Origin: Candidatus Omnitrophota bacterium
Lineage (GTDB): Bacteria > Omnitrophota > Gorgyraeia > JAHJTE01
Assembly (NCBI GenBank): GCA_040753675.1
Contig: JBFMEB010000008.1
Coordinates: forward strand, 6,736-70,735
Reading direction: 5' to 3'
DNA: 64,000 nucleotides
The position numbers were made by a program, and so were the translations under genes. The notes beneath the pieces were generated by a model that saw only the letters and a program-made list of their open reading frames with translations, was not told where the DNA came from and did no database searches. Within the stretch, counting starts at the first letter, position 1. The number at the start of each line of letters is the position of its first letter. Positions 1-64,000 of this stretch are shown piece by piece.

Positions 1-1
1 A

Positions 2-3000
2 AACGATTGGGCGGCAGCAGTCAAAGTTGATATAGCTGTAAATGTGGGAGGTAAAATTGAAGGTCCTCACCCGACCCTTACTGTTATTACTTCCAGAAAG
101 AATGGCCCCGAAGGGCTCTTAGATTATCTGGCTATTCTTGAGCAGGTTTTATTAAATGCTGATACATCATTTGAAACTGCATTTTCTCAAGAAGCAAGGG
201 ATAACAATAATCTCACTAAGGCAGTTTCAGTTGAGTGGTATGGGGATGATTATCCCGAGAATCAGACTACTGTATACGAAAACACAAGAAATATCGAAGC
301 ATACATTATGCTAAGGTTGAATAAGCGAGTAGCGCAGCCGCAGAAACAACTCTTGATGCGCGTATGGGGCAATTTATTGGATAATCCGCATTCATGGTTT
401 GAGATTCCTATGAAGATAGTGAATGATTATCAAAATGGTAGTTATCGCTTTAGAGGCATTTTGCCTCAGTTCTTTTCAGGTACATTTACTTACAGGTGTT
501 CACTCGATGGTGGTAGAACTTGGTTCTGGTTGAATAAGGGGCCTCAGGACAATAGGGTAATTATCAATAAGCTTGAGCCATCAGCAGAGTTAAGTGAAAG
601 AGAAACATTTATTCAATTTGCGCCACCTCGCACATCTCTAAGAAGTATGACTGAACAAGCACCAGACACAGAGCAATTCTACTATAGTAATAAGGATAGA
701 GGAGACGTTGCGAGGTTTACTCAAAATATTGCTGGAGATAAACGCTTTGTATACTATTTTGCCAGAGCACAGGTTAGCCAGGCAGAAGGCGAAGAAAATA
801 GGGTAATTTTTGCAGATTATATTGAGGGCAAAGACAAAAGGTTAGGTGGCTCAATCGCAATATACTTTACTAAAAAAGATATGACCATAACTATTGAGAT
901 GAATGGCGCAATGCAAAGTGAAACGGTAATATCAGATGACGCAGAAGAAGAGACGCGTGGCGAGCGAGGTTGGGATAGAGCCAAAATAGTAGTCTTTTTA
1001 GATGATGATTATACAGTGCGTAGCGTTGAGCATCTCAGGAGTTCTATGGGCCTGTCGCGGATTGCAATTTCGATATTATTGACTGATGCCGGTATCCCTC
1101 GTCTATTACCAGAATTATATAGCATTTTAAAAAGACAATTATCCCTATCAGATGTTGATGATCTATTGCGCCACGTTGAAAAAATAGATAATCAAATAGC
1201 ACCTCTAAGTTTGATTTCTCATATTAATGGCCTGCTTGCCTCTAAAAAAACGCAGGATATCACAGATGAAGATATTCTAAGAGTCAGAGACTTAATATAC
1301 TGCAAGAGCTGGATTATAAGAAGAATCACGTTAAAATGCCTATATAATTTAGTAAAGCATAATAGGTTCTCGGCTGAAGAGTTAGAAGAGCTAAGAGATT
1401 TTTCATTACGGAGTAATATTGCCGAAGATTTACATATATTCAGAAGAATGTTCATAGAAGACCCCCAGAGCATCGTCGATACGATTAATTCATTGTTTAA
1501 AATCCAGATAAACAGTCAAGACTTGGCACATGCTTATATACGCTGGTTTGGTGCAGGGCAAAATAAGAATATTTATAGGGCCACTATATTTTTACGCTCC
1601 GGCAAAGAATTCAGTATTGCCTTATCTACAATCAGGCATGATCCTATCGGAGAAGGCTTTGATAGAAAAAGAATTGATGAAGCTACAGAATTTTGGCGAG
1701 AATTATCTAATAATAATTGTCCTCAACTTTGCAAGTTTGGTATGTCGTTATGGGCCGAAGACTATAGGCCGCGCATAGCAGATAAACCTATTTTGCCTAC
1801 GCTAAAGAGGCAGGCATACGATACGAGCCGTTTGATTAGTAATGATGTACAAGTCGTATTGCGAGAGTTTGTAGAAGGTCATGACTTACAGCAGAGTGTA
1901 GATGAAGAGAATATTTCTCCGGAGGAGAAGCGAAAGGCAGTATCAACTTGTGTAAGACTAGTTAAAGGTCTTTGGAAATTTTCCTCCCAGCAGTTTTATA
2001 TAAGTGATTATAAACCAGCTAATATTGTATTGACCAAAGACGCAGAGGGGCAATTTGTAGCCAAGATAGTTGATTTAGATATACTGAGGGCAAACGGAGA
2101 GATTTCTGATTTGCTAGATTCTATGGAAAGCTATTCCTGTTATAAAGAATATCTTGCCGGATTAAAAGAATCGCTTGAATCAAGGCATAGCATCACTGGC
2201 GTTACTGCTAGAGAGCCCATAGATGCCTCGAGTCGCGGAAACAGCCGCGAAGGAGTTACTGCACTCATCAGCCAATTTGGCGGCATTGAGGCAATCATCC
2301 AGCAATTTGGCAGTTTAACAATTCAACAGATTAAGGAATTATATCAGATACCAGAATCAGACTTAACTCGTTTAGTTAATTTAGGTGTGCAGTTTACCCG
2401 TGGCCCTCCTGAACTTGGCGTTGCAAATCACTTCCAAGAAAATACTATTTACATTTTAATTCCTGTAAACGCAACTCTCCAAGAAGTCTCTCATGAAATA
2501 TTCGCAGTTCTTAATCCAGAAGTAACCCACCAGCAGAACCCCATCCGCCTTGCCATCAACAATCCTGGTCCTTCTGAATTTGAAATAATCCGCCAATACT
2601 TGAAAGGCAACTTATCCAGCATACAGCTTGTAAATGTAAACGGCGTATCACCTGCTAATCTGCATTACTTATTAACCAAGGACTTGGCAGCAGAGCCAAG
2701 CTTTAGACAATGGTTTAACCAGAATATCTTTGCTACTTCTTCTGGCTTAGCCAGTAAGGATACCTCTGGCAAAGAAGTTGAGCTCTTATCTGTAACTGAG
2801 ATTATTGAGACCAAAGACCTTCCCTGGAAGTCCTTGGATGTTGATGTAGTCTTAGAAGCTCAAGAGGTAAAACTTGCACCTGTGCATATAAACCAAGGCG
2901 CAAAGAGGGTCTTAGTAAATCATCCTTCAATCCTTGCAGTAAGTGCTTTAAGGCAAGTAGTCTTGAGTCTGCCCCAGGATAAGATTATTGCTGTTGAATT

Positions 3001-6000
3001 TACAGATATCCAGCCGCCTACTAATTTACAGCGCGGCTTAGACAATTCTGGTCCTGACCCAGTCTTAATGAGAGCAATGCGTATTAACGTTAGCTCTTGC
3101 TTTAGCCAGGATGTAAAACAGGTCCTTAGCCAGCTTATTCCCCAGTTAGCTCAAATTACCCAAGGCCGCATCCACTTTAGTCCTCAGGCTCAAGGTAGTC
3201 TCTTAGATATACACATAATCTTGAAAGAGGATACTGACATAAAGACCATTAATCAGTTGTTTAAACAAGCTTCTCTGACTAGCTTAAAAGATAGACTCAT
3301 CTACTCTGAGGATAATTCTATAGTCTCATCTGATTTAGCTGCAGAGCCAAAACTCATTTACTTATCCCGCTCTACCAAGGTCACTGGCAAGAGAATAGTC
3401 CACTTACAAGTCTGGCACAATGAGCATACTGGGTTTAGCTTAACCCAATTACCAGAGGTTTTATCTCTCTTGCAAACAAAAACTCCTGGCACTATTATCA
3501 GTTCAAAAGATTTATCAGCTATCCCAACTAAACTCGAACAACTCCTTAGCTGGGTTAGGACTCAAAGGCAAGATTTATCTATTAGTTCTGGTACCTCATC
3601 TTACTTACCTCATCCTACTCGCAAACTTCCTAAGATATTGCCGGATGATATCAGGGCAATTGTAGGCATTAATGGCCCAGGCAGAACTGGCCGCACTATT
3701 TGTTGGGCAATGGCTGGCAATCCTAACATTGACCTGCGTATGATCAACGGCGCATCCAGTGCCTTTGTCTTGATGTGGTTATTAGCAGAAGATACTGTGC
3801 AAGCCTCAACCCATAAGCCAGTAGCCAGACTCATCATTACCTATACTCAACTAAAAAGAGAATTAAACACCTTATTAGTAAACTATTCATACGAAGAAGT
3901 CCAGACCATGTTAGAAGGACTGATTAGTTCAAGTAGGCTCTTGGTATTAGAAGAAGATGAGTTTAATAAAGCCTTATCCAAGCTCTTAACTACCTGGGCT
4001 AATCAAAACCCAGAACAGGGAGTGAGTAAACTAAAAGCCTCTCTAATCGCAATATTAGACCTCTCTGGTAAAAAACTCCTCTTAACCAACGAACGAAAAG
4101 CAGTAAGCGAACTTGCCTGGAACCAGGCTGGTATAAACATTATCTTAGAATGTACTGGTGATTTAAAGAATGCAGATGAGGCAAGCCAGCATTTAACTAA
4201 CATCCCAGGCGGCAAGGTCATTATCTCAGCTCCAGCTGAAGGCGCTGGCCAGTCAGTAGTCCTGCCCATAATATTACCTTCTAAGGCAGCCAGGATTGTT
4301 GACAATGCCTCTTGCACTACTAATTGCTTAGTTCCTGCTACTTATGTTTTAGATAGAGAATTTGGAGTTATTGCTCAAGAGATACTTACTGACCATGCCT
4401 ATACCACTGACCAGGTGTTTGGCAAACATGCTCCTCATAAAAAAGAGCCCACCCGAGGAAGAGATGGAGGGATTAACATCCTGCCTGGCTCAACTGGAGC
4501 AGCCACAGCAGCAGCTAAGATTATTACGAGCTTAATTGGCAAATCTGATGGCTGGGCAGTAAGAGCTCCAGTAGTTACTGGAAGCGTGGTAGTTATTACT
4601 GCTGTGCTTAAAGGCAAGGTTAGCCGAGAAGATATACAACATGCCTTAAGAAAAGCCAGTCTTACCTACTTAAAAGGCGTACTTGGCTACACTGTTAATC
4701 CTATTACCTCAAGCAGCCTTATTGGTAATCCAGCTTCCAGCATTGCTGATGGTAATTCTATTCAAGTGATTAACTATGATGAAGAACTTAATCAGACCAT
4801 AGTAAGACTTGAGACCTGGTACGATAACGAAACTGGCTTCTCTACCAGAATGGTTGACCATGCAGTGTATGTTGCAGGCCTAATGCAATTACCCGGAAGA
4901 GTCATTGCTGACATAGGTCCTGATACAATTGAATTATTTAGGAAACATCTACAAGATAATCTATCTACAGAAGGCACTATTCTCTGGAACGGTCCATTAG
5001 GCGTAGTTGAGGTTCCTGTTACAGCCAAAGGCACAGAGGCAATAGCCGATACAATTGCAGGCCTACCTGCAAGTATTACCAAGGTCATTGGTGGTGGAGA
5101 CACCTTAAAGACCTTACCTGATTCTATCCGAAGACAGATGACCCACGTCTCAACTGGTGGAGGTGCATTCTTAGAGGCATTCCAATTCGGCGTTGAAAAC
5201 CTTCCTGGCTTAAAGGCATTAGTTGACCCAGAGACTAAACAATTCAGCCAATTAGATGAGCTGTTAGCTAAATTAAAAGATGGCGATAGCGTCTTAATCC
5301 GTGCTGACTTTAACGTGCCGTTAGATTCCCAGCTCAATGTCACTGATAATACCCGCATTGTTGAGGCCTTAGCTACTATCAGGGATATATTAAATACTAA
5401 AAAGGTAAAGGTGATACTCTTAACCCATCTTGGCAGACCCAATGGCAAGTATGATCCTAAACTTACTACTACTCCCATATATGAGGAATTATTAAGACTC
5501 TTACCTGAATATAAAATACATAAGGTAAATGACTGCGTTGGTGAACCAGTAAGACAATTTATTAAAGATACCTTAGCCCCCGGCGAGATTCTATTGTTGG
5601 AAAACTCCCGCTTCAGATTAGCTGAAGAGCTTAACTCTGATAGCTTCTCTCAAGAATTAGCTAACTTGGCTACTTATTATGTCAATGATGCCTTTGCAGT
5701 AAACCACAGGGCACATAGCTCTAACGTAGGGGTGACTAAATTCTTGAAGTTCGGCCATAAGTTTGCTGGCCGCCTCTTGGAAAAAGAATACCTCCACCTC
5801 AAAGCCCTTTGTGAAAACCCCACTCAACCTCTCATCGTGCTCCTGGCAGGCGGCAAGGTTGCTGACAAGATGCCTATTATCAATGCAGTTAAGGATAAGG
5901 CAATACTCTTCTTAATTGCTGGCAAGATGTCAGTTGCCTTCTTAGAAGCAAAAGGAATTAAAGTAGGCGATTCTTATCCGGATAAGCAAGATGTGGAATT

Positions 6001-9000
6001 AGCTGCTAAGCTCTTAGCTGACCCAACCTTAGCTCAGAAGATCATCCTGCCTATTGACTACACTGTAGTCACCGATGTCTCCACAGGAAAAGATGCCACA
6101 CTAGAGAAAGGAGATGTTCTTCCTACTGATACCTCTGTATTCGAAGCAGCATTTAGAGACTACTTGACTTATTATGTCCCTGACCAGACTCAGGAGGCAA
6201 AGGCAAGAGAACCAAGAGACGCCTCTGCTGAAGGCAAAACTCGCGAAGAAGTTACTACACTCATCAGCCAATTCGGCGGCATCCAGGCACTCATCAACCA
6301 ATTCGGCAGTTTAACAATTCAACAGATTAAGGAATTATATCAGATACCAGAATCAGACTTAACCGGCTTAATTGATTTAGGCGTGCAGTTTATTCGAGGC
6401 CCTCCTGAGCTTGGAGTTGCCAACCATGTTGAAAACTCCCTTACCTATATTATCATCCCTGAAACCGCCACTTCCAAAGAAGTCTCTCACGAAATAAATG
6501 CAGTCTTAAATCCCGAGCTTACTCATGAAGAAAATCCAATCCGCCTAAGTATATCTCTTTACGGACCTCATCCTTCACAAGAAGGGCTAAGGCTCTTATA
6601 TGAGAAGGTAGCAGGAGCACGTCAACAAAAACCAGCTGACTTTAGAATCAGAAGTCTCTATGCCTTCCCGGTTCAAAAACATGGCGCCACCCCTTCTGAT
6701 GCAATAAGTTTTGGTTGTGTTTTAGAAAGCGGCCCAATATTAGAACAGGCAGGAGTAATGGGAGGTATCTCAGCTGGCGAGGCAGAACCCGGAACACACG
6801 AGAGTATAAATGCTGCAATTAAATTCTTTAACGAATATGTAGCCAAAGAATTCATTGGCTTAAATGTCGCAGACCCAGAGAAAATAACTAAAAAAATTAT
6901 TGAATTAGACGATAAGTTTAAGGCTCAAGCTGAAAACAAAGATAAACCTCGTTTCTCTTACATTGGCTCTGAGATTTCAGTTGGTATCTCGATGATTGTC
7001 TCAATTGCCTTTGCTGAGAGATTAGGCGTTCCTTTGGAAATAGTTTTAAATTATCGTTACAATGAATATGCCCTAACCCATAATTTAGCTACAGGACTAA
7101 AGCCTATAACTATTCCAGTAAATTATTCAGTTGTCTGGGAAGGGGGAAAACACGGTGCAGCCAAATTCTTACCAGAATTAGTAGAAGCAGGCATTATTAA
7201 AGATGACAGCCGCTTCCCAAAGGAATTCAAAGACCCTGGGAGAATCGCAAAAGGCGATAAATCCGTTATGCTGGCAATGGTCCCGCCACAAGAGACCCAG
7301 GTCATTGTCTTTGCTCCTACCTGGAGACAGGCTCGTGATATAGGAATTAAGCTTACCAAAAAATATCAGGCCTTACTTAAGGAAAACGGAATTAATATAG
7401 AATATGGCGCTGAATCTGGCCGAACTACTAAACAAGTCTACACCAAAGATAAACGGCTTATTACCTTAGAATTAGTCTTAGATATTTTAGAAGATGCAGT
7501 AAATTCCCTGCCAGAAGAAGAGCAAAGATTTGTGCGCTATGCCTTAGACATTGCCTCTTCTGAAATGTATATACCAGAGATTGATATGTATTACATTGGT
7601 CCTTCTTCTGCCGGCAATGATAGCGGCTTAGTTACAAATGAAGAATTTACTAAATATAAATTAGAACTATTTAAGAGATATCCGCGCTTCATCTCCTGCG
7701 AAGACTGGGCAGATGAAAATAAAATAGAGCACTGGGAATCTGCTAAAGCCATAATGCCGACAATGATTCAGATGAGTGATGATAATGTGGTCTCAAATGC
7801 TCTCCTCATCAGGAAGTTTACCCAGGCAGGAGTAATGAATGCCCATTTACAAAAAGCTAATCAGTCAGCAGAAGAATTGGCTATGATTGAGGCAGTTGCT
7901 ACGAGCCACTTCTTAAATAATGTAGTTATCTTCTCTCACCGCGGCACTCGTCCAGAACTTGAGACATACACTGCAATTTCGGCTATAGCTATGGGTGCAT
8001 TTGCTGGCAAATGGACCTTATGGGGACCTGGAAGAGGTGCTTTAATTGCAGTTATGAATCAGGTAGATGAACTATATAACCAAGGTCCTTATAAAAATGT
8101 TACCGTTACTTATCAAGGCGGCCTTGTTTTAGATCCAAACGGCCCCTATAAAGATTATGGCTGGGCAAAGAGATTGAGAGAAGAGATTGGCTCTGCGGTT
8201 TATAAAAGGCGGCATATTTTAAAGCAACTTTTCAACAATAAGGTGGCTTCTAAAATAATTTATGTGGTGCTTAAAGGCGCAAGAGAAGAACTTGAAGGAG
8301 TTGCTCATCCTAATTTAGATAATATAGCAAAGCAATCTGCTTTAGGATTGATAAATATCGTTGGCGACCAAGGCAATACTCTTAATTTAGTTTTAGAAGA
8401 AGCTGCTAACCTGGGGATGGATGTTATTTCTTTTGCTGGAAAGAATTTGACTGAGCAAATCGAAGGATTAGAGACAAACATTCCAAATCATAATTTCTTC
8501 TCTTTAGAAATAGATAGCAGAGATGTAGGTAGTTTCGATGGTTTTATCCCGCAAATCCTCAGTATGATGAATTTTGAAAATGCCTATACATTGGTTATTA
8601 CTACAGACTCTTTTGACATCGCTCCAATTTTAATTTATTCCAAAAATAGCAGACAATATAAAGGTATAGATAGATTTACACAAGAACAGGCAAGAGAGGG
8701 AAGTTTAGGTGTCATATCAGGCCAGGATATTTTATCTTTGACACTTGGCCATGCGGGTAGATTGGATAAAGTAGATGGCCCGGTTGATACTGGCGATAAA
8801 AATGAGCCTTTTGTCGAAACAGTTCCTGGGTTAACTTATACAAGGAGTCCTTCTAAGATTGTTTTCTTGGTGATGGACGGATTAGGGGATGTGCCTTTTG
8901 ACGCTGATACAGCATTAGAAAAAGCTCATCATCCTAATTTAGATACTTTGGTAAAACAATCTTCTGTCGGATTAGTAGATATTTCTTCCCTGCCAGGCGT

Positions 9001-12000
9001 TACTCCGGGTTCAGGCCCGGGTCACGCTGCCATCTTTGGTTATAACATATTTAACTTTTTAGGAAGAGGCCCAGTAGATGCTTTAGGAGCAGGCCTTAAA
9101 GTAGGGCCTGGCAATGTTGTAGCCAGAGCTAATCTTGCCACGCTAAGAGATGGAAAAGTTGTTGATAGAAGAGCAGGCAGGCCTAAGACAGAGCAAACAG
9201 CAGAAATTGTTAAAAAATATCTTTCTGGCATAGAGATTAACGGAGTAAGGTTTAATTTTTATGCAACCCAAGAATATCGTATGGCGCTAATTATTGAAGG
9301 AGAGGATTTATATCCAGATGTTACAGACACTGATTCAGGAATGGGAGGAGTAGCTCCTTGGCCGGCTCAGGCACGTTCAGAAAAGGGAGTCAAGTTAGCT
9401 GGTTTAATAAATAAACTAACACCAGAGATAAATAGAAGATTAGCTGACAATGAAATTTTACCAGCAGCAAATACAGTATTGCTTAGGGCATTTGATATTT
9501 TAAAACCATTTCCTACTTTGAAAGAACTCTACGGCCTAACAGCTGGTGCAATCTGCACTCACGCTGCTTATAAAGGTATAGCTACTCTAATAGGAATGGA
9601 TGTTATTTCTTTTGCTGGCCAAAGTATTCCAGAACAAATTGAAGCGTTAAGAGCAAACGTCTCAAAATATGACTTTATATATTTTCATATCAAAAAGACA
9701 GATAGCTATGGGGAGGACGGAAATTTTGAGGCAAAGGTTAAGGTAATTGAAGAACTCGATAGCTTTATACCAACGATTCTTGAGATGCTTGATTTAGAAA
9801 GAAGCGATACTTTAGTCCTGACAGCAGACCATAGCACCCCTGCACGGATAAAGGCGCATTCTTTCCATCCTGTCCCTGTGCTTATATATTCTAATAGAAG
9901 CAAACCATCACCCGGCGTAGAAACATTCACTGAGCAAGAGTCCGAAAAGGGAAGTTTAGGCAGAATACCAGCCAAGGTTATTATGCCTTTGACGTTATGG
10001 CACGCTGGTAAGGCGGAGAACTCAGGGCGCTCTGGAGGTTCTCAAAATATATTCTTTAGCATCGTCTCTGGCATTGGATTGGTAACTCCATCTGGCCTCT
10101 CCCTTGAATTAGATTCAATCTCGTATCTATTAATGGCTGGATTATTATTCGTAGGCTTATTGACTCACATTCCAGTTATTGAAGTGCTACGTGCGCATCT
10201 GGAAGAATTGATTTATGCAAAATCAAAGATGCCCTTCTATTATTCTTCTGAGCCGGAAAGGGAAAATCTCTTTATTGGCGTAGATGGCAAAAGAATATTG
10301 ACCAATCAGGATTTTGGAATATTGCTTAACAATTTGCAACTTCTCATAGGTTTTGTCAAAGAATGGCGCGATGGTTCTAAAGATATGCCATTTGCTGATT
10401 ACATAAAAGGCAAAATAGGCGCAGGGTCGCTGAAAGTTGAAATACAAAAAGAGCAAGGCCGTCAGCTAAACTTTAGAATCGGTGATGCCGTTGATATAGC
10501 GATGGATATCGCCACATTGGAGATTATCAATCAAAAGGGCTTGTCATTTTTACCAAGGTCTCAACATTATGCATCGATAGCAAGAGCGCGTTATAGACAT
10601 GAGATGGGAACTGAGGTCTTAATGGACGGCGAAGCCAATATGGGACTGGATACCTTTATTAGCTGGGAAAGAATAATTGAAGATAATATTGACAAAATTT
10701 CCAAAGCAGAAAGTACATTGCAAAAACTAAATTATGTTGGCGAAGACCAAAGTTTTGAAATCAAACTTGATGAAGAGAAAAATGTTGGAGAAGATGAAGA
10801 AATAGCCAAGATTGATGAGCAGCTGTGGCTACAAGATACCTTCTTTACTCTAGATGACCATCAAAACGTAGTGAATTGGCTCAACGGCCTTTATTATAGT
10901 GCTTTTGGCAGTGACGCCTTTGGAAGATTAGATAAACGGGGGACTTTGGAAGAGGCAAATGCGAAACAAAGTGCCCAGGACCTGCATGAACAATTACGTC
11001 AATTAGAAAAAGATGGCAATCTGCCAATGGGTGAGATGGTCGTTCATGAATGGGGTGCTGGCGACGGATTTTCAGCTGCAGTCTTTCTAGATATGATGCA
11101 CCAACTCGACGGGCAACACGGGACAAATTATTATGGAAGGTCAGCATATTATTTGATTGATTATTCCCAAAGAGTTGTTGAAGATTTTGCAGATAAACCT
11201 TATTTATTACCCCACAGACAAGTCATACGATTTATTCAAGCCGATGCCTTAGAGGCCAATGACAGCCTGCCCAAAGCCATTCTCATTAGGGCCAATCTTT
11301 TATTGAATTCTCTGCCTCGAAAGCTGATTAGGATAAGTGGCAGGCGGGGTGATGACATCCAAGAGGTGACGACTCGTGCTTATTTGAATCTTGGGCCTGA
11401 GGAAGAAATCGCGGACTTATCAGGTAAGCGCTACTTGATACCAGAATTAAAACGAATTATTTTAGAAGGCGATGTTGAGGCGCTTAGGAAATTAGGCATA
11501 AACTTTTTCAATCGTATCCAATGGAAGACCAAATACGAGAAAATAGATACTCATTACTACCCTTACAGAGAATATTTAGAGACTCTAGATGACTTAGGTC
11601 CGCGACGATGGGAACCATTTAGAGGAATGGTGACTCTTGAGTTAGGCACCCTATTCTTTTTGCAGCATAGAGTTAATAATCTCAGTAGGGAAGGTAAGAT
11701 ACAAATTAGTGATGCCGGTGTTAGTCCGTTTGATCTTCGGGAAAGTTCGAGCAATAATTTGGGAAAAATATTTAGATTCTACGGAGCGATATATTCCCCG
11801 GTTAATTATCACTTTCTGAAATTTAGCTTAGGGTTATCAATTTCGCTGGGAGTTGTTCACCAAGTCGACTTTGGCTTTGAATTCGTAGAAAGAAGAATCA
11901 AATTATGCAATGTCCTTAATGTTCTACAGGATTTTTCAACTTTTAAGAAGCTTTTCGGCTCTCCCTTTGCAAAGCCGGAAGTTTTGCAGTTAGCCTCAGA

Positions 12001-15000
12001 AGAAAGCGGGGAGTTTAGTGGAGAGAATATGGATAGGTTTATCGAGCATTTAAATAACAGAGCCCAAACATTAAATCGCCGACTTATTGAAGAGATAGTT
12101 CGTCCTTTTGAGGAAACCAGTCAATATGTAGATAATTTTGCAGATGCCTATGTGTATTGGCTCTACAGAGCAGTTCAGGACAGAAGAGAAGAATTGTTAA
12201 GAAAACAAAAATGGTTAATTCCGGGTAGTTGGCAGAGGTTGGCATTTGATAGTGAGCATAACGCATTTGCTCACCTTGCTGCTATTTACGGTTTTGACCA
12301 AAAGATCGACTCTATCTTTGCTGATATGAAATTCTTTTTCCCGAGCTTAATGATTTTTGATATTAAGCCAAGCAAAAGAGGAGGAAAGGTTTTACGCTTC
12401 ACTCCCCTCAGTTCTCTTATGGCTATTACTAAAATCTTTGGCAATGCGTTTCCAGGAGCCTTGCAATTACCCGCGTCATTCTCAAAGCGCAAAGATACTG
12501 CCATCGCCGGAGATAATAAAAATAGAGAAGCTGCCTTAGATATTTCAATGGCAAATGATGGGCTGATTTTTGAGATACCACAGGCGAAGAATGATGAGCT
12601 TTCAAGCCTTCCTTATGAATATGTTATTGTTCCATTAGTTGTTTCAAAGGAAAAAATTCCAGAGCCGCTTAAAGAGCTTATTGCTCAAACCAAGGGAACT
12701 GAAAAAGAGATTTCCCAAGCGGTGGTGAAATATCTGACTGAACAATTTAGCGCCACATCCATTAGCGTCCTTTCTAAACAAGTGCGGTCGCATAAGATTG
12801 CGGATGAAAAAGACTCAGAGGGGAAACCGCTAGGTCCAATTATCTTAGATGCATTATCTGCTATTGCAGTTATAAGCAGTAGCGGCGACCTTTTAATCCA
12901 GACACACTTCTGGATTAATTATAAATATATGGCATTTATTAATGAATGGAATGGAGAAATCGCTGAAGGTTTAGCTAAGTGTGAAGTTAGTCTTAGCGAT
13001 GAGTGGTATAAAGAAATTGACTTAAGCAAGCCGTTAGAATCATTAGCGCGTTACGGATTTATGTTCTTTAAGGAATTTAGCGAAGGTAATTATGGTCGAG
13101 CAAATCTTTTAGCCAGTCTCATTGATTCTATCAATAGAGATATTGAAAAACTTATCAACCCGGAAGGGATTATCTACGACGAACAATTGGGCGTGTTTAT
13201 TTCATCAAAGGATAGCGATGCTAAAATCCCTGGCTTTGGAAAGCATTTAGAGAAATTTTTAGGTAGTCTTAATAGCGTCCAGCAATTAGCTCAACTCTTG
13301 TATCTGTTGGCTACACCTAACTACGACAGAGAGCAAAACTCACCCATAGCGGTTAATAATCAACAATTACAAAATGGCCTTGTTGAGTTCTTTTGTCGCC
13401 TAAGTCGGCATTTAGACACATTAGCTATAGGGCACTTTGGTGATTTTGCTATGTTTGAGCCATTAAGGATAGAACTCGGTAGAATAATTACTCAATTCAA
13501 TAGAGTGGTTAGAGAACCGGACGCTATGGAGATTAATGGCACTGATTTTGATAGCTTAATTACCTTCCTTGAAGATAAAGGTGCCTACGTCTCAAATTAT
13601 GACGCTGAAAATCTTAGAAGCTTGTATCAAGCTTATGCTTTAGAGAACGGCTATTGGGCTTATGATATCTTGCAATTATCTGAAGTTTTGGGAATTGAGA
13701 GTTTTGTTAAGGCATTTAGGTTCTTGAAAGTTGAATCTGCGAGAGCAGTAAAGCCATCAGAGAGGCCTAATGAAATTTTTGATGGCACAGGCCGCATTGG
13801 ACGTTTAGGTTTGGCTTTAAGACTTGCCAATGATGTGAAAGCCCAAGAGGCAGATTACTCCGGCCGCTACGCAGTTAGAACGCGCGCTCTCAAAGGAAGC
13901 AATGCTGATGAAAAATTCCTGACCGCCCTTGAAAGCGTAAAAGATATGTTTGCTGACAGCGTCATTGAGGCATCTGGCTTAAAATTGCGCGGCAGGACTT
14001 TAGCAGAGTTGATTAAGGACAATCAATTAGTCTTTAAACCAGCCGACAGAGTTTTTGTTGCCAGGCAGGATTTTGTGAATAGAACCCCGGTTGAAAGTGT
14101 CTATCCAATTTATATTGAACTCGACGCTAAAAGAATAGGGGTCATCTATGCTATTGATGTAACTCAGTTTACCGAAGGCCTTAAAGCCAGTGGTGTTATA
14201 GAAGATAATTATCCCCGACCCTTTATCGTCGAAGTCGATGGTGAAGACATTTATTTTGGAATGCTCACTGATGCTACGCCGGGTGGTGTGCAGATGGGCG
14301 ATGGCACAATTGAACTAGCTGGTAAAGCCAAATTAGAAAGGCCGACTGTCTGGGAAATGATTGCCACAACCAAATTAACTGAAAGTGCTTCAGAAGAATT
14401 AGGCGCTGCTAAAGAAGAGTTAGAGCGACTACGTGAAATCTTGCGTCAAGTTGAGACTGCAAGATTCGGGGCCTGGCATCAGCGCTTCATTTATCTTAAA
14501 GCCCAGATTACCGGAAAACTCTTGTTGCCTTTAAGCGGCGGCATTCATTTTATGGGTAGATACTTGCATAAATTGCCTAAGGCAAAAGAACAGGGTCCTT
14601 ATTATGCAACGCCAACCTCTTGCTCTACCAACGGCGCCTCTTACTTTAGTCTTATGCTTTCAACGCTCTTTGGTTTTGGCCGTATGAGAGCAGCGCTCTT
14701 AGGGACAACATTCCATATGTATACATCTGACGGGAAAAAAGGCCCGTTCGGACACTTATTCCCTAAATCCACTGGCGCGGCAAACGGTGTTAAGCAGCAC
14801 CTGGATATTACAGCTATGTTTACAGCTCTTCGCACCCCGGTTGCTTTGACAGGCGGTGAGGTAGATGTTGTAGGCGGTTCAGTCTTTGATTTTGTGTTCC
14901 AAACTCCTTATCCAGTCCCCAAAGAAGTGATTATAGGTTTCTTGCAACGCGTTGGCCTTGAGTATCCCGAGGTTTTGAAGGTCTTTGAAAAAGAAGATGC

Positions 15001-18000
15001 CAAAGATGGTCGTTATCTTTGGAAGGATACAATAGGGGGCAAAAGAACCGGCTCTATACTTTATGCTAATATGCTGGCGCAAATTACCGATAATACCTTC
15101 CGGGTTCCTGTTGGTTACGACAATGAAATGAGTTTTTCTTTCAAGATGAATGAGTTCGCAGAAAGCTTATTCTTGTCTTTGAAGAGACAGGAGGACAAGA
15201 GAAAAAGGCAAGAAGCATATCCTCTTCATTTTATTACGGCCAAGGCGATGGTTAGGGCAGCTGATGAATACCTGGCAGAGCCGATGATTGAAGCCCAGTT
15301 CAGGCGCTTAGGTTTGATACTCGAACATTTTGCCGAAGAATATTTAAAGAGATATTATCCTAATGGCTCTGATCTTCCTATTTCGGAAGAGTTAAAGATT
15401 GCTTCTCATATTTCCGGCAGAATGAAATGGGAAATTAACAACGGCGAAGAAACCTTTAAGCGAATCCTAAAGAATCTTGGCTATACTTTTGAAGATATTG
15501 ATTTTGCCTTGGAGCAGATTAAGCTTCACGAATCTTACTCAAGCGAAGATGAGGCAATATTAGCGCAGGCAGAGTCTCTGCGCAGTGGAATATATGAAGA
15601 GCCGGGTTATTCTGGCAGCCCGGTCTGGTTTGAAAAAGTGCAATGGGTAAATTTGGGCTTCGATGAATATAAACAAGGCCTTTTGGAGGTTGGGAGGGCT
15701 TTAAGCTCAGGCGAATTTGATAAAAATTCTACTGTTTATAGATTATGGCAACGCCGGGATTGGGATTTTTCAGATGAAGGCATAGAGCCATATAGAGCAG
15801 TAGTCGAAGAATTTAATAAATTTGTTAACCAGCCGCTAAGCCGCGAACAGGGGCCAAGGCAATTGAGGGATTTTATTATACGGCTGCATATCTTATTAGG
15901 CCAGGCAGACAAAACTTTTAGCGCTCCCGGCAGGATGCTGCCCCGAAGAGATAAATGGAGAAGAAGGCATGTGGCTTTCGAGCGCCTGCTCTTCTATATG
16001 TTTACGCCTAAATTCCAGGAGCAATTGCGCAAAGACCCGTTTGAGGCAGCCAGTTATGTATTTATTGGCTTATGGAGTGAGCCGGTATTCTCAGACGGCC
16101 AACTGCGTATCGCATATTTTATTATGAATTATGTTTTAATCAAAGCCGGGTTTAAACCTTTTATAATTACTAAAGATAATATTGGAAAATATACAGATGC
16201 ATTCATACTTTATTCCAGCGCTCATTATAAAAGTATGGCTAAAAATATATTAGAAAATTTACTTAGCGGACAACCTCGGGCTCATTTATGGTTTACCTCA
16301 TCCTTACCGGATTATGTGAGCTTAGAGCCTGAGCGAGAGCCCCGGTTTAAGAGAGAAGAAGTTAGGGAGGGTGTTTTGGATGGCGAATGGCTTGAGTCAG
16401 TAGAAGCACTTCCAAAAGACCTGACTGTTTCGGAATTATCCATATTATTAGAACATCCTTTTGATGATTTCTGCGACTTTGCGATTGATGAATTAGAAAG
16501 CATAGGCGACAGAAGGGCAATAGTTCCTCTTTATGACAGAGTTAAGCAACTTCAGGATGAGGCGGCAGGCATGGATAGATATGGTAAACAAATTGTATTT
16601 GGAAGGCACGGGAGTTCTTTTGTAGGCGCTTCCTGGGATGAGATTGAGGAAAATCTCGAATGGCGTAATATTATGTCAGAGATTGGAAGAATTCTTTATT
16701 GTATCGATGCCATAAGAAACAGGGAGGCAAAGAGATTCGCGCGTTACTATTATCCAACTGCAGGATTAGGCAAATTATATCGCGAAAGAATTGTAGATAT
16801 TATTGAAAATGGCAGGATGAGGGAAGAATTATTTGAAGGAAACGTGGGAGAATTCATCAAACTCATCCGTGCTTATGATAAAAAGCATGGAACAAATCTT
16901 TCCCAGCAGGTTGTGTTTGCAGGCGGCTCGGTAAGAGACCCTATATTTGGAAGATTTAGCAATGATATTGACTTTAGCGTGGCTTTACCTGGTTTGAGTA
17001 ACGGAGATTTTTATGCCAATACCATTGCTCAAGTCTCTGATGTGGATATGGAAAGATGCCTTAAGATACTCATAACTGTTGCAGAGATTATCGGGGTTGA
17101 GCCCGAATCTTTGGTAAACGGAAAGGCAAAATTTCAAGGTGAGGAAATAGATTATTGCGGCCCGATAAGGCAAAGGTTGTCAGACGGCCGGGTGATTAAT
17201 AAAAGAAGGATTTTGGTTGATATAGATAGGAATACAATTTATACCGATTGCACTATGGCGCTTAATAGAATTGCTATGGATATGGACGGCAAGATGTACG
17301 GAAGCTTATTCGGCCTTTTTGATTTCTTAAGAGGTAAAATTCATTTTGGCGGGGATTACAAGGATATTACCTTGAATAATGTAGTCAGGGCTTTGAGGAC
17401 CTCATTTGGTACTGATACGCAAATCTCCAGGTTTGACCAGGATAGGATGAGAGAAGTAATAGAAAAATATAGAAGCGGAGAATATCCTTTGGTTACCGTA
17501 GACGTAGAAGTTATCCAGCGCCAGATTGATAGGATGGAAAGGGGAGAAAAGACTCCCGGTTCAGCTGTAAAATTATTAGAAAGATGGGGCATAATAGAAT
17601 TATTGGTTGAAGCCAAAAAGGCAATTGAGGTAACTGCGCCAGAACAAATTTTACATACAGAAGGCGTGTTTGTTTCTAAGGCCGAGCAGCCAAAAAAAGA
17701 GCCGACTATCTCTCTCACAGATGCGCCAGCTATGGGCGTTAGGCCAGATAGGGCAGGGCTTTCTGAAGAAGAAAGAGAAATGTTAAGGAAAATGTCCGAA
17801 GCTGAACGACTTGCTCATCTTAGGGATAACACAACTACCTTGCTTAGTATAATTCTGCTGGCTTTATTATTTTTTAGCGGCAAGGAAGCGGTATCTTTAA
17901 TGGCTATGTCATTTATGATGATGGCTACAGTAGCCGAAGTCAAAGGCAATAAAGGCATTGAGGAAACCTTAAGGAGATTTTACACAGCTAAGAAGGCACT

Positions 18001-21000
18001 GATTAATACTTATCGACAGGCTGATAAGGATGGCTACAGTATAGCTTACCGAGAAATAGTGCAAACTTCTAAAGAGGCAAAAGCAAGAATTAAGAGCGCA
18101 AAAGATTTAGAGACAATAGTTGACAGGTTAAAGCAGGCAGGTGAATTTGATGAATTTTTAATCGGCGAGGCAGAAGAGATTTTGGTTATGGCAGGTCTGG
18201 AGTTATCAAATGAGCACCGCGCCAGGATCAAGAAAGCTTCTAATAGAATTGCCGGTTCATTAATTGACGATGGGGCCCAGGCAGAAGATTTTTCTAAAAA
18301 GCTTATTGAAGCAACTGCGCCTATGTCTTTTGAAAATATCATTGAGCAAGAGCCAGAAGAATTTAACCAGCAAGGATATCAAGATTTGATTTTTACTCTT
18401 TCTAATCTTTCAAGGATAAAAGAGGCGGGAGCGATTGGCGTAACTACCCGGACCTCCAAGCAAACGCTTATCTGCATGTATCCTCTGGCAGATTTGCCTG
18501 AGTTTGAGCGGACATTTATTCATGAGGGCGTGCATTTTGCTACTCATTTAGGCATAATTCCGACTTCATTTAGCGATGAGGTAATCGCAGAGGCAGTTTA
18601 TAATAGTCTAATTTTCGAAGAAGAAGGCGAACTTGGCTTAAAAAAGAGAGACGAGATATTCCTTAGGGCGTTTGAATTAGGCAAGACTCTGGCGAAGAAA
18701 GGTAATTTGGTTTTAAGTTATGAGCAACTTTGTCAGTTGGCTCTGCATATGGATGAAGCCATTCGCAATATTTCTCTTGATGCTGTTGAGCGTATTGCCG
18801 GAGCTATTCTTGCCGGCCAAGCAGAATTTAGAAAGGAAAAAGAAGGAATTCCGGTGGTTAAGCATATCTTAGCTTATGCGAGAGAGGTATTCTCATATTC
18901 TAAGCCACGAGATTTAACTAAAGAAGAGCAGGAGAGACTTTCCACCTTAATGGCTACTATGCAGGATGTTGCTCAGGTAGCAACAAGAAAACCGGACTTA
19001 AGGCTTAAACCTTGGCTGCCTGAATCAGATATTGACACTCCGGCTTGGCGCTATAGTCAGAAAGATGTAATTGAATATGTGCCTTTAGATTTATTGCGCT
19101 TAAGCGAGGATGCGGCTAAAGGACTTTTATTCCAGGAGATATTCAGAGTGCTGTTTTCTAATGAGGGAATAATTGATGAAGATTTGAATAAGAATAGTTT
19201 ATTTAAACTTCTTTTTCGAGCCTTAAATACGCCACGACTTGTAAGAAGAGGGGTAGCTAAAGATGCCTATCCCGGTGCTTTAGCGTGGCTTAAAAAGCTT
19301 TATGAAAGTCTTTACGATATTAAAGATAAAATATTTGCGCAATACTTGATTTCTCAGCTTCCCCTACATCTACAGTTTATAGAGGGAGCTTTATATGAAG
19401 CAAGGATGGATAAGCTAGATAAAAGAATTAAAAATGAACGGGTGCTTGAGCTGTTAGATAAAACCAAAGATAGCCGTAAGAGAGCAATTGAAGCAAAGAA
19501 AGACGCAGATTTTTATAAAATTGTAAAAGAGGAAATTTGGCCTGCACTTGAAGAATTAGTTTCGCAAGATTTAAGCCAGTTACTGGCAAGGGACATGGCA
19601 AATAAAGGTAAGGTGAGTTTACCGCAAGACCAGCAGGATAGAGCTCGCCAAGGCCAGCCGGTTGATTTATTCCAACTTAGCCCAGAAGAGCAAGAGGATA
19701 TTCGCCAAGAGGTAGAGAAGGCTGAAGATGAAATAAGCAGAGAATATCAAGATATTTTAGAGCAAGAATTAGCGAAAAATAGCGAAGCTGGGCAGGCTCA
19801 AGTAACTGACAAAGGTTTTGGTTCAGGTTCTAAAGAGAATGAAACTGAAGCCTCAGATGTCAGGCAGGCGAGCCAGGATGTTCAGGACCGGCAGGATGGC
19901 AAACAATTATCCGAGCTGTCAGGGCAGCTTAGTCAGATAGCTGGAGATATTCAGGAAAACGCAAAAGAGATAGGAAGTCAGGCTGCGGCTATGAATGAAA
20001 AGGCAAGCCAGGTAAGGACCCGGGCCGGCGCAACCACTGATATGAATAATTTAGCTAATGAATTAGAAAATTTAGCTAATCAGATTTCGGGCCAGCAAGA
20101 GAAGCTTTCTCAGGAAACTAACGAGTTTTCTCAAGGCGCATCTAATTTAGATGAATTAAAAGATAAGATAACCAAAAGAAAAGAAGAAGCTGATTTAAGC
20201 GATTTAGACAGAGAAGTAGATAATTTAAAAGATAAGGCAGGCGATATTGATAACCAGGCAGCTGAAATCGAAAAACTGGCTAAACAATTAGAAGAGAAAG
20301 CCCAAAGCTTGTCTGAGGCAATTAAAACTAAGCCGGATGACGCTCAAAGCCTGCGTAGTCAATCAAACACAGTTGACCAGGATACTAATAATATAGGTAA
20401 GAGAGCAGAGCAAATAGATAAGGACTTAGATAAGGTAAATGAAATACTCGATAAATTATCAGGTATCGCCAAGAAAATTTCAGGTAAGAGCAAGGATAAA
20501 ACTGGCAAACCCGAAGCCCAAATTGACAAAGAGGCCCAGGAAAGAGAGAGAAAAGCTGAGGCAGAATCAGCTGATTTTGCGAAAAGTTTATTAGCAACCG
20601 CTCTTCAGCGGCTGTCTCAAATGAGAAGTTCGTCATCAGAAAAGGGCTACGCAAAAGGAAGCGGGCAAAGACTGAATAACAAAGGAAAAGAAGATAAAGT
20701 CACTCAAGCAGACCTTCAATTTTATCGCAAATTTATCAAACCTATCCGGCCAATGGTTCAAGCAACCGCAAAGACAATCGAACGATTATTAAAGGAGATG
20801 GAAAGAACCGGACCGCTTCATACAAAATCAGGAAAACTTGTAAAAAGAAGCTTGCCCTTGACTCCTGCGGGAAGGATTCGTTTCTTTAAGCCCTTATTGC
20901 CGGAAGGAGTAAGGGGAAGGGTATGCCTGGTAATTGATACCAGCGGCTCAATGGGTGCGGCAGAAGAGGGAAGTGACTTGTGGAATGTAGCATTAAGTAC

Positions 21001-24000
21001 GGCCTTGGTTTTAGAACTTAGCTCAACAAACAGATTAAGAGATAAATTTGATGTGATGGTAGTAATTTATGCTGACACGCATAAGGTCATACGCTATTTT
21101 GGCTCTAGGATTTTAGAAAGAGACAAGGCAAGGGTAGTGCGGGATATCTTTTCCGGTATGGTTGGCAGTTTGACAACTGACTATCCAGCATACCAGACTA
21201 CATTTAAGGAAATAGAAAAGGACAGAAAAACCCATCCCGGCGAAACCATATTTACTCTGATTTTTGGCATGACTGATTCTTATATAGACCAAAGCGAAGG
21301 CAGGAAACTTCAGAAATTATTTGATGAGAAGACAAGACAAGGAAAAAATCCAGATTTAGAAATAGCGGTTTTTGGTTATGGTGATAGCGGTAAAGCAGGA
21401 GTCAAACACATTTATGGTAAATACGGTATTGTAGTGCTAGACACAAGTGATTTACCAAAGGCATTGAATGATTTAGCCCTGAAAGGTTTCACCCGGCGCT
21501 CAAGCCAGGTCAAGAATCATCAAAGAAGGCACTTTATTGTAGGTAAATCTGGAATTTTGGCATTGTCTTTATTGATATTGGTTTGCGGCTTCAATATCTT
21601 CTTTGGCGCAAATTTATCAGAATTTATGGGCAACTTAGCTTTTATCTTTGCTTTAACTGTAACCCAAAAGAAAAACCCTATCTTTTATTACCAGAATCGC
21701 AAGGTTAAAAAGATTAGGAAGAATACTAAAGGTATATTTGAAGAAACCAATGAATTAGAAGAGCGGGAATATTTGATTATCGGCAGTTCTTCTTTGAAGT
21801 GCGGCAAAGGCGGGGCACGCACGCCTCATTTTGAAGTGTTAAAAGATGATTTGCTTCTGATTAGTATGGACCATCCCAAAAATCCTGCTAAACAGATTTC
21901 CTTCAAGGCGAAACTTACTCCTCAGGTTTTAAGATACTTAGAGGATATGATGATGTGGCTTTCCAGCCCTACTGCAGCAGGCAATAATATTGCCTTAATC
22001 GGCCCGGCAGGAACCGGCAAAAACTTACTCTCATACGTCTTAGCTGCCTTGTCTAAGCGCAATATTTACCAGATGAGTTTTCACGCTGATATGAGCGAGG
22101 ATGATTTATTATTTAGAACTACTTTAGGCCAGGAAGGGAAAATTGATGAAGACTGGATGATTGATGCTGAAGTTTCAGACAAACCAACTAAAGAATCATT
22201 GGCTGATTTTATGAAACTGGTTAAGGGCTGGAGAAAGGCATTAAGTACAGGCAAGCAGGTTTCAGAAATCCTTCTGGCAGCAGAAGACCCGGAAGGAGGC
22301 ATTGCCATTGCCGATGAATATAATAAGCCGCGCAATATTCAAGTCCTGTCAAGTCTAAACACCGGCTTACAAGGCAGGTTTTTCAGGGTTGAAAACGGCT
22401 GGACAGTATTTGCCCATCCGGAATTTAAGTTTATCGCCCTGGCAAATCCTTCTGCAGAGATGGAAGGAGGCGGAACTTACGTGACGGAGAGTTTGCCTGC
22501 CGATGTCTGGGGCCGTTTAATCCAGATTAATGTTGGCTACTTACCTCCTGAAGAAGAGGCAGAGCTTTTACGCGAAGCAGCCCCGGACTTGCTTAAAAAT
22601 ATAAAACAGATTGACCCTGAATTCAAAGAAGACCTTTATCTTGCCTTAGCCAATCTTGCCCAGGAATTGCGCGAGGCTCGCCGGCAGGGAAAGCTGCCCA
22701 TTGATTTTACCTATCGATCTTTAAAAAGGATTGCGCGGCATTTAGAAATGTTTCCCGCTGACATCGCTTACTTTATGGATGTGTTTAACTCAAGTTACAA
22801 TGTATCCTATTTAAATCCTGATGTATATAATGAAGTTAAAATGCTTATCCAGGCAAAATTAGGAAAAGGATTTACTTACAGCATGGAAGATGATGAAAAC
22901 CTGAAATTGCCAAAATGGCGCGTAACTAAAAATAATGAATTTGCCATCGGTGATATCAAAATAAAAAGAGGCAATAATAATTATCCCGGAATAAGGCCTA
23001 AGAGAGTAGTCGCTTCCCAGATTAATATTCGCTATAAACTGATGCTGTTAAAGAAGCTGCTTTTAGGTGAAAATGTCTTGGTTTATGGCCCGACCGGAAG
23101 CGCCAAGACCACAATTATACTTGACTTTTTAATAAATGATTTAGGATTTGAGATTCAGTCGCAGCAGGCTACTTATCATACTGATAGCGAATCCCTTTTG
23201 GCAGAGATGACGCTTAAAGATATGAGAGTGCATTGGCAATTACAGCCGGTAGTTGAGGCCTTGGATAAAGGTATTCCTGCTTTTGTAGACGAGATGGATA
23301 AGCCCAAGAATCAGGCAGTGTTCAGCGGCTTAAATAATATCCTGGAATTTGGTTGGGTGTCTCTGCCGGACGGTATTCATTATCGAGAGGACGGCTTCTT
23401 CTTTATCGGCGCGGCAAATCCTCCTTCTTTGGTGCGGCCGGAATATGGAGGAAGCGAACTCTCCGGAGAAGTTTTCGACCGCTTTAGCGTTCTTTACTTT
23501 TATTATCTTTCTCCTGAAGAAGAAGTAGAGCGTATGCACTTTGAATATCCAGAAATTGATAAAGTTTTGAAAGATTTAGACGCGCCTGACTTGTTAAAAA
23601 GATTAACTAAGGCAATTGGAAAATTGCGCCAAGCTAATGAACAGGAAGGCATACCCAGCCAGCCACCGGCGAGAACCTTAGAGCGGTTGGTTGACTTGCT
23701 TGTGCGTCAACCTGAGCAGGCAGATTCCCTTATTGAACGATTCCTGCAGAGTTTTGCTGGCTTAACTGAGCAAGATAAGGCAAAGACAATAGAAGTGCTT
23801 CAAGAGGAGAATACCGAGCCAGAGAAAAATATTGACTTGGATAGCATATTCTTGCCGCTAAAAATAGAAAAAGCTGCTATTGAAAGAGCAATTCCACAAG
23901 ATGAAGATGAATCTTTCCTGGATAATCTGCTTTCTATAGCGGGCGAATGGCGCGAATATTTTTCTAAAGGCAAATTAAAAGTTCGCATTACCCATCAGAC

Positions 24001-27000
24001 TTTAATTGACTTTTTGCGCCGCATAAAAGTTCTTAAGGATAGTGGCCGCGGAAGTTTAGAGAATATCATTGATGATATGTTCCCCGAGCTTGATGAAAAG
24101 CAAGCTAAATTACTTAAAGACCCCTTGAAAAAACTATTCCGCCTTGAAATTAAATCAGGCGATGAGCGCGTTAATAAGGCAATAAGAACTTTTCAGTCTG
24201 CAGCAGATGATGCTGTGCGGTTAAGTGTCTTACAATCATTGCAATCATACCTTGCGCCTTTGGCAAAATCTAAGAAAGGATTTGGCAATTTGATTGAAGT
24301 ATTAGAAATAGAATTGGGTTTTGGATACAGTAATAAAGTCCAAGAGGCTATTAAGGCGATAATTGATGTGCTGAAAGGCGAAACTACAAAGCCGTGTTCT
24401 CCGCCTCGCAAAGTCTCCTCCATCCTCGGCCGCAAAGGCCTTGTCTCTGAGAGCCTGCCTTTACCCCAAAAAGAAGTCCCTGGCTCTGACTTAGCAGAGA
24501 GCTTAAAGCTTCTCAAAGCTTATTCAAAAGAGCTTTATAACCTGTATAGCTCTAAAGTAACAAAGGTCTTCTATAGCCAAGATTTACCCTCTTATAGCCT
24601 AACCCAGAAACTCCCTGACGAAGCTATATTAATTCATTTCGATGAATTACTGAAAACCCTGCCCAAATCAAGGCCAAAAGACTCACTATTATATCTCCTC
24701 CTCGTAGAAGAAACCTCCCACTTACTCCTACCTTTTGAAACAGATAACCTCACTATAGAACTTGCCACCTTCCTTAATATGGCAAGAGCATACTTAGGCC
24801 TCTCAGACTCTGACAGAGAAGGTCTAAAAAGCTTTTCCAGAGATATAAAGCCTCAAGAACAAAACACTAACCGCCTAATAACCATTGAGACTTTAGAATT
24901 CCTGGATTCATTTAAAGAAATAGACTTAACTAACCCAGATATATTGAAGAAGATAGCAGGCTTTCTAACACAGGGAATAACTGAATACCAAGACCAGAAA
25001 TTAGATACAGAACAACTACGTCCTTATCTAACTATCTTAGGATTACTAAAATCCATAGAGAAGTTAGAGAGCGAATTGAATCTGCTTAGACAAAAGCGGG
25101 ACAACATTAACAGGCAGATTGGCCAACTCAGAGGAAGGAACACAAACAAGCCACAGGAAATAACAGTTACAGGAGTTGAACGTATCCTTTCAGTGGGAGA
25201 TACTATCCCAGGCATTGGGGGGAGAGTAGTTAGTATGTGTAGCCCGACTATTTCAGGTAACAAGGCTGCTGTTTGGTTGAAGATTAGCAGTGGTGAAAAT
25301 GAAACTGATAAATATGAAATTGAGAAAAATTCAACAACATATCTTATATACATAACTAGGGAAAAGGAAGATAAATATACCTTTGAGATAGTTGCTTCCT
25401 TTGGGCCCGGCTATAGAAAACATCCAATTCCCAATATTTCAGAAGGACAAATAGATAAGCTTGGTGATATTGGGCTCTCAGGAGGAAATATAGTGGCCGC
25501 GCTAGAGATGTGGTACGGTGGAATTAACCCAAATGAAAAACACCTTTTATTCTATGAACGGGATAATAATGCTAATTCTTGGAAAGTAGAGAAGGTATTA
25601 TCAGCAAGTCAGTTAGGACATGTTTTGGCCGGAGTCAAAAAGCCAATTAGCGACTTAGTTGGTTTCAGTGTGTCAGAAAGCCAAATTGTAGCTCATGTTA
25701 GTATTTGGGATAGTGGATACAATATTATACGAATTAAACGCAACAATAGAGGGAAATGGATAGGAAGGGTGATAATAGCTTCAGGAGAAATTATACCTGG
25801 AATCAAAAACCCAATTTACTCACACATTCCCAGTATATCTGAGGATGAAGTAGTTACCTTATGGGTAGACGATAGCGATAAAAAGCAGCTTCTTATAGAG
25901 TGTAGAGAAGATAGTTCTGGTAAGTGGCGCAAGAAGGTAATCCATTCAGGCAGAGATGGCATTTTTGGAATTAAAGAAAAAGTTAGTAGCTTGTATAGCG
26001 TTTCAAGCACAGTGGATACTATTGTTATACAACTTGAGGGAGAAGGAGAATATTCAGGTAGTTGCAATGCAGCACTAATTACTAAGTATATGCAAGGAAA
26101 CTTAAAAGCAGTAAAGATAGGCTTAAGAGGCAGAACAATCCCTGGAATTGCAGGCAAAATTAGAGGCTTTAACTTTCCTGATATCTCGGAAGATAGAATA
26201 ATAACCTTGGCAAGGGTAGATGATACAAACCATCTTATAACTGCCAATATTTATCCGAATAAAGATGAATTACAAGCAGAACTTGTAGATGTAAATAGGC
26301 AGATTAGTGTGTTAGAAGAACAGAGAAGGCATATAGGTAGAGATGAAATTTTTGTCTCCTCCAACCTCTGCCGCACACCATCTGACGTTCCTCACCTGCC
26401 AATACCAAAGGAAGCTGTCCCTGCCCAAGACCTAAGCGAAGCCCTGAAATTACTCAAAGGTTTTTCAGGAGAGCTTGCTAAGCTCTACGAGCAGAGAATC
26501 ACTAACCGCTTCTATGCTGAAGATATGCCTTCATATTCTTTGCTTCAGCCAATAGATGATGAGAATATCAATATCTTATTTGATGAACTTCTTAGTAACG
26601 CAGATATTCGCGAATCAAACGCAGATAAACGCAAATCTCTTGAAAGAGGAAGAGACTTATTACTATACCTCCTCCTCGTAGAAGAAACCTCCCACTTACT
26701 CCTACCTTTTGAAACAGATAACCTCACTATAGAACTTGCCACCTTCTTAAATATGGCTAAGGCCTACTTAAAGCTCTCAAAAGAAGACAAGAAAACCCTC
26801 AAATCCTTTGCTAAGAGGCATAAACAACAACAAAAACTCTTAACCTACTTGGAATTCATAGATAAATTCACAGAAGAAGACCTGATTAATCCTGATACCT
26901 GGCAGAAAATGTCTGACTTAATTAAGAAAACTATCCCTGGGTTTAAAGACCAAACATTAGACGAAGAAAAGATTAAAACTTACCTAATTATATTAGGACT

Positions 27001-30000
27001 TTTAGAAGATGGCCCTGCCAGGCTCCAAATGCTTCAGGCAAGACTCGAAGAGCTAAAGCTAAGAAGAAAAATAGCTATGCAGGATTTCGAAGAGGCGCCA
27101 ATTAAGGACTTTTTTTCTGAGGCATTGGCTATCCTTGCCCAAATCAAGGATGAATCTTCGGACGAGGAAGTAGAAAAAGCAAAGGCCTTAGTTACAATTG
27201 CTGTTGAACTTAACAAAGCAGGCAATAAAACTAAAGCAAAAGAAATTTTCTCTCAGGCAAATACTGTTATCCAAAATATTAGTCTTGCATATAAAAAAGG
27301 AGAAGCGCTTATTGCTTATGTTTCTGGATTAGTTGAGGCAGGAGAGCTTTCAGAAGCTGAAACAACAGCACAGCTGATTATAAATAACGAGTATCAACCA
27401 ATAGCCCTGGCGATGGTTGCCTCTGGGGTTGCTAAGTTGGGCGATGAGGCTAAAGCCAAGGAGCTCTTCACTCAAGCCATCTCAGTAGCGGAAGAAGTAG
27501 ATAATATAACCTATAGATGGGAAGCCTTTACCGCAATTGCTTCAGAATTAACAAAAGCTGGTAATCTTTCTTTGGCATTAGGCATAGCTAAACGATACGA
27601 TTCCGACCCCAATATTAAAAGAATAATTCTTACTGCTATTGTAATTGAGTTAGCCAAAAGAGGCGAGGTTGATAAGGCCCATACAATAGCCAACCAAATG
27701 GCAAGAGAATCAGAAGGCCTTGCTGCTGTTGTTGCGGCGCTGTCTAAGTCAGGTGATTTCAGCCAAGCCCAAAAAATCTGCAATAAAGAAATTTCTGATA
27801 ATTATTATAAAGCAATAGCATTAGCTGACCTCGCCTATGAATTTGCCAGATCAGGTGACCAGCCAAAAACAGAAGAAACCTTTTCCCAGGCTATTGCAAC
27901 TGCACAAGAGATTGTTAAAAGGCATTGGAGTCACGAATTTTTTGAGCAAGATCTTTTCTCGCGCGCATTAGCTCTTGCTCACATTGCGTTGCAGCAGGCC
28001 AGGGCAAAGTATAAAGCCCAGGCAATGGAAACTTTTGCTGAGGCTTTGCATTATGCTGGTATGAATGGGATACTCATTGCCAACATTGTTGAGAAATTAG
28101 CTGAAACAGGTGAATTATTCTGGGCTACGGCTATAGCCAAAAAGGCTGGAGGTTCAGAGGAGTTTGCACGTATTGCAGCTGGGCTTGCCAGGTTAGCAAA
28201 TAGACCCGAAGAGATCTTAGCTCAGACGATAACACCAAGAGCTAAAGAAATTGCCAACACTGATTATAAATATGAATCAGAGGCTACTAAGGCAATTGCT
28301 GAAGAGTTTGAAAAAATAAGTAAGCTTTTAGGGGCCAATGTAGCTGACCTTGACCAACAAATTGCTTCCCTTGAAGAAGAAATCGCACAGCTTAGTAAGA
28401 TTCTAGCACAACGCACAGCGGACAGCACGCAGGACAACGCATTGCCTGAGGCTGTCTCTGATTCGCAGACGCCATTCAGTAGGGCAAAAAGTCTCTTGGA
28501 ATCAATCCAAGCTCCTCAGAAAGTAGAAGCTCAAAATAGACCTTTTGGTATTGAGGTTGAATTAGAAAAAAGTTCATCTTTCCAGGGAATTAGTATTAAG
28601 TGGGAATATGAGTACTATAATTGGACATTACCTGACCCAGAAAAAATGCATATTGAAGATGAGCCACATACTGGTTACTACGGGGATTCATATGTCAGAT
28701 GCATTGTTATCTGGCATAGCAGAAACGTAACAGACATTGAATTATTAGAATTCGTTTTAGCGCAGGATATCTGGGGAGATAAAGATGGCAAATTTTCTCT
28801 CGCTGATAAAAAACGAGTTGAGGACTTATTGACAGAATTAAAACAAGAACCTGAGAGTTGGCAAGACCGATATCGAAAAGCGAAAGATAGTGGGGCCAGC
28901 TACGAAGAAGCTGGACTTCTTGGTCTTGCTGCGACTACGCTGACTCAGCAAGTTGATAATATAACCTTGTATATTCTCGCGGCGGTCTGCCTTGGTTTGC
29001 TTTGGGCTAACTGGCGCGTTGTCAAAATAATTATTGACAGGTTTTCGAATTTAATTAAAGAAGCTAAACAGGCATTGTTTGATGTCGCTTTCAGCGTTTT
29101 ATTCCATTTCTTAGTGATAGGAGGCTTAACTGACTTCGCACTGCTCAAAGTTCTTGGAGAAAAAACCTTGAGTCTTTTAGGGCAATTAACGCATTATCCG
29201 AAAGCAATTATAGAATTTTTAGGGCATGCCAAAGATGCTGTCTATTTTATTATCAGTCAACTTGCAGCATTGACAGCTGCTTTAGCCGGAATAGATATTT
29301 CTTATCCTGGGTTAGCAACAAGTTTGTGTTTTCTTATGGCGATTCTTAGCGTTACAGCTTTATCTGGTTTTGGAGTAGCTTCATTTATTAGTAAGTTGTT
29401 AAGAAAACTGCAAGAACAGCGTGAGAATAGTATGTGGAAGTTTATCAGGCGGCTAGTAATAGCTTCTACTTTTGCTTTTGTTGTTGACGGCGTTAATGCA
29501 AGCTTTGCTAATGACCCAGAAGTCCATAAGTTTGCTATTTATATTCTCGGCGCTTCGTGCATTGGTTTGGCTTGGTTAAATGTGCGCGTTTTCCAGATGA
29601 TTATTAGCCGTATAACAAGTTTAACTAAAGAAACCTTGCAGGCGTTGATTGAAATTATCGGCAGAATTTCGTGTTATGCATTAGTAGCAGGGTTAATATT
29701 AGATACTGCTGTACTTGCAATTTTAGAAAGGCAATCGCTAACCGTTTTAAAAGTGGTAACTCATTTCTTTGGAATTATTGGTGAGTTTTTGTGGCAAGCA
29801 AAAGATATATTTTATTTTGGCATAACTCAAATCGCTACGTTGATAGCTTATTTGAGCAACGTTCAGAGGCCTATTGATTTTAGAGATTCCACAAGCCTTT
29901 ATTTTCTTGCAGCATTTCTTAGCGTAACAGCTATATGCGGTTTTGGTGTAGCTGCGAATATCAGCAAATTGTTAAGATGGGTGCAAAAAAAGAGAGAGGT

Positions 30001-33000
30001 GAACCTGCGGAAATTTATTGTGCGGTTAGCCACGGTTGGCCTTTTGGCTTTTGCAGTGAATAAAGGTTATAAATTTTTAACCAATAACGTCCAGGCTCAA
30101 ACAGTGGCGTCAGGCACAGCTAAAACACCAGTTAAGCAGATAAAAATAGGAGAACGAAAATGGTGGCAGTTGGTAGAAAAGAAGAGCCGTTTAATTAAAG
30201 CCACTGCTAATGATTATAACTTAGAGCCGTCTTTATTGGCTGCTTATCTTCTCAAGGTAGCAACGGATAAAGAAATAGAAGGTGAAAGTATAGAAACGAT
30301 AGAATTTGTGTTTACTGCCGTAGGCATGGATAGGGTTGCTAAAAGCTTACCTCGTTTCGCACAGGTCGAAGCACCTGCGCAAGTTAGAGTATATATGGAA
30401 GAAATCGAGCGCGCAGGAATATTTTCTAAGTCTACGAGTTTAAGTTTTATTCTGCCGGATTCTTCAGCTGTAATGTGTTTCATTCCTTTGGCGTTGACTT
30501 CAACTGGTCAACTGCCTCATCCTGATTTCAACTTTATTATTGCTGTTTTAGGGGTTGGGTTGTTAATTGCACTACTTTCAAGTAGATTGGCTGGCCCCGT
30601 TAGAAAGATTATTTTCGTCGCAAGTCAATCTTTACCTCAATCCGTGGCTGGTGGGGAGAATTGGCTACTTTCTAACGGGGCTGGTCCCGAACGAAGTATC
30701 TCTTTGGAGAGAAACGTCGGGATCCCGAAGAGTGACCAGAGTAGTCACTTCATTCGGGATGGGAAGCAGAGATCTAATAGTGCGGGGCTGTTTAGTTGGC
30801 AATCTGTGTTAATCCAGTTTTTGAATCTGTGTTCATCTGTGTCTTTAGCGGCTTTGGTATTTTTATTTTTTAATAGCAGGGAAGCGCTTGCCCCGTTAGA
30901 AATTTTAGGTCTGTTACAAGGACTATTTCTAATGGGGTTTGGCTTGACTGTGGTTAATACCAGGGCGTCTATAACTACTCATACGAAATTTGATAAACTC
31001 CAATTACAGGGCGAAAAGGTTTACGTTACGAAGCCCACGATTATTAGCCAAACTTTAGAAAAGAGGTATTTAGGTGCTTCTGCAATAGCTAAGTTAGAAG
31101 AGGTTTTAGGCAAAAGATTAGGCCAAGAAAAAGATTTAAGATACGGCCTACTTTCAATTAAAGGCAGGAGCGATTTTACATTAATTGTTGAAGAAGGCGA
31201 GTTTGGCGAAAAGATTTTAGTGATTAATGCTGGTGATTCTTTAAGTGAAAGAGACAGAGTAAATCTCTTATTAGAAGTTTTATATACTATAAATGCTGCT
31301 CCCCGCAGTAAACAAGCAAAAAGTTATAGAGATTTAGATTTTACTACTACACAAGACACATTTGATTATCGTAAAGGAGACTGGGGAGTTAGACAGGCTC
31401 AAGTGAATTGGGCAGCTTGCGATAACTGCGATTATTGTGTTGCTGCTTGCCCGGACAAGGCATTAATAATTGATAATAAAGGTGATTTTATTGGCGTTGA
31501 TTTAGACCATTGCTCTGAATGCGAGATGTGTGCCCGTGCCTGTCCAACAGGTGCAATTAGTCTTTATCCGAAGGAAACAATCGCGCCTTTTAGAACCAGA
31601 TTAAACAAAGAAATAGGTGAGCGCACCATAATTGATGAAGAATTGGCAAATCAATTAGGAGAATTTTTATCAGGAACCTTAGAGCCAGAGTTTAAAATAG
31701 GAAATTTAAATTTAAAGAAACATTATCAAAGCCAAACTCTGTTACAAATAGAATTAAATAATCCTTTTACACAGGTGTCTATACTTCTTACTTTAAATAG
31801 AGATAATACTTCTTGGCGAATCGCATATATGAGGTCGCTTAAGAGAATAACGGTGTTTTCTAAAGATGTACTTGAGCTGGAAATGGCAAATAGATTTCAA
31901 TCCGAAGGTTATAGTGTAAATCTTATTGATAGTAAACCAGAGCTTTTACGTCGACTTAAAACTGCAGATATGGATTTAGTAGTAGCAGCCAGGGAGGATA
32001 TGTTGCCTTTAGGATTACGCAGACAGATTTTCCAGGTTACTAATTATCCTTTACTAACACCAGAAGGAAACAGAATTAATCCGACGCGGGATAAGGTTAT
32101 TGATGCGATAATGCAGGAGTTTGCAGATAAATTTACTTCCCAAAGTCCTGATTATATTGATGAGGCAGTCAGCTTTGTCAAAAAATGGATGGCTGGTTTA
32201 GAAGGAGGAATTTCAGCTGGCTCGCGCCTTTGCCAAGGTTGCCCTCAGCCAAAGATTATGGAAAGGACATTGATGGCGATTGAGGCATTAAGCAGAAGAG
32301 AAGATAAAGAGCTAAAACGGGTTATCTTAATTAATACTGGTTGTGCTACTGCTTCAGGAATTTCCGAAACTTACGGCGTGATATTTAAAGATCCGGCATT
32401 ACGGCCTGGTTTTGGTTTCGCTGTTTCAGCTGCAAGCGGCGTTAGCGCAGCAATAGAATTTTTAAAGCAGGCAGAAAAAATTTCTCCTAATACTCGTTTT
32501 GAGGTTATTGTCTTTAGTGGAGAAGGCGGCACAGTAGATATTGGCTTGCAACCTCTCTTAGCTGCTGCTGGTCGGGGTCATCGCATACGATATATCTGCT
32601 TTGATAATGAGGCATATATGAATACTGGAAGACAGCAGTCTGGCTCAACACCTCCAGGAGCATTTACTACTACAACTTATGGAGGTGAGGTAATTCCAGG
32701 AAAGGCGCGTTCCCGCCGAAACGTTACTGATTATTTAGCTACACATTTAGATGTTTTAGTTGTTGAGACTAATCCTGAAGTAGAGCATCATTTTATCCAC
32801 TCTTTAGAGATGGCTTTTGAGCACGATGGATTTAGCTTTTTAAATGTTGCGGCATTCTGTCCGCCAGGGTTACAATTTTCAACAGAACGCGGCAGAGATG
32901 TGTCGTATTTGAAGACTTTAAGCGGGATGTTTCCTTTAACCCGCAGATTAAGAGGTCAGGCTGAGATAGAACTTCCAGCTGGTGCTTCAGTGAGAAAGGA

Positions 33001-36000
33001 ACTTTTAAAGAGAGGCCAAGTCCAATTCTTAAAACCAGCATTTGAAGATAGTTTGCTTGTCTGGATGAGCAGCCAACCAGAATTTAAAATTTTCTTTGAG
33101 GGTGAAGGCAAGTCCTTGGTTGATAAAAAAGGCACACTTAAATTAAAATCAGAATTTAGTATATTGGCAGATACCTTAATTCATCTTATTCCTGTAATAA
33201 GGGTAATGAAGGAAGAAGGCAGATTCAGCCATTTATTTGACAGAAAGACAAAGAACTTAAAAGACGAGGTTCGGCCTCTGTTTATGTTAAATCAGTTAGA
33301 TGTGGTTATACGTTGGTTAATGTTACTGCAAAAAGACAAGCGTTTTATTGCTAATGCAAGAGATATACAGCAGGCAATAGAAGAATTAACCAAGATTCGT
33401 GAGAAAGCCAAGATTGATATACGGGAAAATTATCTTACTGCCTTAAGAAAAGCTAAAGAAAAATTTAGAGCTATATCAGAGGAAGAAAAGATAAGAGTGG
33501 ATGAAGAGTTAAGAGATAAAAATGCCCAGCTCTTGGGAAAAGATGAATTAAAGATTCGTTGGCATAGTTTTGCAGGCCAAGGTGCTCAAGTCGGAGTTAA
33601 AACTTTAGGTACAATTCTGCATCTTTTAGGATTCTACTCGCTTGCCTGGTTGAGATTCGGTCCCGAAAGGCGCGGAGCGCCAACTGCTGGCTTTAATAGA
33701 TTTAGCGGCAGCCCTATTTTAGACCGCTCAGAATTTACTACTTCTGAAATCGATATTGTCTTAAACACACAGCATTTGCGTACTCCTACCTTAAGACAAG
33801 GAATATTAGGCGGATTAAAGCCAGGCGGGATACTTATTGTTAATACTAAACTAAAAGCCCAAGCTTTGCGCGAAGAATTCAATATAACTCAAGATTTAAT
33901 TATATACACAGTTGATTTGTCCGGAATTGCTAAGCAGGAATTAGGCAATCGAAATTTGATAAGCATAGCCTGTCTTGCTCCATTTATTAGAGTGTTAGGT
34001 GATTTAGACATAGATATGGAAGCTTGCGATATAGAAGCAATAATTAAAAAAGACCTTTCAAGCCAATTTGCCACGCGGCCTCATCTGGTGCAAGCTAATA
34101 TGAGGGCTTTTGAGAGAGCAAAGAATGAAATTATAAGAGAGAATGATAAAGAAATACAAGCACTAACACCAAAGACCTATGATGTTAAAGCGCCTTCGAT
34201 AAATATGAAATTTTTAACTGGTAATGAAGCATCTGCCTTGGCAATAATGCAGAATAAGCCTGGTGTTTTAGGGGTTTATCCGATTACACCTTCCACAGTG
34301 GCAGCTGAATTAATCGCTGAAGAGATAGCCCAAGGTAAATGCGATACAGTCTTGGTTATTGTTGAGGCAGAAGATTCAGCTCAGGCCTCTGTAATAGGTG
34401 CACAAGCAATGGGTGTGGACGCAGTTACTATTACCGCATCCCAAGGATTATTACGTATGCATGAGTTATTACCTTTAGCCAGCGGTTTTGGCTTACCTAT
34501 AGTTATGTATGTAAGCGCGCGCGGAATAAGCAGACGAGAGCTTACTATCTTTGATGACTTATCAGATACCCTGATGCAGCGAGATAGCGGCTGGATTCAG
34601 GTCTATTGTTCTAATGCTCAGGAACTTTACGATATGATGATTATGGCACCGTTAATTGCCAAGTCTATTAAAGCGCCTATTATGGTAATTGCTGATGGTT
34701 TTGCTATAAGCCATACCCGAGAATTAGCTTATACTTTAAGCGAAGAACAGGTAGACAAATTTAAGGAAAGTATAATTGTGCCTAAACAGGAAGAGTGGGT
34801 CGGAACTTTTGGTCCGGGTTCAGCGCCGTCAGATTATACTGAAGGCGTGGTAAGGGAGGCAAGATTGATTGAGCAAGGTCCATTAAAAATAGAAAGAATT
34901 TTTAAAGCATTCCAAGAATTTACCGGCCGCTCTTATAGACTGATACAGGAATATGGCGAAGATGATGCAAATGTTGCGATTATGCTTATGGCTGTAACTG
35001 CAAATACCGCGCAAGTAGCTATTGATAATTCCCAAAGCAAAGGCATGAAGGCAAAGTTAATCGTTCCTAAGGTTCTTATTCCGTTCCCTAAGAAAGAACT
35101 TATTGAGGCAGTGGAAGGAGTTGAGGCAATGTATGTGCTTGACAGAGCAATAACTCCTGGCGGAAGAGGCGCGCCTTTATTCAGTTTGGTTTCAGGCGCT
35201 TTAATAAACTTAAGAGAGAGGCCGATAGTTAGCAACGCAGTCTTAGGCTTAGGTGGCAGAAGGCCAAAACCAGAACTTTTAATGAAACTCTTAGATAGAG
35301 CAGATATTTTAAGACAAAGCACAATAGCGCTTACTGAGACAACAATATTTGATTCTCCCGAGTTAAATATTCTACTTAATGAATTAAGCTGGTTACACGT
35401 AAGAGATATAGAAAGAGAGCATCCTAATTTCTTTCCCAGCCAAGAGACTCTTCAAGGATATCGAGAAGATTATTTAAGAAGAATGCTCGCCTTTTTAAAA
35501 GAACGAGATTACACTAACTTCTTAGGCATACCTGAATATCCGGATGTGCGTGAAGGCATCATAAATGAGCAAGAAATCAGATGGCAGATTATAGAATTAA
35601 TTGAAAGCTCTCGCAGTAAAAACACTTCCTCCCTCACTGGCATCTTACCCCAAGGCCAATTAGAAATCACTCCTGTCTCTGCTGGCATTCGTTCTGGCTT
35701 GAGTCAAGAAGTAAATACTTACCTTGCCAAAAAACAATTAATAACATTAGGACTCGTCTTAGAAGGCCTACCTGAAGAATTAGTAAATCGCATAGTAGAA
35801 TTAACTTTAGATGACTTTAACATTGAAAATATCTATAGCGGACGAGAAATCGCTTCAACCACTCCTGGCTGGTTTACTATTATCCGTAACGGAAATATTA
35901 TTTTTAGAGAGGATTATCTTATCCATCTCTTGGATAAAGGCAATTTCAGAGATATGTTTATTGCGATATTGCATGAAAGAATAGAGTCCAGAATAAAACA

Positions 36001-39000
36001 AATTTTAGAGCAAGCAGGTGTAAGAGATAATTATACCAGCCAACAGATTCATCAGAGAGTTGAAGCATTTATTGCTATGAATTTTGGCGCAAGCAGAATA
36101 AGTCCGGACTTAAGCCGAACCGCTTTTGAAGCAATCACCTGGGATGTTTTAACCAGAGGGCCGCCTGTTTTAAGCTTACAATCTCTATTCATCGCAAAAT
36201 TAGAAGAAAGGGGAAGTTTATCTAAGGAAGATGCGCAAATTTTAGTAGAAGATTTAAGCATAATTGATGAATTACTTGAGTCTGGCTATGCAGGTGTAGT
36301 TTTTGAAAATGATAAATATGTAGACTTCGGCATTAAGCATATAAAGCTTGCAGAATCAGATGTTGCAAGATTCCCGCAAAATTCTGGCTCTTATCTAATT
36401 AGTTCAATAAACAATATTGAGGAAGGCACAGGAATATTTAAGGCCTATATTGGTAACGAAGCAATTCCAGCAATAAGGGATATTGCCGGATTAGATAAAA
36501 ATTTCAATTTAAATAGAGGGGAGAGGCTATATCTGATAGGAAAAGTTGGGCTTCCTTTATTTATCGCTATTGGCTTAGAGCGAAATATCCAGGATGAAAT
36601 ATTATATTTAAGTCCTTATGCAAAAAGAACCCATAGTTTAGTGTTTGAAATATTAAATACTATCTCCAAGTCTTCGCCAATACAACACTATATCAATCGT
36701 CCTTATGAGAGGTATGTCGAAGCCGGGCTTATGGATAACGAAGAGCAGAGCACAACTTGGTCGCGCACCTCATCTTGGGCAGAGCAAATGGCAGAGTTTG
36801 ACCCAACTAAATGCGTGAACTGCCAGCATTGCGTTACGCGTTGTCCAGATTCAGCTTTCAAATTAGAAATCAGAGATGGACGCGTCTATATTCTTGGGAT
36901 TGATGAAGACCATTGCAAGGGTTGCTCAATATGCGTGGGCGCCTGTCAAGACCAAGGTCACAACGCTATCAGAATGAGAGATAAAACTAACCAAGAACCG
37001 CTATCTTTATTAAGCAGACCAAAACTTTGGAAAATAAAGATTAATGAGCCTGAATCTGGCGCAATTTATGGATTCATTGCCAAAACAATAGGAGAAGATT
37101 CACAAATTATTGGTAACTTAGAGATAAATAAGGTCTATGCAGATGAGAAGATTTCTCAATTTGAAATTGGGCCTAAAGGCCTATCAACTCAATTTAGGCA
37201 TGGAGTTTATACCTTTATCAGGAGAGGAAATGAAATAGAGTTAATCATCCGGCCGAAAGAAATAATTCTAATTTATGGAACATCAGCTAAAGAATTAGAT
37301 ATGATTAGGCCATTACAAGAGATGGGCTATTCTGTGCAGGTTTCACCTTATTTGTGGCAGGAGTACGGACAGTTTATTCACCCCTTATTAATTGAAAGGG
37401 AAGTTTTTGATTGGTTAAGAAAAGAGCTGGAGTTGGCGCAGATAAGCCCACAAGATGAAGTTAGCTATTCTAAAGTAAGAGGTGAAGCGAAGAGAGTGAG
37501 GCAGGATTTGAAAGATAAGGGCATAAATTCACATTTTGATTATGTGTTAACGCGCGAGAGAGAAAATGTGCATATGAGTGTTAATCGTCTGTTCTTCTAT
37601 ATTAGTGGCTTTCCTGTTATTTCTCCAGATGCAACTGCAACAAGTCGAAAGACTGATATTGATAATTTTCTGGATTCTTTATTTGAAGACACAAAACAGA
37701 CTGAACAAGAGATACTGGGCTCTTTCCAGGAACAACTTGCACCTTATATGGATTCATTTGGCGGCGGTCATGGTTTGTGCCGAGGCTGCGATGCTGGAAT
37801 TGTAGCTCGGAATGTTTTTGCTGTGGCTATACATACTGCAAGAAAACAAGGTAAATCTGTGCGTTTAATTATTGCCGGAGCCACTGGCTGTCTTGAGGTT
37901 GCTACTACTGCCCAGCAGACATCATATTTTCCCAGAAGCGCAGCTGGATACAGAGTTAAGGGTGCTTATTTCCACAGTTGCTTTGGCAACTTAGGTGCAA
38001 CATTGACTGGTATATACCGGGCAATTAAAATACGCAGACGAAAAGGCGAGATTCCAGAAGATGAAATAGTAATTATCATTGGTCTTGCTGGTGACGGAGG
38101 CACTGCTGATATTGGCATTCAGGCTTTGTCAGGCGCTTGGGAAAGGAGAGAAAATATTATTTACCTTGAATATAATAATGAAGCTTATATGAATACTGGA
38201 ATTCAAGGCTCAGGTCAAACTTCTTACTTGGGTCGCACTACTACAACTGAAGAGGGAAAACGTCAGTGGCCAAAGAATGTGCCGGCAATACTATGGGCGC
38301 ATCATCGGGTTGGTTCAAATACCTATATTGCGGCTGGCGCAACCAGTCAGATGCACGATTTGCATCAAAAGTTCAGAAAGGCAATTGAGCATTATTTATC
38401 TGGCAAAGGTCCGTCATTTATTGAGGTGTTTGCTTCTTGCGTGCCAGGTCATCGTATACAGCCCGAAGAGGCAAATAAAATAAAAGATATGGAATTGGCT
38501 ACTGGTGCAGTGGTAGCCTGCGAATATGTAGATGGCCTGATTAGGATAGCTCCATTTACGCCTGAGAGAAGCAGCCGCTTACCAATAAATGAATCCTTAA
38601 TCTTACAGGGAAGATTGCGTCCGGCGTTAACCCGACCAGACCTTGTGGCAGAGCTCCAACACACAGTAGATTTATATCTTGATTTTTATCATCGCCAACA
38701 CAGGCAAACCTTCCGTACCGACGGTATATTACGTGCACTTTTTGATCTCTGGCAAGAGCAAAAAAATAATCTTGCACTTTTCCAAGAGGCAACTACTGAG
38801 GATTTACAGCAGGATTTATTTGCCGATATTAGAGAAGCCCAGCGCGAACTTTTAGGCAATATACGTAAACTTATTAGTCAAAGTCGAACCCTGGAGGAAA
38901 TAGAAGGAGAACTTCCAGTTAGTCTTGATTATACCAGGTTAGTTAGTGATGAAGAATTAAAGGCTGCATACAGAAAACATGCCTTGAAATTTGAAAAAAT

Positions 39001-42000
39001 CGTAGAGATAGCAATTAAAGGTCAAGAAGAATTAGATAGATTAAGGAAAGAAGCTCTGGCAAAGTCCGATGCAAAGGAGCAAACTAAAGTAGAGGCGCCT
39101 AAAATCGAAGCTTCAATAGTTAGTCCGGAAGTTCAGAGTCGCAATCGCCATAGAATTGGCAGTAGAGTTCTTTGCGGTGTATGGTATTCCAGAGGCGGCA
39201 AAGGTGCAGTCAGCGCTAACAGCGTGTTAGTTAAATTCTTATATTCTGTTCTTGGTCTTTATCCGCAGGGCTTTCCAAAATTTGGTCCAGAGCGTCAAGG
39301 TGCTCCGATTGAGGCTTTTGCAACTTTTAGCGGTGCAGAGATTTTACCAGTAGGCGAACCTGAAGTTAAAGAGATGGGTCTGGTATTAGACTTAGCTGCC
39401 TGGCCAGAGTTTTATAAGAATTTAGGACCTGAGGCAGTAATGGTAGTGAATACTAACCTTTCGCCAGAAGAATTAAGAAAATCAAAAGGCATAAAAGGTG
39501 GAAAGATTTATACTGTGAATGCAGCGAGTCTTGCTCAGGAGCATGTGGGAAGCCGCGGCCATCCGAATATGGTGGTATTGGGTACGGTGCTACGAGCTTT
39601 GAAATATTATGGATTAGAGTTTGATATAGACACACAAAGCTTACGAAATCAGATAAGAATCTGGCTGGGTGAGTCTTTAGCCGCAGCCCTGGTAGATAAG
39701 AATATGCAAGGGTTAATTGTCGGATATAAACAGACGAGAGAGGAAAAAAGTTCGCCTTCTGCTCTACCAGAAAGATTTGAAGAAGGTTTTCAAGATATCC
39801 CGCCTCGCGGCAAAATAATGACTGGTTGCGGAGCAGCGGTACAGGTTATTAAACGCACTTCAGAATTAATACCAACGATGTTCTCGGGCTATCCCATTAC
39901 ACCGAATACACATATCCCAGAATGGGTCAATGGATTACTTGCTGCCGGAGAGATTGATATTGAATACGTGCGCGCTGATTCTGAACATTCTGCTATAAGT
40001 GCAGGATTATCAGGGGTTTTGACCGGCGCTTTCGCCTTTGATGCCTCAAGCTCTGTCGGTATTACTTATAAAGGGGATGTCCTACCTGCACTTGATGATT
40101 TACGCACGCAAGGGTTCTTAATGTTTGCAGGCAACCGTGAGGTAAACGCTAATCTTAATATCCACCGCGGTCATTCAGATACGATGCTTATTCGCGATAC
40201 AGGTTTTATTCAAATTTATGCAGCGACTCAACAAGAGGTTTATGATTTAGGCATGATTGGGGTTTTGACTTCATTAGTTGCCTCCTTCCCGGTGATAGTT
40301 GCAATGGACGGTTTTTATCTTACTCATACAACAAATTTAGTTGAGCTCTTAAGAGAAGAGGAGTCAGAGCGATTGTTCCGGCAGGTCGCCATAAGATATT
40401 TAAGTCCTATATTCAGCGCTGAAGAATTAGATGGTAAATCAACAATTGAATTATTAAGAATGATGCGTAATCGGCCTACTCTTTATTCGTCCGGGTTTAC
40501 TTTTGGCGGTATAGACTTACCCCATGTATTTAGCGAACACAATTACCAGACCACATTTGAAGCAAGCCGAATTGCCACAAAAGAGGCATTTAAGATGGTG
40601 GCACAAATATTCGCTGATGTTTCTGGCAGGCGCTATAGTTTCTTCGATACTTACAAAATTGAGGATGCAGATACAGTTATTTCAGTCTTAGGCTCAACTG
40701 CCCGAACAGCAAAACAAGCAATTAATGAGCTAAGGAGAGAAGGATTAAGAGTCGGCCTAGTTAGCCCAACTGTATATCGGCCTTGGCAGGAGCAAGATGT
40801 GATAAAAGCTCTAAAAGGGGCAAAGTCTGTGGTTAGCGTTGATATCTTTAATGCGCCAGGCATAACTTATTCGCCTTTAGCTGCTGATATTGCTATCGCC
40901 TTATATTGGCAAAGGATTAATTTACCTTTGATTGACAGGATTATGGGATTAGGCGGCAGGGACATACGGGTAAGTGAATTAAAGTATATTTTGAAAAATG
41001 CTATTATCTTAGAGGCAGCTAATTTTGCAAAAGAAGAAGACGCGAGATTTATTCAGTCATTACTTGAAGAAGAAGAATTTGCATCTATTTTCGAGTGCTT
41101 AGTTGAGATTGAGATATCCAAGTTAGCCTGGCATGCTGGCTATACGGTTGTTGATGAACAACAAAAGAGAGAAAGAAGACAAGAGTTCGCTTCCAATCTT
41201 AGAGAATTATTATTAACACGTAATTATCCATTATTTTTAGGTGTTAAAGAATATACCCAGGTAAGGAGAGAGAGCCGAGAATTAGAATTAAGAGAGAGAT
41301 TAGCTCGTTTGATAGAAATTAGAATTAGCCGCCAAAGATTAATTCAAAGAGAAAAACTCTCAACTGAAGAATTAAGCTATAGCAGAAAAGTTTTGTTACA
41401 TCTGTCAACTAAAGAGCAAGACAAGACATCGGCAGAAACATTATTATTAAGTTTTGCATTATTTGCGCTATTCTTTACCAACATAGATATCCAGCCCCTA
41501 TTGAAAGTGCTCTTTGATTTAGGTTCATTAGCCTTTGTCTTAGGCATGGTATTTAGAAGCAAGAAAAGCCAATACACATTTCATCCTGACAAAAAAATAA
41601 ATGCAAGCATAGCTGCAGTTTATGAAGTGGCCAGAAAACTTGAAGAGAGAAGCATACGACCGACTTGGGAAAATATAGAACAAGCAATGAGACAGGGCTG
41701 CCAATCTTTGGAGCATTGGTATATAGCAAAGTCATATGTATTCCGTGGACAGATTTTTGACGAAAGACTAGGAGAGCTTAGATCTAATTTGGAAGTCAGC
41801 GACGAATATGGAAATTCGCAAAACCTAACTAATATAGAACCAGGTTCTCTAAGAGGGTTTGCTGCAGTTAATCTAATCTTAGAGAAACGTCTTGCAGGAA
41901 TGGGTGATTTGGCCTTTATGGTAAATACTGCACAGGCGCTAAAGAGATTATATCCTTCAAAGACAATTCGCGTACTCTTTCATACTCGTGATGATTTTAT

Positions 42001-45000
42001 AGTTTTTTCCAGCTTAGAGTTTGTTCAGGGCTTAAGGGTAGATGAAAAGACGCAGGAAATAGAGGGCATAGTTTATATCGATGCTTCAGAAAATCCGCAA
42101 GGGATAGAAGAAGCAGTTATTGGGCCAGATGATTTAGCAGTTATTTATGCTGTTTATCCAGATGAATTCTACGAAGGTCAACTTCTTAATGCAAATGCAG
42201 TTTCTTCCGGAAACTTTACAATTATAAATCCTCTAAATGATGCCTCATCGTTCAGACCAGAATTTTCAGGAAGTAATGCTGCTGCCAGAATTAATATTCA
42301 TGAATTAGGACGAGATGTGTCTTTGATTAGCTCAAATACAACATCAGATTATGCCATTGGCTTAAGTGATGATAAATTAGGTCCGACGCCTGTGAGCAGA
42401 GATTTTATCAGAAAATTAGATGCTTTGAGGGATAATAACATATACCTTGAAAGATTGAACGTTCTTAGAAACATTCGTGGCAGTGTTGTCTTGGATGTTG
42501 ATAAGTTATCTAGGGCAAATTGGGGTTTTGTTTATGCTCATAGAGAACACAGTATGGATGAGTATTTTGCAGCTTTTAAACAGGCACGTCAGGATTTGCA
42601 ATTTGCTAAAAAGGAAGTTCTTATATTTATGGTCTGCGGCCTTGGAGATGCATGCGTACGCCAGAGGGTTATAAAGATTGGTACAGAAGAAGGGTTTAAT
42701 GTTTATTTCTATGAGAATGAACAGACACCTATAAGAGCTTTAGTCGAAACAGATAGTCCCGTGACTATCATTATCAATTGCGGCTTAACCCGCCCACGAT
42801 TTAACGAGCTCTTCTTATTAAGCGATAATTTGCCTGCTTTAATTACTGGCCAGGATAATTTAAGCAATATGCTTTACCTTAATAGCCATACCAGCGGAAG
42901 GGCTTTTGTCTGGGAGATTTTAGGATTTCAGGAATTGGCGTTAAGAGAGTTTCTTAAGGCAAGCCGCCAGGCTCTACCCGAAAAAGATGCAGAGTTTATA
43001 GATAGAACTTTACATATTAATAATCAGTTCTCTTCAGAGGCCCGAGATGCTCTTACGCACTTGTTTATTCATCACGATGAATATCGCAGCCTATATCGCA
43101 GATTAAGTTTAGGCATATTAGATAGGTTTAATTTTGAGAAAAGAATATCTTCAGCCATAACCGCAGCGGCCAACAGCAATTCAAATAACAGAGTAAATAG
43201 AGGTACCAAAACCTATTTTGGGCCAGAAGGGCTAAAGATTGAGCCGCTCAGCGATGAAAACAAAGGCAATCTACTCCTTGGCAAAGAAGAGTCAGAAGCT
43301 TGGTGGATATTAAATGAAAGAGTAAGCAAGGCAGCAGTATTAGACGGCAAAGTCGTTGGTTCTTATATCGTAAAGATTGAGTTAGATGAACAGACTTATG
43401 AAGCGTTCTTAGGTAGAGGCAGGGTAAACGTGGACGAACAATTGCGTAGAAAAGGCGTTGGCAGGGCATTGCTTTTTGCATCCATTAAAGAGGCAATCGA
43501 TCGCAGAATATCTACCTGTCGGCTTTATATTGAGGAAGATAATGAGAGGATGTTGAATTTAGCTTTCCAGATTGGATTTGTTAAGGAAGGCCCTTTAGAA
43601 AAATACGGTCAAAAATATTTGATAGTTAGAGCAGATTCGCAGGATGTTTACAGAAATATACTTCTTGGCTTTATTGATTACTTAGAAACGCAAAATGTTG
43701 GCAAGATTACCGTAGAAAGAGAAGGAGAGATACCAGAACAAATCAGCTTGGATGAGGCAAAGAATAGATTAAATGCTGGTACCTTAGAATTTAATATCTC
43801 AAAACACACCTGGTTTGGAAAGAAATCGGTTAGCTTACCTGAACAATCAAGGGTAGATACAACTCTTACTAGAGTCTTGGATGTAAAATTTGCAACTCGG
43901 ACCCTTAAAAAACGCGTAGATGAGATCAAATTTTTAATCCATGATTTGCGCTATAGAAGGTTTATTCTAAAGGTTATTGCAATACATAGCCAACTAATTG
44001 GCATTATAGAGAATCACTCAGATTTTGTAAGCACATTGAAAGAGGAAAATGAAAGCGTAGCTAAGTTAAGGTTATTATATGAGAATAGCGTAAGGGGTAG
44101 AGAATCAGACGATAAGATTATGAAAAAAGGACTTGCCTTTATAATAGCTTTAGAAAAGCTATGCTCTAAGTTAGAAGGTTCAAAGTTCAATGATTTTGAA
44201 AAGATATCAGCAATTTTACCTTCCCATTCTACTTTACTAGATGAAAAAGAAGATTTTCAGAATTGTTTAAAATGGTTAAGTTCGGTAAGAAAACGCATAG
44301 AGCACTTTAGGCATTATTTTAAAGCAGGAGACATTATTGAAGAATTTGATGTAGGTGAAATTATTTCTGATTATGTCGAGCGTGTTTTAAAAACTTATGT
44401 GGTTCAGACAAGCAAAAGTGTAGATATAAGATTGCGTAGCGTCTATCGTGGGAGCATAAAAGGAAGCATCTCGCGATTCAGAAGGATGTTTTTTAATCTG
44501 GTGATGAACGCCGTAGATGCTATGGCAGGCGGACAATACGGTTTGGTTATTATTGATGTAGAGGCTACCGAGTCAATAATATATTTAAAGGTTTCTGATA
44601 GTGGCAAGGGGATGTCTAAGGAAAGAATAGACTATCTCCTTATGCCGAGGAATAATTTGGATGGCGAATTACACTCTTTAGGTTTTGAATTTGTAAAACA
44701 GACAGTTGCTGATTTAGGAGGGTGGGTAGCAATTGATAGCAAATTAGGTAGAGGTACGATTGTTATCGTTAGCCTACCTCGGCTAAGTAAAATAGGCCGG
44801 ACCGGGAAGATAAGAGGTTCAGAAGAGGAAACAACAACTCGCGAGGGCCCCATACTTAGAGAAGATAGCATTAGAGCACCAATAAAAGTTAAGAGGCAGG
44901 AATATGGAAGGATTATAGAGAGTGATTTTGATAGCACAATAAGACATAAATATCCTGGTAGTATTTTCTCAATTAGTCTTGACCACAAAGGCGAAGTCGA

Positions 45001-48000
45001 CTTTTTTGCACATAGGCCTTATCAGGATGATGAAAAGATAATGCATAGTTATCTAGTTGACGGCATAATGATTAGCAATAGTGCACTATTTAGAGGAAGG
45101 TTTGAGGATTTGCCTGGGTATGAAAAAGTTTTAAAGTTAGCTTTTCCGCTTGGATGGAGAGAGTATTTAGAGGAAAAGAAACTTTGGCAACTAATGAAAG
45201 ATAATCCACAAGAAACGAATATAGCTATTGTCAAAAGAATGGAGCATAACGATGCTGTTTTGATTGCTCGTATCTTAATTGATACAGGAATGAATCCAGG
45301 TACATTAGTTACTTTTGAATTACAAGATTTGAGAACGTGTTTCGAAGTTTTTGACCAAGGTTTTTCTTCAGACCCATTTACTTTGAAAGAATTAGCAGAA
45401 AAAGAACTTTTAGAAGTAAAATTAGCTCTTCAAGACCGCTCTAGCCAGGGGTTAGACGATGAAACCATTGACCGCGAAATCAAACGTTTCGGCGGCATTG
45501 AAAAAATTCTTAAAAAAGGCAGAGTATTAAAATACGATGGTAACATCATCAGATCTCTTAAAGAGCAGCAAGGAGATAGGCTTGTCCAAATTATTATTAA
45601 GGGCATTGATAAAGCAGCATTAAATTTGCGCTTTGAGGGCTATCTGGAATTCCTTAATTTAATACAAAGTCGCGGTATTCATTTTGCGCGAGCTCCGGAT
45701 GGCTGGTCAATTGGAGCAGCCATTGGTTTACTATATGGCTGGCAACCTGTAATTATCCTTCCACAGAAAGTCACGCCAAAAATTATTGCCCACGAAATTC
45801 AAGCTGTCCTTATTCCTGATCTCACTCATGAAGAAAACCTGTTTATCGACGCAACGTTATCAAAAAATCCTCCGGCATTGTCGTATGATTTATACCAACG
45901 CATCAAGCAAGGGCTTCGTGGAGAATTTATCCGTTCCAAAGTTCTTGATCGAAGCGCTTCAGATAGTGCGACAAATATTGCTGACCTTGGCAAGGCACTT
46001 TCTTATTTAATAGGCACAAAGATTCCCGGCTTTAGGGATGACGATTTTGGCCAGATGGCAAGAGATTTTGTGGCAGAAAGAGTTTCATTAGATACGGCTA
46101 AAGAATGGGATGAACGAGGTTCTTATAAAGATGATGCTGGCAATGTTGTTGTTCCGGATGGTTTTAGAGCTGTCTTACTTGAGTTGTCAGAATTAGGATA
46201 TTTTTCTATGAACGTTCCGGATGAATATAGACCGGAAGAATTCAAAGGCCTGGTGATAGATTCTTTTGATTTGTATCGCGTTATAGTCGAGCTCTCGAAG
46301 GGTTGTCCTGCTCTGGCAGTAACCCTTGCTGTGCATTTTACAACAGTTTATGCTATTGCTAATTTTGGCACAGAAGAGCAGAAAAAACTATATCTACCAA
46401 AATTAGCAAGAGGATTAGCTGAAGGGGGGGTGGTTGGAGCAATCGCTGCGACTGAGCCGGATGCTGGGTCTGATGTCGGTAATATAGCATTGAAAGCGCA
46501 TGAAGATGGCGAATTTTTTGTTTTAGAAGGCAATGTTAATAAGATATTTATTTCTACTGCTGGCTTAGCCGATATTTATATAGTTCTTGCTGTTACTGGA
46601 ACTATAAAACAAGAAGGCAAAAAAGACAAAAAAGAAATTACTGCTTTTCTGGTTGAGCCAAGTATGAAAGGATTTGAGATTGGTAAAGTAGAACATAAGT
46701 TAGGCCAGAGGGCATCTCCGACAGCTGTATTGTCTTTTACTGATGTAAGAGTGCTAAAAGAAAATATGGTAGGTACACGCGGCAAAGGCTTGAATGTTTT
46801 TCTGGGAATGATGGACCCTGGCAGAATCGGTATTGCCGCGGTTGCCTCTGGTATTATTGAGGCGGCTTTTAGAGACGCAAAAGAATATGCAGCACAAAGA
46901 AGACAATTTAAAAAACTAATAGAGGAATTTCCAGCTATCCGTGATATGTTAGCAGAGGCAGAACTTGCTGAAATTTGTAGCAAGCTTTTGCTTTACTGGG
47001 CTGCTTATTTAAAAGATTTGCAAGTAGATAGGAATTTGTTGATTTTGGCTGCTTCCAGCGCCAAACTCTTTAATTCAGAAAAAGCTTGCAAAGTTAGTGA
47101 TGCAGATATTCAAATCCATGGCGGTTATGGATATATGAAGGAGTATCCTGCTGAAAGATTATTGCGCGATGCACGGGTAACCAGACTATATGAAGGAACT
47201 TCACAGATTCAACGCGTGGTAATTACCCGCACATTAATAGAGCTCGTTAGTAAAACTGAGAGTGCTTCATTTGTGGATATGATGGACGAGTTTACTAAAG
47301 CAATAGATGAATTCTTCAAAGGAATTCATTTTGAGAAAGATTCTCAGTATGATGTTTATTTAAGCTTAGTTTATCGAAGGCTTAAAGCAAGCGAGCAATC
47401 TTTATTATTAGAACTAAGGTCTTTAAAAGAAAATCCCAAGAAGGGCTGGTATGAAGAGACAATCAGCAACATATTTATTTATCTTACTATTACGAGGTTA
47501 ATGCTATTTGTAAGTTTATCGCTTAAGAACGAGATTAAAACTAACTCAGGTAGAGTGGGTGAAGGTCAGTTACAGAAATTCATAAGGTACGCCAAATTAG
47601 CGCAATGGCACCTTGAAAAGGCAATTGCTTCGCATAACCACCAACATGCAAAAGTTAATATTATAGAAGATACTGTACTTGGGATTTTTGCCACAGATAC
47701 AGTTGCCACAGATACTGTTAGCAACCTTGTCAATTCTGATTCTAATATTGCTAATTGGTTAGTAGGGGGAATCTATGCTTTATTCGTCGTTATAGCTATT
47801 ATGTGGTGTATTGCAAGAAAGATTAAGTTAAATATGCAACGCAAAGAAACCGTCACAGTTAAGCCAGCAACAGAAAATGGCGTACAGGCAAAATTCGAAA
47901 GGTTTTATAGAGGGCTTGAGAAAGGCAGAATAACTTCTGATGAAATTAAAGCAAAACTTAGGGCCCTTGATATTAGTCAAAGAGATTTAGAAAATTTATT

Positions 48001-51000
48001 GAAATTGCCAGAATTTAATTCTGATGAAATGCAAGATATTATTTATGGAGTTTTAGCAGTTTTGAAAGACTCTTCTCTTAAATTAAATGTTATCGGATGG
48101 CAATACGGTATACCTGTAGTTTTCGTTGCTTCAGATTCTCAAGCCAGTATTGATCTAGTTACTACTTCATCTGAAGAAGTCATGCCACTCTCAGAACCCA
48201 CAAGAGCACCCAAGCCACCTTCTCAAACTAAAACAAGAAGGAAAAATGCCAGAAGAGTCAAAAGGCAAAAGGGAGACAAGTCGGCACAAAGAGAGGAGAC
48301 GAAGGTTGAAAAGAGTAAGCCTCAAAGATCTGAAACAGGAACAGATAGTCAACTTCTTAAACAACTTGTCGATGCAGTAAGGCACAATAAAGCCCAGATT
48401 GAGACGATTATAAGCAATTGGTTTGCCTATAAACTTAGTGAAGATGAAATTCGCAGAGTTGTTTGTGCAATTTCCAGACTTCATAAACATCAAAAGTTAC
48501 GCGATTCGGATATTAGGCGAGAGATTAGGGAAATATTAAAAGAAGCTGGAATTGAATTTGAACAAGTCAGTTCCAGCCCTAAAGCCTATCCTTTCCCAGG
48601 AACAATTTTAACTGTCTTAAGCGCTTCTTCCGGTGGCCTGCCTGCAGAAATCATTTATCTGGGTCTATTCTTAGATTTATTAATCCTCGCCGGATTAAGC
48701 GGATTATTTTTTGCTCACTTCTTGAGAAACTTTATAAAGTTTCTTATTACGCGCCTGTCCGCCAACGCTTTGTGGCGGAGATTAGCGCGGATAAGAACAG
48801 GAGGATTTGCGCAGATTAAAGAAAACAGATTGGCACAGATAACATTCGTGACTGTAGCGGCTTTGATTTTATTGATGGCTTCAATTGCCAATGCCCAGGC
48901 TCCAAGCAATGAATCAGACGTTCTAGCAGTTGCTTCAAATTCAGGATTTATTAGCAAGTTTTTCACACAAGAAAATATTGTTTGGTTGGCAATTAGCGCA
49001 ATAGTTGGCATAGCTGTTGGGGGATTCTTAAATATAGTGATGAGAATTTTTAAACGGTCAGTTAATGCTTATGTAAATGTTATAATATTTATTATTTGCA
49101 CTTCTGCTTTTTATTCAGGTTTTATTAACACTACTTACAAGTTAGACTTAGGGGCATATAGTGGTTTAGCCATAGCTACGATATTTGTTTTGATTTTTGG
49201 AATTAGGTTTATTAAAGTTGAGATTCCGCCTTTTGTTAAAACTTTAGAGCGAGAAATAAAAGATGGTTTTCTTGAAGGTATAGATTCTATTATAGCCGGC
49301 GTAGAAAGTGCACAAGTGCACAAGGAAAAAAGAACTACTTTTCTAACAGCCAGGAAGTTACCGGATTGGCAGGTAAATGGTCTAATCGGAAAACTTATGC
49401 ATAGCGTAGGCATAGCAGCATTTGCTGCCTGGAGACGGTCCGCAAAGAATTGTTCTCTTGCCAGCCGTTTGGGTAATGCCCAGGCGAACCAGGCTATGGC
49501 TGATTCTCTCGATGCTTTAAATATTTGCATTGCCACACAAACTGAGGAAGGAATAAGGAGGGGGCAGGAAACAATGCCAATAGGAATTTATGGTCTCAGG
49601 CGTTTATTTAATCCTACTGCAAGTCCGGATGTAACAGCTGTAATTGATCCAGTTGATTGCCGTCAGGGCCTGGGTAGAAGCTCATATATTGACCCCATAT
49701 CTGTTGCCTCGTTTGATATTACTAAACGATTTGGTTTTAAACTTAAGAGTGCGCCTAAATTTCCGGATATTGTATTTATGAACAGGATCTTTGCCCCTGA
49801 AGGAATTGACGTCGATATAGATGATATAGATTATAGTCTTAGCAGAGTTGCAGCAGAGGTCTCTAAATCGACCCATAATTTGGAAGATTTGTCGCCAAGG
49901 AAGTTGTTCGGGTTAAAAGTAGCGATTCTTTTGAGAACAAGACATCATGATTACATCAACACATTACTTACTCGCCTTGGCATTAGGTACGAAGATATTC
50001 CGCAAGAATACAGAGATTATTTTAGCAAAGATTATAATAATGGTTTGGCTCATATAGATATAGCCTCTATTGGACTTTTAAGAGAAAAGCTCGATAATAG
50101 AGAAGGCGAGTTAATCTTAAATAATGCACAGGACGGCCGTCTCATACTTTTTAACGATGGCGATGTCCAGAAAGGCAAAGAATTATTGGATGGAAGAATT
50201 CATATTCTTCTGGGTGCGGGTGGCACTACAGAGACATACATTATTTTGAGGATGGCTCAAGGCAGGATTTCTTTTTCCGGCAGGTTAGTCTCTGGTCATA
50301 AGACGACTCTTTCTTTTCCTTTGGCTCAGGTCAATTCCGCAGAGGCAAGGAGATTTACCCAGGGGGAAGCTAAGGATTTGAGTGAGAGAAAGATAAATCC
50401 AGCTAAAAAATACACTGTCAGAGATTTAACTGTTGGCCCATACAATATTACGGTTTCTGTTGCCATAAGGCATATCGAGATATCAGATGATGGCGAGTTT
50501 ATTAGTATCCCCTATTTAGTTTCTTCTCCTTTAGGGCGTTTCAGTATAATAGTAAAATATAGGACTAAATTGTATGATTTAAATAAAACCTTCAAGAGGT
50601 TAAGTTCCAGAGCGACTGACTTCGAAGGAGAAAGCCAAATAATTGATATTGCCAAGCTCTACGCAGAGCTTAGATTGTATGAAAGGGCTGATGCAATATT
50701 TTCCATCTTAGCGCCAGATGGGGATAAGCAACAATGGCAAAAATATTATGATGTTTTGAGATCAATTTTAACTGGCGATGACGTCAGCCTGCCTCTCGCA
50801 GAGTCTAAATTAAGCCATATAAGGAATGTAAATAGCGAAGCTGCCAGATTGTTTGAGTTGGTAAGAACTGCCGGCAAAAAATTGCCCAAAGATGAGAAGA
50901 GGCAATCTCTTGTTTCACTTGCCGGTAGTGCTATACGTTCCAGAGGGTCGCTAAGAGATGAGCGTTTAGATAGACTCTATGGACAGCTAAAAGAAACAGA

Positions 51001-54000
51001 CGACAGAGAGTTTCTGATATATTTCTTGAGGCTTGTAGCTGGTATGACAATAAGGTCTGATAGCTATTCCTTGGCAATGATGTCTAGAATATTGTCTTTA
51101 GCGCTTTTAAACAAACATTTTAGCTTAGATGTCGTCTCTGAAATTAGCCGCCTCGCCAGACAAAGTTCTACTTCGCCTACCTTTAAGAGAAAAGCCAAAG
51201 ACCGCCTCGTGCCTTTAAGAGAGAAAAAACTATCAGATTTAGACACTGATTTTATTATTTCTTTGCCAAAACATAAGTTTGTCCGTGAGTTATTATCCTC
51301 AAAACTAAAGGGTAAGGATGGAAGAGATATTGAATCAATGGAGTTAAAAGTTGGTAGTTACCCTGATGGAGAAATATTCATAGTAGTTCCCGAGCCAGCG
51401 CGGATTAAGAACAAAAAGGTTTTATTTATCCAGAGAATAGGTAGTAATCAAGACCTTGTTGAGGCAATCTTCATTACTCGCAGCCTCCAGAGACAGTTTG
51501 GGGCAGCTAATATTACGACTATATTACAGGAAGAATTTTTGATTGAACAAAAATTATTAGATATATTGGGCCAGATTAGCAATATTTATGTAACCAAGGC
51601 AGAGTTATTCGACATCAAGGGAGAAGTTTGTTTGTTTGATGAAATCAGGCTTGAAGAATTTAGCCGGGTGGTCAGGCCGAATATTCTTAGTTCCTCAGTT
51701 AGTTTGCTAAAGGCTTTAGTAAAAAGGCTTGTTAAATTCTTCAGCAGTATAGCCCATCATCTCTTGAGGCCTTACCTAAGAAGGAAAGCGATTATCAGAA
51801 AGTTACTTGAAAGAATTAAGATTCCGATAAGAAGTATTGATGTCTTATTGTTTACTCCTGCCTATTTAGGATTAAAGAAAAGAGTTGCTACCTCTGAAAA
51901 ACTGCAGCGAGTTCAGACATGCGGTGTTAATGTTAGGACTTTAGATGAGGCTATTAAGGCCTATGTCAACATAAGCAGCCGCCAAGAGCTAAGAGGTAAG
52001 CGATGTCTTTTAATGCATTCGACTAAGACATTAAACGGTCTAGTCGAGTTATTATTAATCTTATCTGCTTTAGAAGAGGAAAAAGTAAAAAGCGTACAAT
52101 GTTTAATTCCTGGATTTGGTTATGCCAGGGGAGACAAAAACTTCCCACTTGACTCTGAGGAACAGATAGAATTTGGATTAGGACGAGAGGCGCGTAAAAT
52201 TGCAAGCGCTCCAGTTATATTAGAAATTATTGATTCATTTGCGAGCAGGATATTTACCTTCAATATCCATTTCTTAGACAGTGAAGGCGCCCACTTTTTT
52301 AAGGCAATCCCGGGTTTAATAATTCATAATTTGAATGCCTTTAAGAATATTGCTCAATACTTTATGGATAAATATAGATTAGACCCCAAAAATACTGTTT
52401 TAGTTTCCGGGGACAAGAAGGCATTCGGATATGTTCTGCCTGCTGCCAGGACCCTGGGCATATCCGCCGGTTTCATTAGAAAGACGCGCATCTCCTCTGA
52501 TGATGTCAGCGTAGAGGAATATGTTTTTGATGAAAGCGGACAAGTTTTAGACATAAAGGACAAGGATATCATATTCGTCGATGATATTATTTCTACAGGG
52601 GGGACTTTTGTAAGAGGCATACAGGATGTTTTAAAGAAGTTAGGCGCGAGCCGTATATTTGCCGGATGTATTGACGGCATATTCTCTGATAAGCATAAAT
52701 TAGCACTTATTTTAGCCGAGACAGTGGAGCTTGTTTCAACTGATACGATTATATCTGAATATTCCAAAGTTTCTGTAGCAGATATTATCGTTGATTTTCT
52801 TACCAGAGAACAGGATATACACCTAAAACCAAGGCCAGCGACCAGGAAGCCTTACACTACTAAATTTACAAATGTGGCTGGCTTTGTATTAATTCTTTTA
52901 TTTATATGGTGGCAGGTTTTAGGAGGCAGATTTGGTATCGCTGATTTTTGCGCGGTGGCTGCTGTTACGGCTTTAGATATCTCTGGAGACGATATTTTTA
53001 TAAGAACACAATTAGAAAGATTACGCAGGGAACTTGATTTGTGCAAAGAAAAAAGATTTAGGCATAATTTGTTAGCTGCCTTTGATTTAAAAGAAAGCTT
53101 ATCTAAAGCGCAAATTAAGGATTCTTCTTTGAGAAATGCAGTGCAATTAGAAATCAGGAGATTTGATCGTTACCTTGCTTTAGCGACATTAGACGCCGCT
53201 GTTCATGTTGATACTGTGCTACCCGCAGCTACGCAAACAGAAATATTGAGTTTATTCTTAGCTTATTTTGATAGGCAAGAAGTAGAATTTTATGCTGTGC
53301 CGTTTTCTTTTGAAAATCCGATTATCGGGGCACATATGTCGCATCATAAGGGCATTAGACTTTTTGAAATTGCTCTTGTTAGGTATGTATGTTTTCCAAG
53401 GATGAGCGTGCCTGTCGGTGCTAAACCCGGTGAAATTGTGCAGTTAAAAGGATCAGACTTACTTAAAACAGTGCCAGGCTCTGAGAGTATGCTCAAAGGC
53501 TCATTAGGAGGAGAAGTTTTTTCTATCGGCTCTAAATATGATTTACTTCGTTTTGATCCGCCCCAAAGAGAAGCTTTTTTAAACCGCAATCGTAGGTTGA
53601 GTGATGCCTCTGATAGAGAATTCAATTTATTAGTAATTGAGCAGATTGTCAATTTTGTGGATTTCTTGCTTGGTCCAGGACGCGAAGAAGGTGTGCATCC
53701 GGATAAACTATTTATTGTTCGCGGAGATATTAAGTCGATTTTTAGAGACAACGGTATAAACTTACCTCCCCAATATGATAATAATGAACTAACTGTCGGA
53801 GAATTCTCTGAGGCTGTTTATAGAAGTGGTTTGTTTAATAGGCAAGATGATGGGATGCTTCATTTTAACTCTTTCTACGTAGCAGGGTTAGGATTCAGTT
53901 CTATGTTTGGTTTGCCGATCGGTATAAAAGGATCCGGGGTATTACTTATAGCAGCAATTACATTTTTATGCTTAATCTTCCTTTTCAGACAGCAAATATT

Positions 54001-57000
54001 AAATTCGAAACTTGTTAGGTGCGCTCCCACCTGGCTTAGAAAAATTTTACAAAATGTTTCTGCTGGAAACCAAGTCTGTCCGGCCTTTATAGGTTCAGAG
54101 AATAATTCTTTTGTATTAGCGAATACAACAACACTTCACGCCGGAGCCAATACAATCTCTGCTGCGCCTTCTTTGGCATATCGAGATAATACAATATTTT
54201 ATGAGCAATTGGCCCGGCTCCTTAATGATAGAAGATTTATTTTGTTAAATCTTTGGATAAATGCTCATAGCGATCGTTCGCATCCGGTTATAGAGCCGAT
54301 TATAGAAAGAGAGATTGGTAGAATTACCAGAATTTCAGAGGATTGGGCTATTGGTAACTTCAAAGTAAGATTTGATTATATCTTCAGGACCAGCAGTAAT
54401 TATATAGTCTACAAGACCGCTGATAATACAGGGTTTGCAATACGCATCGTTGATAGAGATTTTAAGGATGATATAAATCCTCTCGTCCAGAGGGTTATTA
54501 ACTATGCCGGCAATGTTTTAAAAATTCAAGCTATTTGCCTTGATGATATATATGATAAATGGTTCCGGGACCACGGCTTTAGATTCGCTCCAAATAGAGG
54601 ATACTCGGAAAACGCCTTCTCCAATTCATTAAAGAATGGCACTCCTGTGTTTGTTAATGGTAGAGAATTTGTTGTTGAGAAAGTATTGGGTTATGGTTAT
54701 GAAGCCAAAGTTTTCAGAGTGCGGGCGCAAGATAATGGGGAAACTTTCGCGCTTAAAGTGGGTAGGATAAATTTAAAGGCAGAATATGATTATTGGGCTT
54801 CAGCTTATAGAGAATTTGAAAAAGACCCTGAAAATGTCTGCCGGTTTTTTGTTAAATATTATTCTTACGACCCTCGTTTAAATGCAATTCTGATGGAATA
54901 CGCAGAGGGAATTAATCTGCAAGAACTTATTTTGGGCTCGACAATAGAATTTAGAACTTCATCAAGCAGGGTTGTTAATGCTGTGATTGAAGCAATAGGC
55001 GCACTGGCATATATAAGAAGGAAATTTGGTATTTATCACGGCGATTTAATGTCTAGGCATATCATTGTAAGCGATAACGGCTTTAAGCTTGTTGACCCTA
55101 AATTGCCGGATGGCGTTACAAAAAATAGCCTGAAAGATATATTAAACATAGGTAATCTATTATATTTCATTATTACAGCTGATAAGAATATTCATCATCC
55201 AAATTATTTCCGACTTCGGAAACAAATCAGAGAGGGGAGATTGCCTGATGGTTCAGCCAATGAGCAATCTTGCTGGAGCGAATATTCTAAAAACCCCGCC
55301 CAAGCAGGACTTATTGCAGTAGCAAGAAAATGCTTGTTCGAAGAAAAACTATCTTACACATATGATACAGAAGTTTATGATGATTTAAAGAAATTGAAAA
55401 GAGCCGAGTCAGTTGATTTGATAAATATAAGCCAGCTTTCTCTTCAGGAGAGGGTTGTTACTATAAAACTTAGAAGAAAGCAGCCCGGCAGGCAAGATTA
55501 CTTCGTTGATAAACTTATCTTGGAAAGAATACGGGAAGATTTAATCTTAGGAGGTGTTGCTTCTAATCCCTGGTTAAGCGTTGAACTGGTAGATTCAAAC
55601 CTCTTGTCTAATATTGGAGAAGGAGCAGACATAGAAATAGTCCTCTCAATAAATGCTAATGATATTTTCAGCCAGAAAGCAACAAAACAGATATATGAAA
55701 CAATAGCTAAGCATTTAGAAGATATTGAGGGTTGGGAATTAATTTCAATATCAGAAGACGTCGTTTCATTAGCCCATAGATTGAATTTTCTAAATGATGG
55801 CAGCGGATTTTATTTTATGGGTAGAAATGGCAGCGCAGTTTTTTATCCTTATAATTCGCTTCCTGAAATTAGTAATCCGTTGCAAAATTTAAGCGATGTT
55901 AGAAATATCCTGATTATATGTAATGGCTATTTTGCCGCGGGCGATCAGCTTAATAATAGTCTGATTTTAAAAGGACTTCGTCAGCGTTATCCAGATGCTA
56001 AAATAGAAGTATATTCCAATTATCATAGCATTTGGGCTCAGGCAGCTGTGCCTATTCAATCTCTAAGCTTAAAAGAAAACTACGACCTCGTTATAAATCT
56101 TAATAGCCGTAGGTCTCTTAAATATATGAGCTTACAAGTGTCGGCAAGATACAGAGTAATCAGAACCAGGTCAAAACCGGGTCAGGGTGCATTAGAATAT
56201 ATTTTCATAAGAACTTCTGACAGCCAGTCAGAAATATTTAGACTGGCTATGCCCAAAGAGTTGCCCGCAGGCCGCCAAGATACAAATAGAATTGCTATTA
56301 GTGCTTTGGGCCTAAGTGTTCCTCGTAATCCAATTCAAGTCGTTAGCCCAGAAGACAGAGTGCAAGCAATTAATTTGCTTAAGAGCTTAAGGAGGGATAT
56401 CGGTAGTGATTTAATTATGGTTAGTCCCTTTACCAGCACAGCAATTAAAAATTGGCCGCTAAGTAATTGGGCGCAAATAATAAATTCTATTTTGCTTGAA
56501 TTTCCTAACGTTCATATCTTATTTAACTGTGTTGGTATTAAGAATAATTTCCCGGAATTTTTACAAGGCATTGCCCAAAAACACAGAGTATCGCTGTTAG
56601 AGCAATATCGCCTGGGAGTAATCGAGGAAATTATGAGACAATGTTGTCTCCATATCGGCGGGGATTCATTCCCTGCACATCTTGCATCAGCTTTAGGCAT
56701 AACTACTCTCACTCTTTATGGCCCGACTTCACCCTATGTTGATGCGCCGAGCGCTAACAACGCATTCTGGATAAGCTCGAAAAATCTTGCCGGCCATAAC
56801 TGTTGTAATTTTATGAAATTGCCCTTTGAAGGACATTCTTGTTCTACCAAAAGCTGTATAAGTTATATAAGCGCAAGTGAAGTTTTCACGGCAGTTAAAG
56901 CAATATTAAATGAGAGGCGTCAGATATTTAAAGAAGAAGGAAAGGCAGACTCTTTAATTACTGCTTTTATTGAGGCATCGGATGCCTTTATAATGACGCC

Positions 57001-60000
57001 ACAGGCAGATATAGAGGTAGCCTGGCAAAAATTAAAACAAGCATCTACTAACCTAATAAATATTATGAAGGCCGAATATGTAAATTTTGTTTTCGGCTTT
57101 TTTGATGAATTTGTAGCTGTTATAGAATCTATCCTTCAAGCAGGCAATGCTGACCAGGCTAAATTTCTATGGCGATCTTTTAATGCCCCGCGCTTTTTCT
57201 CAAATTACCCTAACAAAGAAACCCTCCTTAAATCAAATCGTAGTAACTCGTTACTATTATTAAATAAATTGCGACACAATACTTCTGATATAGTTGCTCA
57301 AAGGCAGGCAGCATCGTCATTATTAGAGTCAGCCCACCCAGCAAGAGAAGAGCTGAAAAGACTTTTTAGCCATCCGCGCTTTAGAGAAATTTTTAGCCGC
57401 CATATCAGTTATTTAATCTATCTAGAACGAGCTTACGAACAGGTAGTAACAGAATACATTTCAGAGAGAATTTCAGCTATGTTTGGTGAGGCAGTTATTT
57501 TAACGGATTCGCCTTTAGTTAGAATTAGATTTTCACAAGTAAGGAGCTTAGATTCCTGTATTTTTGATCCTTTAGTTGAAGATTTATTAAGCCCATCTGA
57601 AATTCGATGGATTACTGAAGAGGTTAGAAAATCTATTAAAGGACGCTTCGGCGATGCAGCTGGCCAATATTTCTTGGAAAATAACCAGGAAGATGCTCAG
57701 CTTGAGAGATTAGCTAGAGGGGCAAGTATCTACGAAGCGCTTTTTGAAGAATTTAAAGATTTAGAGAGGTTAATTGATGCCTTGTTGGAAAGGAGGGAAT
57801 TTACTGCCTCCTACATTGCGCGTCTTAAGTTGGTGGCAGAACTAAATGCCGATATTGCCGCAAGGGTTGTTCCTCTAAATGAAAGCAGATTACTCGAAGG
57901 CAGGCGAATAGCTAAAGTGCAAGAAGGTTTGCATGCCAGTTTAGATTTAGATTATCTAATTAATAGGGCAGTAGGAGAAGTCTTAAGACGCACATTGTCT
58001 GATGTAGAAGAGCAAGACATTGAAAGAGTATTATTAGAGACAGGCGGACCTTGTTTGGTTATTTTTAGGACAAGAGAATTCTTTTTAGATCCTAATGTGG
58101 CTAGTTCAAGAGCCTGGGGTTCGTTTATCCTTAGGGATAGCGAAGCTGGCAGGAGCGTTATTATTGATGAAGATAGAATCTTAGCGAGGATTTACCTTGA
58201 TGAGCCAGAATTAAGGAATGCTCTTGGGACCGCACAAGATAGAACAAAACAAGGACTTATCGAAGCAGTTTCTCAAGCATTCGCAGATAAAGTAGAGCGC
58301 GGCGTAATCGGGGACGACAAAGCGAGGTTCAGATTATTGACAGAAAACTTGGGAGATATCGATAGAGATCGAGTAAGTTTCTGTGGGACTTTTAAGGCAA
58401 TTATATTTGATTTAGGTGGAGTGATAAGACGCGTTGATTATTTTAAAGCCGCCCGCGGCTTTGCGCCATATAGCAGCCTGAACGAAGATGAGTTGATAGC
58501 TAAGCTTATAATTCTTGATACAAGAGAGTCTGCAGATAAGGGTGAGATATCATTGGCTGAATTTATAAGTGATGCTAAAGGTGAGTTACAATTAACCAAT
58601 ATCAGCGACCAAGAGTTTGTAAGAATTTATAACGATGTGTTTACTATCAATGAGGATATTGCAAACCTAATTGAAACTCTAAAGACATTAGGGTATAAAG
58701 TGGCAATCATTTCCAATAGCAGCCAAATCAGGCACCAACATATGCTTGATACAATACCCGTACTTTCAAAGATAGACGGATTGTTTTTATCTTATGAACT
58801 CAAAATGAGAAAGCCAGATACAGCTATTTATAGATATGCGTTAGAGCAGTTAGGAGTAAAACCCGAGGAAGCAGTTTTCTTCGATGATACAAAAGAAAAT
58901 GCCGATGTTGCTTCAAGCATAGGAATTTTTGGCTGCTGGGTTGACTATAAGCCCAGCGTGTATGTTAATGCCGCTTTGGAAGAATTAGGAATAATTAATC
59001 AGGATAAAAATTCAACCTTTAGGGAACTTTTAGGTAAAAATTGTGCAGTAAGAACAGTTTCTCAGATACTGGGAGAATCCGTAGAAGAAGTTGCGGATAA
59101 GACTATTAGAGGCGCAGTCAAAACAGGCCGGCCGTTAAATATATATGATTTTAGAGGCAACAAGGTTTCCCTGGCAAAAATTTTAAATGCCATATTTGGC
59201 GCATACCAAAATAAGCTCGTAGATATTAAAATTAAAAGATCCAATATCGTCCTACTTCCTTCTATCTTAAAAATTCTGCCTCCCTTTGCGCTGACTGCCG
59301 CAGTTTACTTTATGGCTGTTGTAGTTACTTCGCTTGGAGCCTTTAGTCTGGTTATCGCACTCTTTGGCATAATTGTCTCTCTTTGTTACGCGGCTTTTAT
59401 TATTGCTACGCTTGGTGAAATTGACCGGGTGGAGATTTTATTCCATGCAGCCCAATTAGGACGCTACAAGTCAATGGTAATTAAGAAATTGGACGATTCA
59501 TTGGAGTGGCATGCAGAAATTGGGCGCGAATGTTCATTTGTATGGAATCCTTCAACTCTTCTGTCTCGTTTAGTGATAGCGAAAAAAATCCCTGCGGAAA
59601 CTCTCGTTGGCGCGGAAGCTACGGAAGTGGAAACTGAACGTAGAGAAACCAGGTTAGCCGGCTTAAATAGTAATATGCAGCGTCAGGCGACAACAATCAG
59701 TTGGGGTATCCGGGCAAGGCGTAATAGTAATCTGGAAACATATCTGGAAGGATTTGATAATCATAGCGATGACATTGAGAATGCCAAAAGAGTTATGCTC
59801 AGCGCTGGGAGTGAAAGAAAACTATTAGTAGAATTAGGGAGCGGAAATACAGCTGTTGGCTTAGCAATAGCGCAAAGAAATAGCGGTATAGACGTCTTAA
59901 CTACAGATAAGTATTCGCTTGGCTTGCTTGAGTCCCCTGCCTATCTTGTATACGCGCAAGCTTGGAGCAGGAGAAGCTTAGCTGCGCAGTTGTCTACTTT

Positions 60001-63000
60001 AGCTAATTTAGCCACAGCGCGTGCAGAGGTGGATATTCTTTTACGTTTAGCTGATAAATCTATAGATTACTTATTAATAGTGAACCCAGAAACAGAGATT
60101 CTCTATGCACTAATCGTCTTATTTAATGAATTTGGTTTAGCAAATAAGTTTAAAGCTAATGCCAGGATAATTATTAGAGCAGACGTTGCGGAGGCAGAAT
60201 TTCTAAAATCACAGATTAATAAAGTTAAATTTGAAAGGTTGGGCCAAGAGCAAGTCTTAGGAGTTAATTTGAAATTAACTTCAGATTGGGCTGATTTTGA
60301 TGGCGATGTTTATATTGGAGCAATATGCCAAGAAAAATATTTCCTTTCTACATCAGAGCGTTATGGAAGCAGATTTCACGTTAGATCGAGGGCACTTGGG
60401 CAGACGATGAACAATACATTAAGAAGAATTGTAGGGCCTGATAATACAGCTCGTTTAATGAAAGCAGCGAGGGCGATGTTGCGGGACGGTATGGATGGGG
60501 CTGGAATTTATACATCATTAGCTGCGCCTCGCACAGGCTTTAGGCGCCTTCTTTCCGATGCAGCGTTGCAAGAAGCAGTCTCTACGGTTTATCGAGAAAT
60601 GCCTTTCTTATTTACTGGAATAACCTACGCGAGAACAGAAAAACATGACCCGGTCACAGAAGAGACAATCCCAGCTTTGCCGGTAATGAGGCTTGCAGTG
60701 GGTGAGCTGGAAAGAGGCGGAGTGCGCCATGGCGCTGAAATAATCATAGCAGACGTGAAAGATGATTATCTTGCGGCCTCTATGAAATGGCTTGAAAATA
60801 TTTTTGGTATTCCCATAGATGAAGCATCATATGAGGAATTTTTGCGATTAAACCTCTTGCACGCGATTGGCAGGAGCGTTTGGAGTCTCTTGCCTGGCTT
60901 TCTGCAGTCAGACTGGGGGAAGTCAGTTAATCCATCAGGTACAATCTGGCAGGCGCGAGCCAGGATATTCGAGGTCCAAGAAGATAGAAAAATGGAAGTA
61001 GATACACCAAATTTAATGATATTGTTTGCAGAAAAGTTTGCACTCTTTTTTAATCCAGGAAGAACCGTTCTAAAAGATACCCTAACTCCTGCCGAAGAGA
61101 GCTATTTCAAAGCAGTAGTCGCATACCTGCAAAGAAGACATAAATGGACAAGCGATTGTTTTGTGATTACTTATAAAGATTTCTTTGGACAGATTCCTCC
61201 GCCGGGGGAAGAAAGAAGTAAATTTCTCTGGAATACTATCAGAGAAGCGCTTTTAAATAATTCGACATTTGAATGGAAAGTTGGGGGACTAAAAGTTAAA
61301 GCACGCCTCGAAGTGATTACCTATGATGGAAAATTTTATGTTTATGTCAATCCGGTTATGGAATCCGAGCCAGACTCGCCGCATCTTCCTGTATATAAGA
61401 TTTTAAGTTCTAAAAAGTTAAGGGCAACAGAATCACTGATGCCTCCAAGCGCTTCATATGGGCTTATCCGTATAGAATTTTTTATAGATGAAGAAGGGTT
61501 AGCTATTTTCTTTAGAGAAATTCAGCCGAGCCGAGCAATGAGACGGGTCACAGCGGGGAGTGTTGGTGATGAGTTAGCCCAAATCCATCAAGCTTGGCCT
61601 AAAGAGTCAATAGACCATATCAGAGTTTTAATTGCAGCAAAATTCGGATTATTGAATTTCTATGGTAGATATCCAACCCCAGAGTTTATAGAGAGAATAG
61701 AAGCAAAAGGGAGCAGAAAACAGGCAAAGCCATTTTATACGGTTCCTTTTGAGGGTTGGGATATCTTGACATCCGCGGGACTTCAGGTGGTTACTAACGG
61801 AGATCGACCTACCAGCTTACAGCCATTTACTGATAAAACATGGTATTCTCGTGTGAGTGAAAAAGTTTTAGCCGCTATTTTATCTGTTACTATTGTTGCT
61901 ATTCTTTTTATCTTTAGCCCTCTATTAGCTAATTATTTGGGTTTGGATTTGAACCTTCAAGCCGGAACAGTTAAGTTAGCAGGGATTGGGTTTGAAAACA
62001 TATCCGGGATCTTGGGTTCTTTGGGCATTTTGGGAGGGGTTTATTATTTAAACAGCATCCTAAGGCAGCGCTCAGCGTTAACAACTTTAAAAGGAAGGTT
62101 TTCTTTGCGGGAAAGGAAGTGTCTATTTTCAGTTACCAGGGCGTCTGCGCCTACCCAATCTGTATATGCAGCAATAAATGCATCTGACGATTTAAGGCCT
62201 AGGTATTCATATTTGACACCAAGTTCAAAGGGCACAGATATATCTTCATCTACGTTTGTTAAGTCACAAATAAATGCATTAAATTCTCGGAAGGCCTCCG
62301 GAGATAAATTGCGTTTAACTTCTTCAAATACTGTCCGCGGTATACGTAGGTTATGTGTTTGGGGTCTCGTAAGTAGTTTATCAAAAAGTGCCCTTGTAGC
62401 TGATTTTTCAACATGGCCAAAGGCAAATATATATTCATTAGAGTCAATGACGATAAGCAAGTTTTTCCCTCCACAGTCTCTCTCTGGTTTTGCGAAGAGT
62501 TTTTATTACCTCCTCTTTAGACATCTTGAAAATTGGCGGAGGATTTTTAGCAATAATTTCTCTGAGTCTCGCAAGCCTCTTTTTGGCTTCTTTGATATTT
62601 TTTCTCATATTTATTCACCTCTAATTGTTACCATACCATATTTATTTAATAATGTCAATATTGCCTCAGAAGCAATCGTCAACTTCGGTGCTATCTTGAG
62701 TAAGATTTTAGTTCCGGTTCACAGCCAGATTATTGGAGCGAGTTTTGGTTTTGGGAATATATCTGGGATTTTTGGTTCTTTCGGAGGCTGGCTAGCGCTA
62801 ATATCATCAACAATTCTCTGCCAAGTGGTGGGGAGCAGAGAACCCGAAGAGAGACAAAGTCTCTATGTAAAACGCGTGGGAGATTTGGCAATCTCTCAGA
62901 TTAGCGTGGATGGTTTTGAAACCTTGACTCCAAAACAAAGGATTCTTGCTTATCACTTGAGTCAAGCTTGCCAGGCGGTATGGGATATTTATTTCTATCA

Positions 63001-64000
63001 ATTAAATCGTTTCGGACTTTATATCCGCCGGCTTCTTGAGGAAATCCTGACGCATCACCAGGGGATCGACTGTGATGTGATGGAAAAAATTTACCGATAC
63101 ACTCTTCGTGTTTGGCTGATGAGAGGTATTTATGATGCTGTAACTGATAAAAAAATTATTCCCGAATTTACAGCCGAAGAATTAACTAACGCTGCAAAAC
63201 AGGCGCGTCACAACGGAGCATTTCGATACTTGGCCAGTGAGGTAGCCCTTCTTCACATGCTGAAAGATTTGCATCAGACCATGTTTGATCCGGAATTTCA
63301 GCCGCTGAAGAAAAATGTGTCGCCTGGCGTAGATAAAATCACTGAGAGTGCAACAAACCTCTATTTTGGCGTAACAGAGGCGGAAGTCGCGTCATTCAAA
63401 CCGCGGTACGCTCTCAATAGCCGTCTTATAAAGTTGTACGGAGAATTGGTTGAGCAAGTTTACCGCGCCGGAGACAGAAAACGTAAAATTCCACCGGGAC
63501 TCTACGTAGATAAAATTACTCTAATCATTGAACATCTTCGCCGGGCAATCCCTTATGCCGAAGCCCCTCAAGCGCAGGCGCTGCGACAGCTCATTCGATA
63601 TTTTCAAACTGGAGAAGAAGAAGATTTTGAACGCTACAATGAGGCGTGGGTGAGAGATGGGGCAGTCGTGGATATTGCGGTTGGCCCTATTGAGGTCTAT
63701 GACGACCCCCTGGCTCAAAAAGGAAGTTTCATGGGAATTGTAAACTTTCTCGATCCGCACATGCAAAAAATAACTTCTTCTTTGCAAGGCCTCGGTCTTT
63801 ATCTGGAGCAATCTGCTCCGTGGGATGATATCTACAAAAAGGCTGAAGTAAATCTTCCGACGATTAGGTTTGTCCAGGACCTCATCAGGACAGGGTTATG
63901 GGGAGGGGTTATCCATCTTGCCGGCGAAAATCTTCCTGATAATCCCCGGTGGCGGGAAAGATACGGCTCTAAGAATACGATTATTCAGAATATTGTTCCC
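2..64000 (+). CDS. Single uninterrupted ORF (frame +2) covering the entire window; internal fragment (no start, no stop in view) of a giant multidomain protein, >=21,333 codons in-window
   Basis: Codon-by-codon reading of + frame 2 found no TAA/TAG/TGA from nt 2 to nt 64000. The phase was re-checked on ~60 individual lines, including all domain junctions and the region 61.8-62.9 kb. Homology-recognisable domains all lie in this one frame. The ORF track lists no + strand frame-2 ORF (all seven + ORFs are frame 3), which is what a stop-to-stop ORF finder gives when a frame has no stop in the window. Codon usage is homogeneous and AT-rich. Confidence 0.85.
1850..2110 (+). other. Degenerate protein-kinase-like / phosphotransferase catalytic-loop region within giant ORF
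   Basis: Translation '...FYISDYKPANIVLTKDAEGQFVAKIVDLDI...' resembles the HxDxKPxNIL catalytic loop plus DFG-like 'DLD' of ePK/APH-fold kinases, but the His is replaced (S). Weak. Confidence 0.3.
2245..2640 (+). repeat. Repeat module A, copy 1 (~130 aa; motif FGGIE...SHEIxAVLNPExTHxxNPIRL), unknown function
   Basis: Translation 'TALISQFGGIEAIIQQFGSLTIQQIKELYQIPESDL...VSHEIFAVLNPEVTHQQNPIRL'. It shares a 59-nt perfectly identical core (2309-2367) with copy 2 at 6305-6363, and a diverged third copy lies at 45470-45900. Confidence 0.8.
3650..4880 (+). other. Glyceraldehyde-3-phosphate dehydrogenase (GAPDH)-like domain inside giant ORF; catalytic Cys/His motifs intact, ~60-aa insertion in NAD domain
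   Basis: 'AIVGINGPGRTGR' matches the GINGFGRIGR NAD motif. 'DNASCTTNCLVP' is the active-site signature. 'LTDHAYTTDQ...ILPGSTGAATAAAKI' and C-terminal 'WYDNETGFSTRMVD' are canonical GAPDH blocks. Confidence 0.9.
4890..6110 (+). other. Phosphoglycerate kinase (PGK)-like domain, circularly permuted: C-terminal ~115 aa (4890-5270) precede the N-terminal ~280 aa (5290-6110)
   Basis: 4890-5270 translates 'DIGPDTIE...ILWNGPLGVVE...AKGTEAIADTIA...IGGGDTL...HVSTGGGAFLEAFQFGVENLPGLKAL', the PGK C-terminal nucleotide-binding half. 5290-6110 translates 'VLIRADFNVPLD...THLGRPNG...LLLENSRF...NDAFAVNHRAHSSNVGV...LIVLLAGGKVADK...LPIDYTVVTD', the PGK residue 1-~285 order. In-frame junctions were verified on lines 4861 and 5221. 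Confidence 0.85.
6245..6600 (+). repeat. Repeat module A, copy 2
   Basis: 'TTLISQFGGIQALINQFGSLTIQQIKELYQIPESDL...VSHEINAVLNPELTHEENPIRL'. The 59-nt identical core 6305-6363 equals 2309-2367. Confidence 0.8.
6650..8110 (+). other. Enolase-like domain (divergent, metal-ligand and catalytic positions present)
   Basis: Blocks align to enolase: 'IELDDKFKAQAENKDKPRFSYIGSEISVGISMIVSIAFAERLGVPL' (IDLDGT.NKSKFGANAILAVS...G.PL). Also present are 'ALDIASSEMY', 'ISCEDWAD', 'QMSDDNVVSN', 'LLIRKFTQAG', 'VVIFSHRGTRPELE' (SHRSGETED block) and 'GKWTLWGPGRGALIAVMNQ'. Confidence 0.75.
8255..8760 (+). other. Degenerate, internally deleted paralog of cofactor-independent phosphoglycerate mutase (apgM-type); metal-binding DGLGD and DHSTP motifs lost
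   Basis: 'KIIYVVLKGAREELEGVAHPNLDNIAKQSALGLINI' parallels '[43 protein letters not shown]' of the intact copy, then jumps to the C-terminal half ('GMDVISFAGKNLTEQIEGL...LVITTDSFDIAP...GSLGVISGQDILSLTLGHAG'). A shared 23-nt identical core lies at 8417-8439 and 9596-9618. Confidence 0.6.
8855..10020 (+). other. 2,3-bisphosphoglycerate-independent phosphoglycerate mutase, archaeal-type (apgM, alkaline-phosphatase superfamily) domain, motifs intact
   Basis: '[13 protein letters not shown]...HHPNLD...PGSGPGHAAIFGY...VVDRRAGRP...LVLTADHSTPARIKAHSFHPVPVLIYS...EKGSLGRIPAKVIMPL' has the full family signature. Confidence 0.85.
10030..10190 (+). other. Predicted transmembrane segment(s)
   Basis: Hydrophobic stretch 'NIFFSIVSGIGLVTPSGLSLELDSISYLLMAGLLFVGLLTHIPVI'. 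Confidence 0.5.
10980..11400 (+). other. Possible class-I SAM-methyltransferase-like Rossmann segment (weak)
   Basis: 'GEMVVHEWGAGDGFSAAVFLDMM' resembles MTase motif I (E/D-x-G-x-G-x-G). No other motif is secure. Confidence 0.25.
16880..17480 (+). other. Pol-beta-superfamily nucleotidyltransferase domain of the CCA-adding enzyme / poly(A) polymerase head type
   Basis: 'VVFAGGSVRDPIFGRFSNDIDFSVAL' matches the GG(A/S)VRD...D.D signature of PF01743-type NTases. A downstream block 'DCTMALNRIAMDMDGKMYGSLFGLFDFLRGKIHFGG...VVRALRTSFG' follows the R-DFTINA/DPxGG/RxxRAxRF pattern. Confidence 0.65.
17830..17950 (+). other. Predicted transmembrane segment
   Basis: 'TTLLSIILLALLFFSGKEAVSLMAMSFMMMATVAEV'. 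Confidence 0.5.
19560..20700 (+). other. Long Q/E/K/D-rich coiled-coil / low-complexity region
   Basis: ~380 aa with heptad-like charged repeats ('...LSQETNEFSQGASNLDELKDKITKRKEEADLSDLDREVDNLKDKAGDIDNQAAEIEKLAKQLEEKAQSLSEA...'). Codon composition shifts to cag/gaa/aaa. Confidence 0.6.
20900..21470 (+). other. von Willebrand factor type A (vWA) domain with MIDAS motif
   Basis: 'GRVCLVIDTSGSMGAAEEGSDLWNVALSTALVL...' carries a DxSGS MIDAS motif and the alpha/beta pattern typical of vWA. Confidence 0.75.
21540..21680 (+). other. Predicted transmembrane segment(s)
   Basis: 'SGILALSLLILVCGFNIFFGANLSEFMGNLAFIFALTV'. Confidence 0.5.
21950..22600 (+). other. AAA+ ATPase domain, MoxR/CbbQ-like (copy 1)
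   Basis: Walker A 'IGPAGTGKN'. '...FAHPEFKFIALANPSAEMEGGGTYVTESLPADVWGRLIQINVGYLPPEEEAELL' matches the MoxR sensor region (ATxNP...EGTY.LPEAxLDRF). Confidence 0.8.
23030..23540 (+). other. AAA+ ATPase domain, MoxR-like (copy 2)
   Basis: Walker A 'VYGPTGSAKTT', Walker B 'AFVDEMDK', sensor 'FFFIGAANPP...GGSELSGEVFDRFSV'. Confidence 0.8.
24695..24772 (+). repeat. 78-nt perfect intragenic direct repeat, copy 1 (core of a ~230-aa paralogous module 24400-25100)
   Basis: nt 24695-24772 are identical to 26669-26746 and encode 'LLLVEETSHLLLPFETDNLTIELATF'. The flanking ~700 nt are paralogous at protein level but diverged. Confidence 0.85.
25140..26270 (+). repeat. Three tandem ~105-aa beta-rich repeats (motif ...G(D/E)(T/I)IPGI(G/K/A)...ISE(G/D)...)
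   Basis: 'ILSVGDTIPGIGGRVVSM...', 'IIASGEIIPGIKNPIYSHIPSISEDEVVTLWVDD...' and 'KIGLRGRTIPGIAGKIRGFNFPDISEDRIITLARVDD...' form three protein-level repeat units. No family assignment. Confidence 0.5.
26669..26746 (+). repeat. 78-nt perfect intragenic direct repeat, copy 2 (core of paralogous module 26380-27050)
   Basis: Identical to 24695-24772. Sits 1974 nt downstream of copy 1. Confidence 0.85.
27150..28200 (+). other. TPR-/HEAT-like alpha-solenoid repeat region (~10 repeats of ~35 aa)
   Basis: Recurring 'A(K/E)..A..IA.ELAKAG....A...' pattern, e.g. 'KAKALVTIAVELNKAGNKTKAKEIFSQA', 'AKAKELFTQAISVAEEV', 'ILTAIVIELAKRGEVDKAHTIANQMA', 'YKAIALADLAYEFARSGD'. Confidence 0.5.
28960..29460 (+). other. 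Polytopic TM module T1 (4-5 predicted helices)
   Basis: 'LYILAAVCLGLLWANWRVVKIIIDRFSNLIKEAKQALFDVAFSVLFHFLVIGG...LCFLMAILSVTALSGFGVASFISKLLRKLQEQRE...' is paralogous to T2. Confidence 0.55.
29530..30050 (+). other. Polytopic TM module T2 (tandem paralog of T1)
   Basis: 'IYILGASCIGLAWLNVRVFQMIISRITSLTKETLQALIEIIGRISCYALVAGL...LYFLAAFLSVTAICGFGVAANISKLLRWVQKKRE...' has the same architecture and shares ~70% nt identity in the 'FLSVTA..GFGVA...SKLLR' stretch. Confidence 0.55.
30590..30800 (+). other. GC-richer (~50%) palindrome-dense patch inside the ORF; 15-bp imperfect inverted repeat with ~60-nt loop plus several short hairpins; possible embedded structured element
   Basis: 'GGCCCCGTTAGAAAG' (30593-30607) pairs with 'CTTTCTAACGGGGCT' (30668-30682). 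Other palindromes are 'TCTCTTTGGAGAGA', 'CGGGATCCCG' and 'GTGACcagagtagGTCAC'. The translation here is low-complexity ('AGPVRKIIFVASQSLPQSVAGGENWLLSNGAGPERSISLERNVGIPKSDQSSHFIRDGKQRSNSAG') between two TM stretches. Confidence 0.4.
31400..31570 (+). other. 2x[4Fe-4S] ferredoxin domain (OFOR delta-subunit-like), set 1
   Basis: 'CDNCDYCVAACPD...HCSECEMCARACPTGAI' gives two CxxCxxCxxxCP motifs. Confidence 0.85.
32170..32900 (+). other. 2-oxoacid:ferredoxin oxidoreductase beta-subunit-like (TPP-binding) domain, set 1
   Basis: 'SRLCQGCPQP' (Cys motif). '[56 protein letters not shown]' matches the GDGG...[11 protein letters not shown] TPP/Mg signature of PorB/KorB. Confidence 0.85.
33560..34100 (+). 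other. OFOR gamma-subunit-like domain, set 1
   Basis: 'IRWHSFAGQGAQVGVKTLGTILHLLGFYSLAWLRFGPERRGAPTAGFNRFSGSPIL...GLKPGGILIVNT' matches the PorC pattern (R.HGRGGQG...FGPERRGAPV...GLK.GG.LIVN). Confidence 0.8.
34205..35310 (+). other. OFOR alpha-subunit-like domain, set 1 (begins with an in-frame ATG exactly where stand-alone PorA proteins start)
   Basis: 'MKFLTGNEASALAIMQNKPGVLGVYPITPSTVAAELIAEEIA...AEDSAQASVIGAQAMGVDAVTITASQGLLRMHELL...DSGWIQVYCSNAQELYDMMIMAPLIA...VIADGFAISHTRE' is the PorA signature (GNEA.A.GA...YPITPSS...SE.AA...TSSQGL.LM.E...RD.GW...DGF..SH). Confidence 0.85.
36810..36950 (+). other. 2x[4Fe-4S] ferredoxin domain (delta-like), set 2
   Basis: 'CVNCQHCVTRCPD...HCKGCSICVGACQD'. 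Confidence 0.85.
37730..38480 (+). other. OFOR beta-subunit-like (TPP-binding) domain, set 2
   Basis: 'GLCRGCDAG' and '[50 protein letters not shown]'. Confidence 0.85.
39150..39720 (+). other. OFOR gamma-subunit-like domain, set 2
   Basis: 'WYSRGGKGAVSANSVLVKFLYSVLGLYPQGFPKFGPERQGAPIEAFATFSG...GLVLDLAAWPEFYKNLGPEAVMVVNT'. Confidence 0.8.
39818..40900 (+). other. OFOR alpha-subunit-like domain, set 2 (also begins with an in-frame ATG: 'MTGCGAAVQ...')
   Basis: 'MTGCGAAVQVIKRTSELIPTMFSGYPITPNT...RADSEHSAISAGLSGVLTGAFAFDASSS...HRGHSDTMLIRDTGFIQIYAATQQEVYDLGMIG...VAMDGFYLTHT' and C-terminal 'VGLVSPTVYRPWQ'. Phase around 39781-39901 was checked directly against the sequence lines. Confidence 0.85.
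41440..41560 (+). other. Predicted transmembrane segment(s)
   Basis: 'TLLLSFALFALFFTNIDIQPLLKVLFDLGSLAFVLGMVF'. Confidence 0.5.
42600..42950 (+). other. Possible degenerate GT9 (heptosyltransferase-like) half-domain
   Basis: 'VLIFMVCGLGDACVRQRVIKIGTEEGF' and '...NLPALITGQDNLSNMLYLNSHTSGRAFVWEILG' weakly echo GT9 N- and C-terminal motifs (ILIIR.SALGDVV; LIGNDSGPMHLAAALG.P.VALFG). Low confidence. Confidence 0.3.
43300..43640 (+). other. GNAT-type N-acetyltransferase-like segment
   Basis: 'VVGSYIVKIELDE...NVDEQLRRKGVGRALLFASIKEA...CRLYIEEDNERMLNLAFQIGFVKEG' includes the motif A Q/R-x-x-G-x-G/A pattern. Confidence 0.5.
43930..44780 (+). other. Histidine-kinase core (DHp H-box + HATPase_c)
   Basis: H-box 'FLIHDLRYRRF', N-box 'MFFNLVMNAVDAM', G1 'LKVSDSGKGMSKE', G2 region 'LHSLGFEFVKQTVADLGGWVAIDSKLGRGTIVIVSLP'. 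Confidence 0.75.
45470..45900 (+). repeat. Repeat module A, diverged copy 3
   Basis: 'IKRFGGIEKILKKG...KIIAHEIQAVLIPDLTHEENLFIDATLSKNPP' conserves FGGIE and HEIxAVLxPxLTHEEN. Confidence 0.55.
46065..47250 (+). other. Acyl-CoA dehydrogenase (ACAD)-like domain; begins at an in-frame ATG ('MARDFVAERV')
   Basis: 'GAIAATEPDAGSDVGNIALKAHEDGEFFVLEGNVNKIFISTAGLADIYIVLA...AFLVEPSMKGFEIGKVEHKLGQRASPTAVLSFTDVRV...GRIGIAAVASGIIEAAFRDAKEYAAQRRQF...[39 protein letters not shown]' has the full ACAD pattern including the YEGT(S/N)xIQ catalytic-Glu block. Confidence 0.85.
48200..48350 (+). other. Highly basic K/R-rich stretch
   Basis: 'PTRAPKPPSQTKTRRKNARRVKRQKGDKSAQREETKVEKSKPQRSETG'. Confidence 0.5.
48640..49250 (+). 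other. Cluster of predicted transmembrane helices (~5)
   Basis: 'IIYLGLFLDLLILAGLSGLFFAHFL...ITFVTVAALILLMASIANA...VWLAISAIVGIAVGGFLNIVM...VIIFIICTSAFYSGFI...SGLAIATIFVLIFGIRFI'. Confidence 0.55.
51820..52760 (+). other. Ribose-phosphate pyrophosphokinase (PRPP synthetase)-like two-domain PRTase fold
   Basis: 'LNGLVELLLILSALEEEKVKSVQCLIPGFGYARGDKN' (cf. LMELLIMIDALKRASA...VIPYFGYARQDRK), 'NIHFLDSEGAHFFKAIPGLIIHNL' (DLHA.QIQGFF.IPVD.L), and PRPP-binding loop 'DKDIIFVDDIISTGGTFVRG'. Confidence 0.7.
52870..52980 (+). other. Predicted transmembrane segment
   Basis: 'FTNVAGFVLILLFIWWQVLGGRFGIADFCAVAAVTAL'. Confidence 0.5.
53900..54010 (+). other. Predicted transmembrane segment
   Basis: 'GFSSMFGLPIGIKGSGVLLIAAITFLCLIFLF'. 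Confidence 0.5.
54650..55330 (+). other. Protein-kinase-like domain (ePK/atypical; DFG replaced)
   Basis: Gly-loop 'VLGYGYEAKVFRV', beta3 Lys 'ETFALKVG', catalytic loop 'IYHGDLMSRHIIVSD', then 'KLVDPKL' in place of DFG. Confidence 0.6.
55900..56790 (+). other. Glycosyltransferase family 9 (LPS heptosyltransferase-like) domain
   Basis: N-terminal 'NILIICNGYFAAGDQLNNSLILKGLRQRYPDAKIEVY...DLVINLNS' and C-terminal 'IMVSPFTSTAIKNWPLSNWAQIINSIL...MRQCCLHIGGDSFPAHLASALGITTLTLYGPTSP' (cf. GNDSGPMHLAAALG.P.VALFGPT.P). Confidence 0.8.
58390..58950 (+). other. HAD-superfamily hydrolase domain (subfamily IA-like)
   Basis: Motif I 'AIIFDLGGVI', motif II 'VAIISNSS', motif III 'RKPD', motif IV 'AVFFDDTKENADVA'. 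Confidence 0.75.
59260..59420 (+). other. Predicted transmembrane segments (2)
   Basis: 'LPPFALTAAVYFMAVVVTSLGAFSLVIALFGIIVSLCYAAFIIATLG'. Confidence 0.55.
59800..60300 (+). other. Possible class-I SAM methyltransferase-like segment
   Basis: 'RKLLVELGSGNTAVGLAIAQRNSGIDVLTTDKY' resembles MTase motif I plus the acidic residue of motif II. Confidence 0.35.
61860..62040 (+). other. Gly-rich hydrophobic (TM-like) segment immediately upstream of the nested TA cassette
   Basis: 'VLAAILSVTIVAILFIFSPLLANYLGLDLNLQAGTVKLAGIGFENISGILGSLGILGGVYY'. A 45-50-nt imperfect direct repeat lies on the other side of the cassette (62730-62790). Confidence 0.5.
62044..62460 (-). CDS. vapC: PIN-domain toxin (VapC-like), 138 aa, probable TTG start preceded by GGAGG
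   Basis: Track ORF 'MLIVIDSNEYIFAFG...FEEVKRNL...DAFIAAYTDWVGADALVTENRHF...' has PIN hallmarks: N-terminal acidic 'IDSN', central Glu, 'D.LIAA.A', and 'LVTxNxxF'. GGAGG (rc of 62468-62472) lies 7 nt upstream of the TTG at 62460. The TAA stop lies at 62041-62043. Its start overlaps the stop of the upstream small ORF. Confidence 0.7.
   Translation of the reverse strand: MLIVIDSNEYIFAFGHVEKSATRALFDKLLTRPQTHNLRIPRTVFEEVKRNLSPEAFREFNAFICDLTNVDEDISVPFELGVKYEYLGLKSSDAFIAAYTDWVGADALVTENRHFLSRKENLPFKVVNAERCLRMLFK
62444..62608 (-). CDS. Small basic helical protein (54 aa), putative cognate antitoxin; family not recognised
   Basis: rc of 62444-62608 gives ATG...TGA = 'MRKNIKEAKKRLARLREIIAKNPPPIFKMSKEEVIKTLRKTRERLWREKLAYRH*'. 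The Shine-Dalgarno AGAGGTGA lies 6 nt upstream. The 3' end overlaps the vapC start by 17 nt (typical TA coupling). It was not in the ORF track (<60 aa). Confidence 0.5.
   Translation of the reverse strand: MRKNIKEAKKRLARLREIIAKNPPPIFKMSKEEVIKTLRKTRERLWREKLAYRH
62615..62622 (-). promoter_or_regulatory. Shine-Dalgarno (AGAGGTGA) for the small antitoxin-like ORF
   Basis: rc of 'TCACCTCT' at 62615-62622, 6 nt from the ATG at 62608. Confidence 0.55.
62630..62658 (-). promoter_or_regulatory. Sigma70-like promoter for the TA operon: -35 TTGACA (rc of 62653-62658), 17-nt spacer, -10 TATGGT (rc of 62630-62635); palindrome CAATATTG overlaps -35
   Basis: The minus-strand sequence reads '...GAGGCAATATTGACATTATTAAATAAATATGGTATGGTAACAATTAGAGGTGAATAAATATG'. 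Confidence 0.5.
62700..62830 (+). other. Gly-rich hydrophobic segment immediately downstream of the TA cassette (paralog of 61980-62040)
   Basis: 'IIGASFGFGNISGIFGSFGGWLALISSTILCQVVG' parallels 'LAGIGFENISGILGSLGILGG'. At nt level, 'ggttttgggaatatatctgggatttttggttctttcggagg' is ~80% identical to 'gggtttgaaaacatatccgggatcttgggttctttgggcattttgggagg'. Confidence 0.5.

What the first reader, a model, noticed from the sequence alone, without database searches (positions are those of the whole stretch)
2245..6600. Thrice-repeated unknown module with motif FGGIE...SHEIxAVLNPExTHEENPIRL; copies 1 and 2 share a 59-nt perfect identity
Copies sit before the GAPDH block (2245-2640), between PGK and enolase (6245-6600) and before the ACAD domain (45470-45900), always at junctions between enzyme domains. 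Copies 1 and 2 retain 59 identical nucleotides (2309-2367 = 6305-6363) despite ~4 kb spacing, implying recent duplication or gene conversion. The conserved His/Glu-rich motif (HE.......THEEN) could be a metal site. Its placement invites the speculation that these are processing or docking modules of a polyprotein.
Basis: partly seen in the sequence, partly recalled or inferred. Interest (0 to 1): 0.55.

Follow-up and report, generated by a model that had tools for sequence, protein, structure and literature searches.

The report
Zincin-like junction module in giant polyprotein
A small, previously undescribed protein module with a conserved His-Glu...His centre sits three times at the seams between metabolic enzymes inside one enormous (>21,000-residue) bacterial protein. 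It is the best current candidate for the part that cuts or clasps such giant proteins.

Summary
The whole 64-kb window is one stop-free reading frame that tiles metabolic enzymes. It holds exactly three copies of a ~120-150-aa module, at nt 2213-2572, 6209-6568 and 45425-45886. Each copy sits within 4-50 residues of an enzyme domain. The 59-nt identity (2309-2367 = 6305-6363) is exact. It is a short gene-conversion tract, not a recent duplication, because synonymous divergence outside it is about 1.3.

No Pfam, NCBIfam or PDB sequence match exists. The family is rare: 41 clusters among 1.84 billion representatives. Members with a source name are nearly all from Candidatus Omnitrophota MAGs, and all eight fetched loci are stop-free across their whole length.

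Asp11, His101 and His113 are invariant, and Glu102 and Ala105 nearly so. A confident AlphaFold model (pLDDT 90) shows four helices, a three-stranded sheet and a helix carrying His-Glu. No Foldseek hit is significant, but zinc metalloproteases (SPRTN, ZMPSTE24, lethal factor, M1, M61) recur among the top hits.

Best reading (about 0.4): a divergent mini-zincin-like metal site (HExxA...H instead of HExxH) that processes the polyprotein at selected junctions. The main rival is a non-catalytic clasp or docking domain. It is a new domain family, and it makes the question "are these giants cleaved?" testable.

The parts
2..64000 (+). Single open reading frame covering the whole window (21,333 codons, open at both ends). 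It is a multi-enzyme giant polyprotein: GAPDH, PGK, enolase, ApgM, AAA_5, two 2-oxoacid:ferredoxin oxidoreductase sets, GNAT, HATPase_c, ACAD, PRPP synthetase, kinase, GT9, HAD, M49.
   Evidence: No stop in this frame against 719-2,117 stops in the other five frames. Pfam domains all lie in this frame.
2213..2572 (+). Module copy 1 (aa 738-857), type A. Asp741 = nt 2222-2224, His831-Glu832 = nt 2492-2497, His843 = nt 2528-2530.
   Evidence: BLASTP vs copy 2 E 1.6e-55. HMM 2e-82. Motif positions.
6209..6568 (+). Module copy 2 (aa 2070-2189), type A. Asp2073 = nt 6218-6220, His2163-Glu2164 = nt 6488-6493, His2175 = nt 6524-6526. This is the copy that was modelled.
   Evidence: AlphaFold2 model pLDDT 90.2, pTM 0.81.
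45425..45886 (+). Module copy 3 (aa 15142-15295), type B, with a ~40-aa insertion in the helical half. Asp15145 = nt 45434-45436, His15264-Glu15265 = nt 45791-45796, His15276 = nt 45827-45829.
   Evidence: BLASTP vs copies 1 and 2 E 1e-7 and 5e-9. HMM 4e-65. Closest relative is L001.
45887..45967 (+). C-terminal extension of copy 3, ending in V-L-D-R-S-A-S-D (aa 15314-15321). It echoes the N-terminal strap L-Q-D-R-S-S-Q-G. A G-x-[IV]-[LA]-D-[RP]-x motif occupies this place in 8 of 11 type-B relatives.
   Evidence: Alignment of type-B C-terminal extensions and regex hit at aa 15316.
2309..2367 (+). 59-nt tract identical to 6305-6363 (codons 770-789, GSLTIQQIKELYQIPESDLT). It lies in the least conserved part of the module.
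   Evidence: Exact identity. 0 of 12 synonymous sites differ against 62% elsewhere. No RNA structure signal: MFE -4.5 vs shuffle mean -4.9.
6305..6363 (+). Partner of the 59-nt gene-conversion tract.
1844..2152 (+). Weak protein-kinase-like match directly upstream of copy 1 (aa 615-717).
   Evidence: Pfam Pkinase E 0.001, below the gathering score.
2591..3415 (+). Divergent GAPDH unit starting 4-7 aa after copy 1 (aa 864-1138).
   Evidence: Gp_dh_N E 3.6e-4 and Gp_dh_C E 5.4e-8. Internal repeat with aa 1522-1636.
3662..4795 (+). Canonical GAPDH unit (aa 1221-1598).
   Evidence: Gp_dh_N 9.7e-15, Gp_dh_C 1.2e-37.
4913..6166 (+). Circularly permuted PGK. The C-terminal piece (aa 1638-1742) precedes the N-terminal piece (aa 1755-2055). 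The block ends about 12 aa before copy 2.
   Evidence: Pfam PGK 2.8e-99, profile 8-278 at aa 1761-2037. The sequence shows the WNGP...GGGD...STGGGA motifs upstream.
6800..8065 (+). Enolase (matched aa 2267-2688). Its inferred N-terminus, at about aa 2210, lies about 20 aa after copy 2.
   Evidence: Enolase_N profile 59-127 at aa 2267-2345. Enolase_C 1e-16.
46043..47236 (+). Acyl-CoA dehydrogenase (aa 15348-15745), starting about 50 aa after copy 3.
   Evidence: Acyl-CoA_dh_N, _M and _1 at 8.8e-18 to 1.1e-35.

Best explanation
The module is a compact two-part domain found so far almost only in the giant multi-enzyme polyproteins of Candidatus Omnitrophota. It has an N-terminal strap (E-P-x-D-A/R-S-x-x-G), a four-helix bundle, and a three-stranded sheet followed by a helix that carries an invariant His-Glu. 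After the helix is broken by Asn-Pro, an invariant His follows 12 residues downstream of the first His (H-E-I-x-A-V-L-x-P-x-x-x-H-x-x-N). I read it as a divergent mini-zincin-like metallohydrolase. His101 and His113 would hold a divalent metal, as the first and third ligands do in metzincins (HExxHxxGxxH). Glu102 would be the general base. The usual second His is replaced by an invariant Ala, and the invariant Asp11 of the strap is the likely substitute ligand or an active-site plug. Its most probable job is limited proteolysis of the polyprotein that carries it, in cis at or next to its own boundaries. That would separate enzyme blocks such as [GAPDH-GAPDH-PGK] | [enolase-ApgM...] | [ACAD...], or free blocks from neighbouring membrane anchors. 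Shown: three copies, junction placement, purifying selection, family-wide invariance of D/H/E/H, a confident sheet-plus-helix model, and restriction to giant ORFs, most of them labelled Omnitrophota. Inferred: the zincin relationship, metal binding, peptidase activity, the cis substrate and the cleavage position.
For: Conservation: across 31 aligned family members, Asp11, Pro72, His101 and His113 are invariant, and Gly16, Phe68, Pro91, Glu102 and Ala105 are at least 90% conserved. The region between is variable. Selection: dN/dS between window copies 1 and 2 is 0.18-0.20 at dS about 1.3. Structure: AlphaFold2 with this alignment gives pLDDT 90.2 and pTM 0.81, with helices 19-64, strands 67-71, 78-82 and 85-91, and helix 96-107 bearing His-Glu. 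The trimmed core refolds the same way, at pLDDT 85. This is the core described for minimal zincins and for the metallopeptidase domains of polyvalent proteins: a three-stranded sheet plus an active-site helix (PMC3890501, PMC5512222). Fold search: zincins recur among the top, non-significant Foldseek hits in three searches. These are ZMPSTE24, anthrax lethal factor, M61, SPRTN and 4l7a; IrrE, M48, SprT-like, lethal factor and polyvalent-protein domains; and SPRTN (prob 0.69, TMq 0.52), LTA4 hydrolase, MATCAP and M61. Loop confidence: the block holding His113 drops from pLDDT 88 to 61 when the N-terminal half is removed, which suggests the strap or bundle packs on it. Placement: the module lies within 4-50 aa of an enzyme domain in all three window copies. 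In relatives it directly follows a glucan-phosphorylase-like region, follows PEP-utilizers_C by about 55-75 aa, and precedes UDPGP, HD and metallophosphatase-like regions. Boundaries: in L004 two copies share 342 identical nt that begin exactly at E-P-Q-D-A-S. Site-like straps: strap-only sites without the core occur directly before RpiA (P0005) and before a transketolase-like region (L007), as expected of recognition sites. Type-B modules repeat a D-R-S/R motif at both ends. Context: the literature already expects cleavage of these giants but knows neither the protease sites nor the cleavage points (10.1101/2023.11.21.568195).
Against: The defining HExxH motif is absent, and Ala at +4 is nearly invariant. 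No Foldseek hit is significant (best E 0.23-0.6 in PDB, 0.017 in BFVD). There is no Pfam, NCBIfam or PDB sequence hit. Profile comparison with the HExxxH modules of the same proteins gives only 5.8% probability. Iterated HMM searches do not reach any HExxH module significantly. I could not inspect model coordinates, so the proposed Asp/His/His site geometry is untested. There are only three copies for more than 25 enzyme domains in 21,333 residues, so the module cannot be the general junction processor. No cleavage product is documented for any of these proteins. Perfectly homogenised copies in L004 and P0006 fit a homotypic pairing role at least as well.
Confidence: 0.4

Rival explanations
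1. A non-catalytic clasp or docking domain (pseudo-zincin). The module binds another copy of itself, or a short strap peptide such as x-D-A/R-S-x-x-G. It would tie distant parts of the giant chain together, for example closing a loop around GAPDH-PGK or clamping two membrane helices. The conserved His/Glu/His/Asp would then hold a structural metal.
For: Copies within one protein are often kept identical: 342 nt perfect in L004, two identical copies in P0006, and a 59-nt conversion patch in the window. In L004 the two copies flank a TM-outside-TM segment on what appears to be the cytoplasmic side. The N-terminal strap shows a beta bridge at residue 13 in the model. The mini-zincin Acel_2062 dimerises by inserting its N-terminal strand into its partner's sheet (PMC3890501). 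The missing second His and the lack of any significant protease hit fit a degenerate site. Anthrax lethal factor, which has a zincin-derived docking domain (my own knowledge), is among the top fold hits.
Against: Inactive zincin derivatives usually lose the Glu. Here His-Glu is kept in nearly all members and is lost only in a few clearly degenerate ones (P0037, P0029, P0039). Window copies 1 and 2 have diverged to dS about 1.3, so they are not being homogenised as wholes. Many protein fragments show a single copy. No partner is known.
Confidence: 0.3
2. A small metal-dependent enzyme or sensor acting on something other than the polyprotein. Examples are a trans-acting peptidase against prey or host proteins, an amidase or esterase acting on a metabolite, or a metal- or redox-sensing regulator of the adjacent enzyme.
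For: The same conserved D/H/E/H set and fold apply. The few copies per protein fit a dedicated activity rather than general processing. Polyvalent-protein metallopeptidases are also proposed to act as effectors (PMC5512222). About a quarter of instances are followed within 70 aa by a hydrophobic helix, so the module is often membrane-proximal.
Against: The neighbours are cofactor-dependent cytoplasmic enzymes, not secreted effectors. The tight placement at domain seams, the strap-only sites and the precise module boundaries are not explained by this reading. The ~70-aa core has no obvious substrate pocket beyond a peptide groove (inference).
Confidence: 0.15
3. A conserved linker cassette whose main significance is at the DNA level. 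Repeated homologous cassettes would serve as recombination joints that shuffle, duplicate or delete enzyme blocks inside giant genes, and the protein part would be merely tolerated.
For: There are gene-conversion footprints. Identity starts and stops exactly at the module edges. Enzyme blocks in the window show duplications and a circular permutation.
Against: dN/dS is about 0.2. Residues are invariant over a family that is only 25-66% identical. The fold prediction is confident. The 59-nt tract has no RNA structure signal. A DNA-level role does not exclude a protein function.
Confidence: 0.07

Closest known systems
Zincin-like metallopeptidase (MPTase) domains of phage and plasmid 'polyvalent proteins' (Iyer et al. 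2017, PMC5512222)
   Same: Small domains interspersed, sometimes in several copies, between unrelated enzymatic domains of very large polypeptides. The core is a three-stranded sheet plus a helix carrying His-Glu. Motif variants (HExxxH) are tolerated. They are proposed to autoprocess the carrier protein. Several 'large polyvalent protein-associated' entries appear among the BFVD fold hits.
   Different: Those domains keep HExxH (or HExxxH) plus a Glu on a second C-terminal helix. The module here has HExxA, a His at +12 in a loop, no predicted second helix, an N-terminal four-helix bundle and a conserved Asp strap. No significant sequence or structure match was found. The carriers are cellular metabolic polyproteins of Omnitrophota, not mobile-element effectors.
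Minimal zincins: Acel_2062/DUF1025 mini-zincin and the minigluzincins (PMC3890501 and its reference 5)
   Same: A ~110-aa domain with a three-stranded mixed sheet, short loops and very little sequence after the last ligand. An N-terminal strand can add to a sheet.
   Different: Those carry HExxHxxGxxD or HExxH...E. Pfam PF06262 does not match the module. Peptidase activity is unproven even for some of those.
SprT/SPRTN/Wss1-type metalloprotease domain (PDB 6mdw)
   Same: Best-probability structural neighbour of the trimmed core (Foldseek prob 0.69, TMq 0.52, 82 columns). It is a small zincin whose third ligand is a downstream His.
   Different: The E-value of 0.36 is not significant and identity is 10%. 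SPRTN has HExxH. Its DNA-dependent function has no counterpart shown here.
C39 and S8 peptidase domains proposed to cleave Omnitrophota giant proteins ('Archaeovorins', West-Roberts et al. 2023, 10.1101/2023.11.21.568195)
   Same: The biological question and the host proteins are the same. They too are candidate agents of post-translational cleavage of the giant polypeptide.
   Different: Those are known cysteine and serine peptidase families placed near the termini. The module here is an unannotated family placed at internal enzyme junctions. Neither of the two giant-gene preprints I term-searched mentions it.
Cis-acting proteases of viral polyproteins (my own knowledge: for example picornavirus 2A and 3C, alphavirus capsid protease)
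   Same: Concept only: a small protease embedded in the polyprotein cuts at its own boundary and defines the mature units.
   Different: There is no homology. Those are serine or cysteine proteases. Cleavage here is hypothetical.

Membership tests
Zincin metallopeptidase superfamily | HExxH motif on the active-site helix (two His ligands plus a catalytic Glu) | tested here: not met
   The family motif is H-E-[IV]-x-A. Ala at +4 is at least 90% conserved across 31 members, while His and Glu are kept.
Zincin metallopeptidase superfamily | Three-stranded (or larger) mixed sheet preceded by a helix and followed by the active-site helix | tested here: met
   AlphaFold2 models show helix 55-64, strands 67-71, 78-82 and 85-91, and helix 96-107 with His101-Glu102 (pLDDT 90.2). 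The trimmed core has the same order of elements. The definition is taken from PMC5512222 and PMC3890501. This is a predicted structure, not a solved one.
Zincin metallopeptidase superfamily | Third metal ligand (His, Glu or Asp) downstream of the motif | tested here: inconclusive
   An invariant His lies 12 residues after the first His, just past an Asn-Pro helix break. This spacing resembles the metzincin HExxHxxGxxH (my own knowledge). No second C-terminal helix is predicted.
Zincin metallopeptidase superfamily | Statistically significant sequence or structure similarity to an established zincin | tested here: not met
   Pfam and NCBIfam give nothing at E<=10. The PDB profile search gives nothing relevant. 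Foldseek best E is 0.23-0.6 in PDB and 0.017 in BFVD, and zincins only recur among non-significant hits.
Zincin metallopeptidase superfamily | Zinc binding and peptidase activity | not testable with these tools
   This needs metal analysis and cleavage assays.
Multi-enzyme giant proteins of Candidatus Omnitrophota (West-Roberts 2023; Nielsen & Lui 2026, class 1) - the carrier, not the module | Single ORF of more than 10,000 codons | tested here: met
   21,333 codons without a stop, open at both ends.
Multi-enzyme giant proteins of Candidatus Omnitrophota - the carrier | Many distinct enzyme Pfam families tiled along the polypeptide, including sugar and central-carbon metabolism, HATPase_c, GNAT and HAD | tested here: met
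   Searches match the description in 10.64898/2026.06.07.730766 and the glycolytic domains noted in 10.1101/2023.11.21.568195.
Multi-enzyme giant proteins of Candidatus Omnitrophota - the carrier | Encoded by an Omnitrophota genome | tested here: inconclusive
   The window itself was not found in any collection. Its module relatives lie in 4 MAGs labelled Omnitrophota and 3 loci from 2 MAGs labelled 'uncultured Planctomycetales'. Of 10 family proteins looked up, 7 are named as Omnitrophota, one carries no name, and 2 sit on short contigs binned to Bacteroidales and Nitrospirota.
Pfam DUF4157 / SprT-like / DUF6782 small metallopeptidase families | A match to the family HMM above or near its gathering score | tested here: not met
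   The module has no hit at E<=10. Only other HExxH-type modules of related proteins give faint hints: DUF6782 at 0.059 and SprT-like at 0.14.

The most novel reading that the evidence does not exclude
The module is the founding member of a new family of self-processing metalloprotease domains. Its metal site would be built from His(i), His(i+12) and an Asp supplied by an N-terminal strap (HExxA...H plus D). Such domains would mark the real cleavage points of Omnitrophota giant polyproteins. The >20,000-residue 'proteins' would then be operon-like precursors cut into defined multi-enzyme units such as GAPDH-PGK and enolase-PGM. Intragenic gene conversion would keep the cutters and their sites matched.
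Probability: 0.3. Interest if true: 0.85.

Novelty: new variant of a known kind. Interest (0 to 1): 0.62.

Why it matters
Omnitrophota encode the longest known proteins: up to 85,804 aa in the 2023 preprint and 147,155 aa in the 2026 one. The literature states that it is unknown whether these proteins act as one chain or are cut, and that no cleavage points are known.

A conserved, selected, catalytic-looking module placed exactly at enzyme seams gives that question a concrete handle. There are four residues to mutate, a ~120-aa domain to express, and predicted neo-termini to look for in proteomes.

If the module is a protease, it would show that bacteria use viral-style polyprotein processing for central metabolism, and it would add a zincin variant with a split metal site. 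If it is a clasp, it would explain how a 60-kb gene product is folded into local enzyme assemblies.

Either way it is a useful annotation marker for domain boundaries in sequences that are otherwise largely 'dark'.

Tried and rejected
1. Known-domain assignment failed. Pfam at E<=10, NCBIfam at E<=10 and a PDB sequence profile search found nothing meaningful. The Glyoxalase, SDR and TBP hits at E 0.16-2 cover 30-60 residues and are chance.

2. The search for homologous proteins, with 3-sequence and 31-sequence alignments, returned no hit. The word index evidently does not reach these long fragments. The exhaustive representative search did reach them.

3. The first genome-contig scan, with patterns from the helical half, found nothing, and so did the viral contig scan. 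An 8-sequence type-A alignment worked.

4. I tried to bridge to canonical zincins through sister modules of the same proteins. hhalign against the GRAPPEL...YHELISHI (HExxxH) modules aligns RAPP with RAPP and HE with HE, but at 5.8% probability. Four rounds of HMM iteration over 150,000 aa of giant-protein sequence recruit only further HExxA...H.EN variants (L007 4951, P0023 325). They touch HExxH modules only at E 0.4-1. Profile searches of the HExxxH module alignment and of the window's HEGVH region against PDB sequences found nothing.

5. An RNA or regulatory explanation for the 59-nt identity is rejected. The MFE of -4.5 kcal/mol is no better than the shuffle mean of -4.9 +/- 2.4.

6. Recent duplication is rejected by dS of about 1.3.

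7. Other catalytic folds were considered from memory and set aside. A cytidine-deaminase-like H-A-E...PCxxC site lacks the Cys pair. HNH and PD-(D/E)xK nucleases have the wrong strand and helix order. R-S-E ADP-ribosyltransferases have too few strands and no ExE. An intein-like H-N self-cleavage is unlikely because the Asn is replaced by Ile or Val in five aligned copies from four distinct members. The (HhH)2-like look of the helical half (F-G-G-I...F-G-S-L) is only a resemblance, and no HhH family scored.

8. A fourth, degenerate copy in the window was not found at E<=10.

9. Model coordinates are not exposed, so ligand distances could not be measured.

Full report
**What the window is.** Frame 2 of the + strand has no stop codon in 21,333 codons. 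The other five frames have 719-2,117 stops, and the ORF listing finds only one other ORF of at least 150 aa. Pfam domains tile this one frame. They are a weak kinase-like region, two GAPDH units, PGK, enolase, archaeal-type phosphoglycerate mutase, several AAA_5 ATPase domains, two complete 2-oxoacid:ferredoxin oxidoreductase sets, GNAT, HATPase_c, acyl-CoA dehydrogenase, PRPP synthetase, a protein kinase, GT9, HAD and an M49 peptidase at the window's end. This is the 'multi-enzyme metabolic cluster' type of giant protein described for Candidatus Omnitrophota (10.64898/2026.06.07.730766). Glycolytic domains in 'Archaeovorins' are noted in 10.1101/2023.11.21.568195, and giant ORFs over 20 kb are reported as common in the phylum (PMC10066038).

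**The observation.**
- Copies 1 and 2 (aa 736-857 vs 2068-2189) are 73% identical, E 1.6e-55.
- Copy 3 (aa 15145-15309) is 29-30% identical to the other two, E 1e-7 to 5e-9, and has a ~40-aa insertion.
- An HMM of the three finds no fourth copy even at E 10.
- The 59-nt identity is exact and unique to these two places.
- The pair is one of only two long direct DNA repeats in 64 kb.

**Junction placement.** Copy 1 follows a weak kinase-like match (aa 615-717) and ends 4-7 residues before a divergent GAPDH unit (aa 864-1138) that earlier scans had missed. Copy 2 begins about 12 residues after the PGK block and ends about 20 residues before the inferred start of enolase. Copy 3 ends about 50 residues before the acyl-CoA dehydrogenase. 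The statement 'always at junctions between enzyme domains' therefore holds.

**The 59-nt tract.** Over 120 aligned codons, copies 1 and 2 are 74.6% identical in DNA. They have 32 synonymous and 33 non-synonymous codon differences. Nei-Gojobori estimates outside the tract are pS 0.62, dS about 1.3 and dN/dS 0.18. The tract's 20 codons hold 12 synonymous sites with no change, which has a chance of about 1e-5. The tract lies in the least conserved stretch of the family and has no RNA-folding signal. These are therefore two old copies under purifying selection, patched by a short gene-conversion event. They are not the product of a recent duplication. Conversion is a family habit. In locus L004, two copies 2.8 kb apart share 342 identical nucleotides that begin exactly at E-P-Q-D-A-S. 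Protein P0006 carries two identical copies.

**Relatives.**
- The exhaustive HMMER scan of 1.84 billion cluster representatives found only 41 proteins at E<=1e-3 and 28 at E<=1e-10. Most are long fragments of up to 7,357 aa, and several carry two copies.
- I looked up ten of them. Seven are named as Candidatus Omnitrophota MAG proteins, each annotated after one embedded enzyme ('phosphoglycerate kinase', 'ribose 5-phosphate isomerase A', 'GNAT family...'). One carries no name. Two sit on short contigs binned to Bacteroidales and Nitrospirota.
- A pattern scan of GTDB species representatives gave seven loci. Four are in Omnitrophota MAGs and three are in two MAGs labelled 'uncultured Planctomycetales'. 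A JGI metagenome scan gave one locus.
- All eight loci are stop-free over their whole 8-20 kb. L001 carries DUF1152, UDPGP, cupin-GPI, HD, HAD, PGM and GDH domains.
- The window's own sequence is in none of the collections.

**Family anatomy.** The 31-sequence alignment A3 is 25-66% identical to copy 2. Asp11, Pro72, His101 and His113 are invariant, and Gly16, Phe68, Pro91, Glu102 and Ala105 are at least 90% conserved. The consensus is:

P-x-D-A/R-S-x-x-G ... G-G-I ... G-V-x-F-x-R-[AG]-P-P ... Y-I-I-x-P ... H-E-I-x-A-V-L-x-P-x-x-x-H-x-x-N

Two subtypes exist. Type A is R-G-P-P-E-L-G-V-A-N (window copies 1 and 2). Type B is R-A-P-x-G-W-x-I-G-A, with an insertion and a C-terminal extension (window copy 3 and L001). 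More distant variants keep the same hallmark: L-V-R-A-G-P...L-I-H-E-I-G-A...S-H-Q-E-N in L007, H-E-I-I-A-A-L...N-H-E in P0023, and A-H-E-A-G-A-I-A-G-L-P-H-R-E-N in L008. So H-E-x-x-A...H is the signature of the family, not an accident of the window. A few members have lost His, Glu and His together (P0037, P0029, P0039) and look degenerate.

**Structure.** AlphaFold2 on A3 gives a confident model (pLDDT 90.2, pTM 0.81). It shows an N-terminal strap with a beta bridge at residue 13, four short helices (19-64), three strands (67-71, 78-82, 85-91), and a helix (96-107) bearing His101-Glu102. His113 lies in the loop after an Asn-Pro break. The trimmed core refolds in the same order at pLDDT 85. 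The block holding His113 falls from pLDDT 88 to 61 without the N-terminal half, which suggests that half packs on it.

Foldseek finds no significant neighbour. Best E is 0.6 (full model) and 0.23 (core) in PDB, and 0.017 in BFVD. Zinc metalloproteases nevertheless recur among the top hits in all three searches:
- ZMPSTE24, anthrax lethal factor, an M61 aminopeptidase, SPRTN and the putative metallopeptidase 4l7a.
- IrrE, M48, SprT-like, lethal factor and 'large polyvalent protein-associated' entries.
- SPRTN (prob 0.69, TMq 0.52), LTA4 hydrolase, MATCAP and M61.

A three-stranded sheet followed by a helix that carries His-Glu is how the minimal zincin core is defined (PMC3890501; PMC5512222). 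I treat this as a lead, not a proof.

**Mechanism proposed.** This paragraph is inference. His101 and His113 sit either side of a helix-breaking turn, much like the first and third ligands of metzincins (HExxHxxGxxH, my own knowledge). The second ligand position is an invariant Ala, and an invariant Asp arrives on the N-terminal strap. The simplest model is a metal held by His101, His113 and Asp11, with Glu102 as general base. The strap could then be a built-in ligand. It could instead be a plug or product left in the groove, like the aspartate switch of astacin-type zymogens (my own knowledge).

The likely substrate is the carrier polyprotein itself, for these reasons:
- The module lies at tight seams.
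- Its DNA-level boundaries are exact.
- Strap-only sites without a core occur directly in front of RpiA (P0005) and of a transketolase-like region (L007), in proteins that also hold full modules.
- In 8 of 11 type-B modules a G-x-[IV]-[LA]-D-[RP]-x motif lies about 45 residues after the core. It echoes the N-terminal x-D-R-S-x-x-G. Window copy 3 has L-Q-D-R-S-S-Q-G and V-L-D-R-S-A-S-D.

In the window, cutting at the three modules would give units that pair consecutive pathway steps: GAPDH-GAPDH-PGK, then enolase-mutase and onwards, then ACAD and onwards.

**Why confidence is limited.**
- The defining HExxH is absent.
- No search reaches significance against any zincin.
- hhalign against the HExxxH modules found in related giant proteins gives 5.8%.
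- HMM iteration does not connect to HExxH modules.
- Coordinates could not be inspected.
- Three copies cannot serve more than 25 junctions.
- No cleavage is documented.

The chief rival is a non-catalytic clasp or docking domain. It is helped by the homogenised intra-protein copies and by L004, where two identical modules bracket a TM-outside-TM segment. It is also helped by the strand-insertion dimer of the mini-zincin Acel_2062. About a quarter of family instances are followed within 70 residues by a hydrophobic helix. Type-A modules often show P-[ST]-V-A-G just before that helix. Both readings can accommodate this.

**Novelty.** The giant multi-enzyme genes are known. This module is not: there is no Pfam or NCBIfam model for it. 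Term searches of the two giant-gene preprints turned up no mention of it, and a library search found no paper linking Omnitrophota with zincins. The 2023 preprint names only C39 and S8 peptidases as possible processors and states that cleavage points are unknown. I class the module as a new variant of a known kind: a small His-Glu metallohydrolase-like domain embedded in a polyprotein. The closest conceptual precedent is the metallopeptidase domains of phage and plasmid polyvalent proteins.

Noticed in passing
window 4913-6166 (aa 1638-2055): The phosphoglycerate kinase is circularly permuted. Its C-terminal piece (ILWNGPLGV...GGGDT...STGGGAFLE, aa 1638-1742) comes before its N-terminal piece (Pfam PGK profile 8-278 at aa 1761-2037). 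The boundary segment is echoed at both ends (PDTIELFRKHL and PTDTSVFEAAFRDYL).
   Followed up: partly
window 2591-4795 (aa 864-1598): Two GAPDH units lie in tandem. A divergent one (aa 864-1138; Gp_dh_C 5e-8) starts right after module copy 1, and a canonical one follows (aa 1221-1598). This may be an intramolecular pseudo-dimer of an enzyme that normally oligomerises.
   Followed up: partly
window ~18360-18630 (aa ~6120-6210; HEGVH at aa 6174): This is the only canonical HExxH site in the 21,333 residues. Its context looks zincin-like (AIGVTT...TLICMYPLADLPEFERTFIHEGVHFATHLG...SDEVIAEAV). It is a second candidate small metalloprotease module and has no PDB sequence match.
   Followed up: partly
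window 24415-25099 and 26354-27067 (aa 8138-8366 vs 8785-9022); DNA repeat 24676-24835 / 26650-26809: A second repeated unknown module is 45-54% identical in protein and 83% over 160 nt. It contains LLYLLLVEETSHLLLPFETDNLTIELATF. It is the only other long direct repeat in the window.
   Followed up: no
window aa 2746-2961 vs 2947-3381 (nt ~8237-10144): Internal repeats lie within and before the ApgM/Metalloenzyme region (34-45% identity). They suggest a partial duplication or rearrangement of the mutase, as with PGK and GAPDH.
   Followed up: no
window aa 9650-9749 vs 9840-9939 (nt ~28949-29818): A pair of 41%-identical hydrophobic segments lies inside a cluster of predicted transmembrane helices (aa 9650-10310). 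The giant protein is therefore membrane-anchored at several points.
   Followed up: no
L001 aa 980, 2598, 5142; also P0014, P0019, P0022, P0032: Another repeated junction module has the motif LGRAPPEL..W.L.ITTDL..TQGNVAAC.I..KTVYLHPYFF...ILYHELISHI.KG..DEA..DT (HExxxH). It has up to four copies per fragment and is absent from this window. It shares the R-A-P-P and H-E landmarks with the finding's module, but hhalign probability is only 5.8%.
   Followed up: partly
L004 nt 9549-9890 and 12327-12668: Two module copies share 342 identical nucleotides. They flank a segment bounded by transmembrane helices, whose ~850 aa look extracellular from their sequence. L004 also has three near-identical copies of a different HEETH-containing module.
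   Followed up: partly
P0005 aa 376-442; L007 ORF aa 1515-1535: Strap-only sites (K-D-A-S-A-E-G-K/R-S...) occur without the sheet-helix core. They lie directly upstream of a ribose-5-phosphate isomerase domain and of a transketolase-like region. They may be recognition sites or remnants.
   Followed up: partly
P0006, P0024, P0025, P0026, P0028, P0039, L003 (10-20 aa after the H..N motif): A recurrent P-[ST]-V-A-G motif follows type-A modules and usually precedes hydrophobic helices. Its meaning is unknown.
   Followed up: no
window 4792-5478, minus strand: This is the only other ORF of at least 150 aa in the window (228 aa). It lies antisense to the GAPDH/PGK coding region and is most likely a chance antisense frame.
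   Followed up: no

What the first reader, a model, noticed from the sequence alone, without database searches (positions are those of the whole stretch)
3650..10020. Lower-glycolysis enzymes (GAPDH, PGK, enolase, phosphoglycerate mutase) fused in series inside the giant ORF with catalytic motifs intact
The four consecutive enzymes of the pay-off phase of glycolysis sit as adjacent domains of one polypeptide, in near pathway order. They are not degenerate scaffolds. GAPDH keeps SCTTNC and the His block. Enolase keeps its Asp/Glu metal ligands and the Lys/His catalytic positions. apgM keeps DGLGD and DHSTP. The junctions were checked and carry no stop or start. Transmembrane segments follow directly. 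A membrane-tethered 'pathway-on-a-string' of this kind is not a described architecture.
Basis: partly seen in the sequence, partly recalled or inferred. Interest (0 to 1): 0.9.

Follow-up and report, generated by a model that had tools for sequence, protein, structure and literature searches.

The report
Lower-glycolysis enzymes inside a giant protein
One uninterrupted gene longer than 64 kb really does string together the enzymes of the energy-yielding half of glycolysis with their active sites intact, but this belongs to a recently described class of giant multi-enzyme proteins of Omnitrophota bacteria, and its new features are a naturally rearranged phosphoglycerate kinase and inactive partner copies of two enzymes.

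Summary
Frame +2 has no stop codon in all 64,000 bases (21,333 codons, open at both ends). Between nt 3656 and 10021 it encodes GAPDH, PGK, enolase and cofactor-independent phosphoglycerate mutase (apgM). Catalytic and ligand residues are essentially all present. A hydrophobic hairpin follows at nt 10049-10180.

- PGK is circularly permuted: C-terminal residues ~306-408 come before residues ~24-285.
- A catalytically dead GAPDH copy lies just upstream, at nt 2546-3496.
- A truncated dead apgM copy lies between enolase and apgM.

The block [dead GAPDH - GAPDH - permuted PGK] recurs at 43-59% identity in about six 1.6-3.6 kaa proteins. Two come from named Omnitrophota genome assemblies. All carry N-terminal signal-peptide-like sequences, and some add PFK, aldolase-like, TIM or enolase domains.

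Giant multi-enzyme Omnitrophota proteins, including ones with glycolytic domains, are already described in preprints from 2023 and 2026. "Not a described architecture" is therefore too strong.

Best reading: catalytically competent, membrane-tethered glycolytic enzymes that arose by fusion of gap-operon genes. Which side of the membrane they face is unresolved. Verdict: new variant of a known kind, interest about 0.6.

The parts
2..64000 (+). Single open reading frame of 21,333 codons, open at both window ends. It is the giant gene that contains everything below.
   Evidence: 0 stops in this frame against 719-2117 in the other five. Pfam domains are found along its whole length.
2207..2572 (+). 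Linker repeat, copy 1 (aa 736-857). It precedes the GAPDH module.
   Evidence: 73% aa identity and 75% nt identity to copy 2. No Pfam or PDB match.
2546..3496 (+). Pseudo-GAPDH (aa 849-1165). It has a full-length GAPDH fold signature but the active site is lost: NHPSILAVSAL replaces SCTTNC, Ile replaces His176, and the GxGxxG motif is degenerate (AINNPGPSE).
   Evidence: PDB 1hdg E=2.7e-15 with alignment. NCBIfam GAPDH-I scores 70.6 bits. It is conserved, with its own invariant motifs, in all 6 family members.
3656..4882 (+). GAPDH (aa 1219-1627) with catalytic Cys149, His176, Thr179 and Arg231. An extra ~71-residue helical insertion sits in the NAD domain (aa ~1269-1353). Position 32 is Gly and position 187 is Ala.
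   Evidence: PDB 1gd1/1dbv E~1e-54 with alignments. The family alignment shows these residues invariant. Pfam.
4901..5221 (+). Permuted PGK, first piece (aa 1634-1740). It corresponds to canonical PGK residues ~306-408 (DIGP, WNGPLG, GGGDT, STGGGA).
   Evidence: phmmer against PDB 7zy7 and 1vpe: query 10-116 aligns to chain 306-408.
5255..6139 (+). Permuted PGK, second piece (aa 1752-2046). It corresponds to canonical PGK residues ~13-300 (RADFNVP, HLGRP, LENSRF, NHRAHSS, GGKVADK).
   Evidence: phmmer: query 136-400 aligns to chain 24-285. Foldseek of the AF2 model finds PGK structures over ~300 columns. The same order occurs in P0001-P0005 and P0010.
6203..6568 (+). Linker repeat, copy 2 (aa 2068-2189). 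It precedes the enolase.
6554..8191 (+). Long-type enolase (aa 2185-2730, ~546 aa against ~430 canonical). It retains Ser42, His159, Glu168, Glu209, Asp246, Glu290, Asp317, Lys342, His370, Arg371 and Lys393 (E. coli numbering). Ser372 is Gly. A ~50-aa insertion sits between His159 and Glu168.
   Evidence: PDB 1iyx E=1.8e-17. MSA with canonical enolases. 57-69% identical to a family of stand-alone ~550-aa proteins, one of which is encoded next to an iPGM gene.
8219..8791 (+). Pseudo-apgM (aa 2740-2930). It is an internally deleted copy lacking the cap domain. Metal and active-site motifs are lost (VVLKGARE for MDGLGD, TTDSFD for TADHSTP).
   Evidence: Self-BLAST: aa 2801-2961 against 3194-3381, 35% identity, E=1e-25. 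NCBIfam NF003160 partial hit, 61 bits. Sequence read.
8852..10021 (+). apgM, a cofactor-independent phosphoglycerate mutase (aa 2951-3340). It has DGLGD, the Ser nucleophile (PGSGPGH), TDSYGEDG, TADHSTP and HSFHPVP.
   Evidence: PDB 2zkt E=1e-49. NCBIfam NF003160 418 bits and TIGR00306 316 bits. 40-47% identical to ordinary bacterial apgM, which share the GEDG variant.
10049..10180 (+). Two adjacent hydrophobic segments (aa 3350-3368 and 3375-3393) with an acidic ELDS loop. This is a putative transmembrane hairpin or a single TM. It is the first membrane candidate after at least 3,349 residues without one.
   Evidence: Kyte-Doolittle scan, 1.69 and 2.06, and flank charges. No dedicated TM predictor was available.

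Best explanation
The region encodes a catalytically competent lower-glycolysis block embedded in a giant, multi-pass membrane protein of an Omnitrophota-like bacterium.

Domain order and reactions: [dead GAPDH + GAPDH] - circularly permuted PGK - long-type enolase - [dead apgM + apgM]. GAPDH makes 1,3-bisphosphoglycerate. PGK makes ATP and 3-phosphoglycerate. apgM makes 2-phosphoglycerate. Enolase makes PEP.

Origin: the block most likely arose by fusion of neighbouring gap-operon-type genes. The PGK permutation is explained by a tandem PGK duplication followed by loss of the outer halves.

Role of the dead copies: they most likely supply, in cis, the partner subunit that these normally oligomeric enzymes need when tethered. 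PGK, which works as a monomer, has no such copy.

Location: the block is held at the membrane by the hairpin that follows it. I favour the cytoplasmic face (about 60:40), where it would deliver ATP, NADH and PEP locally to the kinase, AAA+ and PFOR modules of the same polypeptide.

Shown: domain identities, residue conservation, the permutation, conservation of the fusion in relatives.
Inferred: activity, cis-partner role, origin by operon fusion, membrane side, channelling.
For: - One ORF with no stops.
- Domain hits above Pfam cut-offs.
- Residue-level alignments to solved structures show GAPDH Cys149/His176/Arg231.
- They also show all PGK substrate- and nucleotide-binding motifs in both pieces.
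- Enolase keeps its ligands and acid/base residues.
- apgM keeps its metal ligands and Ser nucleophile.
- The apparent His-to-Glu change in apgM is the norm in bacterial apgM.
- The [dead GAPDH-GAPDH-permuted PGK] block is conserved at 43-59% identity in P0001-P0005, P0010 and L002, from independent assemblies.
- In those relatives catalytic residues are invariant in the active copy only.
- Three relatives (P0001, P0004, P0005) are complete ORFs in ordinary chromosomal neighbourhoods.
- The enolase type exists as a stand-alone gene next to iPGM.
- Tandem PGK-PGK proteins exist (P0011, P0013, P0016). These are the intermediate expected by the duplication model.
- An engineered circular permutant of PGK has been solved (1FW8).
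- Membrane side: hairpin flanks are basic and the loop acidic.
- The rest of the ORF carries FeS/TPP PFOR, ferredoxin, acyl-CoA dehydrogenase, PRPP synthetase, kinase and AAA+ modules. These need cytoplasmic cofactors.
- Several pairs of these enzyme blocks are separated by even numbers of TM candidates.
Against: - All mid-size relatives begin with a typical Sec-type signal peptide and have no other TM candidate. This predicts an extracytoplasmic location for the same enzymes.
- Published topology predictions put metabolic domains of other Omnitrophota giants outside the membrane.
- The first hydrophobic segment of the hairpin is weak (1.69). If it is not a TM, the block lies on the opposite side from the next block.
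- Flank charges at TM candidates 7185 and 13833 do not fit an all-cytoplasmic assignment.
- None of the four domains reaches NCBIfam equivalog cut-offs: GAPDH 233/367, enolase 83/300, apgM 418/468.
- The enolase has a 50-aa insertion in its active-site loop region, and Ser372 is Gly.
- AF2 models were only moderately confident (pLDDT 63 and 68). They could not test the cis-dimer idea.
- No activity or expression data exist for this sequence.
Confidence: 0.55

Rival explanations
1. Exported glycolysis. The block is catalytically active but lies outside the cytoplasmic membrane, in the periplasm, a surface coat or the prey interface. There it would process phosphorylated metabolites released from lysed prey, possibly generating ATP or PEP externally.
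For: - Every mid-size relative carries an N-terminal signal-peptide-like sequence with an A-x-A-type site and no further TM: P0001-P0005, P0012, P0029, P0173, P0178, P0182, P0188 and the PPDK-like neighbour in L002.
- Many share a motif just after it, LR[RK]P[SA]A.
- The same long-enolase family exists both without a signal peptide (next to iPGM) and with a signal peptide plus a C-terminal domain (P0173, P0178). This suggests a separate exported set.
- West-Roberts 2023 and Nielsen & Lui 2026 predict metabolic domains of giants to be extracellular.
Against: - GAPDH and PGK need NAD+, Pi, ADP and Mg2+, which are not maintained outside cells.
- The same ORF has FeS-, FAD- and ATP-dependent modules that cannot be matured or fuelled after Sec export.
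- Flank charges of the hairpin favour both flanks inside.
- The N-terminus of this ORF is outside the window, so no signal peptide is seen here.
Confidence: 0.25
2. Polyprotein. The giant ORF is a production format only. The enzymes are cut out after translation and act as ordinary free glycolytic enzymes.
For: - West-Roberts 2023 state that protease domains suggesting autocatalytic cleavage are ubiquitous in giant proteins.
- A conserved 122-aa element precedes both the GAPDH module and the enolase. It could mark processing sites.
- Domain order mirrors a gap operon.
Against: - The only peptidase domain found in the window is M49, at nt ~63.5 kb.
- GAPDH and permuted PGK are joined by only ~10 residues, and the junction is conserved in all relatives.
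- Dead partner copies make more sense if the chain stays intact.
Confidence: 0.12
3. Non-catalytic use. The enzyme folds serve as adhesins or scaffolds, as surface 'moonlighting' GAPDH, enolase and PGK do in other bacteria. Activity would be irrelevant.
For: - Two of the six domains are clearly dead, so pseudo-enzymes are tolerated here.
- Scores fall below NCBIfam equivalog cut-offs.
- Giants are proposed to be adhesion and cell-wall-attack proteins.
Against: - Catalytic residues are invariant across relatives at 43-59% identity in exactly one copy of each enzyme, while the sister copies lost them.
- All four enzymes of one pathway segment are together, which is not expected for adhesins.
Confidence: 0.07
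4. Artefact. The fusion comes from assembly chimerism or sequencing errors that removed the stops between separate genes.
For: - The source contig could not be found in any searchable collection.
- The enolase - dead apgM - apgM junctions have no independent confirmation.
Against: - 21,333 codons without a stop cannot arise by error.
- The dead GAPDH-GAPDH-permuted PGK junctions are reproduced in independent assemblies from NCBI, JGI and Logan.
Confidence: 0.01

Closest known systems
Giant multi-enzyme proteins of Omnitrophota: 'Archaeovorins' (West-Roberts et al. 2023, bioRxiv 10.1101/2023.11.21.568195) and 'multi-enzyme metabolic clusters' (Nielsen & Lui 2026, bioRxiv 10.64898/2026.06.07.730766)
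   Same: A single ORF of tens of kb. Many unrelated enzyme Pfams tile it and TM helices are interspersed. Glycolysis-related domains are reported (TIM, GPI, FBPase, PGM/PMM, FBP aldolase, PPDK). HATPase_c, GNAT, HAD and AAA_5 domains are also seen here.
   Different: Neither main text mentions GAPDH, PGK, enolase or apgM domains inside giants. The only supplementary text held, one file of the 2026 preprint, has no hit to their Pfam accessions; no supplement of the 2023 preprint is held. The permuted PGK and the dead partner copies are not described. Features said to typify Archaeovorins (SecA DEAD-like domain, HEAT, GT5) were not seen in this window.
Mid-size signal-peptide-bearing glycolytic fusion proteins in Omnitrophota assemblies. 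Examples: P0001 (3600 aa, JAPLLX010000004.1, annotated 'triose-phosphate isomerase'), P0004 (GCA_041643395.1), P0002/L002, P0003, P0005.
   Same: The same [dead GAPDH - GAPDH with insertion - permuted PGK] block at 43-59% identity and with identical junctions. P0001 also has the same long-type enolase (64% identity).
   Different: They are 1.6-3.6 kaa stand-alone genes with an N-terminal signal peptide and no later TM. They combine the block with PFK, an aldolase-like domain or TIM, and not with apgM. As far as I could find they are undescribed in the literature.
Natural bifunctional glycolytic fusions: the PGK-TIM bifunctional enzyme (NCBIfam NF010569), and canonical-order GAPDH-PGK fusions such as P0014 and P0015. 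From my own knowledge: PGK-TIM occurs in Thermotoga maritima, and TPI-GAPDH in stramenopile mitochondria.
   Same: Consecutive glycolytic enzymes joined in one chain.
   Different: These have two enzymes, are soluble, and show no permutation, no dead copies and no membrane tether.
Engineered circular permutant of yeast PGK (PDB 1FW8, permutation site 72)
   Same: It shows that a PGK chain with relocated termini can fold well enough to be solved. It was hit by the query and is listed as an engineered permutant in PMC2395249.
   Different: It is man-made and cut at residue 72, in the N domain. Here the cut is natural, lies at the DIGP loop of the C domain (~residue 305), and is conserved in a family.
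Tethered glycolytic assemblies of eukaryotes: erythrocyte band 3 complexes, the sperm fibrous sheath and flagellar glycolysis (my own knowledge, not tested here)
   Same: The idea of localised ATP supply by lower-glycolysis enzymes fixed to a membrane or scaffold.
   Different: Those are non-covalent assemblies of separate proteins.

Membership tests
Type I GAPDH (PF00044/PF02800, TIGR01534) | Catalytic Cys149 in the SCTTN motif, and His176 | tested here: met
   SCTTNC aa 1437-1442; TDHAYT aa 1463-1468. Aligned to 1gd1. Invariant in 6 relatives.
Type I GAPDH (PF00044/PF02800, TIGR01534) | N-terminal Rossmann GxGxxG, and the phosphate-site residues Thr179 and Arg231 | tested here: met
   GINGPGRTGR, HAYT and TRGR are aligned. 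Asp32 is replaced by Gly.
Type I GAPDH (PF00044/PF02800, TIGR01534) | Score above the curated family cut-off | tested here: inconclusive
   Pfam cut-offs are passed (56.3/31.7 and 129.9/24.4). The NCBIfam equivalog cut-off is not (232.9/367.2). A net ~71-residue insertion interrupts the NAD domain.
Phosphoglycerate kinase (PF00162) | Substrate- and nucleotide-binding motifs of both domains (RxDxNVP, HLGRP, LENxRF, HRAHxS, GGxKVxDK, NGPxG, GGGDT, TGGGA) | tested here: met
   All are present. Pfam 332 bits against a cut-off of 27.
Phosphoglycerate kinase (PF00162) | Canonical linear order, N domain then C domain | tested here: not met
   Residues ~306-408 precede residues ~24-285. The same holds in all close relatives. 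It is therefore a circular permutant of the family, not a standard member.
Enolase (PF03952/PF00113, TIGR01060) | Mg ligands Asp246/Glu290/Asp317 and catalytic Lys342, Glu209, His370, Lys393, Glu168, His159, Ser42 (E. coli numbering) | tested here: met
   The MSA with the canonical-type P0187 and E. coli enolase shows all conserved. Lys393 is two positions off in the pairwise phmmer alignment but aligned in the family MSA. Ser372 is Gly.
Enolase (PF03952/PF00113, TIGR01060) | Score above curated cut-offs | tested here: inconclusive
   Enolase_C is passed (61/21.5). Enolase_N fails (18.2/35). TIGR01060 gives 83.3 against 300. It belongs to a divergent ~550-aa subfamily.
Archaeal-type cofactor-independent phosphoglycerate mutase, apgM (PF10143 + PF01676, TIGR00306) | Metal ligands and Ser nucleophile (DGxGD, GS, TDxxG[H/E], DHS/GTP, H..P) | tested here: met
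   Aligned to 2zkt and 3idd. The Glu in TDSYGEDG is shared by ordinary bacterial apgM such as P0195 and P0205.
Archaeal-type cofactor-independent phosphoglycerate mutase, apgM (PF10143 + PF01676, TIGR00306) | Score above curated cut-offs | tested here: inconclusive
   Pfam is passed (145/24.3 and 104/21.5). TIGR00306 gives 316 against 320, and NF003160 gives 418 against 468.
Omnitrophota giant multi-enzyme metabolic proteins (Nielsen & Lui class 1) | A single polypeptide of at least 10,000 aa, tiled by many distinct Pfams with none dominating | tested here: met
   More than 21,333 aa and more than 25 distinct Pfam families. Definition.
Omnitrophota giant multi-enzyme metabolic proteins (Nielsen & Lui class 1) | Membrane association (TM helices and/or a signal peptide) | tested here: inconclusive
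   About 30 hydropathy-based TM candidates, some of which are false positives inside enzyme folds. The N-terminus is outside the window. DeepTMHMM is not available.
Omnitrophota giant multi-enzyme metabolic proteins (Nielsen & Lui class 1) | Encoded by an Omnitrophota genome | tested here: inconclusive
   One of the closest relatives is named Candidatus Omnitrophota/Omnitrophica by its record (P0001, JAPLLX01). The window's own contig was not found in genome, metagenome or viral collections.
Archaeovorins (West-Roberts 2023) | Divergent SecA DEAD helicase domain, HEAT repeats, GT5/GT1 domains | tested here: not met
   None of these Pfams was found in the 64-kb window. The ORF continues beyond both ends, so absence from the whole protein is not shown.

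The most novel reading that the evidence does not exclude
The block, like its signal-peptide-bearing relatives, is exported. It would form an extracytoplasmic, ATP- and PEP-yielding lower-glycolysis line on the surface or in the periplasm of an ultrasmall predatory bacterium. There it would harvest phosphorylated intermediates, NAD+ and ADP spilled from attacked prey. That would be substrate-level phosphorylation outside the cell's own cytoplasm.
Probability: 0.2. Interest if true: 0.9.

Novelty: new variant of a known kind. Interest (0 to 1): 0.6.

Why it matters
What the giant proteins of Omnitrophota do is an open question. Most of their length has no recognisable function.

This block is an unusually readable piece, for three reasons:
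- It holds four well-understood enzymes whose activity can be assayed after excision.
- Each oligomeric enzyme has a built-in dead copy as an internal control.
- Smaller relatives carry the same junctions.

It therefore offers a direct experimental handle on three questions. Are the metabolic domains of giants real enzymes? On which side of the membrane do they work? Does covalent stringing serve channelling, local ATP supply or merely co-production?

It also supplies what appears to be a natural, evolutionarily conserved circular permutant of PGK. Tandem PGK-PGK proteins in public data match the expected intermediate. That makes it a clean case for studying how two-domain hinge-bending enzymes tolerate rewiring.

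If the exported reading proves right, it would change how energy harvesting by epibiotic predators is understood.

Tried and rejected
- Apparent loss of a metal-ligand His in apgM (TDSYGEDG against TDxAGHD in archaeal structures). Rejected as degeneration, because ordinary bacterial apgM have the same Glu.
- Doubt about enolase Lys393 from pairwise alignment. Resolved by the family MSA.
- Finding the source contig. The protein-pattern scan of genome contigs returned only the Lac Pavin relative. The metagenome-contig scan returned one relative plus one weak hit. The viral-contig scan returned nothing. The giant itself is absent from both protein libraries. I therefore could not test whether the organism also has stand-alone gap, pgk, eno and gpm.
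- AlphaFold2 on GAPDH + permuted PGK and on dead GAPDH + GAPDH, each with a 6-sequence alignment, gave mean pLDDT 63 and 68. The cis-dimer idea and the docking of the PGK C-piece could not be checked.
- Foldseek aligns only the larger PGK piece (~300 columns), as expected for a sequential aligner.
- Accessory N- and C-terminal domains of the mid-size relatives were BLASTed against the giant, with no match. The PPDK-like neighbour of L002 also has no counterpart in the window.
- PDB sequence searches of aa 1-735 and aa 3394-4500 found nothing.
- Kizina et al. 2022, the paper on the V. archaeovorus giant protein, is not held in the library. Whether it mentions glycolytic domains could not be checked.
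- Literature search found no description of Omnitrophota PGK fusions or of natural PGK permutation.
- Topology from hydropathy, parity and flank charge was attempted. It is not reliable, because it gives false positives inside PFOR and acyl-CoA dehydrogenase folds and conflicts at two TMs.

Full report
**1. What is in the sequence**

The window is one reading frame. The frame beginning at nt 2 has no stop codon in 21,333 codons and runs off both ends. The other five frames have 719 to 2117 stops. The tool that lists closed ORFs returns only a 228-aa antisense ORF. Amino-acid i of the giant ORF is encoded by nt 3i-1 to 3i+1.

Pfam scans of the whole translation find these domains, in order:
- GAPDH, PGK, enolase and apgM (Metalloenzyme/PhosphMutase)
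- a weak VWA hit, then dynein-type AAA_5/AAA_7
- ferredoxin
- two pyruvate:ferredoxin oxidoreductase sets
- GNAT and HATPase_c
- acyl-CoA dehydrogenase
- PRPP synthetase
- a protein kinase
- a GT9 glycosyltransferase
- HAD
- peptidase M49

The finding's coordinates (3650-10020) match the span from the start of GAPDH to the end of apgM exactly.

**2. The four enzymes, residue by residue**

*GAPDH (aa 1219-1627).* It aligns to Geobacillus GAPDH (1gd1, E about 1e-54). GINGPGRTGR, SCTTNC (Cys149), His176, Thr179 and Arg231 are all in place. An 85-residue stretch replaces 14 residues of the NAD domain. Position 32 is Gly instead of Asp and position 187 is Ala. The top PDB hit is the 1dbv variant. 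The printed alignments show it differs from wild-type 1gd1 at positions 32 (Gly), 187 (Ala) and 188 (Ser). From memory, that variant was engineered to accept NADP. This hints at relaxed cofactor specificity, which is an inference.

*PGK.* It is circularly permuted. Window aa 1634-1740 align to PGK residues 306-408 (DIGP, WNGP, GGGDT, STGGGA). After a short linker, aa 1760-2024 align to residues 24-285 (RADFNVP, HLGRP, LENSRF, HRAHSS, GGKVADK). Nothing is missing. The cut falls exactly at the DIGP loop, and the old C- and N-termini are joined by about ten residues.

*Enolase (aa 2185-2730).* It is very divergent (best PDB E=1.8e-17). In an alignment with its own family, a canonical-type enolase (P0187) and E. 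coli enolase, it keeps Ser42, His159, Glu168, Glu209, Asp246, Glu290, Asp317, Lys342, His370, Arg371 and Lys393. Only Ser372 is changed, to Gly. About 50 residues are inserted between His159 and Glu168.

*apgM (aa 2951-3340).* It aligns end to end with archaeal apgM structures (E=1e-49). DGLGD, the Ser nucleophile, DHSTP and the distal His are present. The Glu in TDSYGEDG, where the archaeal proteins have His, is standard in bacterial apgM.

*Scores against curated cut-offs.* All Pfam gathering cut-offs are passed except Enolase_N. No NCBIfam equivalog cut-off is reached (GAPDH 233/367, enolase 83/300, apgM 418/468 and 316/320). Automated pipelines would therefore not name these domains with confidence.

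**3.

- Directly upstream (aa 849-1165, nt 2546-3496) lies a second, full-length GAPDH-like domain (E=2.7e-15 to 1hdg). NHPSILAVSAL replaces SCTTNC, Ile replaces His176, and the dinucleotide motif is degenerate.
- Between enolase and apgM (aa 2740-2930) lies an internally deleted apgM copy without the cap domain. It has lost the metal-binding motifs.
- A 122-residue element of unknown function occurs twice, before the GAPDH module and before the enolase. The copies share 73% amino-acid and 75% nucleotide identity. A third, divergent copy lies near aa 15145.
- The first membrane candidates in the window follow apgM. They are aa 3350-3368 (weak) and 3375-3393 (stronger), with an acidic four-residue loop and basic flanks.

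**4. Relatives**

A search with the four-domain region returned five proteins of 1588-3600 aa with the same block. BLAST shows window aa 777-2076 collinear with them at 43-55% identity. The enolase is 64% identical to that of P0001.

In a six-way alignment, every member has all of the following:
- the dead GAPDH, with its own invariant motifs such as LQRGLDNSGPDPVLMR
- the GAPDH insertion
- Gly32
- invariant Cys149 and His176
- the PGK permutation at the same point

Individual relatives:
- P0001 is a complete 3600-aa ORF on a 328-kb contig of a Lac Pavin Omnitrophota genome, among ordinary genes. Its order is signal peptide, N-domain, dead GAPDH, GAPDH, permuted PGK, an aldolase-like domain, TIM, long enolase.
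- P0002 and the 2500-aa ORF of L002 add PFK and the aldolase-like domain in front. In L002 they sit next to a signal-peptide-bearing PPDK-like protein of 1895 aa.
- P0004 and P0005 lie in a shared housekeeping neighbourhood with Dus, RecG and a methyltransferase.

An exhaustive HMMER pass over 1.84 billion representative proteins found only four proteins that match GAPDH plus permuted PGK in one stretch. The family is therefore rare.

The same pass turned up tandem PGK-PGK proteins (P0011, P0013, P0016). It also found signal-peptide-bearing tandem GAPDH-GAPDH(-PGK-GAPDH-GAPDH) proteins in which both copies keep the active site (P0012, P0029), and ordinary GAPDH-PGK fusions (P0014, P0015).

The window's enolase is 57-69% identical to a family of stand-alone proteins of about 550 aa. 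One of these is encoded next to an iPGM gene, uvrA and ATP synthase genes. Other members carry a signal peptide and a C-terminal extension (P0173, P0178). The closest apgM relative, P0188, is likewise signal peptide + apgM + C-terminal domain.

The window's own contig was not found in the genome, metagenome or viral collections.

**5. Interpretation**

*Activity.* Catalytic residues are retained in exactly one copy of each enzyme across relatives that differ at half of their positions, while the adjacent paralogous copies lost them. This is the signature of selection for catalysis, not for fold alone.

*Origin.* The order GAPDH-PGK-(TIM)-enolase/mutase mirrors the gap operon of many bacteria (my own knowledge). 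Together with the near-direct joins, this points to origin by fusion of neighbouring genes.

*Permutation.* The PGK permutation is what tandem duplication followed by loss of the outer halves would produce. Tandem PGKs exist. An engineered PGK permutant has been solved (1FW8).

*Dead copies.* GAPDH and apgM normally act as oligomers and PGK as a monomer (my own knowledge). The oligomeric enzymes have a degenerate tandem copy and PGK does not. I therefore propose that the dead copies serve as in-cis partner subunits for enzymes that cannot freely oligomerise when tethered. This is inference. The AF2 models (pLDDT 63 and 68, pTM 0.62 for the tandem) neither confirm nor refute it.

**6. Which side of the membrane**

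This is the main unresolved point.

For the cytoplasm:
- The enzymes need NAD+, ADP and Pi.
- The same polypeptide carries FeS/TPP, FAD, ATP, CoA and SAM-type modules.
- The hairpin's flanks are basic and its loop acidic.
- Several enzyme blocks are separated by even numbers of TM candidates, with a weakly scoring VWA-like block on the other side.

For the outside:
- All mid-size relatives begin with a typical Sec signal peptide and have no other TM candidate.
- Both preprints predict metabolic domains of giants to be extracytoplasmic.
- The first hairpin helix is weak.

I put about 60:40 on cytoplasmic against exported, given activity.

**7. Comparison with what is known, and novelty**

Giant ORFs of Omnitrophota are established. 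The V. archaeovorus ORF of 39,678 aa has peptide evidence, as reported in PMC10066038. West-Roberts et al. list upper-glycolysis and PPDK domains in such proteins. Nielsen & Lui define a multi-enzyme metabolic class.

I found no description of the following:
- the lower-glycolysis series inside a giant
- the conserved dead GAPDH / GAPDH / permuted PGK module
- a natural PGK permutation
- the signal-peptide-bearing glycolytic fusion proteins

Kizina et al. 2022 could not be read.

I rate it a new variant of a known kind, with interest 0.6.

Noticed in passing
window 2-64000 (+): The entire 64-kb window is one ORF with no stop. It carries many other enzyme modules: AAA_5/AAA_7 with a weak VWA hit, ferredoxin, two PFOR sets (aa ~10457-11868 and 12255-13772, 24-35% identical to each other), GNAT, HATPase_c, acyl-CoA dehydrogenase, PRPP synthetase, a protein kinase, GT9, HAD and peptidase M49. 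No pyruvate kinase or PPDK was found, so the PEP-to-pyruvate step is missing from the window.
   Followed up: partly
window 2207-2572 and 6203-6568; weaker copy near nt 45434-46036: A 122-aa element of unknown function is repeated. The copies share 73% aa and 75% nt identity, and identity by codon position is 0.79/0.86/0.59. One copy lies immediately before the GAPDH module and one before the enolase. Its end resembles the end of the N-terminal domain of P0001-type relatives. It may be a module boundary, a docking element or a processing element.
   Followed up: partly
window 2001-8000 compared with the rest: GC skew is slightly negative only across the glycolytic block (and near zero at 26-28 kb), while it is +0.1 to +0.2 elsewhere. 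GC content is also about 2 points higher. This is compatible with the enzyme block being recruited from ordinary genes into the giant ORF.
   Followed up: no
window 3737-3757 and ~4420-4440 (GAPDH positions 32 and 187): GAPDH has Gly32 (invariant in all six family members) and Ala187. From memory, these are the substitutions engineered into Geobacillus GAPDH to accept NADP. The 1dbv variant, which the alignments show carries Gly32, Ala187 and Ser188, is the best PDB hit.
   Followed up: partly
P0002, P0003, P0173, P0178, P0188 and L002:14642-20326 (N-termini): The signal-peptide-like N-termini of the fused or extended glycolytic enzymes are followed by a shared short motif, roughly LYA|[QD]..LR[RKT][PS]SA. 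It may be a lineage-specific sorting or processing signal.
   Followed up: no
L002 (Ga0265297_10001711) 5581-20329: Three adjacent signal-peptide-bearing genes: a 507-aa protein of unknown function, the 2500-aa PFK-aldolase-like-dead GAPDH-GAPDH-permuted PGK protein, and an 1895-aa PPDK-like protein. Together they cover most of glycolysis in two large polypeptides.
   Followed up: partly
P0011, P0013, P0016; P0012, P0029: Tandem PGK-PGK proteins (~795 aa) exist in public data. So do signal-peptide-bearing GAPDH-GAPDH(-PGK-GAPDH-GAPDH) proteins in which both GAPDH copies keep Cys and His. These are plausible evolutionary precursors of the permuted PGK and of the dead/active GAPDH pair.
   Followed up: partly
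L005 (Ga0568849_0000181) 10001-13523: A stand-alone member of the divergent ~550-aa enolase family is encoded directly upstream of an iPGM gene. This suggests the long enolase type is a working glycolytic enolase in some lineage.
   Followed up: partly
window 4792-5478 (-): The only closed ORF of at least 150 aa in the window is a 228-aa antisense ORF inside the GAPDH/PGK coding region. It is probably a by-product of the coding strand's composition.
   Followed up: no
window ~24413-25030 vs ~26354-26986, and ~28949-29908 vs ~29519-30451: Further internal protein repeats occur: aa 8138-8343 against 8785-8995 (52% identity), and a duplicated multi-TM block, aa 9650-9969 against 9840-10150 (34% identity).
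   Followed up: no
window ~11030-11080 (aa ~3680): A SAM-methyltransferase-like motif I (VVHEWGAGDGFSAAVFLD) occurs in the block after the hairpin. Pfam and PDB sequence searches gave no significant hit there.
   Followed up: no

What the first reader, a model, noticed from the sequence alone, without database searches (positions are those of the whole stretch)
4890..6110. Circularly permuted phosphoglycerate kinase
The PGK C-terminal ~115 residues (WNGPLGVVE / GGGDT / STGGGAFLE blocks) come first, immediately after GAPDH. The PGK N-terminal ~285 residues (RADFNVP ... HLGRP ... AHRAHSS ... LAGGKVADK) follow, ending exactly where the first piece begins in canonical PGK. This is either a genuine circular permutation or the remnant of a tandem PGK duplication with reciprocal deletions. 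PGK is a hinge-bending two-domain enzyme, so a permuted form is structurally interesting.
Basis: seen in the sequence. Interest (0 to 1): 0.6.

Follow-up and report, generated by a model that had tools for sequence, protein, structure and literature searches.

The report
Circularly permuted PGK in giant gene
A textbook glycolysis enzyme, phosphoglycerate kinase, is encoded here with its last quarter moved to the front and welded directly onto the preceding enzyme (GAPDH), inside a giant multi-enzyme gene of Omnitrophota-type bacteria; relatives keep the same rearrangement, so it is a real and probably working natural variant.

Summary
Window nt 4895-5227 encode the last ~105 residues of phosphoglycerate kinase (PGK profile positions 290-393). 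Nt 5282-6139 encode positions 13-293. An 18-residue junction (5228-5281) joins the old C-terminus to the old N-terminus. The two pieces tile the family profile once, and no other PGK fragment occurs in the window.

It is not a separate gene. All 64 kb are one stop-free frame (at least 21,333 codons) that also carries GAPDH, enolase-like, iPGM, AAA+ and two PFOR domains, among others.

The same order, GAPDH then PGK-C then PGK-N, with the same cut site and the same 25-residue GAPDH-to-PGK spacer, recurs in four other large multi-enzyme proteins. Two are from Candidatus Omnitrophota MAGs. They share 44-59% identity with the window and, where tested, form an exclusive clade.

The window domain keeps 75 of 83 near-invariant PGK positions, including all catalytic motifs. 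AlphaFold2 with a natural-order alignment gives pLDDT 95 and pTM 0.91.

Natural head-to-tail PGK-PGK fusions exist in public data. They fit an origin by duplication followed by loss of the outer halves.

Verdict: a genuine, conserved, probably active natural circular permutant of PGK. I found no report of one.

The parts
2..64000 (+). Fragment of one giant open reading frame (at least 21,333 codons, open at both window ends) that carries every domain listed below
   Evidence: There is no stop codon in this frame, and the ORF listing finds no complete ORF of 150 aa or more on the + strand. Pfam domains tile it.
2585..3415 (+). Divergent first GAPDH-like domain, the upstream member of a GAPDH tandem
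   Evidence: Gp_dh_C E 3e-7 and a weak Gp_dh_N match.
3662..4879 (+). Well-conserved GAPDH domain. It has SCTTNC and HAYT motifs and an ~85-aa insertion in the NAD-binding part. Its C-terminal helix runs directly into the PGK piece.
   Evidence: Gp_dh_N at 3662-3823 and Gp_dh_C at 4328-4795; translation; spacer analysis.
4895..5227 (+). PGK C-terminal piece (profile 290-393): the ADIGP strand, WNGPLGVVE, GGGDT, STGGGAFLE and the native C-terminal helix
   Evidence: pLDDT is about 95 in the model.
5228..5281 (+). Junction joining the native PGK C-terminus to the native N-terminus (PETKQFSQLDELLAKLKD). Most of it replaces the normal N-terminal ~12 residues. The surrounding GGAF-to-NVP motif span is 54 residues in four of five members and 52 in the fifth.
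5282..6139 (+). PGK N-terminal piece (profile 13-293): the whole 3-PG/1,3-BPG-binding N-domain, the hinge helix and the first half of the nucleotide domain (RADFNVP, HLGRP, ENSRF, NHRAHSS, AGGKVADK). It ends at ..GDVLPTD, which corresponds to the canonical IPxGW.
6800..8065 (+). Divergent enolase-like domain downstream
   Evidence: Enolase_N and Enolase_C. PDB enolases match at E 1e-17, roughly 25% identity by my reading of the alignment.
8855..9994 (+). Cofactor-independent phosphoglycerate mutase-like domain
   Evidence: Metalloenzyme (PF01676) and PhosphMutase (PF10143).

Best explanation
Nt 4895-6139 encode one complete phosphoglycerate kinase domain whose sequence is circularly permuted. 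The chain enters the fold in a surface loop of the nucleotide-binding domain, just before the conserved (G)LDIGP strand. It runs to the native C-terminal helix, crosses an 18-residue junction into the native N-terminal strand, builds the whole substrate-binding domain and the first half of the nucleotide domain, and leaves at the residue that canonically precedes the entry point.

Shown: the order of the pieces, the exact tiling, conservation of the arrangement in relatives, and retention of functional residues. A confident single-unit model is a prediction.

Inferred: the domain is an active PGK (ADP + 1,3-bisphosphoglycerate to ATP + 3-phosphoglycerate). It works as the second step of a covalently fused lower-glycolysis block (GAPDH, PGK, enolase-like, iPGM) inside a membrane-anchored giant multi-enzyme protein of an Omnitrophota-type bacterium.

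The permutation moves both chain connections from the substrate domain to one loop of the nucleotide domain. This lets the GAPDH C-terminal helix join PGK with no flexible linker; the spacer is invariant at 25 residues.

The most likely origin is a head-to-tail PGK-PGK duplication within a fused gap-pgk gene, followed by in-frame loss of the first ~290 codons of copy 1 and the last ~100 codons of copy 2.
For: Order and tiling.

Same order, same cut (profile 286-293) and GAPDH immediately upstream in P0121/L003 (2485 aa, 59% identity), P0122/L001 (3600 aa, 53%), P0123 (1072 aa, 54%) and P0126 (2437 aa, 44%). These are single full-length aligned stretches in a search of 1.84 billion representatives. 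The NCBI records MDD4939506.1 (a 2500-aa member of the P0121 cluster) and MCX5695737.1 (P0122) are from Candidatus Omnitrophota MAGs.

The three permuted PGKs tested form an exclusive NJ clade, 55-61% identical to each other and 43-47% to the best canonical PGK.

Near-invariant canonical positions retained, out of 83: window 75, P0121 80, P0123 79, P0122 71, P0126 70. The canonical range is 76-83. The Arg/His basic patch, both Lys of GGxKVxDK, WNGPxGxxE, GGGD and STGGGA are all present in the window.

The junction keeps both native terminal segments and has near-constant length, and the GAPDH-to-PGK spacer is exactly 25 aa in four members.

The AF2 model has pLDDT 95.3 and pTM 0.91, including the C-piece and the junction. 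The best PDB matches are all PGKs, with about 300 aligned columns at 2.0-2.6 A to open-form structures.

Full tandem PGK-PGK fusions exist naturally (P0124 797 aa, P0125 795 aa, plus the truncated P0127 and P0001). Their head-to-tail junctions resemble the junction here.

An engineered permutant of yeast PGK was solved as PDB 1FW8 and appears among the hits.

A GAPDH tandem lies just upstream, which shows that domain duplication occurs in this protein.
Against: - No activity, expression or processing data exist for this protein.
- Foldseek aligns sequentially, so placement of the C-piece against a crystal structure was not checked independently. It rests on AF2 confidence, and only 9 sequences cover that piece in the alignment.
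- Eight near-invariant positions differ in the window (for example G to A in GGAK and T to A in MAYTF). The canonical G-L before DIGP is I-A in this clade; from memory that pair lines the adenine pocket, so nucleotide preference could differ.
- The relative P0122 has lost F of DFNVP and T and G of STGGGA, so constraint may be relaxed in some lineages.
- The neighbouring enolase-like domain is far more divergent, so the block may not be a fully active pathway.
- The tandem PGK fusions found are from unrelated lineages. They show feasibility, not ancestry.
- No DNA repeat trace of a duplication remains.
Confidence: 0.8

Rival explanations
1. It is a decaying remnant: a tandem PGK duplication that lost pieces and now serves only as an inert spacer or scaffold in the giant protein.
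For: The domain sits in a protein with many divergent or degenerate enzyme-like domains, including a weak first GAPDH and an enolase-like domain at only E 1e-17. P0122 has substitutions in two catalytic motifs.
Against: The window keeps 75 of 83 near-invariant positions and every catalytic motif. Other clade members keep 70-80 of 83 despite only 44-61% overall identity. That pattern indicates purifying selection on PGK function. There are no leftover PGK fragments. Junction and spacer lengths are conserved.
Confidence: 0.1
2. It is a neofunctionalised kinase. The fold and phosphoryl-transfer machinery are kept, but nucleotide or acyl-phosphate specificity has changed because the new chain entry and the GL-to-IA change sit next to the adenine pocket.
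For: There are clade-specific substitutions at otherwise near-invariant positions: K14 to D, T to A in MAYTF, A to T after GGGD, and GL to IA/LA before DIGP.
Against: All residues that bind 3-PG/1,3-BPG and the transferred phosphate are canonical. The domain always follows GAPDH, the producer of 1,3-BPG.
Confidence: 0.1
3. It is an assembly or scaffolding artefact that swapped two parts of a pgk gene.
For: None specific. Giant ORFs come from metagenome assemblies.
Against: The same order and breakpoints occur in independent samples and sources: an NCBI MAG from Lac Pavin, JGI Ga0265297, JGI 3300009538, Logan and ENA. These sequences are 44-61% identical, which is too diverged to be copies of one error. 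The frame is open throughout.
Confidence: 0.01
4. The two pieces are separate units that do not fold together, for example after proteolytic processing of the giant protein between them.
For: Post-translational cleavage of giant Omnitrophota proteins has been proposed (West-Roberts preprint).
Against: Neither piece is a complete domain, because the nucleotide-binding fold is split between them. The junction preserves the native terminal helix and strand that pack together in PGK. AF2 gives one compact body with pTM 0.91.
Confidence: 0.03

Closest known systems
Canonical phosphoglycerate kinase (Pfam PF00162, EC 2.7.2.3; e.g. PDB 1VPE, 7ZY7)
   Same: Identity is 36-47% over both pieces. All substrate-binding, nucleotide-binding and catalytic motifs are present. 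The predicted fold is the same two-domain fold.
   Different: The sequence order is C-terminal quarter first, then the N-terminal three quarters. The native termini are covalently joined. The domain is embedded in a protein of more than 21,000 aa instead of a ~395-aa monomer.
Engineered circular permutant of yeast PGK (PDB 1FW8; Tougard et al. 2002, Acta Cryst D 58:2018, cited in PMC7761438)
   Same: The native N- and C-termini are joined and new termini are opened elsewhere. That structure shows that the PGK fold tolerates permutation. 1FW8 appears among the hits.
   Different: 1FW8 is man-made, with new termini at residue 72 in the N-domain (PMC2395249 table). Here the permutation is natural and conserved in a clade. 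The cut is at about profile position 290 in the nucleotide domain, and both new ends are fused to other domains.
Natural tandem PGK-PGK fusions (P0124 797 aa, P0125 795 aa, P0127, P0001)
   Same: They contain the same head-to-tail junction of native C-terminus to native N-terminus. Read from mid-copy 1 to mid-copy 2, they align with the window domain in one stretch.
   Different: They keep both complete copies. They come from other lineages (for example a Bacteroidales MAG contig), share 36-38% identity with the window, and are not linked to GAPDH.
Giant multi-enzyme proteins of Omnitrophota ('Archaeovorins' in West-Roberts et al. 2023, bioRxiv 10.1101/2023.11.21.568195; 'multi-enzyme metabolic clusters' in bioRxiv 10.64898/2026.06.07.730766)
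   Same: The window is an ORF of more than 20 kaa with many different enzyme Pfams and scattered TM-like segments. Relatives are from Omnitrophota MAGs. Glycolytic domains were already reported in such proteins.
   Different: Text searches of both preprints for 'phosphoglycerate' and 'permut' found no mention of a PGK domain or a permutation. The GAPDH-cpPGK unit also occurs in much shorter proteins of 1,072 to 3,600 aa (the 1,072-aa one may be truncated).
Other natural fusions of glycolytic enzymes (PGK-TIM of Thermotoga maritima) and the bacterial gap-pgk-tpi-pgm-eno operon (from my own knowledge, not tested here)
   Same: Consecutive glycolytic enzymes are encoded together. The order GAPDH then PGK mirrors the operon order.
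   Different: Here the enzymes are translationally fused without a linker, and PGK is permuted. In the Thermotoga fusion PGK is collinear.

Membership tests
Phosphoglycerate kinase (PF00162) | Significant match to the family profile covering both domains | tested here: met
   Pfam gives 317 bits against a cut-off of 27. The local profile covers positions 13-393 of 394 in two pieces.
Phosphoglycerate kinase (PF00162) | Basic patch for 3-PG/1,3-BPG (R of RxDxNVP, H and R of HLGRP, R of ENxRF, R of AHRAH) | tested here: met
   All are present: RADFNVP, HLGRP, ENSRF, NHRAHSS.
Phosphoglycerate kinase (PF00162) | Nucleotide and phosphoryl-transfer motifs (two Lys of GGxKVxDK, WNGPxGxxE, GGGD, STGGGA) | tested here: met
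   AGGKVADK, WNGPLGVVE, GGGDT and STGGGA are present. 75 of 83 near-invariant columns are kept.
Phosphoglycerate kinase (PF00162) | Collinear order of the N-domain followed by the C-domain | tested here: not met
   Profile 290-393 precedes profile 13-293.
Phosphoglycerate kinase (PF00162) | Catalyses 1,3-BPG + ADP to 3-PG + ATP | not testable with these tools
   Needs an enzyme assay.
Natural circular permutant of a known fold | Two segments in swapped order that together cover the parent once, with no gap and no duplicate | tested here: met
   Profile 290-393 plus 13-293. The overlap is at most 4 profile positions, and there is no third piece in 21,333 aa.
Natural circular permutant of a known fold | The parent's termini are joined by a short connector | tested here: met
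   An 18-residue junction retains the native C-terminal helix and N-terminal strand. Its length is conserved in relatives.
Natural circular permutant of a known fold | Same three-dimensional fold as the parent | tested here: inconclusive
Natural circular permutant of a known fold | Heritable: the same arrangement in independent relatives | tested here: met
   P0121/L003, P0122/L001, P0123 and P0126. The three members tested form an exclusive clade.
Omnitrophota giant multi-enzyme protein | Single ORF of 10,000 aa or more | tested here: met
   At least 21,333 codons without a stop, open at both ends. The full length is unknown.
Omnitrophota giant multi-enzyme protein | Many distinct enzyme families tile the polypeptide | tested here: met
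   GAPDH, PGK, enolase, iPGM, AAA_5, two PFOR copies, GNAT, HATPase_c, acyl-CoA dehydrogenase, PRPP synthetase, Pkinase, GT9, HAD and M49.
Omnitrophota giant multi-enzyme protein | Multiple transmembrane segments | tested here: inconclusive
   There are 24 hydrophobic 19-mers (Kyte-Doolittle average of 1.8 or more) and none in aa 1-3371. No dedicated TM predictor was available.
Omnitrophota giant multi-enzyme protein | Encoded by an Omnitrophota genome | tested here: inconclusive
   The closest relatives are from Candidatus Omnitrophota MAGs. The window's own source was not identified.
Archaeovorin subtype (West-Roberts 2023) | SecA_DEAD domain, N-terminal C39/S8 peptidase, HEAT repeats, GT5/GT1, NUDIX | tested here: inconclusive
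   None of these was found in the window. Only GT9, HAD_2, HATPase_c and AAA_5 overlap the published domain lists. The window lacks both ends of the ORF.

The most novel reading that the evidence does not exclude
GAPDH-cpPGK is a conserved, rigid bi-enzyme unit. The permutation was fixed because it lets the GAPDH C-terminal helix plug straight into the PGK nucleotide domain, orienting the two active sites so that the labile 1,3-bisphosphoglycerate is handed over directly. Within the giant membrane-anchored protein, this fused lower-glycolysis block would act as an on-board ATP-regenerating module for the AAA+/kinase/ATPase domains on the same polypeptide. It would also be, as far as I could find, the first natural circular permutant of PGK, with natural tandem-fusion intermediates on record.
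Probability: 0.3. Interest if true: 0.75.

Novelty: new variant of a known kind. Interest (0 to 1): 0.55.

Why it matters
PGK is the standard example of a hinge-bending two-domain kinase. Engineered circular permutants of it were used in classic folding studies. A natural permutant conserved across a clade shows that evolution has used the same freedom.

It also comes with the full duplication series in public data: canonical PGK, tandem PGK-PGK, and permuted PGK. It gives a defined, small (424-aa), confidently modelled and easily expressed piece of an otherwise intractable giant protein.

The invariant linker-less join to GAPDH gives a directly testable case of possible substrate channelling of 1,3-bisphosphoglycerate. 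It also bears on how Omnitrophota giant genes are built: the same GAPDH-cpPGK unit sits in proteins from about 1,000 aa (possibly truncated) to more than 21,000 aa, consistent with giant genes growing by fusion and duplication of metabolic modules.

Practically, automatic annotation names these multi-enzyme proteins after a single domain (for example 'phosphoglycerate kinase', 2,500 aa, or 'triose-phosphate isomerase', 3,600 aa). KO-based pathway calls in this phylum may therefore be counting such domains.

Tried and rejected
- AF2 on the single sequence gave a useless model (pLDDT 38.9).
- Aligning canonical PGKs as they are leaves the C-piece uncovered.
- Splitting canonical PGKs into N and C fragments made MAFFT stack the fragments on each other, whatever helper rows I added. 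The approach that worked used natural substrings in the permuted order (the cp relatives and the mid-copy-1 to mid-copy-2 parts of tandem PGKs) plus canonical PGKs.
- The word-indexed protein search listed only canonical PGKs and one truncated tandem among its best 120. It missed the permuted relatives that the exhaustive search later found, and I cannot explain why.
- The first metagenome scan used GAPDH motifs and found nothing. The second, restricted to the junction, found one locus.
- A direct-repeat search around the domain found only short chance-level matches and one 20-nt repeat at 30-nt spacing downstream. There is no DNA trace of the duplication.
- I considered whether the helix right after the N-piece (TSVFEAAFRDYL) is a vestige of the second copy's post-DIGP helix. 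HMMER does not extend into it, so I give it no weight.
- The only ORF that the ORF listing reports here (4792-5478, minus strand, 228 aa) is an antisense shadow of the PGK coding frame, not a gene.


Full report
**What is in the sequence.** The first surprise concerns the context rather than PGK. The ORF listing returns no complete + strand ORF near the finding. A six-frame scan shows that the frame starting at base 2 has no stop codon over all 64,000 bases: 21,333 codons, open at both ends. The window is therefore a fragment of one giant gene. Pfam scans of 1,000-residue slices give the following domains:
- a weak GAPDH-like domain (nt ~2585-3415)
- a good GAPDH (3662-4879)
- PGK (4895-6139)
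- an enolase-like domain (6800-8065)
- an iPGM-type mutase (8855-9994)
- two dynein-type AAA domains (~21989-23311)
- two pyruvate:ferredoxin oxidoreductase copies (31397-35275 and 36767-40978)
- GNAT, HATPase_c, acyl-CoA dehydrogenase, PRPP synthetase, a protein kinase, GT9, HAD and an M49 peptidase

A hydropathy scan finds 24 TM-like segments, none before residue 3372. The GAPDH-to-iPGM block is therefore one long soluble stretch.

**Checking the observation.** Query residues 13-120 align to residues 305-408 of Chlamydomonas PGK 7ZY7. Query residues 140-403 align to residues 24-284. T. maritima 1VPE gives the same pattern.

A profile I built from 118 canonical PGKs places profile positions 290-393 at nt 4895-5227 (E 1e-30) and positions 13-293 at nt 5282-6139 (E 3e-89). 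A maximally permissive scan of the whole 21,333-residue frame finds no further PGK fragment. The two pieces therefore make exactly one PGK with the order swapped. An 18-residue connector (nt 5228-5281) largely takes the place of the normal first ~12 residues.

The cut falls between the canonical IPxGW and (G)LDIGP. The N-piece ends ..GDVLPTD and the C-piece starts ..GRVIADIGP.

**Is it real and heritable?** A scan of species-representative genomes found a Candidatus Omnitrophota MAG from Lac Pavin (JAPLLX010000004.1, locus L001). It is 55% identical over all 576 residues of GAPDH C-domain plus PGK-C plus PGK-N, inside a 3,609-aa open frame (the NCBI protein P0122 is 3,600 aa). A junction-specific metagenome scan found a second locus (L003, JGI Ga0265297) with 65% identity across the junction.

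An exhaustive HMMER search of 1.84 billion cluster representatives returned four proteins that align to the whole 424-residue query in a single stretch, which means they share the permuted order:
- P0121: 2,485 aa, 59% identity
- P0122: 3,600 aa, 53% identity
- P0123: 1,072 aa, 54% identity
- P0126: 2,437 aa, 44% identity

The local profile confirms C-piece then N-piece with the cut at profile 286-293 in each. All other listed hits are canonical PGKs matched in two stretches, or tandem PGKs.

In every permuted case GAPDH lies immediately upstream. The distance from the GAPDH WYDNE motif to the PGK ADIGP motif is exactly 25 residues in the window, P0121, P0122 and P0123. The GGAF-to-NVP motif span that contains the junction is 54 residues in four of five and 52 in the fifth.

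De-permuted, the three permuted PGKs I tested (window, L001, L003) form an exclusive neighbour-joining clade. They are 55-61% identical to each other and 43-47% to the best canonical PGK. Public records name these proteins after one domain: 'phosphoglycerate kinase' (MDD4939506.1, 2,500 aa) and 'triose-phosphate isomerase' (MCX5695737.1, 3,600 aa), both from Candidatus Omnitrophota. An assembly artefact is excluded.

**Is it likely to work?** Of the 83 alignment columns that are at least 95% conserved among 118 canonical PGKs, the permuted proteins retain these numbers:

| Protein | Retained of 83 |
|---|---|
| window | 75 |
| P0121 | 80 |
| P0123 | 79 |
| P0122 | 71 |
| P0126 | 70 |
| canonical PGKs | 76-83 |

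All residues of the 3-PG/1,3-BPG basic patch are present in the window, as are both lysines of GGxKVxDK, WNGPxGxxE, GGGD and STGGGA. Keeping these at only 44-61% overall identity within the clade indicates selection for PGK chemistry.

The clade also has its own substitutions. The G-L before DIGP is I-A or L-A, T becomes A in MAYTF, and A becomes T after GGGD. From memory the G-L pair lines the adenine pocket, so a shift in nucleotide preference cannot be ruled out.

**Structure.** A single-sequence AlphaFold2 run failed (pLDDT 39). The tool refuses artificial sequences. MAFFT could not place split canonical fragments correctly. I therefore built an alignment from natural sequences that already have the permuted order, plus 86 canonical PGKs. 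The natural-order rows were the four permuted relatives and the stretch from mid-copy 1 to mid-copy 2 of natural tandem PGKs.

The result is a confident single body: mean pLDDT 95.3 and pTM 0.91. The C-piece and the junction sit at about 95-97. The top Foldseek hits in the PDB are PGKs; the first 50 of 67 matches at E <= 0.001 are listed. About 300 columns align at 2.0-2.6 A to open-form structures and 4.3-4.8 A to closed ones.

Foldseek aligns sequentially, so it only covers the long piece. I could not run a permutation-aware superposition. That step is marked inconclusive rather than met.

**Origin.** The junction keeps the whole native C-terminal helix and the native N-terminal strand. It looks like a head-to-tail fusion of two complete ends, not a trimmed loop. 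Exactly such fusions exist in public data. P0124 (797 aa, on contigs of 358 and 69 kb) and P0125 (795 aa) are two full PGKs in tandem. P0127 and P0001 are the same but truncated at contig ends. Mollusc gene models carry two to four copies.

Deleting the first ~290 codons of copy 1 and the last ~100 codons of copy 2 of such a tandem, downstream of a fused GAPDH, gives precisely what is seen, including the absence of any linker after GAPDH. A GAPDH tandem just upstream shows that domain duplication happens in this protein.

The tandem fusions I found belong to other lineages. No DNA repeats remain. The route is therefore inferred, not shown.

**Context and mechanism.** The relatives are multi-enzyme glycolysis proteins:
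- P0121/L003: PFK, aldolase-like, GAPDH, cpPGK, followed by a separate PPDK ORF
- P0122/L001: GAPDH, cpPGK, aldolase-like, TIM, enolase
- P0126: GAPDH, cpPGK, enolase, next to genes for HMGL-like, a PF01081-family aldolase and glycogen phosphorylase

In the window the same unit is followed by enolase-like and iPGM domains. The order GAPDH then PGK echoes the common bacterial gap-pgk operon (my own knowledge). I infer that the domain is the ATP-forming step of a covalently fused lower-glycolysis block.

The permutation moves both chain connections to one loop of the nucleotide domain, which permits a rigid, constant-length join to GAPDH. Whether this serves channelling of 1,3-bisphosphoglycerate is untested. 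The enolase-like neighbour is much more divergent (E 1e-17), so not every domain in the block need be active.

**Comparison with what is known.**
- Giant Omnitrophota genes, their TM segments and scattered glycolytic domains have been described (West-Roberts et al. 2023 preprint; Seymour et al. 2023).
- A 2026 preprint defines a 'multi-enzyme metabolic cluster' class of such giants.
- Text searches of the two giant-gene preprints for 'phosphoglycerate' and 'permut' found no mention of a PGK domain or a permutation.
- Full-text searches combining PGK with circular permutation returned, among the papers I checked, only the engineered yeast permutant 1FW8, whose new termini are at residue 72.
- A search combining Omnitrophota, PGK and fusion found nothing relevant.

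Within the limits of the held library, a natural circularly permuted PGK appears unreported. Circular permutation as a phenomenon, PGK as an enzyme, and giant Omnitrophota genes are all known. This is a new variant of known kinds rather than a new category.

**Verdict.** I put the interest at 0.55. The case is clean, conserved, structurally attractive and easy to test by experiment. It also gives an entry point into giant multi-enzyme proteins and possible GAPDH-PGK channelling. Its biochemistry is most likely ordinary PGK chemistry.

Noticed in passing
window 31397-35275 and 36767-40978: There are two tandem pyruvate:ferredoxin oxidoreductase copies, each ordered Fer4, TPP_C, POR (gamma), POR_N, PFOR_II. 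That is delta-beta-gamma-alpha, not the order of single-chain PFOR. Read across the repeat, it equals the porGDAB operon order, so this may be another product of duplication and trimming.
   Followed up: no
window 2585-3415: A second, strongly diverged GAPDH-like domain (Gp_dh_C E 3e-7, weak Gp_dh_N) sits directly upstream of the conserved GAPDH, forming a GAPDH tandem. P0122 and P0126 show the same pattern.
   Followed up: partly
window ~3824-4080: An insertion of about 85 residues lies inside the GAPDH NAD-binding domain (..TYTQLKRELNTLLVNYSYEEVQTMLEGL..). It is conserved in P0123 and L003. Its function is unknown.
   Followed up: no
P0124, P0125, P0127, P0001 (locus L004), P0137, P0162: Natural head-to-tail PGK-PGK fusions exist. 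Two are complete (797 and 795 aa) and two are cut by contig ends. Mollusc (Aplysia, Bulinus) gene models carry two to four PGK copies. For P0125, NCBI calls a 400-aa PGK on the same contig where JGI/ENA call a 795-aa ORF.
   Followed up: partly
L003 640-8148 and 8182-12483; L001 6878-17704; L005 3001-10314: The relatives are 'glycolysis polyproteins' of 2,400-3,600 aa (PFK, aldolase-like, GAPDH, cpPGK, TIM and enolase in various combinations). In L003 a stop codon separates the polyprotein from a PPDK ORF. The window's giant gene may have grown by fusing such modules.
   Followed up: partly
window 10115 onward (24 sites, e.g. 29072-30806 and 48650-49142): TM-like hydrophobic segments occur in clusters between enzyme blocks. 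There is none in the first 3,371 residues, which hold the glycolytic block.
   Followed up: no
window 6602-8251: The enolase-like domain is far more diverged than PGK (E 1e-17 to PDB enolases, roughly 25% identity by my reading of the alignment). The SGETED loop is altered, and the lysine in the canonical GQIKTG stretch appears not to be conserved in the alignment. It may be inactive or repurposed.
   Followed up: partly
window 6258-6307: A short tandem repeat, CACTCATCA(G/A)CCAATTCGGC at 30-nt spacing, encodes ..LISQFGG / ..LINQFGS just downstream of the PGK domain.
   Followed up: no
window 4792-5478, minus strand: The only complete ORF of 150 aa or more reported by the ORF listing in the entire window is a 228-aa antisense shadow of the PGK/GAPDH coding frame. 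It is a trap for gene callers if the giant frame is ignored.
   Followed up: yes
The word-indexed protein search did not list the permuted relatives (P0121, P0122), although they are in the same collection and score far higher than the canonical PGKs it listed. I could not explain this.
   Followed up: no
window 21989-23311 and 63476-63997: There are dynein-type AAA_5/AAA_7 ATPase domains, and an M49 (dipeptidyl-peptidase III-like) peptidase domain cut by the window end.
   Followed up: no

Follow-up and report, generated by a model that had tools for sequence, protein, structure and literature searches.

The closest described relatives of the locus reported here are the VapBC type II toxin-antitoxin (TA) operons, with which it shares a PIN fold, conserved acidic residues, a small upstream gene overlapping the toxin start and a sigma70-type promoter, and which it also resembles in being compact, present in many copies per genome and patchily distributed across phyla. 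In contrast to VapBC, however, its small protein carries no AbrB, RHH, PHD or HTH domain and has no detectable relative among known antitoxins, and the toxin in the window falls below the Pfam PIN threshold. We know of no described VapBC operon in which selection keeps one frame of the opposite strand open from end to end.

Two further kinds of element offer parallels. TA cassettes are said to stabilise chromosomal regions, for example in chromosomal integrons; like the copies described here they are small, promoter-bearing, embedded in host arrays and often flanked by repeats, with a plausible penalty on deletion of the surrounding DNA, whereas the present copies sit inside coding sequence or operons and appear adapted to be translated through. 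Rickettsia palindromic elements are reportedly non-coding palindromes of 100-150 bp found as in-frame inserts. The cassette likewise appears to be a selfish in-phase insert in a coding gene, which adds a peptide and leaves the host ORF intact, but it is ~620 bp long, contains a promoter and two opposite-strand genes, and also occurs with its frame as a separate bridging ORF.

Antisense overlapping genes are a third point of comparison, examples being the embedded overlapping-gene candidates of E. coli (bioRxiv 10.1101/2020.11.18.388249) and HIV-1 asp (PMC8781085). The cassette is similar in having a long ORF fully antisense to genes, a depletion of stops and, in free-standing copies, a start of its own, often with a Shine-Dalgarno sequence. 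It differs in that the overlap takes in a whole two-gene operon with its promoter, covers ~200 codons and is found in at least six phyla, and in that its product seems to lack structure and its ORF can become part of a host protein. The surrounding gene recalls the Archaeovorin-type giant genes of Omnitrophota, for which SecA-DEAD-like and protease domains are reported as typical (West-Roberts et al. 2023, bioRxiv 10.1101/2023.11.21.568195), in being one very long frame with many hydrophobic segments and sugar-metabolism/glycolysis domains. An M49 peptidase module is present in the window, and no SecA-DEAD domain was found in the 59 kb scanned (nt 5003-64000), the giant gene continuing outside the window. 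Term searches of that preprint and of a 2026 Omnitrophota survey (10.64898/2026.06.07.730766) returned no mention of antisense, nested or opposite-strand genes, and no prior description of such a cassette was found in the literature searched.

The window, that is, the whole stretch of 64,000 nucleotides analysed, comes from a Candidatus Omnitrophota bacterium. A first-pass annotation had placed a VapBC-like cassette antisense within a giant ORF, and all of the elements that it named were confirmed to be present where it had put them. The features of the locus are as follows.

2..64000, plus strand: host giant ORF in frame 2, no stop in 21,333 codons, both window ends overrun
61850..61951, plus strand: transmembrane-like, strongly hydrophobic host linker segment upstream of the cassette (Kyte-Doolittle)
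61986..62025, plus strand: left copy of a direct repeat, encoding GFENISGILGSLG (pairwise comparison)
62041..62660, minus strand: cassette of ~620 bp as defined by homology to other copies (limits from the antisense translations of different loci)
62042..62674, plus strand: pass-through frame of 211 aa, Ser/Leu/Arg-rich, no stops (host-frame translation)
62044..62460, minus strand: VapC-like PIN-domain gene, 138 aa, TTG start (ORF list, homologues, predicted fold)
62444..62608, minus strand: conserved small ORF, 54 aa, basic and helical, ATG start, in the antitoxin position (ORF list, family alignment)
62467..62472, minus strand: Shine-Dalgarno of the PIN gene, GGAGGG, 6 nt before the TTG start (plus-strand ccctcc)
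62615..62622, minus strand: Shine-Dalgarno of the small ORF, AGAGGTGA (plus-strand tcacctct; read from the sequence)
62630..62658, minus strand: sigma70-type promoter, TTGACA-17 nt-TATGGT with a TG extension (best promoter-like site of the region)
62745..62784, plus strand: right copy of the direct repeat, encoding GFGNISGIFGSFG, overlapped by a hydrophobic segment at 62765-62821
62828..64000, plus strand: start of the next host module, M49-like peptidase (PF03571, 2.3e-16; query residues 810-1200)

The minus-strand operon

The minus strand carries a complete, self-contained operon of two genes with its own promoter and Shine-Dalgarno sites. The cassette extends from about two codons beyond the PIN stop codon to just beyond the -35 box, since the antisense translations of different loci lose their likeness outside '(Y/N)YL...' and '...NV(N/K)', the latter at the -35 box TTGACA. 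The sigma70-like promoter that had been proposed is present (TTGACA at 62658-62653, TATGGT reaching 62630), and nearly all members of the cassette family have a promoter of this type at a constant spacing from the ATG. Both Shine-Dalgarno sites are likewise in place, that of the small ORF (GAGGTGA) being kept family-wide, and the toxin start overlaps the antitoxin stop as had been described, the two minus-strand ORFs sharing 17 nt. The palindrome said to cover the -35 box exists in the window as a short, AT-rich 8-bp sequence, CAATATTG (62656-62663), but it is not conserved in relatives, and no conserved operator palindrome was visible in the promoter alignment of 50 loci. Known RNA families were absent from the surroundings of the cassette.

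The VapC-like identity proposed for the 138-aa ORF is borne out by a family of 729 homologues, with identity of up to 71% over the full length, and by structural matches. The HMM search that the first-pass annotation had called for gave a divided result. The window sequence itself remained sub-threshold against Pfam PIN PF01850 (13.3 bits, E=0.13, cutoff 23.6; positions 1-115/120 aligned) and in NCBIfam, whereas 13 of 25 family members matched Pfam PIN at E<=0.01 (best 2.5e-6). Because the window sequence lies below the Pfam cutoff, the assignment rests on the homologues and the predicted fold. An AlphaFold model of the protein (pLDDT 87.9, pTM 0.84) found VapC toxins as its top Foldseek matches in the PDB (TM 0.6-0.7, probability 1.0), among them 3zvk_B (E=1.6e-4), 6sd6_D (TM 0.70) and M. 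tuberculosis VapCs, and on this model the ORF has a VapC/PIN fold. All of the family-invariant residues (D6, E47, D73, D93 and E111-N112-R113-H114) are kept in the window protein, and the acidic ones among them (D6, E47, D93 and E111, together with D73) vary little or not at all across 25 homologues and across 54/54 locus copies, all nested ones included; by analogy, these conserved acidic residues would be the catalytic positions. PDB searches at the sequence level, starting from the 138-aa protein or from a profile of its family, yielded nothing useful, and a look-up found no called gene corresponding to the window's PIN protein. The PADLOC defence-system models matched neither the PIN protein, nor the small protein, nor the antisense product.

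The small ORF stands upstream of the PIN gene, overlapping it by 17, 20, 23 or 26 nt, in nearly all (~50) of the 55 loci examined, and has the consensus ..AKK.L..LR...AK..SP..GM..EE.I..LRKTRE.LWEEKLA.R. Its description as antitoxin-like holds for its position and its basic, helical character, but not for any known antitoxin or DNA-binding domain, as the HMM check showed. The window protein matched no Pfam or NCBIfam family, 25 members of the small-protein family shared no consistent Pfam family, and AbrB, RHH, PHD/YefM or HTH DNA-binding domains were not found; a PDB profile search gave nothing significant, the best hit being a RelE chain at E=0.019. The protein is thus called a putative antitoxin by its position alone, and the two genes presumably act as a toxin-antitoxin pair, in addiction or defence.

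The open plus frame and antisense stop codons in the cassette family

Across 62026-62744 plus frame 2 contains no stop, while the other two plus frames contain 18 and 16. This agrees with the earlier claim of an open host frame and covers the range 62044-62700 that had been singled out for its refutation. The product is the Ser-, Leu- and Arg-rich linker that had been described (Ser 35, Leu 23 and Arg 17 of 211 residues). When the codons of the two genes were resampled with the codon usage of the host ORF, plus frame 2 stayed open in 0.6% of trials, and when the non-coding parts were shuffled it did so in 3.2%, giving a joint chance of ~2e-4 (host codon usage) for an open frame across the cassette. 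Synonymous permutation of the window PIN gene alone left the antisense register open in 22% of trials.

Relatives of the cassette were collected from ~55 loci in at least six phyla. Across the PIN gene the relevant antisense register is free of stops in 47/55 loci against 6.2 expected from synonymous-codon permutation, a test that treats the loci as independent although they are related by descent, so that the counts are partly dependent; synonymous codons have nonetheless turned over among related loci. The other two antisense registers hold 2-21 stops, mostly 5-18. Within the small ORF, TTA makes up 0.9% of Leu codons against 25.5% in the PIN gene, CTA 0.4% against 9.3%, and TCA 1.8% of Ser codons against 22%. 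Codons that precede Tyr end in T in 1.1% of cases (background 35.7%) and in C in 1.6% (background 23.6%), and those that precede His or Gln end in T in 3.1%. At the conserved Arg113-His114 pair five Arg codons are used and CGT never. This third-base avoidance is common to nested and free-standing copies, and the antisense ORF usually spans the whole operon including the -35 box. On this codon evidence, selection against antisense stops can be taken as shown, and as a property of the whole cassette family rather than a local accident, which supports the earlier suggestion that selection keeps both strands readable.

The same figures bear on the explanation that the open frame is an artefact of chance or composition, a shadow ORF opposite a real gene. 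Its register has its third codon positions in common with the PIN gene and would be expected from the outset to carry the fewest stops, as the 22% of permutations shows, and the window holds other long minus-strand shadow ORFs. Such an artefact is, however, contradicted by the excess of open loci over expectation, by the near-absence of TTA, CTA and TCA from the small ORF but not from the PIN gene of the same operon, by the context-specific avoidance of third bases and by the low joint probability in the window, and we give it next to no credence. Local adaptation of the open frame within this giant gene was also rejected, as free-standing relatives in other phyla avoid stops in the same way.

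The host giant ORF and the proposed insertion site

A domain search showed enzyme modules and hydrophobic linkers following one another in a single frame along the host giant ORF. The modules include PGK, enolase, iPGM, acyl-CoA dehydrogenase, PRPP synthase, HAD and M49 among others, together with two 2-oxoacid:ferredoxin oxidoreductase sets, and 37 hydrophobic 19-mers (Kyte-Doolittle hydropathy >=1.5 over 19 aa) lie within the 64-kb window. The cassette occupies an inter-module linker just ahead of the M49-peptidase-like module, which matches the N-terminal two thirds of free-standing peptidases of 650-700 aa, starting from their residues 5-80. A recurrent junction motif, as in other giant loci, was not found in the window's giant ORF. 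Ten further minus-strand ORFs of 109-228 aa were considered as nested genes; they had no Pfam match and were treated as shadow ORFs. Translation of the giant ORF, and of the plus frame across the cassette, would follow from the missing stops and the codon statistics.

The cassette is flanked by an old 40-nt duplication, both copies of which still encode a Gly-rich hydrophobic peptide. The first-pass annotation had described imperfect direct repeats of ~45 bp; the repeat is there, with a length of 40 nt, 80% identity and a spacing of 759 nt, or 253 codons. The motif G.GF.NISGI[LF]GS[LF]G occurs at these two places only in the 21,333 aa. Between the copies there are five synonymous and four non-synonymous changes in 14 codons, an excess of synonymous change that is consistent with translation.

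An orthologous giant gene with an empty site was not found in protein, HMMER or metagenome searches. A word-indexed protein search with nt 61001-64000 returned nothing, exhaustive HMMER returned only free-standing M49-like peptidases, further antisense ORFs and sequences that matched part of the upstream module, none of them spanning both flanks, and a metagenome scan with the M49 module returned no relative. The insertion event is suggested by the flanking repeat and by the unrelated contexts of the other copies. It had been left undecided whether the cassette was inserted in, or overprinted on, a linker of the giant gene. Since the open frame is found family-wide, including in copies outside giant genes, the cassette would have been inserted or fused in, and the overprinting half of that proposal is not upheld.

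Fused and free-standing copies, and the possible role of the open frame

The antisense frame occurs in two states. It is fused into giant ORFs in 17 loci, belonging to Omnitrophota and Planctomycetota and including this window, where the fused ORFs are open over 1.1-20 kb of available sequence, a class that is itself defined by the open frame and so carries a selection bias. The flanks of fused copies are mutually unrelated, and the copies fall in at least four clades of the PIN tree. Elsewhere the frame is an ORF of 200-260 codons with its own conserved ATG, in a cassette lying antisense between host genes. An in-frame ATG is present at the PIN stop codon in 33/34 free-standing copies, and a GGAG, GAGG or AGGA core lies 4-17 nt upstream of it in 18/33, compared with 11.9% of other ATGs (P=4e-9). 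This ATG is missing from the fused copies with the exception of L029; the window copy lacks a start and forms part of the host ORF. A conserved ATG with a Shine-Dalgarno sequence is also expected if the antisense product is functional.

Orientation is strongly biased, with neighbouring long ORFs on the strand opposite the cassette in 50/60 cases and the end of a host-strand ORF within 300 nt of the cassette in 23/28 loci. At L053, L054, L001 and L058 the cassette lies unfused between two large host-strand ORFs. In clades that are never nested (Nitrospirota, Scalindua) the frame has stayed open while synonymous codons turned over, and the ATG is conserved, often with a Shine-Dalgarno sequence. 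Free-standing copies were therefore rejected as recent escapees from giant genes, as these clades, which are only free-standing, retain both the open frame and the ATG.

The four unfused loci are among the points that would favour a giant ORF that is not translated through the cassette, with translation restarting at each module or the fusion decaying, and with the phase match being due to the cassette's own frame and a one-in-three chance. The cassette does bring its own open frame, and the giant class was selected by openness. We nevertheless regard this account as highly improbable, because the junctions and the non-cassette linker of fused copies are also free of stops (as seen in the shuffling of the window's non-coding parts), the upstream stop and the ATG of free-standing copies are missing from fused ones apart from L029, the two repeat copies show more synonymous than non-synonymous change, and the whole 64-kb frame is open.

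The locus is probably best explained as a mobile operon of VapBC-like type whose antisense frame can be passed through, so that host translation goes on, and it appears to be a selfish gene cassette built for read-through by its host. The family is normally oriented backwards relative to the surrounding host genes, and because the antisense frame is open, ribosomes on the host transcript could pass through the ~620-bp insert. Between host genes the frame forms an ORF of its own that bridges them, with an ATG and often a Shine-Dalgarno sequence; in the giant genes of Omnitrophota and Planctomycetota it is fused in phase, and the linker in the window would thereby gain ~210 mostly disordered residues. 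The purpose of the frame may be to spare the host transcription unit protein truncation, Rho-dependent polarity or head-on conflicts. Rho-dependent polarity is assumed for these phyla as for bacteria in general.

A functional third protein, for example membrane-associated or regulatory, would make the cassette a dual-coding three-gene module and its fusion with giant ORFs a by-product. The conserved ATG of free-standing copies with its frequent Shine-Dalgarno sequence fits such a protein, as does the persistence of stop avoidance in never-nested clades, and gene callers predict the antisense ORF as a protein of 190-285 aa in 32 database entries. The AlphaFold model of the product has only its C-terminal part confident, as a long Phe-rich helix at residues 146-210; overall it reached pLDDT 56.5 and pTM 0.24, with residues 26-140 below 50, and most of the product is predicted to be disordered. 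The product matched nothing in Pfam, as in PADLOC, and its C-terminal end varies in length and sequence among loci. Its sequence is almost fully set by the codon complement of the PIN gene and the small ORF, and since third codon positions coincide, so that the antisense sequence is dictated, there is no independent sign of selection at the amino-acid level. Moreover, in the 17 fused loci the start is lost and the ORF is simply part of the host protein. A product that looks unstructured and can be fused into a host protein suggests that being translated outweighs the protein made, and a functional third protein seems to us quite unlikely.

Untranslated antisense RNA is subject to suppression by Rho, and TA modules, their antitoxins being labile, react to a shut-off of transcription. 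The open frame could therefore serve regulation of the cassette, a translated, Rho-resistant and stable host-strand transcript acting as antisense RNA or collision partner that sets TA expression and couples toxin activation to the surrounding transcription. A strong promoter facing the host transcription unit is kept in nearly all copies, the cassette is consistently antisense to its neighbours, and the frame reaches across the operon to the -35 box. Regulation alone, however, leaves unexplained why the frame is fused in phase with giant ORFs that run on for thousands of codons to either side, and as the whole explanation we judge it unlikely; it is compatible with the read-through cassette that we prefer rather than exclusive of it.

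The preferred reading, a cassette that host ribosomes pass through, has several implications. Where gene callers choose the giant ORF or, in other contigs, the antisense ORF, the nested TA genes are missed. A frame-specific lack of stops across two genes in different frames and their promoter argues that the cassette is built for read-through, an arrangement by which a selfish operon would keep its cost down, and stop avoidance in a foreign insert would independently support the continuous translation of giant ORFs in predatory ultra-small bacteria. Placed between reporters, the cassette could be used to study translation-transcription coupling and polarity. A bolder proposal, which we offer as speculation and consider doubtful, is that the cassette is a dual-coding module whose ~620 nt are read from either strand and which is shared by at least six phyla, longer than any other conserved, fully antisense gene overlap known in bacteria; that its pass-through frame lets PIN TA operons colonise the interiors of host genes; and that cassettes of this kind, drawn from two or more PIN families, are functionally integrated into the giant genes of Omnitrophota and Planctomycetota as addiction anchors against the loss of these deletion-prone genes, with toxin expression coupled head-on to giant-gene transcription. 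In the PIN tree the nearest relatives of the window's cassette, L009 and L010, are from Omnitrophota MAGs.

Genes and boundaries of the cassette

The cassette lies antisense within the giant ORF that occupies + frame 2 of the window, and every element listed in the first-pass annotation was found: two minus-strand ORFs, a promoter, ribosome sites, an open host frame and direct repeats.

Elements of the window cassette
62044-62460, minus strand: PIN ORF, 138 aa, TTG start
62444-62608, minus strand: small ORF, 54 aa, overlapping the PIN ORF by 17 nt
62658-62630, minus strand: promoter-like site (TTGACA, 17 nt, TATGGT, TG extension), the best-scoring in the region
61986-62025 and 62745-62784: direct repeat flanking the cassette, 40 nt, 80% identity, spacing 759 nt (253 codons)

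Ribosome sites read from the sequence are AGAGGTGA ahead of the small ORF and GGAGGG ahead of the PIN ORF. Homology to other copies ends on one side about two codons beyond the PIN stop and on the other shortly beyond the -35 box, giving the cassette an extent of ~62041-62660. The module from ~62828 aligns with ordinary M49-like peptidases (650-700 aa) from their N-terminal residues 5-80 onward, and the alignment thus places the cassette in an inter-module linker. The peptide motif encoded by the direct repeat occurs only twice in the whole of + frame 2, at the two repeat copies. An unlikely reading is that the giant ORF is not really read through; over 14 codons the two repeats have diverged by 5 synonymous and 4 non-synonymous changes, which suggests that both are translated.

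The 138-aa ORF had been annotated as a VapC-like PIN toxin, an identity upheld by homologues and predicted fold and not by direct comparison, as the window sequence matched Pfam PIN with E=0.13 only and searches of PDB sequences with the protein and with its family profile gave no useful match. The assignment therefore rests on its relatives, its fold and its invariant residues. The 729 homologues (up to 71% identity over the full length) are all free-standing proteins of ~136-141 aa, some annotated as VapC or PIN, and 13 of 25 relatives matched Pfam PIN (best E=2.5e-6). In structural comparison, an AlphaFold model (pLDDT 87.9) matched VapC toxins best (TM 0.6-0.7), and the invariant D6, E47, D73, D93 and E111-N112-R113-H114 are shared by the window copy and all nested copies. 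The 138-aa ORF is thus identified, by homology and modelling, as a VapC-like PIN protein, and as a toxin it adds a new member to an already known kind. No called-gene record of the window PIN protein was found in a 153-billion-gene index, presumably because gene callers report the giant ORF alone; protein databases are likely to omit such nested genes systematically.

The small ORF is conserved beside the PIN gene and overlaps its start by 17, 20, 23 or 26 nt, always in one relative frame. Since domain and profile searches found no recognisable domain in the 54-aa protein, its putative role as antitoxin derives from gene position. In nearly all of ~50 loci, a TTGACA-17-TAnnnT promoter and a GAGGTGA site keep a constant distance from the ATG, a conservation that marks the cassette as a predicted autonomous transcription unit, and the PIN operon looks functional.

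Stop avoidance on the opposite strand

As had been proposed, the host frame is open across the cassette, with no stop in + frame 2 within 62026-62744 as against 18 and 16 in the remaining two plus frames. When codons of both minus-strand genes were resampled by host ORF codon usage, + frame 2 was open in 0.6% of trials, and when the non-coding parts were shuffled, in 3.2%, for a joint chance of ~2e-4.

The family was assembled from 8 loci retrieved by exact protein look-up and 69 from species-representative genomes. Each antisense codon of the open register covers the third base of a PIN codon and the first two of the codon that follows it. In this register the PIN gene was free of stops in 47 of 55 loci, compared with 6.2 expected from within-gene permutation of synonymous codons (mean 0.22 stops per gene against 1.80), a test that treats the loci as independent and so overstates their independence, given shared descent. 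The two other antisense registers across the PIN gene hold 2-21 stops, mostly 5-18. Third bases preceding Tyr codons are T in 1.1% and C in 1.6% (background 35.7% and 23.6%), and those preceding His or Gln codons are T in 3.1%. At the invariant Arg113-His114, arginine is encoded by AGA, AGG, CGA, CGC or CGG, never by CGT. In the small ORF the pass-through frame is codon-aligned, such that antisense stops correspond to TTA, CTA and TCA codons, and these are nearly missing there, though the operon's PIN gene uses them often: TTA makes up 0.9% of Leu codons in the small ORF and 25.5% in the PIN gene, CTA 0.4% and 9.3%, and TCA 1.8% and 22% of Ser codons.

This context-dependent codon choice is as expected under selection against antisense stops, and the statistics contradict the view that the frame is open by chance. 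The avoidance is frame-specific, following one physical far-strand frame through two genes in different frames and the promoter; for this reason, selection for its translation, or translatability, is the only explanation that we found. The codon data across the family thus bear out the earlier suggestion that selection keeps both strands readable, and show one far-strand frame kept open along the whole cassette. Third-base avoidance is seen in giant-ORF-nested and free-standing copies alike. A less likely reading is that the frame serves the cassette's own regulation.

Two states of the antisense frame

Comparison of the loci shows the frame in two states, either fused in giant ORFs or with its own start between host genes. 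In 17 loci (the window, 12 Omnitrophota MAGs or SAGs and 4 Planctomycetota MAGs) it is open over the entire sequence examined, up to 20.4 kb, and since their flanks are mutually unrelated, these represent many independent contexts. In a quick neighbour-joining tree of the PIN protein, at least four clades mix nested with free-standing copies. Elsewhere (Nitrospirota, Scalindua, Desantisbacteria, Nitrospinota, Thermodesulfovibrionia and some Omnitrophota) the frame is an ORF of 200-260 codons that begins at the PIN stop codon and ends a little beyond the -35 box. An in-frame ATG lies 4-6 codons ahead of the conserved antisense motif SAVKTLKG in 33 of 34 free-standing loci, usually directly after an in-frame stop, and is preceded at 4-17 nt by a GGAG, GAGG or AGGA core in 18 of 33, compared with 11.9% for other same-strand ATGs (P=4e-9). 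The PIN protein sequence does not by itself produce this ATG, which requires a C-ending PIN codon before the C-terminal Ile. Both ATG and upstream stop are missing from all fused copies except that of locus L029.

The antisense ORF appears in 32 database entries (131-285 aa) as a protein predicted by gene callers, and it could encode a functional third protein. However, its product was modelled poorly by AlphaFold (pLDDT 56.5, pTM 0.24), save for one long C-terminal helix, and its C-terminal end is unconserved. Because the product is predicted to be unstructured and its C-terminus varies, we favour the view that the act of translation matters more than the protein produced. The proposed purpose of the open frame is to let ribosomes on the host transcript continue through the insert, so that the giant protein would not be truncated. 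Given transcription-translation coupling, it would also avoid Rho-dependent polarity on downstream genes, and it could assist RNA polymerase where it meets the cassette's promoter head-on.

The cassette is consistently antisense within host gene runs. Among free-standing copies, the closest long ORFs occupy the strand opposite to the cassette in 50 of 60 cases. In 23 of 28 loci, an ORF of the host strand terminates no more than 300 nt away from it (median gap 150 nt), and the antisense ORF abuts neighbouring genes in L013, L025, L040, L053 and L054. Of 48 loci, 17 have locus-specific direct repeats of 15-136 nt on either side of the cassette, a figure beyond the 99th percentile in controls with mismatched flanks. 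In L045 (cassette 6430-6986) the repeat is 136 nt long, ~85% identical, and codes for the hydrophobic N-terminal segment of a pseudopilin-like host-strand gene; that of L001 (cassette 5852-6411) is an 87-nt palindromic element on both sides. This variation in length argues against a fixed transposase-type target duplication. Searches for relatives of the host ORF found no empty-site allele.

The giant ORF and further nested genes

With no stop over the 64,000 nt (21,333 codons), + frame 2 strings ordinary enzyme modules together in frame, with linkers that carry hydrophobic segments between them.

Modules in + frame 2
~5282-6112: PGK
~7313-8065: enolase
~8855-9994: iPGM (phosphoglycerate mutase)
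~21989-23311: AAA ATPases
~31397-34765 and ~36791-40978: two 2-oxoacid:ferredoxin oxidoreductase subunit sets
~46043-47236: acyl-CoA dehydrogenase
~51965-52657: PRPP synthase
~54671-55096: protein kinase
~56399-56785: GT9 glycosyltransferase
~58391-58921: HAD hydrolase
~63476-63997: M49 peptidase

It is a head-to-tail fusion of metabolic enzymes, not a repeat adhesin, in which complete lower-glycolysis enzymes and both full oxidoreductase subunit sets follow one another without an intervening stop. The ORF resembles the Archaeovorin-type giant genes of Omnitrophota (West-Roberts et al., 10.1101/2023.11.21.568195); term searches of that paper and of a 2026 Omnitrophota genome survey found no mention of antisense, nested or opposite-strand genes. 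The cassette architecture appears undescribed in the literature searched, its apparent novelty being a toxin-antitoxin operon with a selected opposite-strand pass-through frame, repeatedly in phase inside giant genes.

ORFs of at least 95 aa outside + frame 2 are all on the minus strand (4792-5478 and 16 others), the longest (228 aa) overlapping the PGK module. A Pfam scan of ten minus-strand ORFs gave no match, and the window's other minus-strand ORFs are probably shadow ORFs.

Short lineage-specific peptide motifs recur along other giant ORFs and also flank the cassette: SSSP[VAIL] (L010, L034, L041, L030), RG(G)AGGG (L049, L048), RANAFG[AG]G[WL]LLAL (L060) and PIHAPPV (L029, L036). SSPV occurs 15 times in 6,804 aa of L010. 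Such motifs could mark module junctions or act in processing or ribosome arrest; PIHAPPV may resemble RAPP/RAGP arrest peptides. No recurrent motif of this sort was found in the window's giant ORF.

Giant ORFs of homologous loci hold further antisense-nested PIN genes.

Additional antisense genes (those of L005 belong to a retropepsin-like unit beside the PIN cassette)
L030:1614-2168, + strand: PIN_3 (PF13470)
L034:1569-2000, + strand: PIN_3
L036:5249-5665, + strand: PIN_3
L036:6020-6442, + strand: PIN_3
L037:623-1075, + strand: PIN_3
L041:10925-11332, + strand: PIN_3
L020:8606-9076, antisense: second copy of the PIN family studied here
L005:6606-6842, + strand: 78-aa gene
L005:6846-7262, + strand: 138-aa gene, Asp_protease_2/gag-asp_proteas

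The six PIN_3 genes (E 1e-15 to 1e-23) lie antisense to the giant ORF, and none of the additional PIN genes interrupts the giant frame. Because a second PIN family and the extra L020 copy are also nested with giant frames intact, nested antisense PIN genes appear characteristic of these giant genes in general. In L005 and L017 (Omnitrophica CG12) the antisense frame is open for 443 codons (L005:5838-7166), spanning the PIN cassette and the adjacent two-gene retropepsin-like unit; in L005 this region lies between minus-strand ORFs of more than 3,200 aa and of 1,341 aa. Another type of cassette, the retropepsin-like unit, may share the pass-through property.
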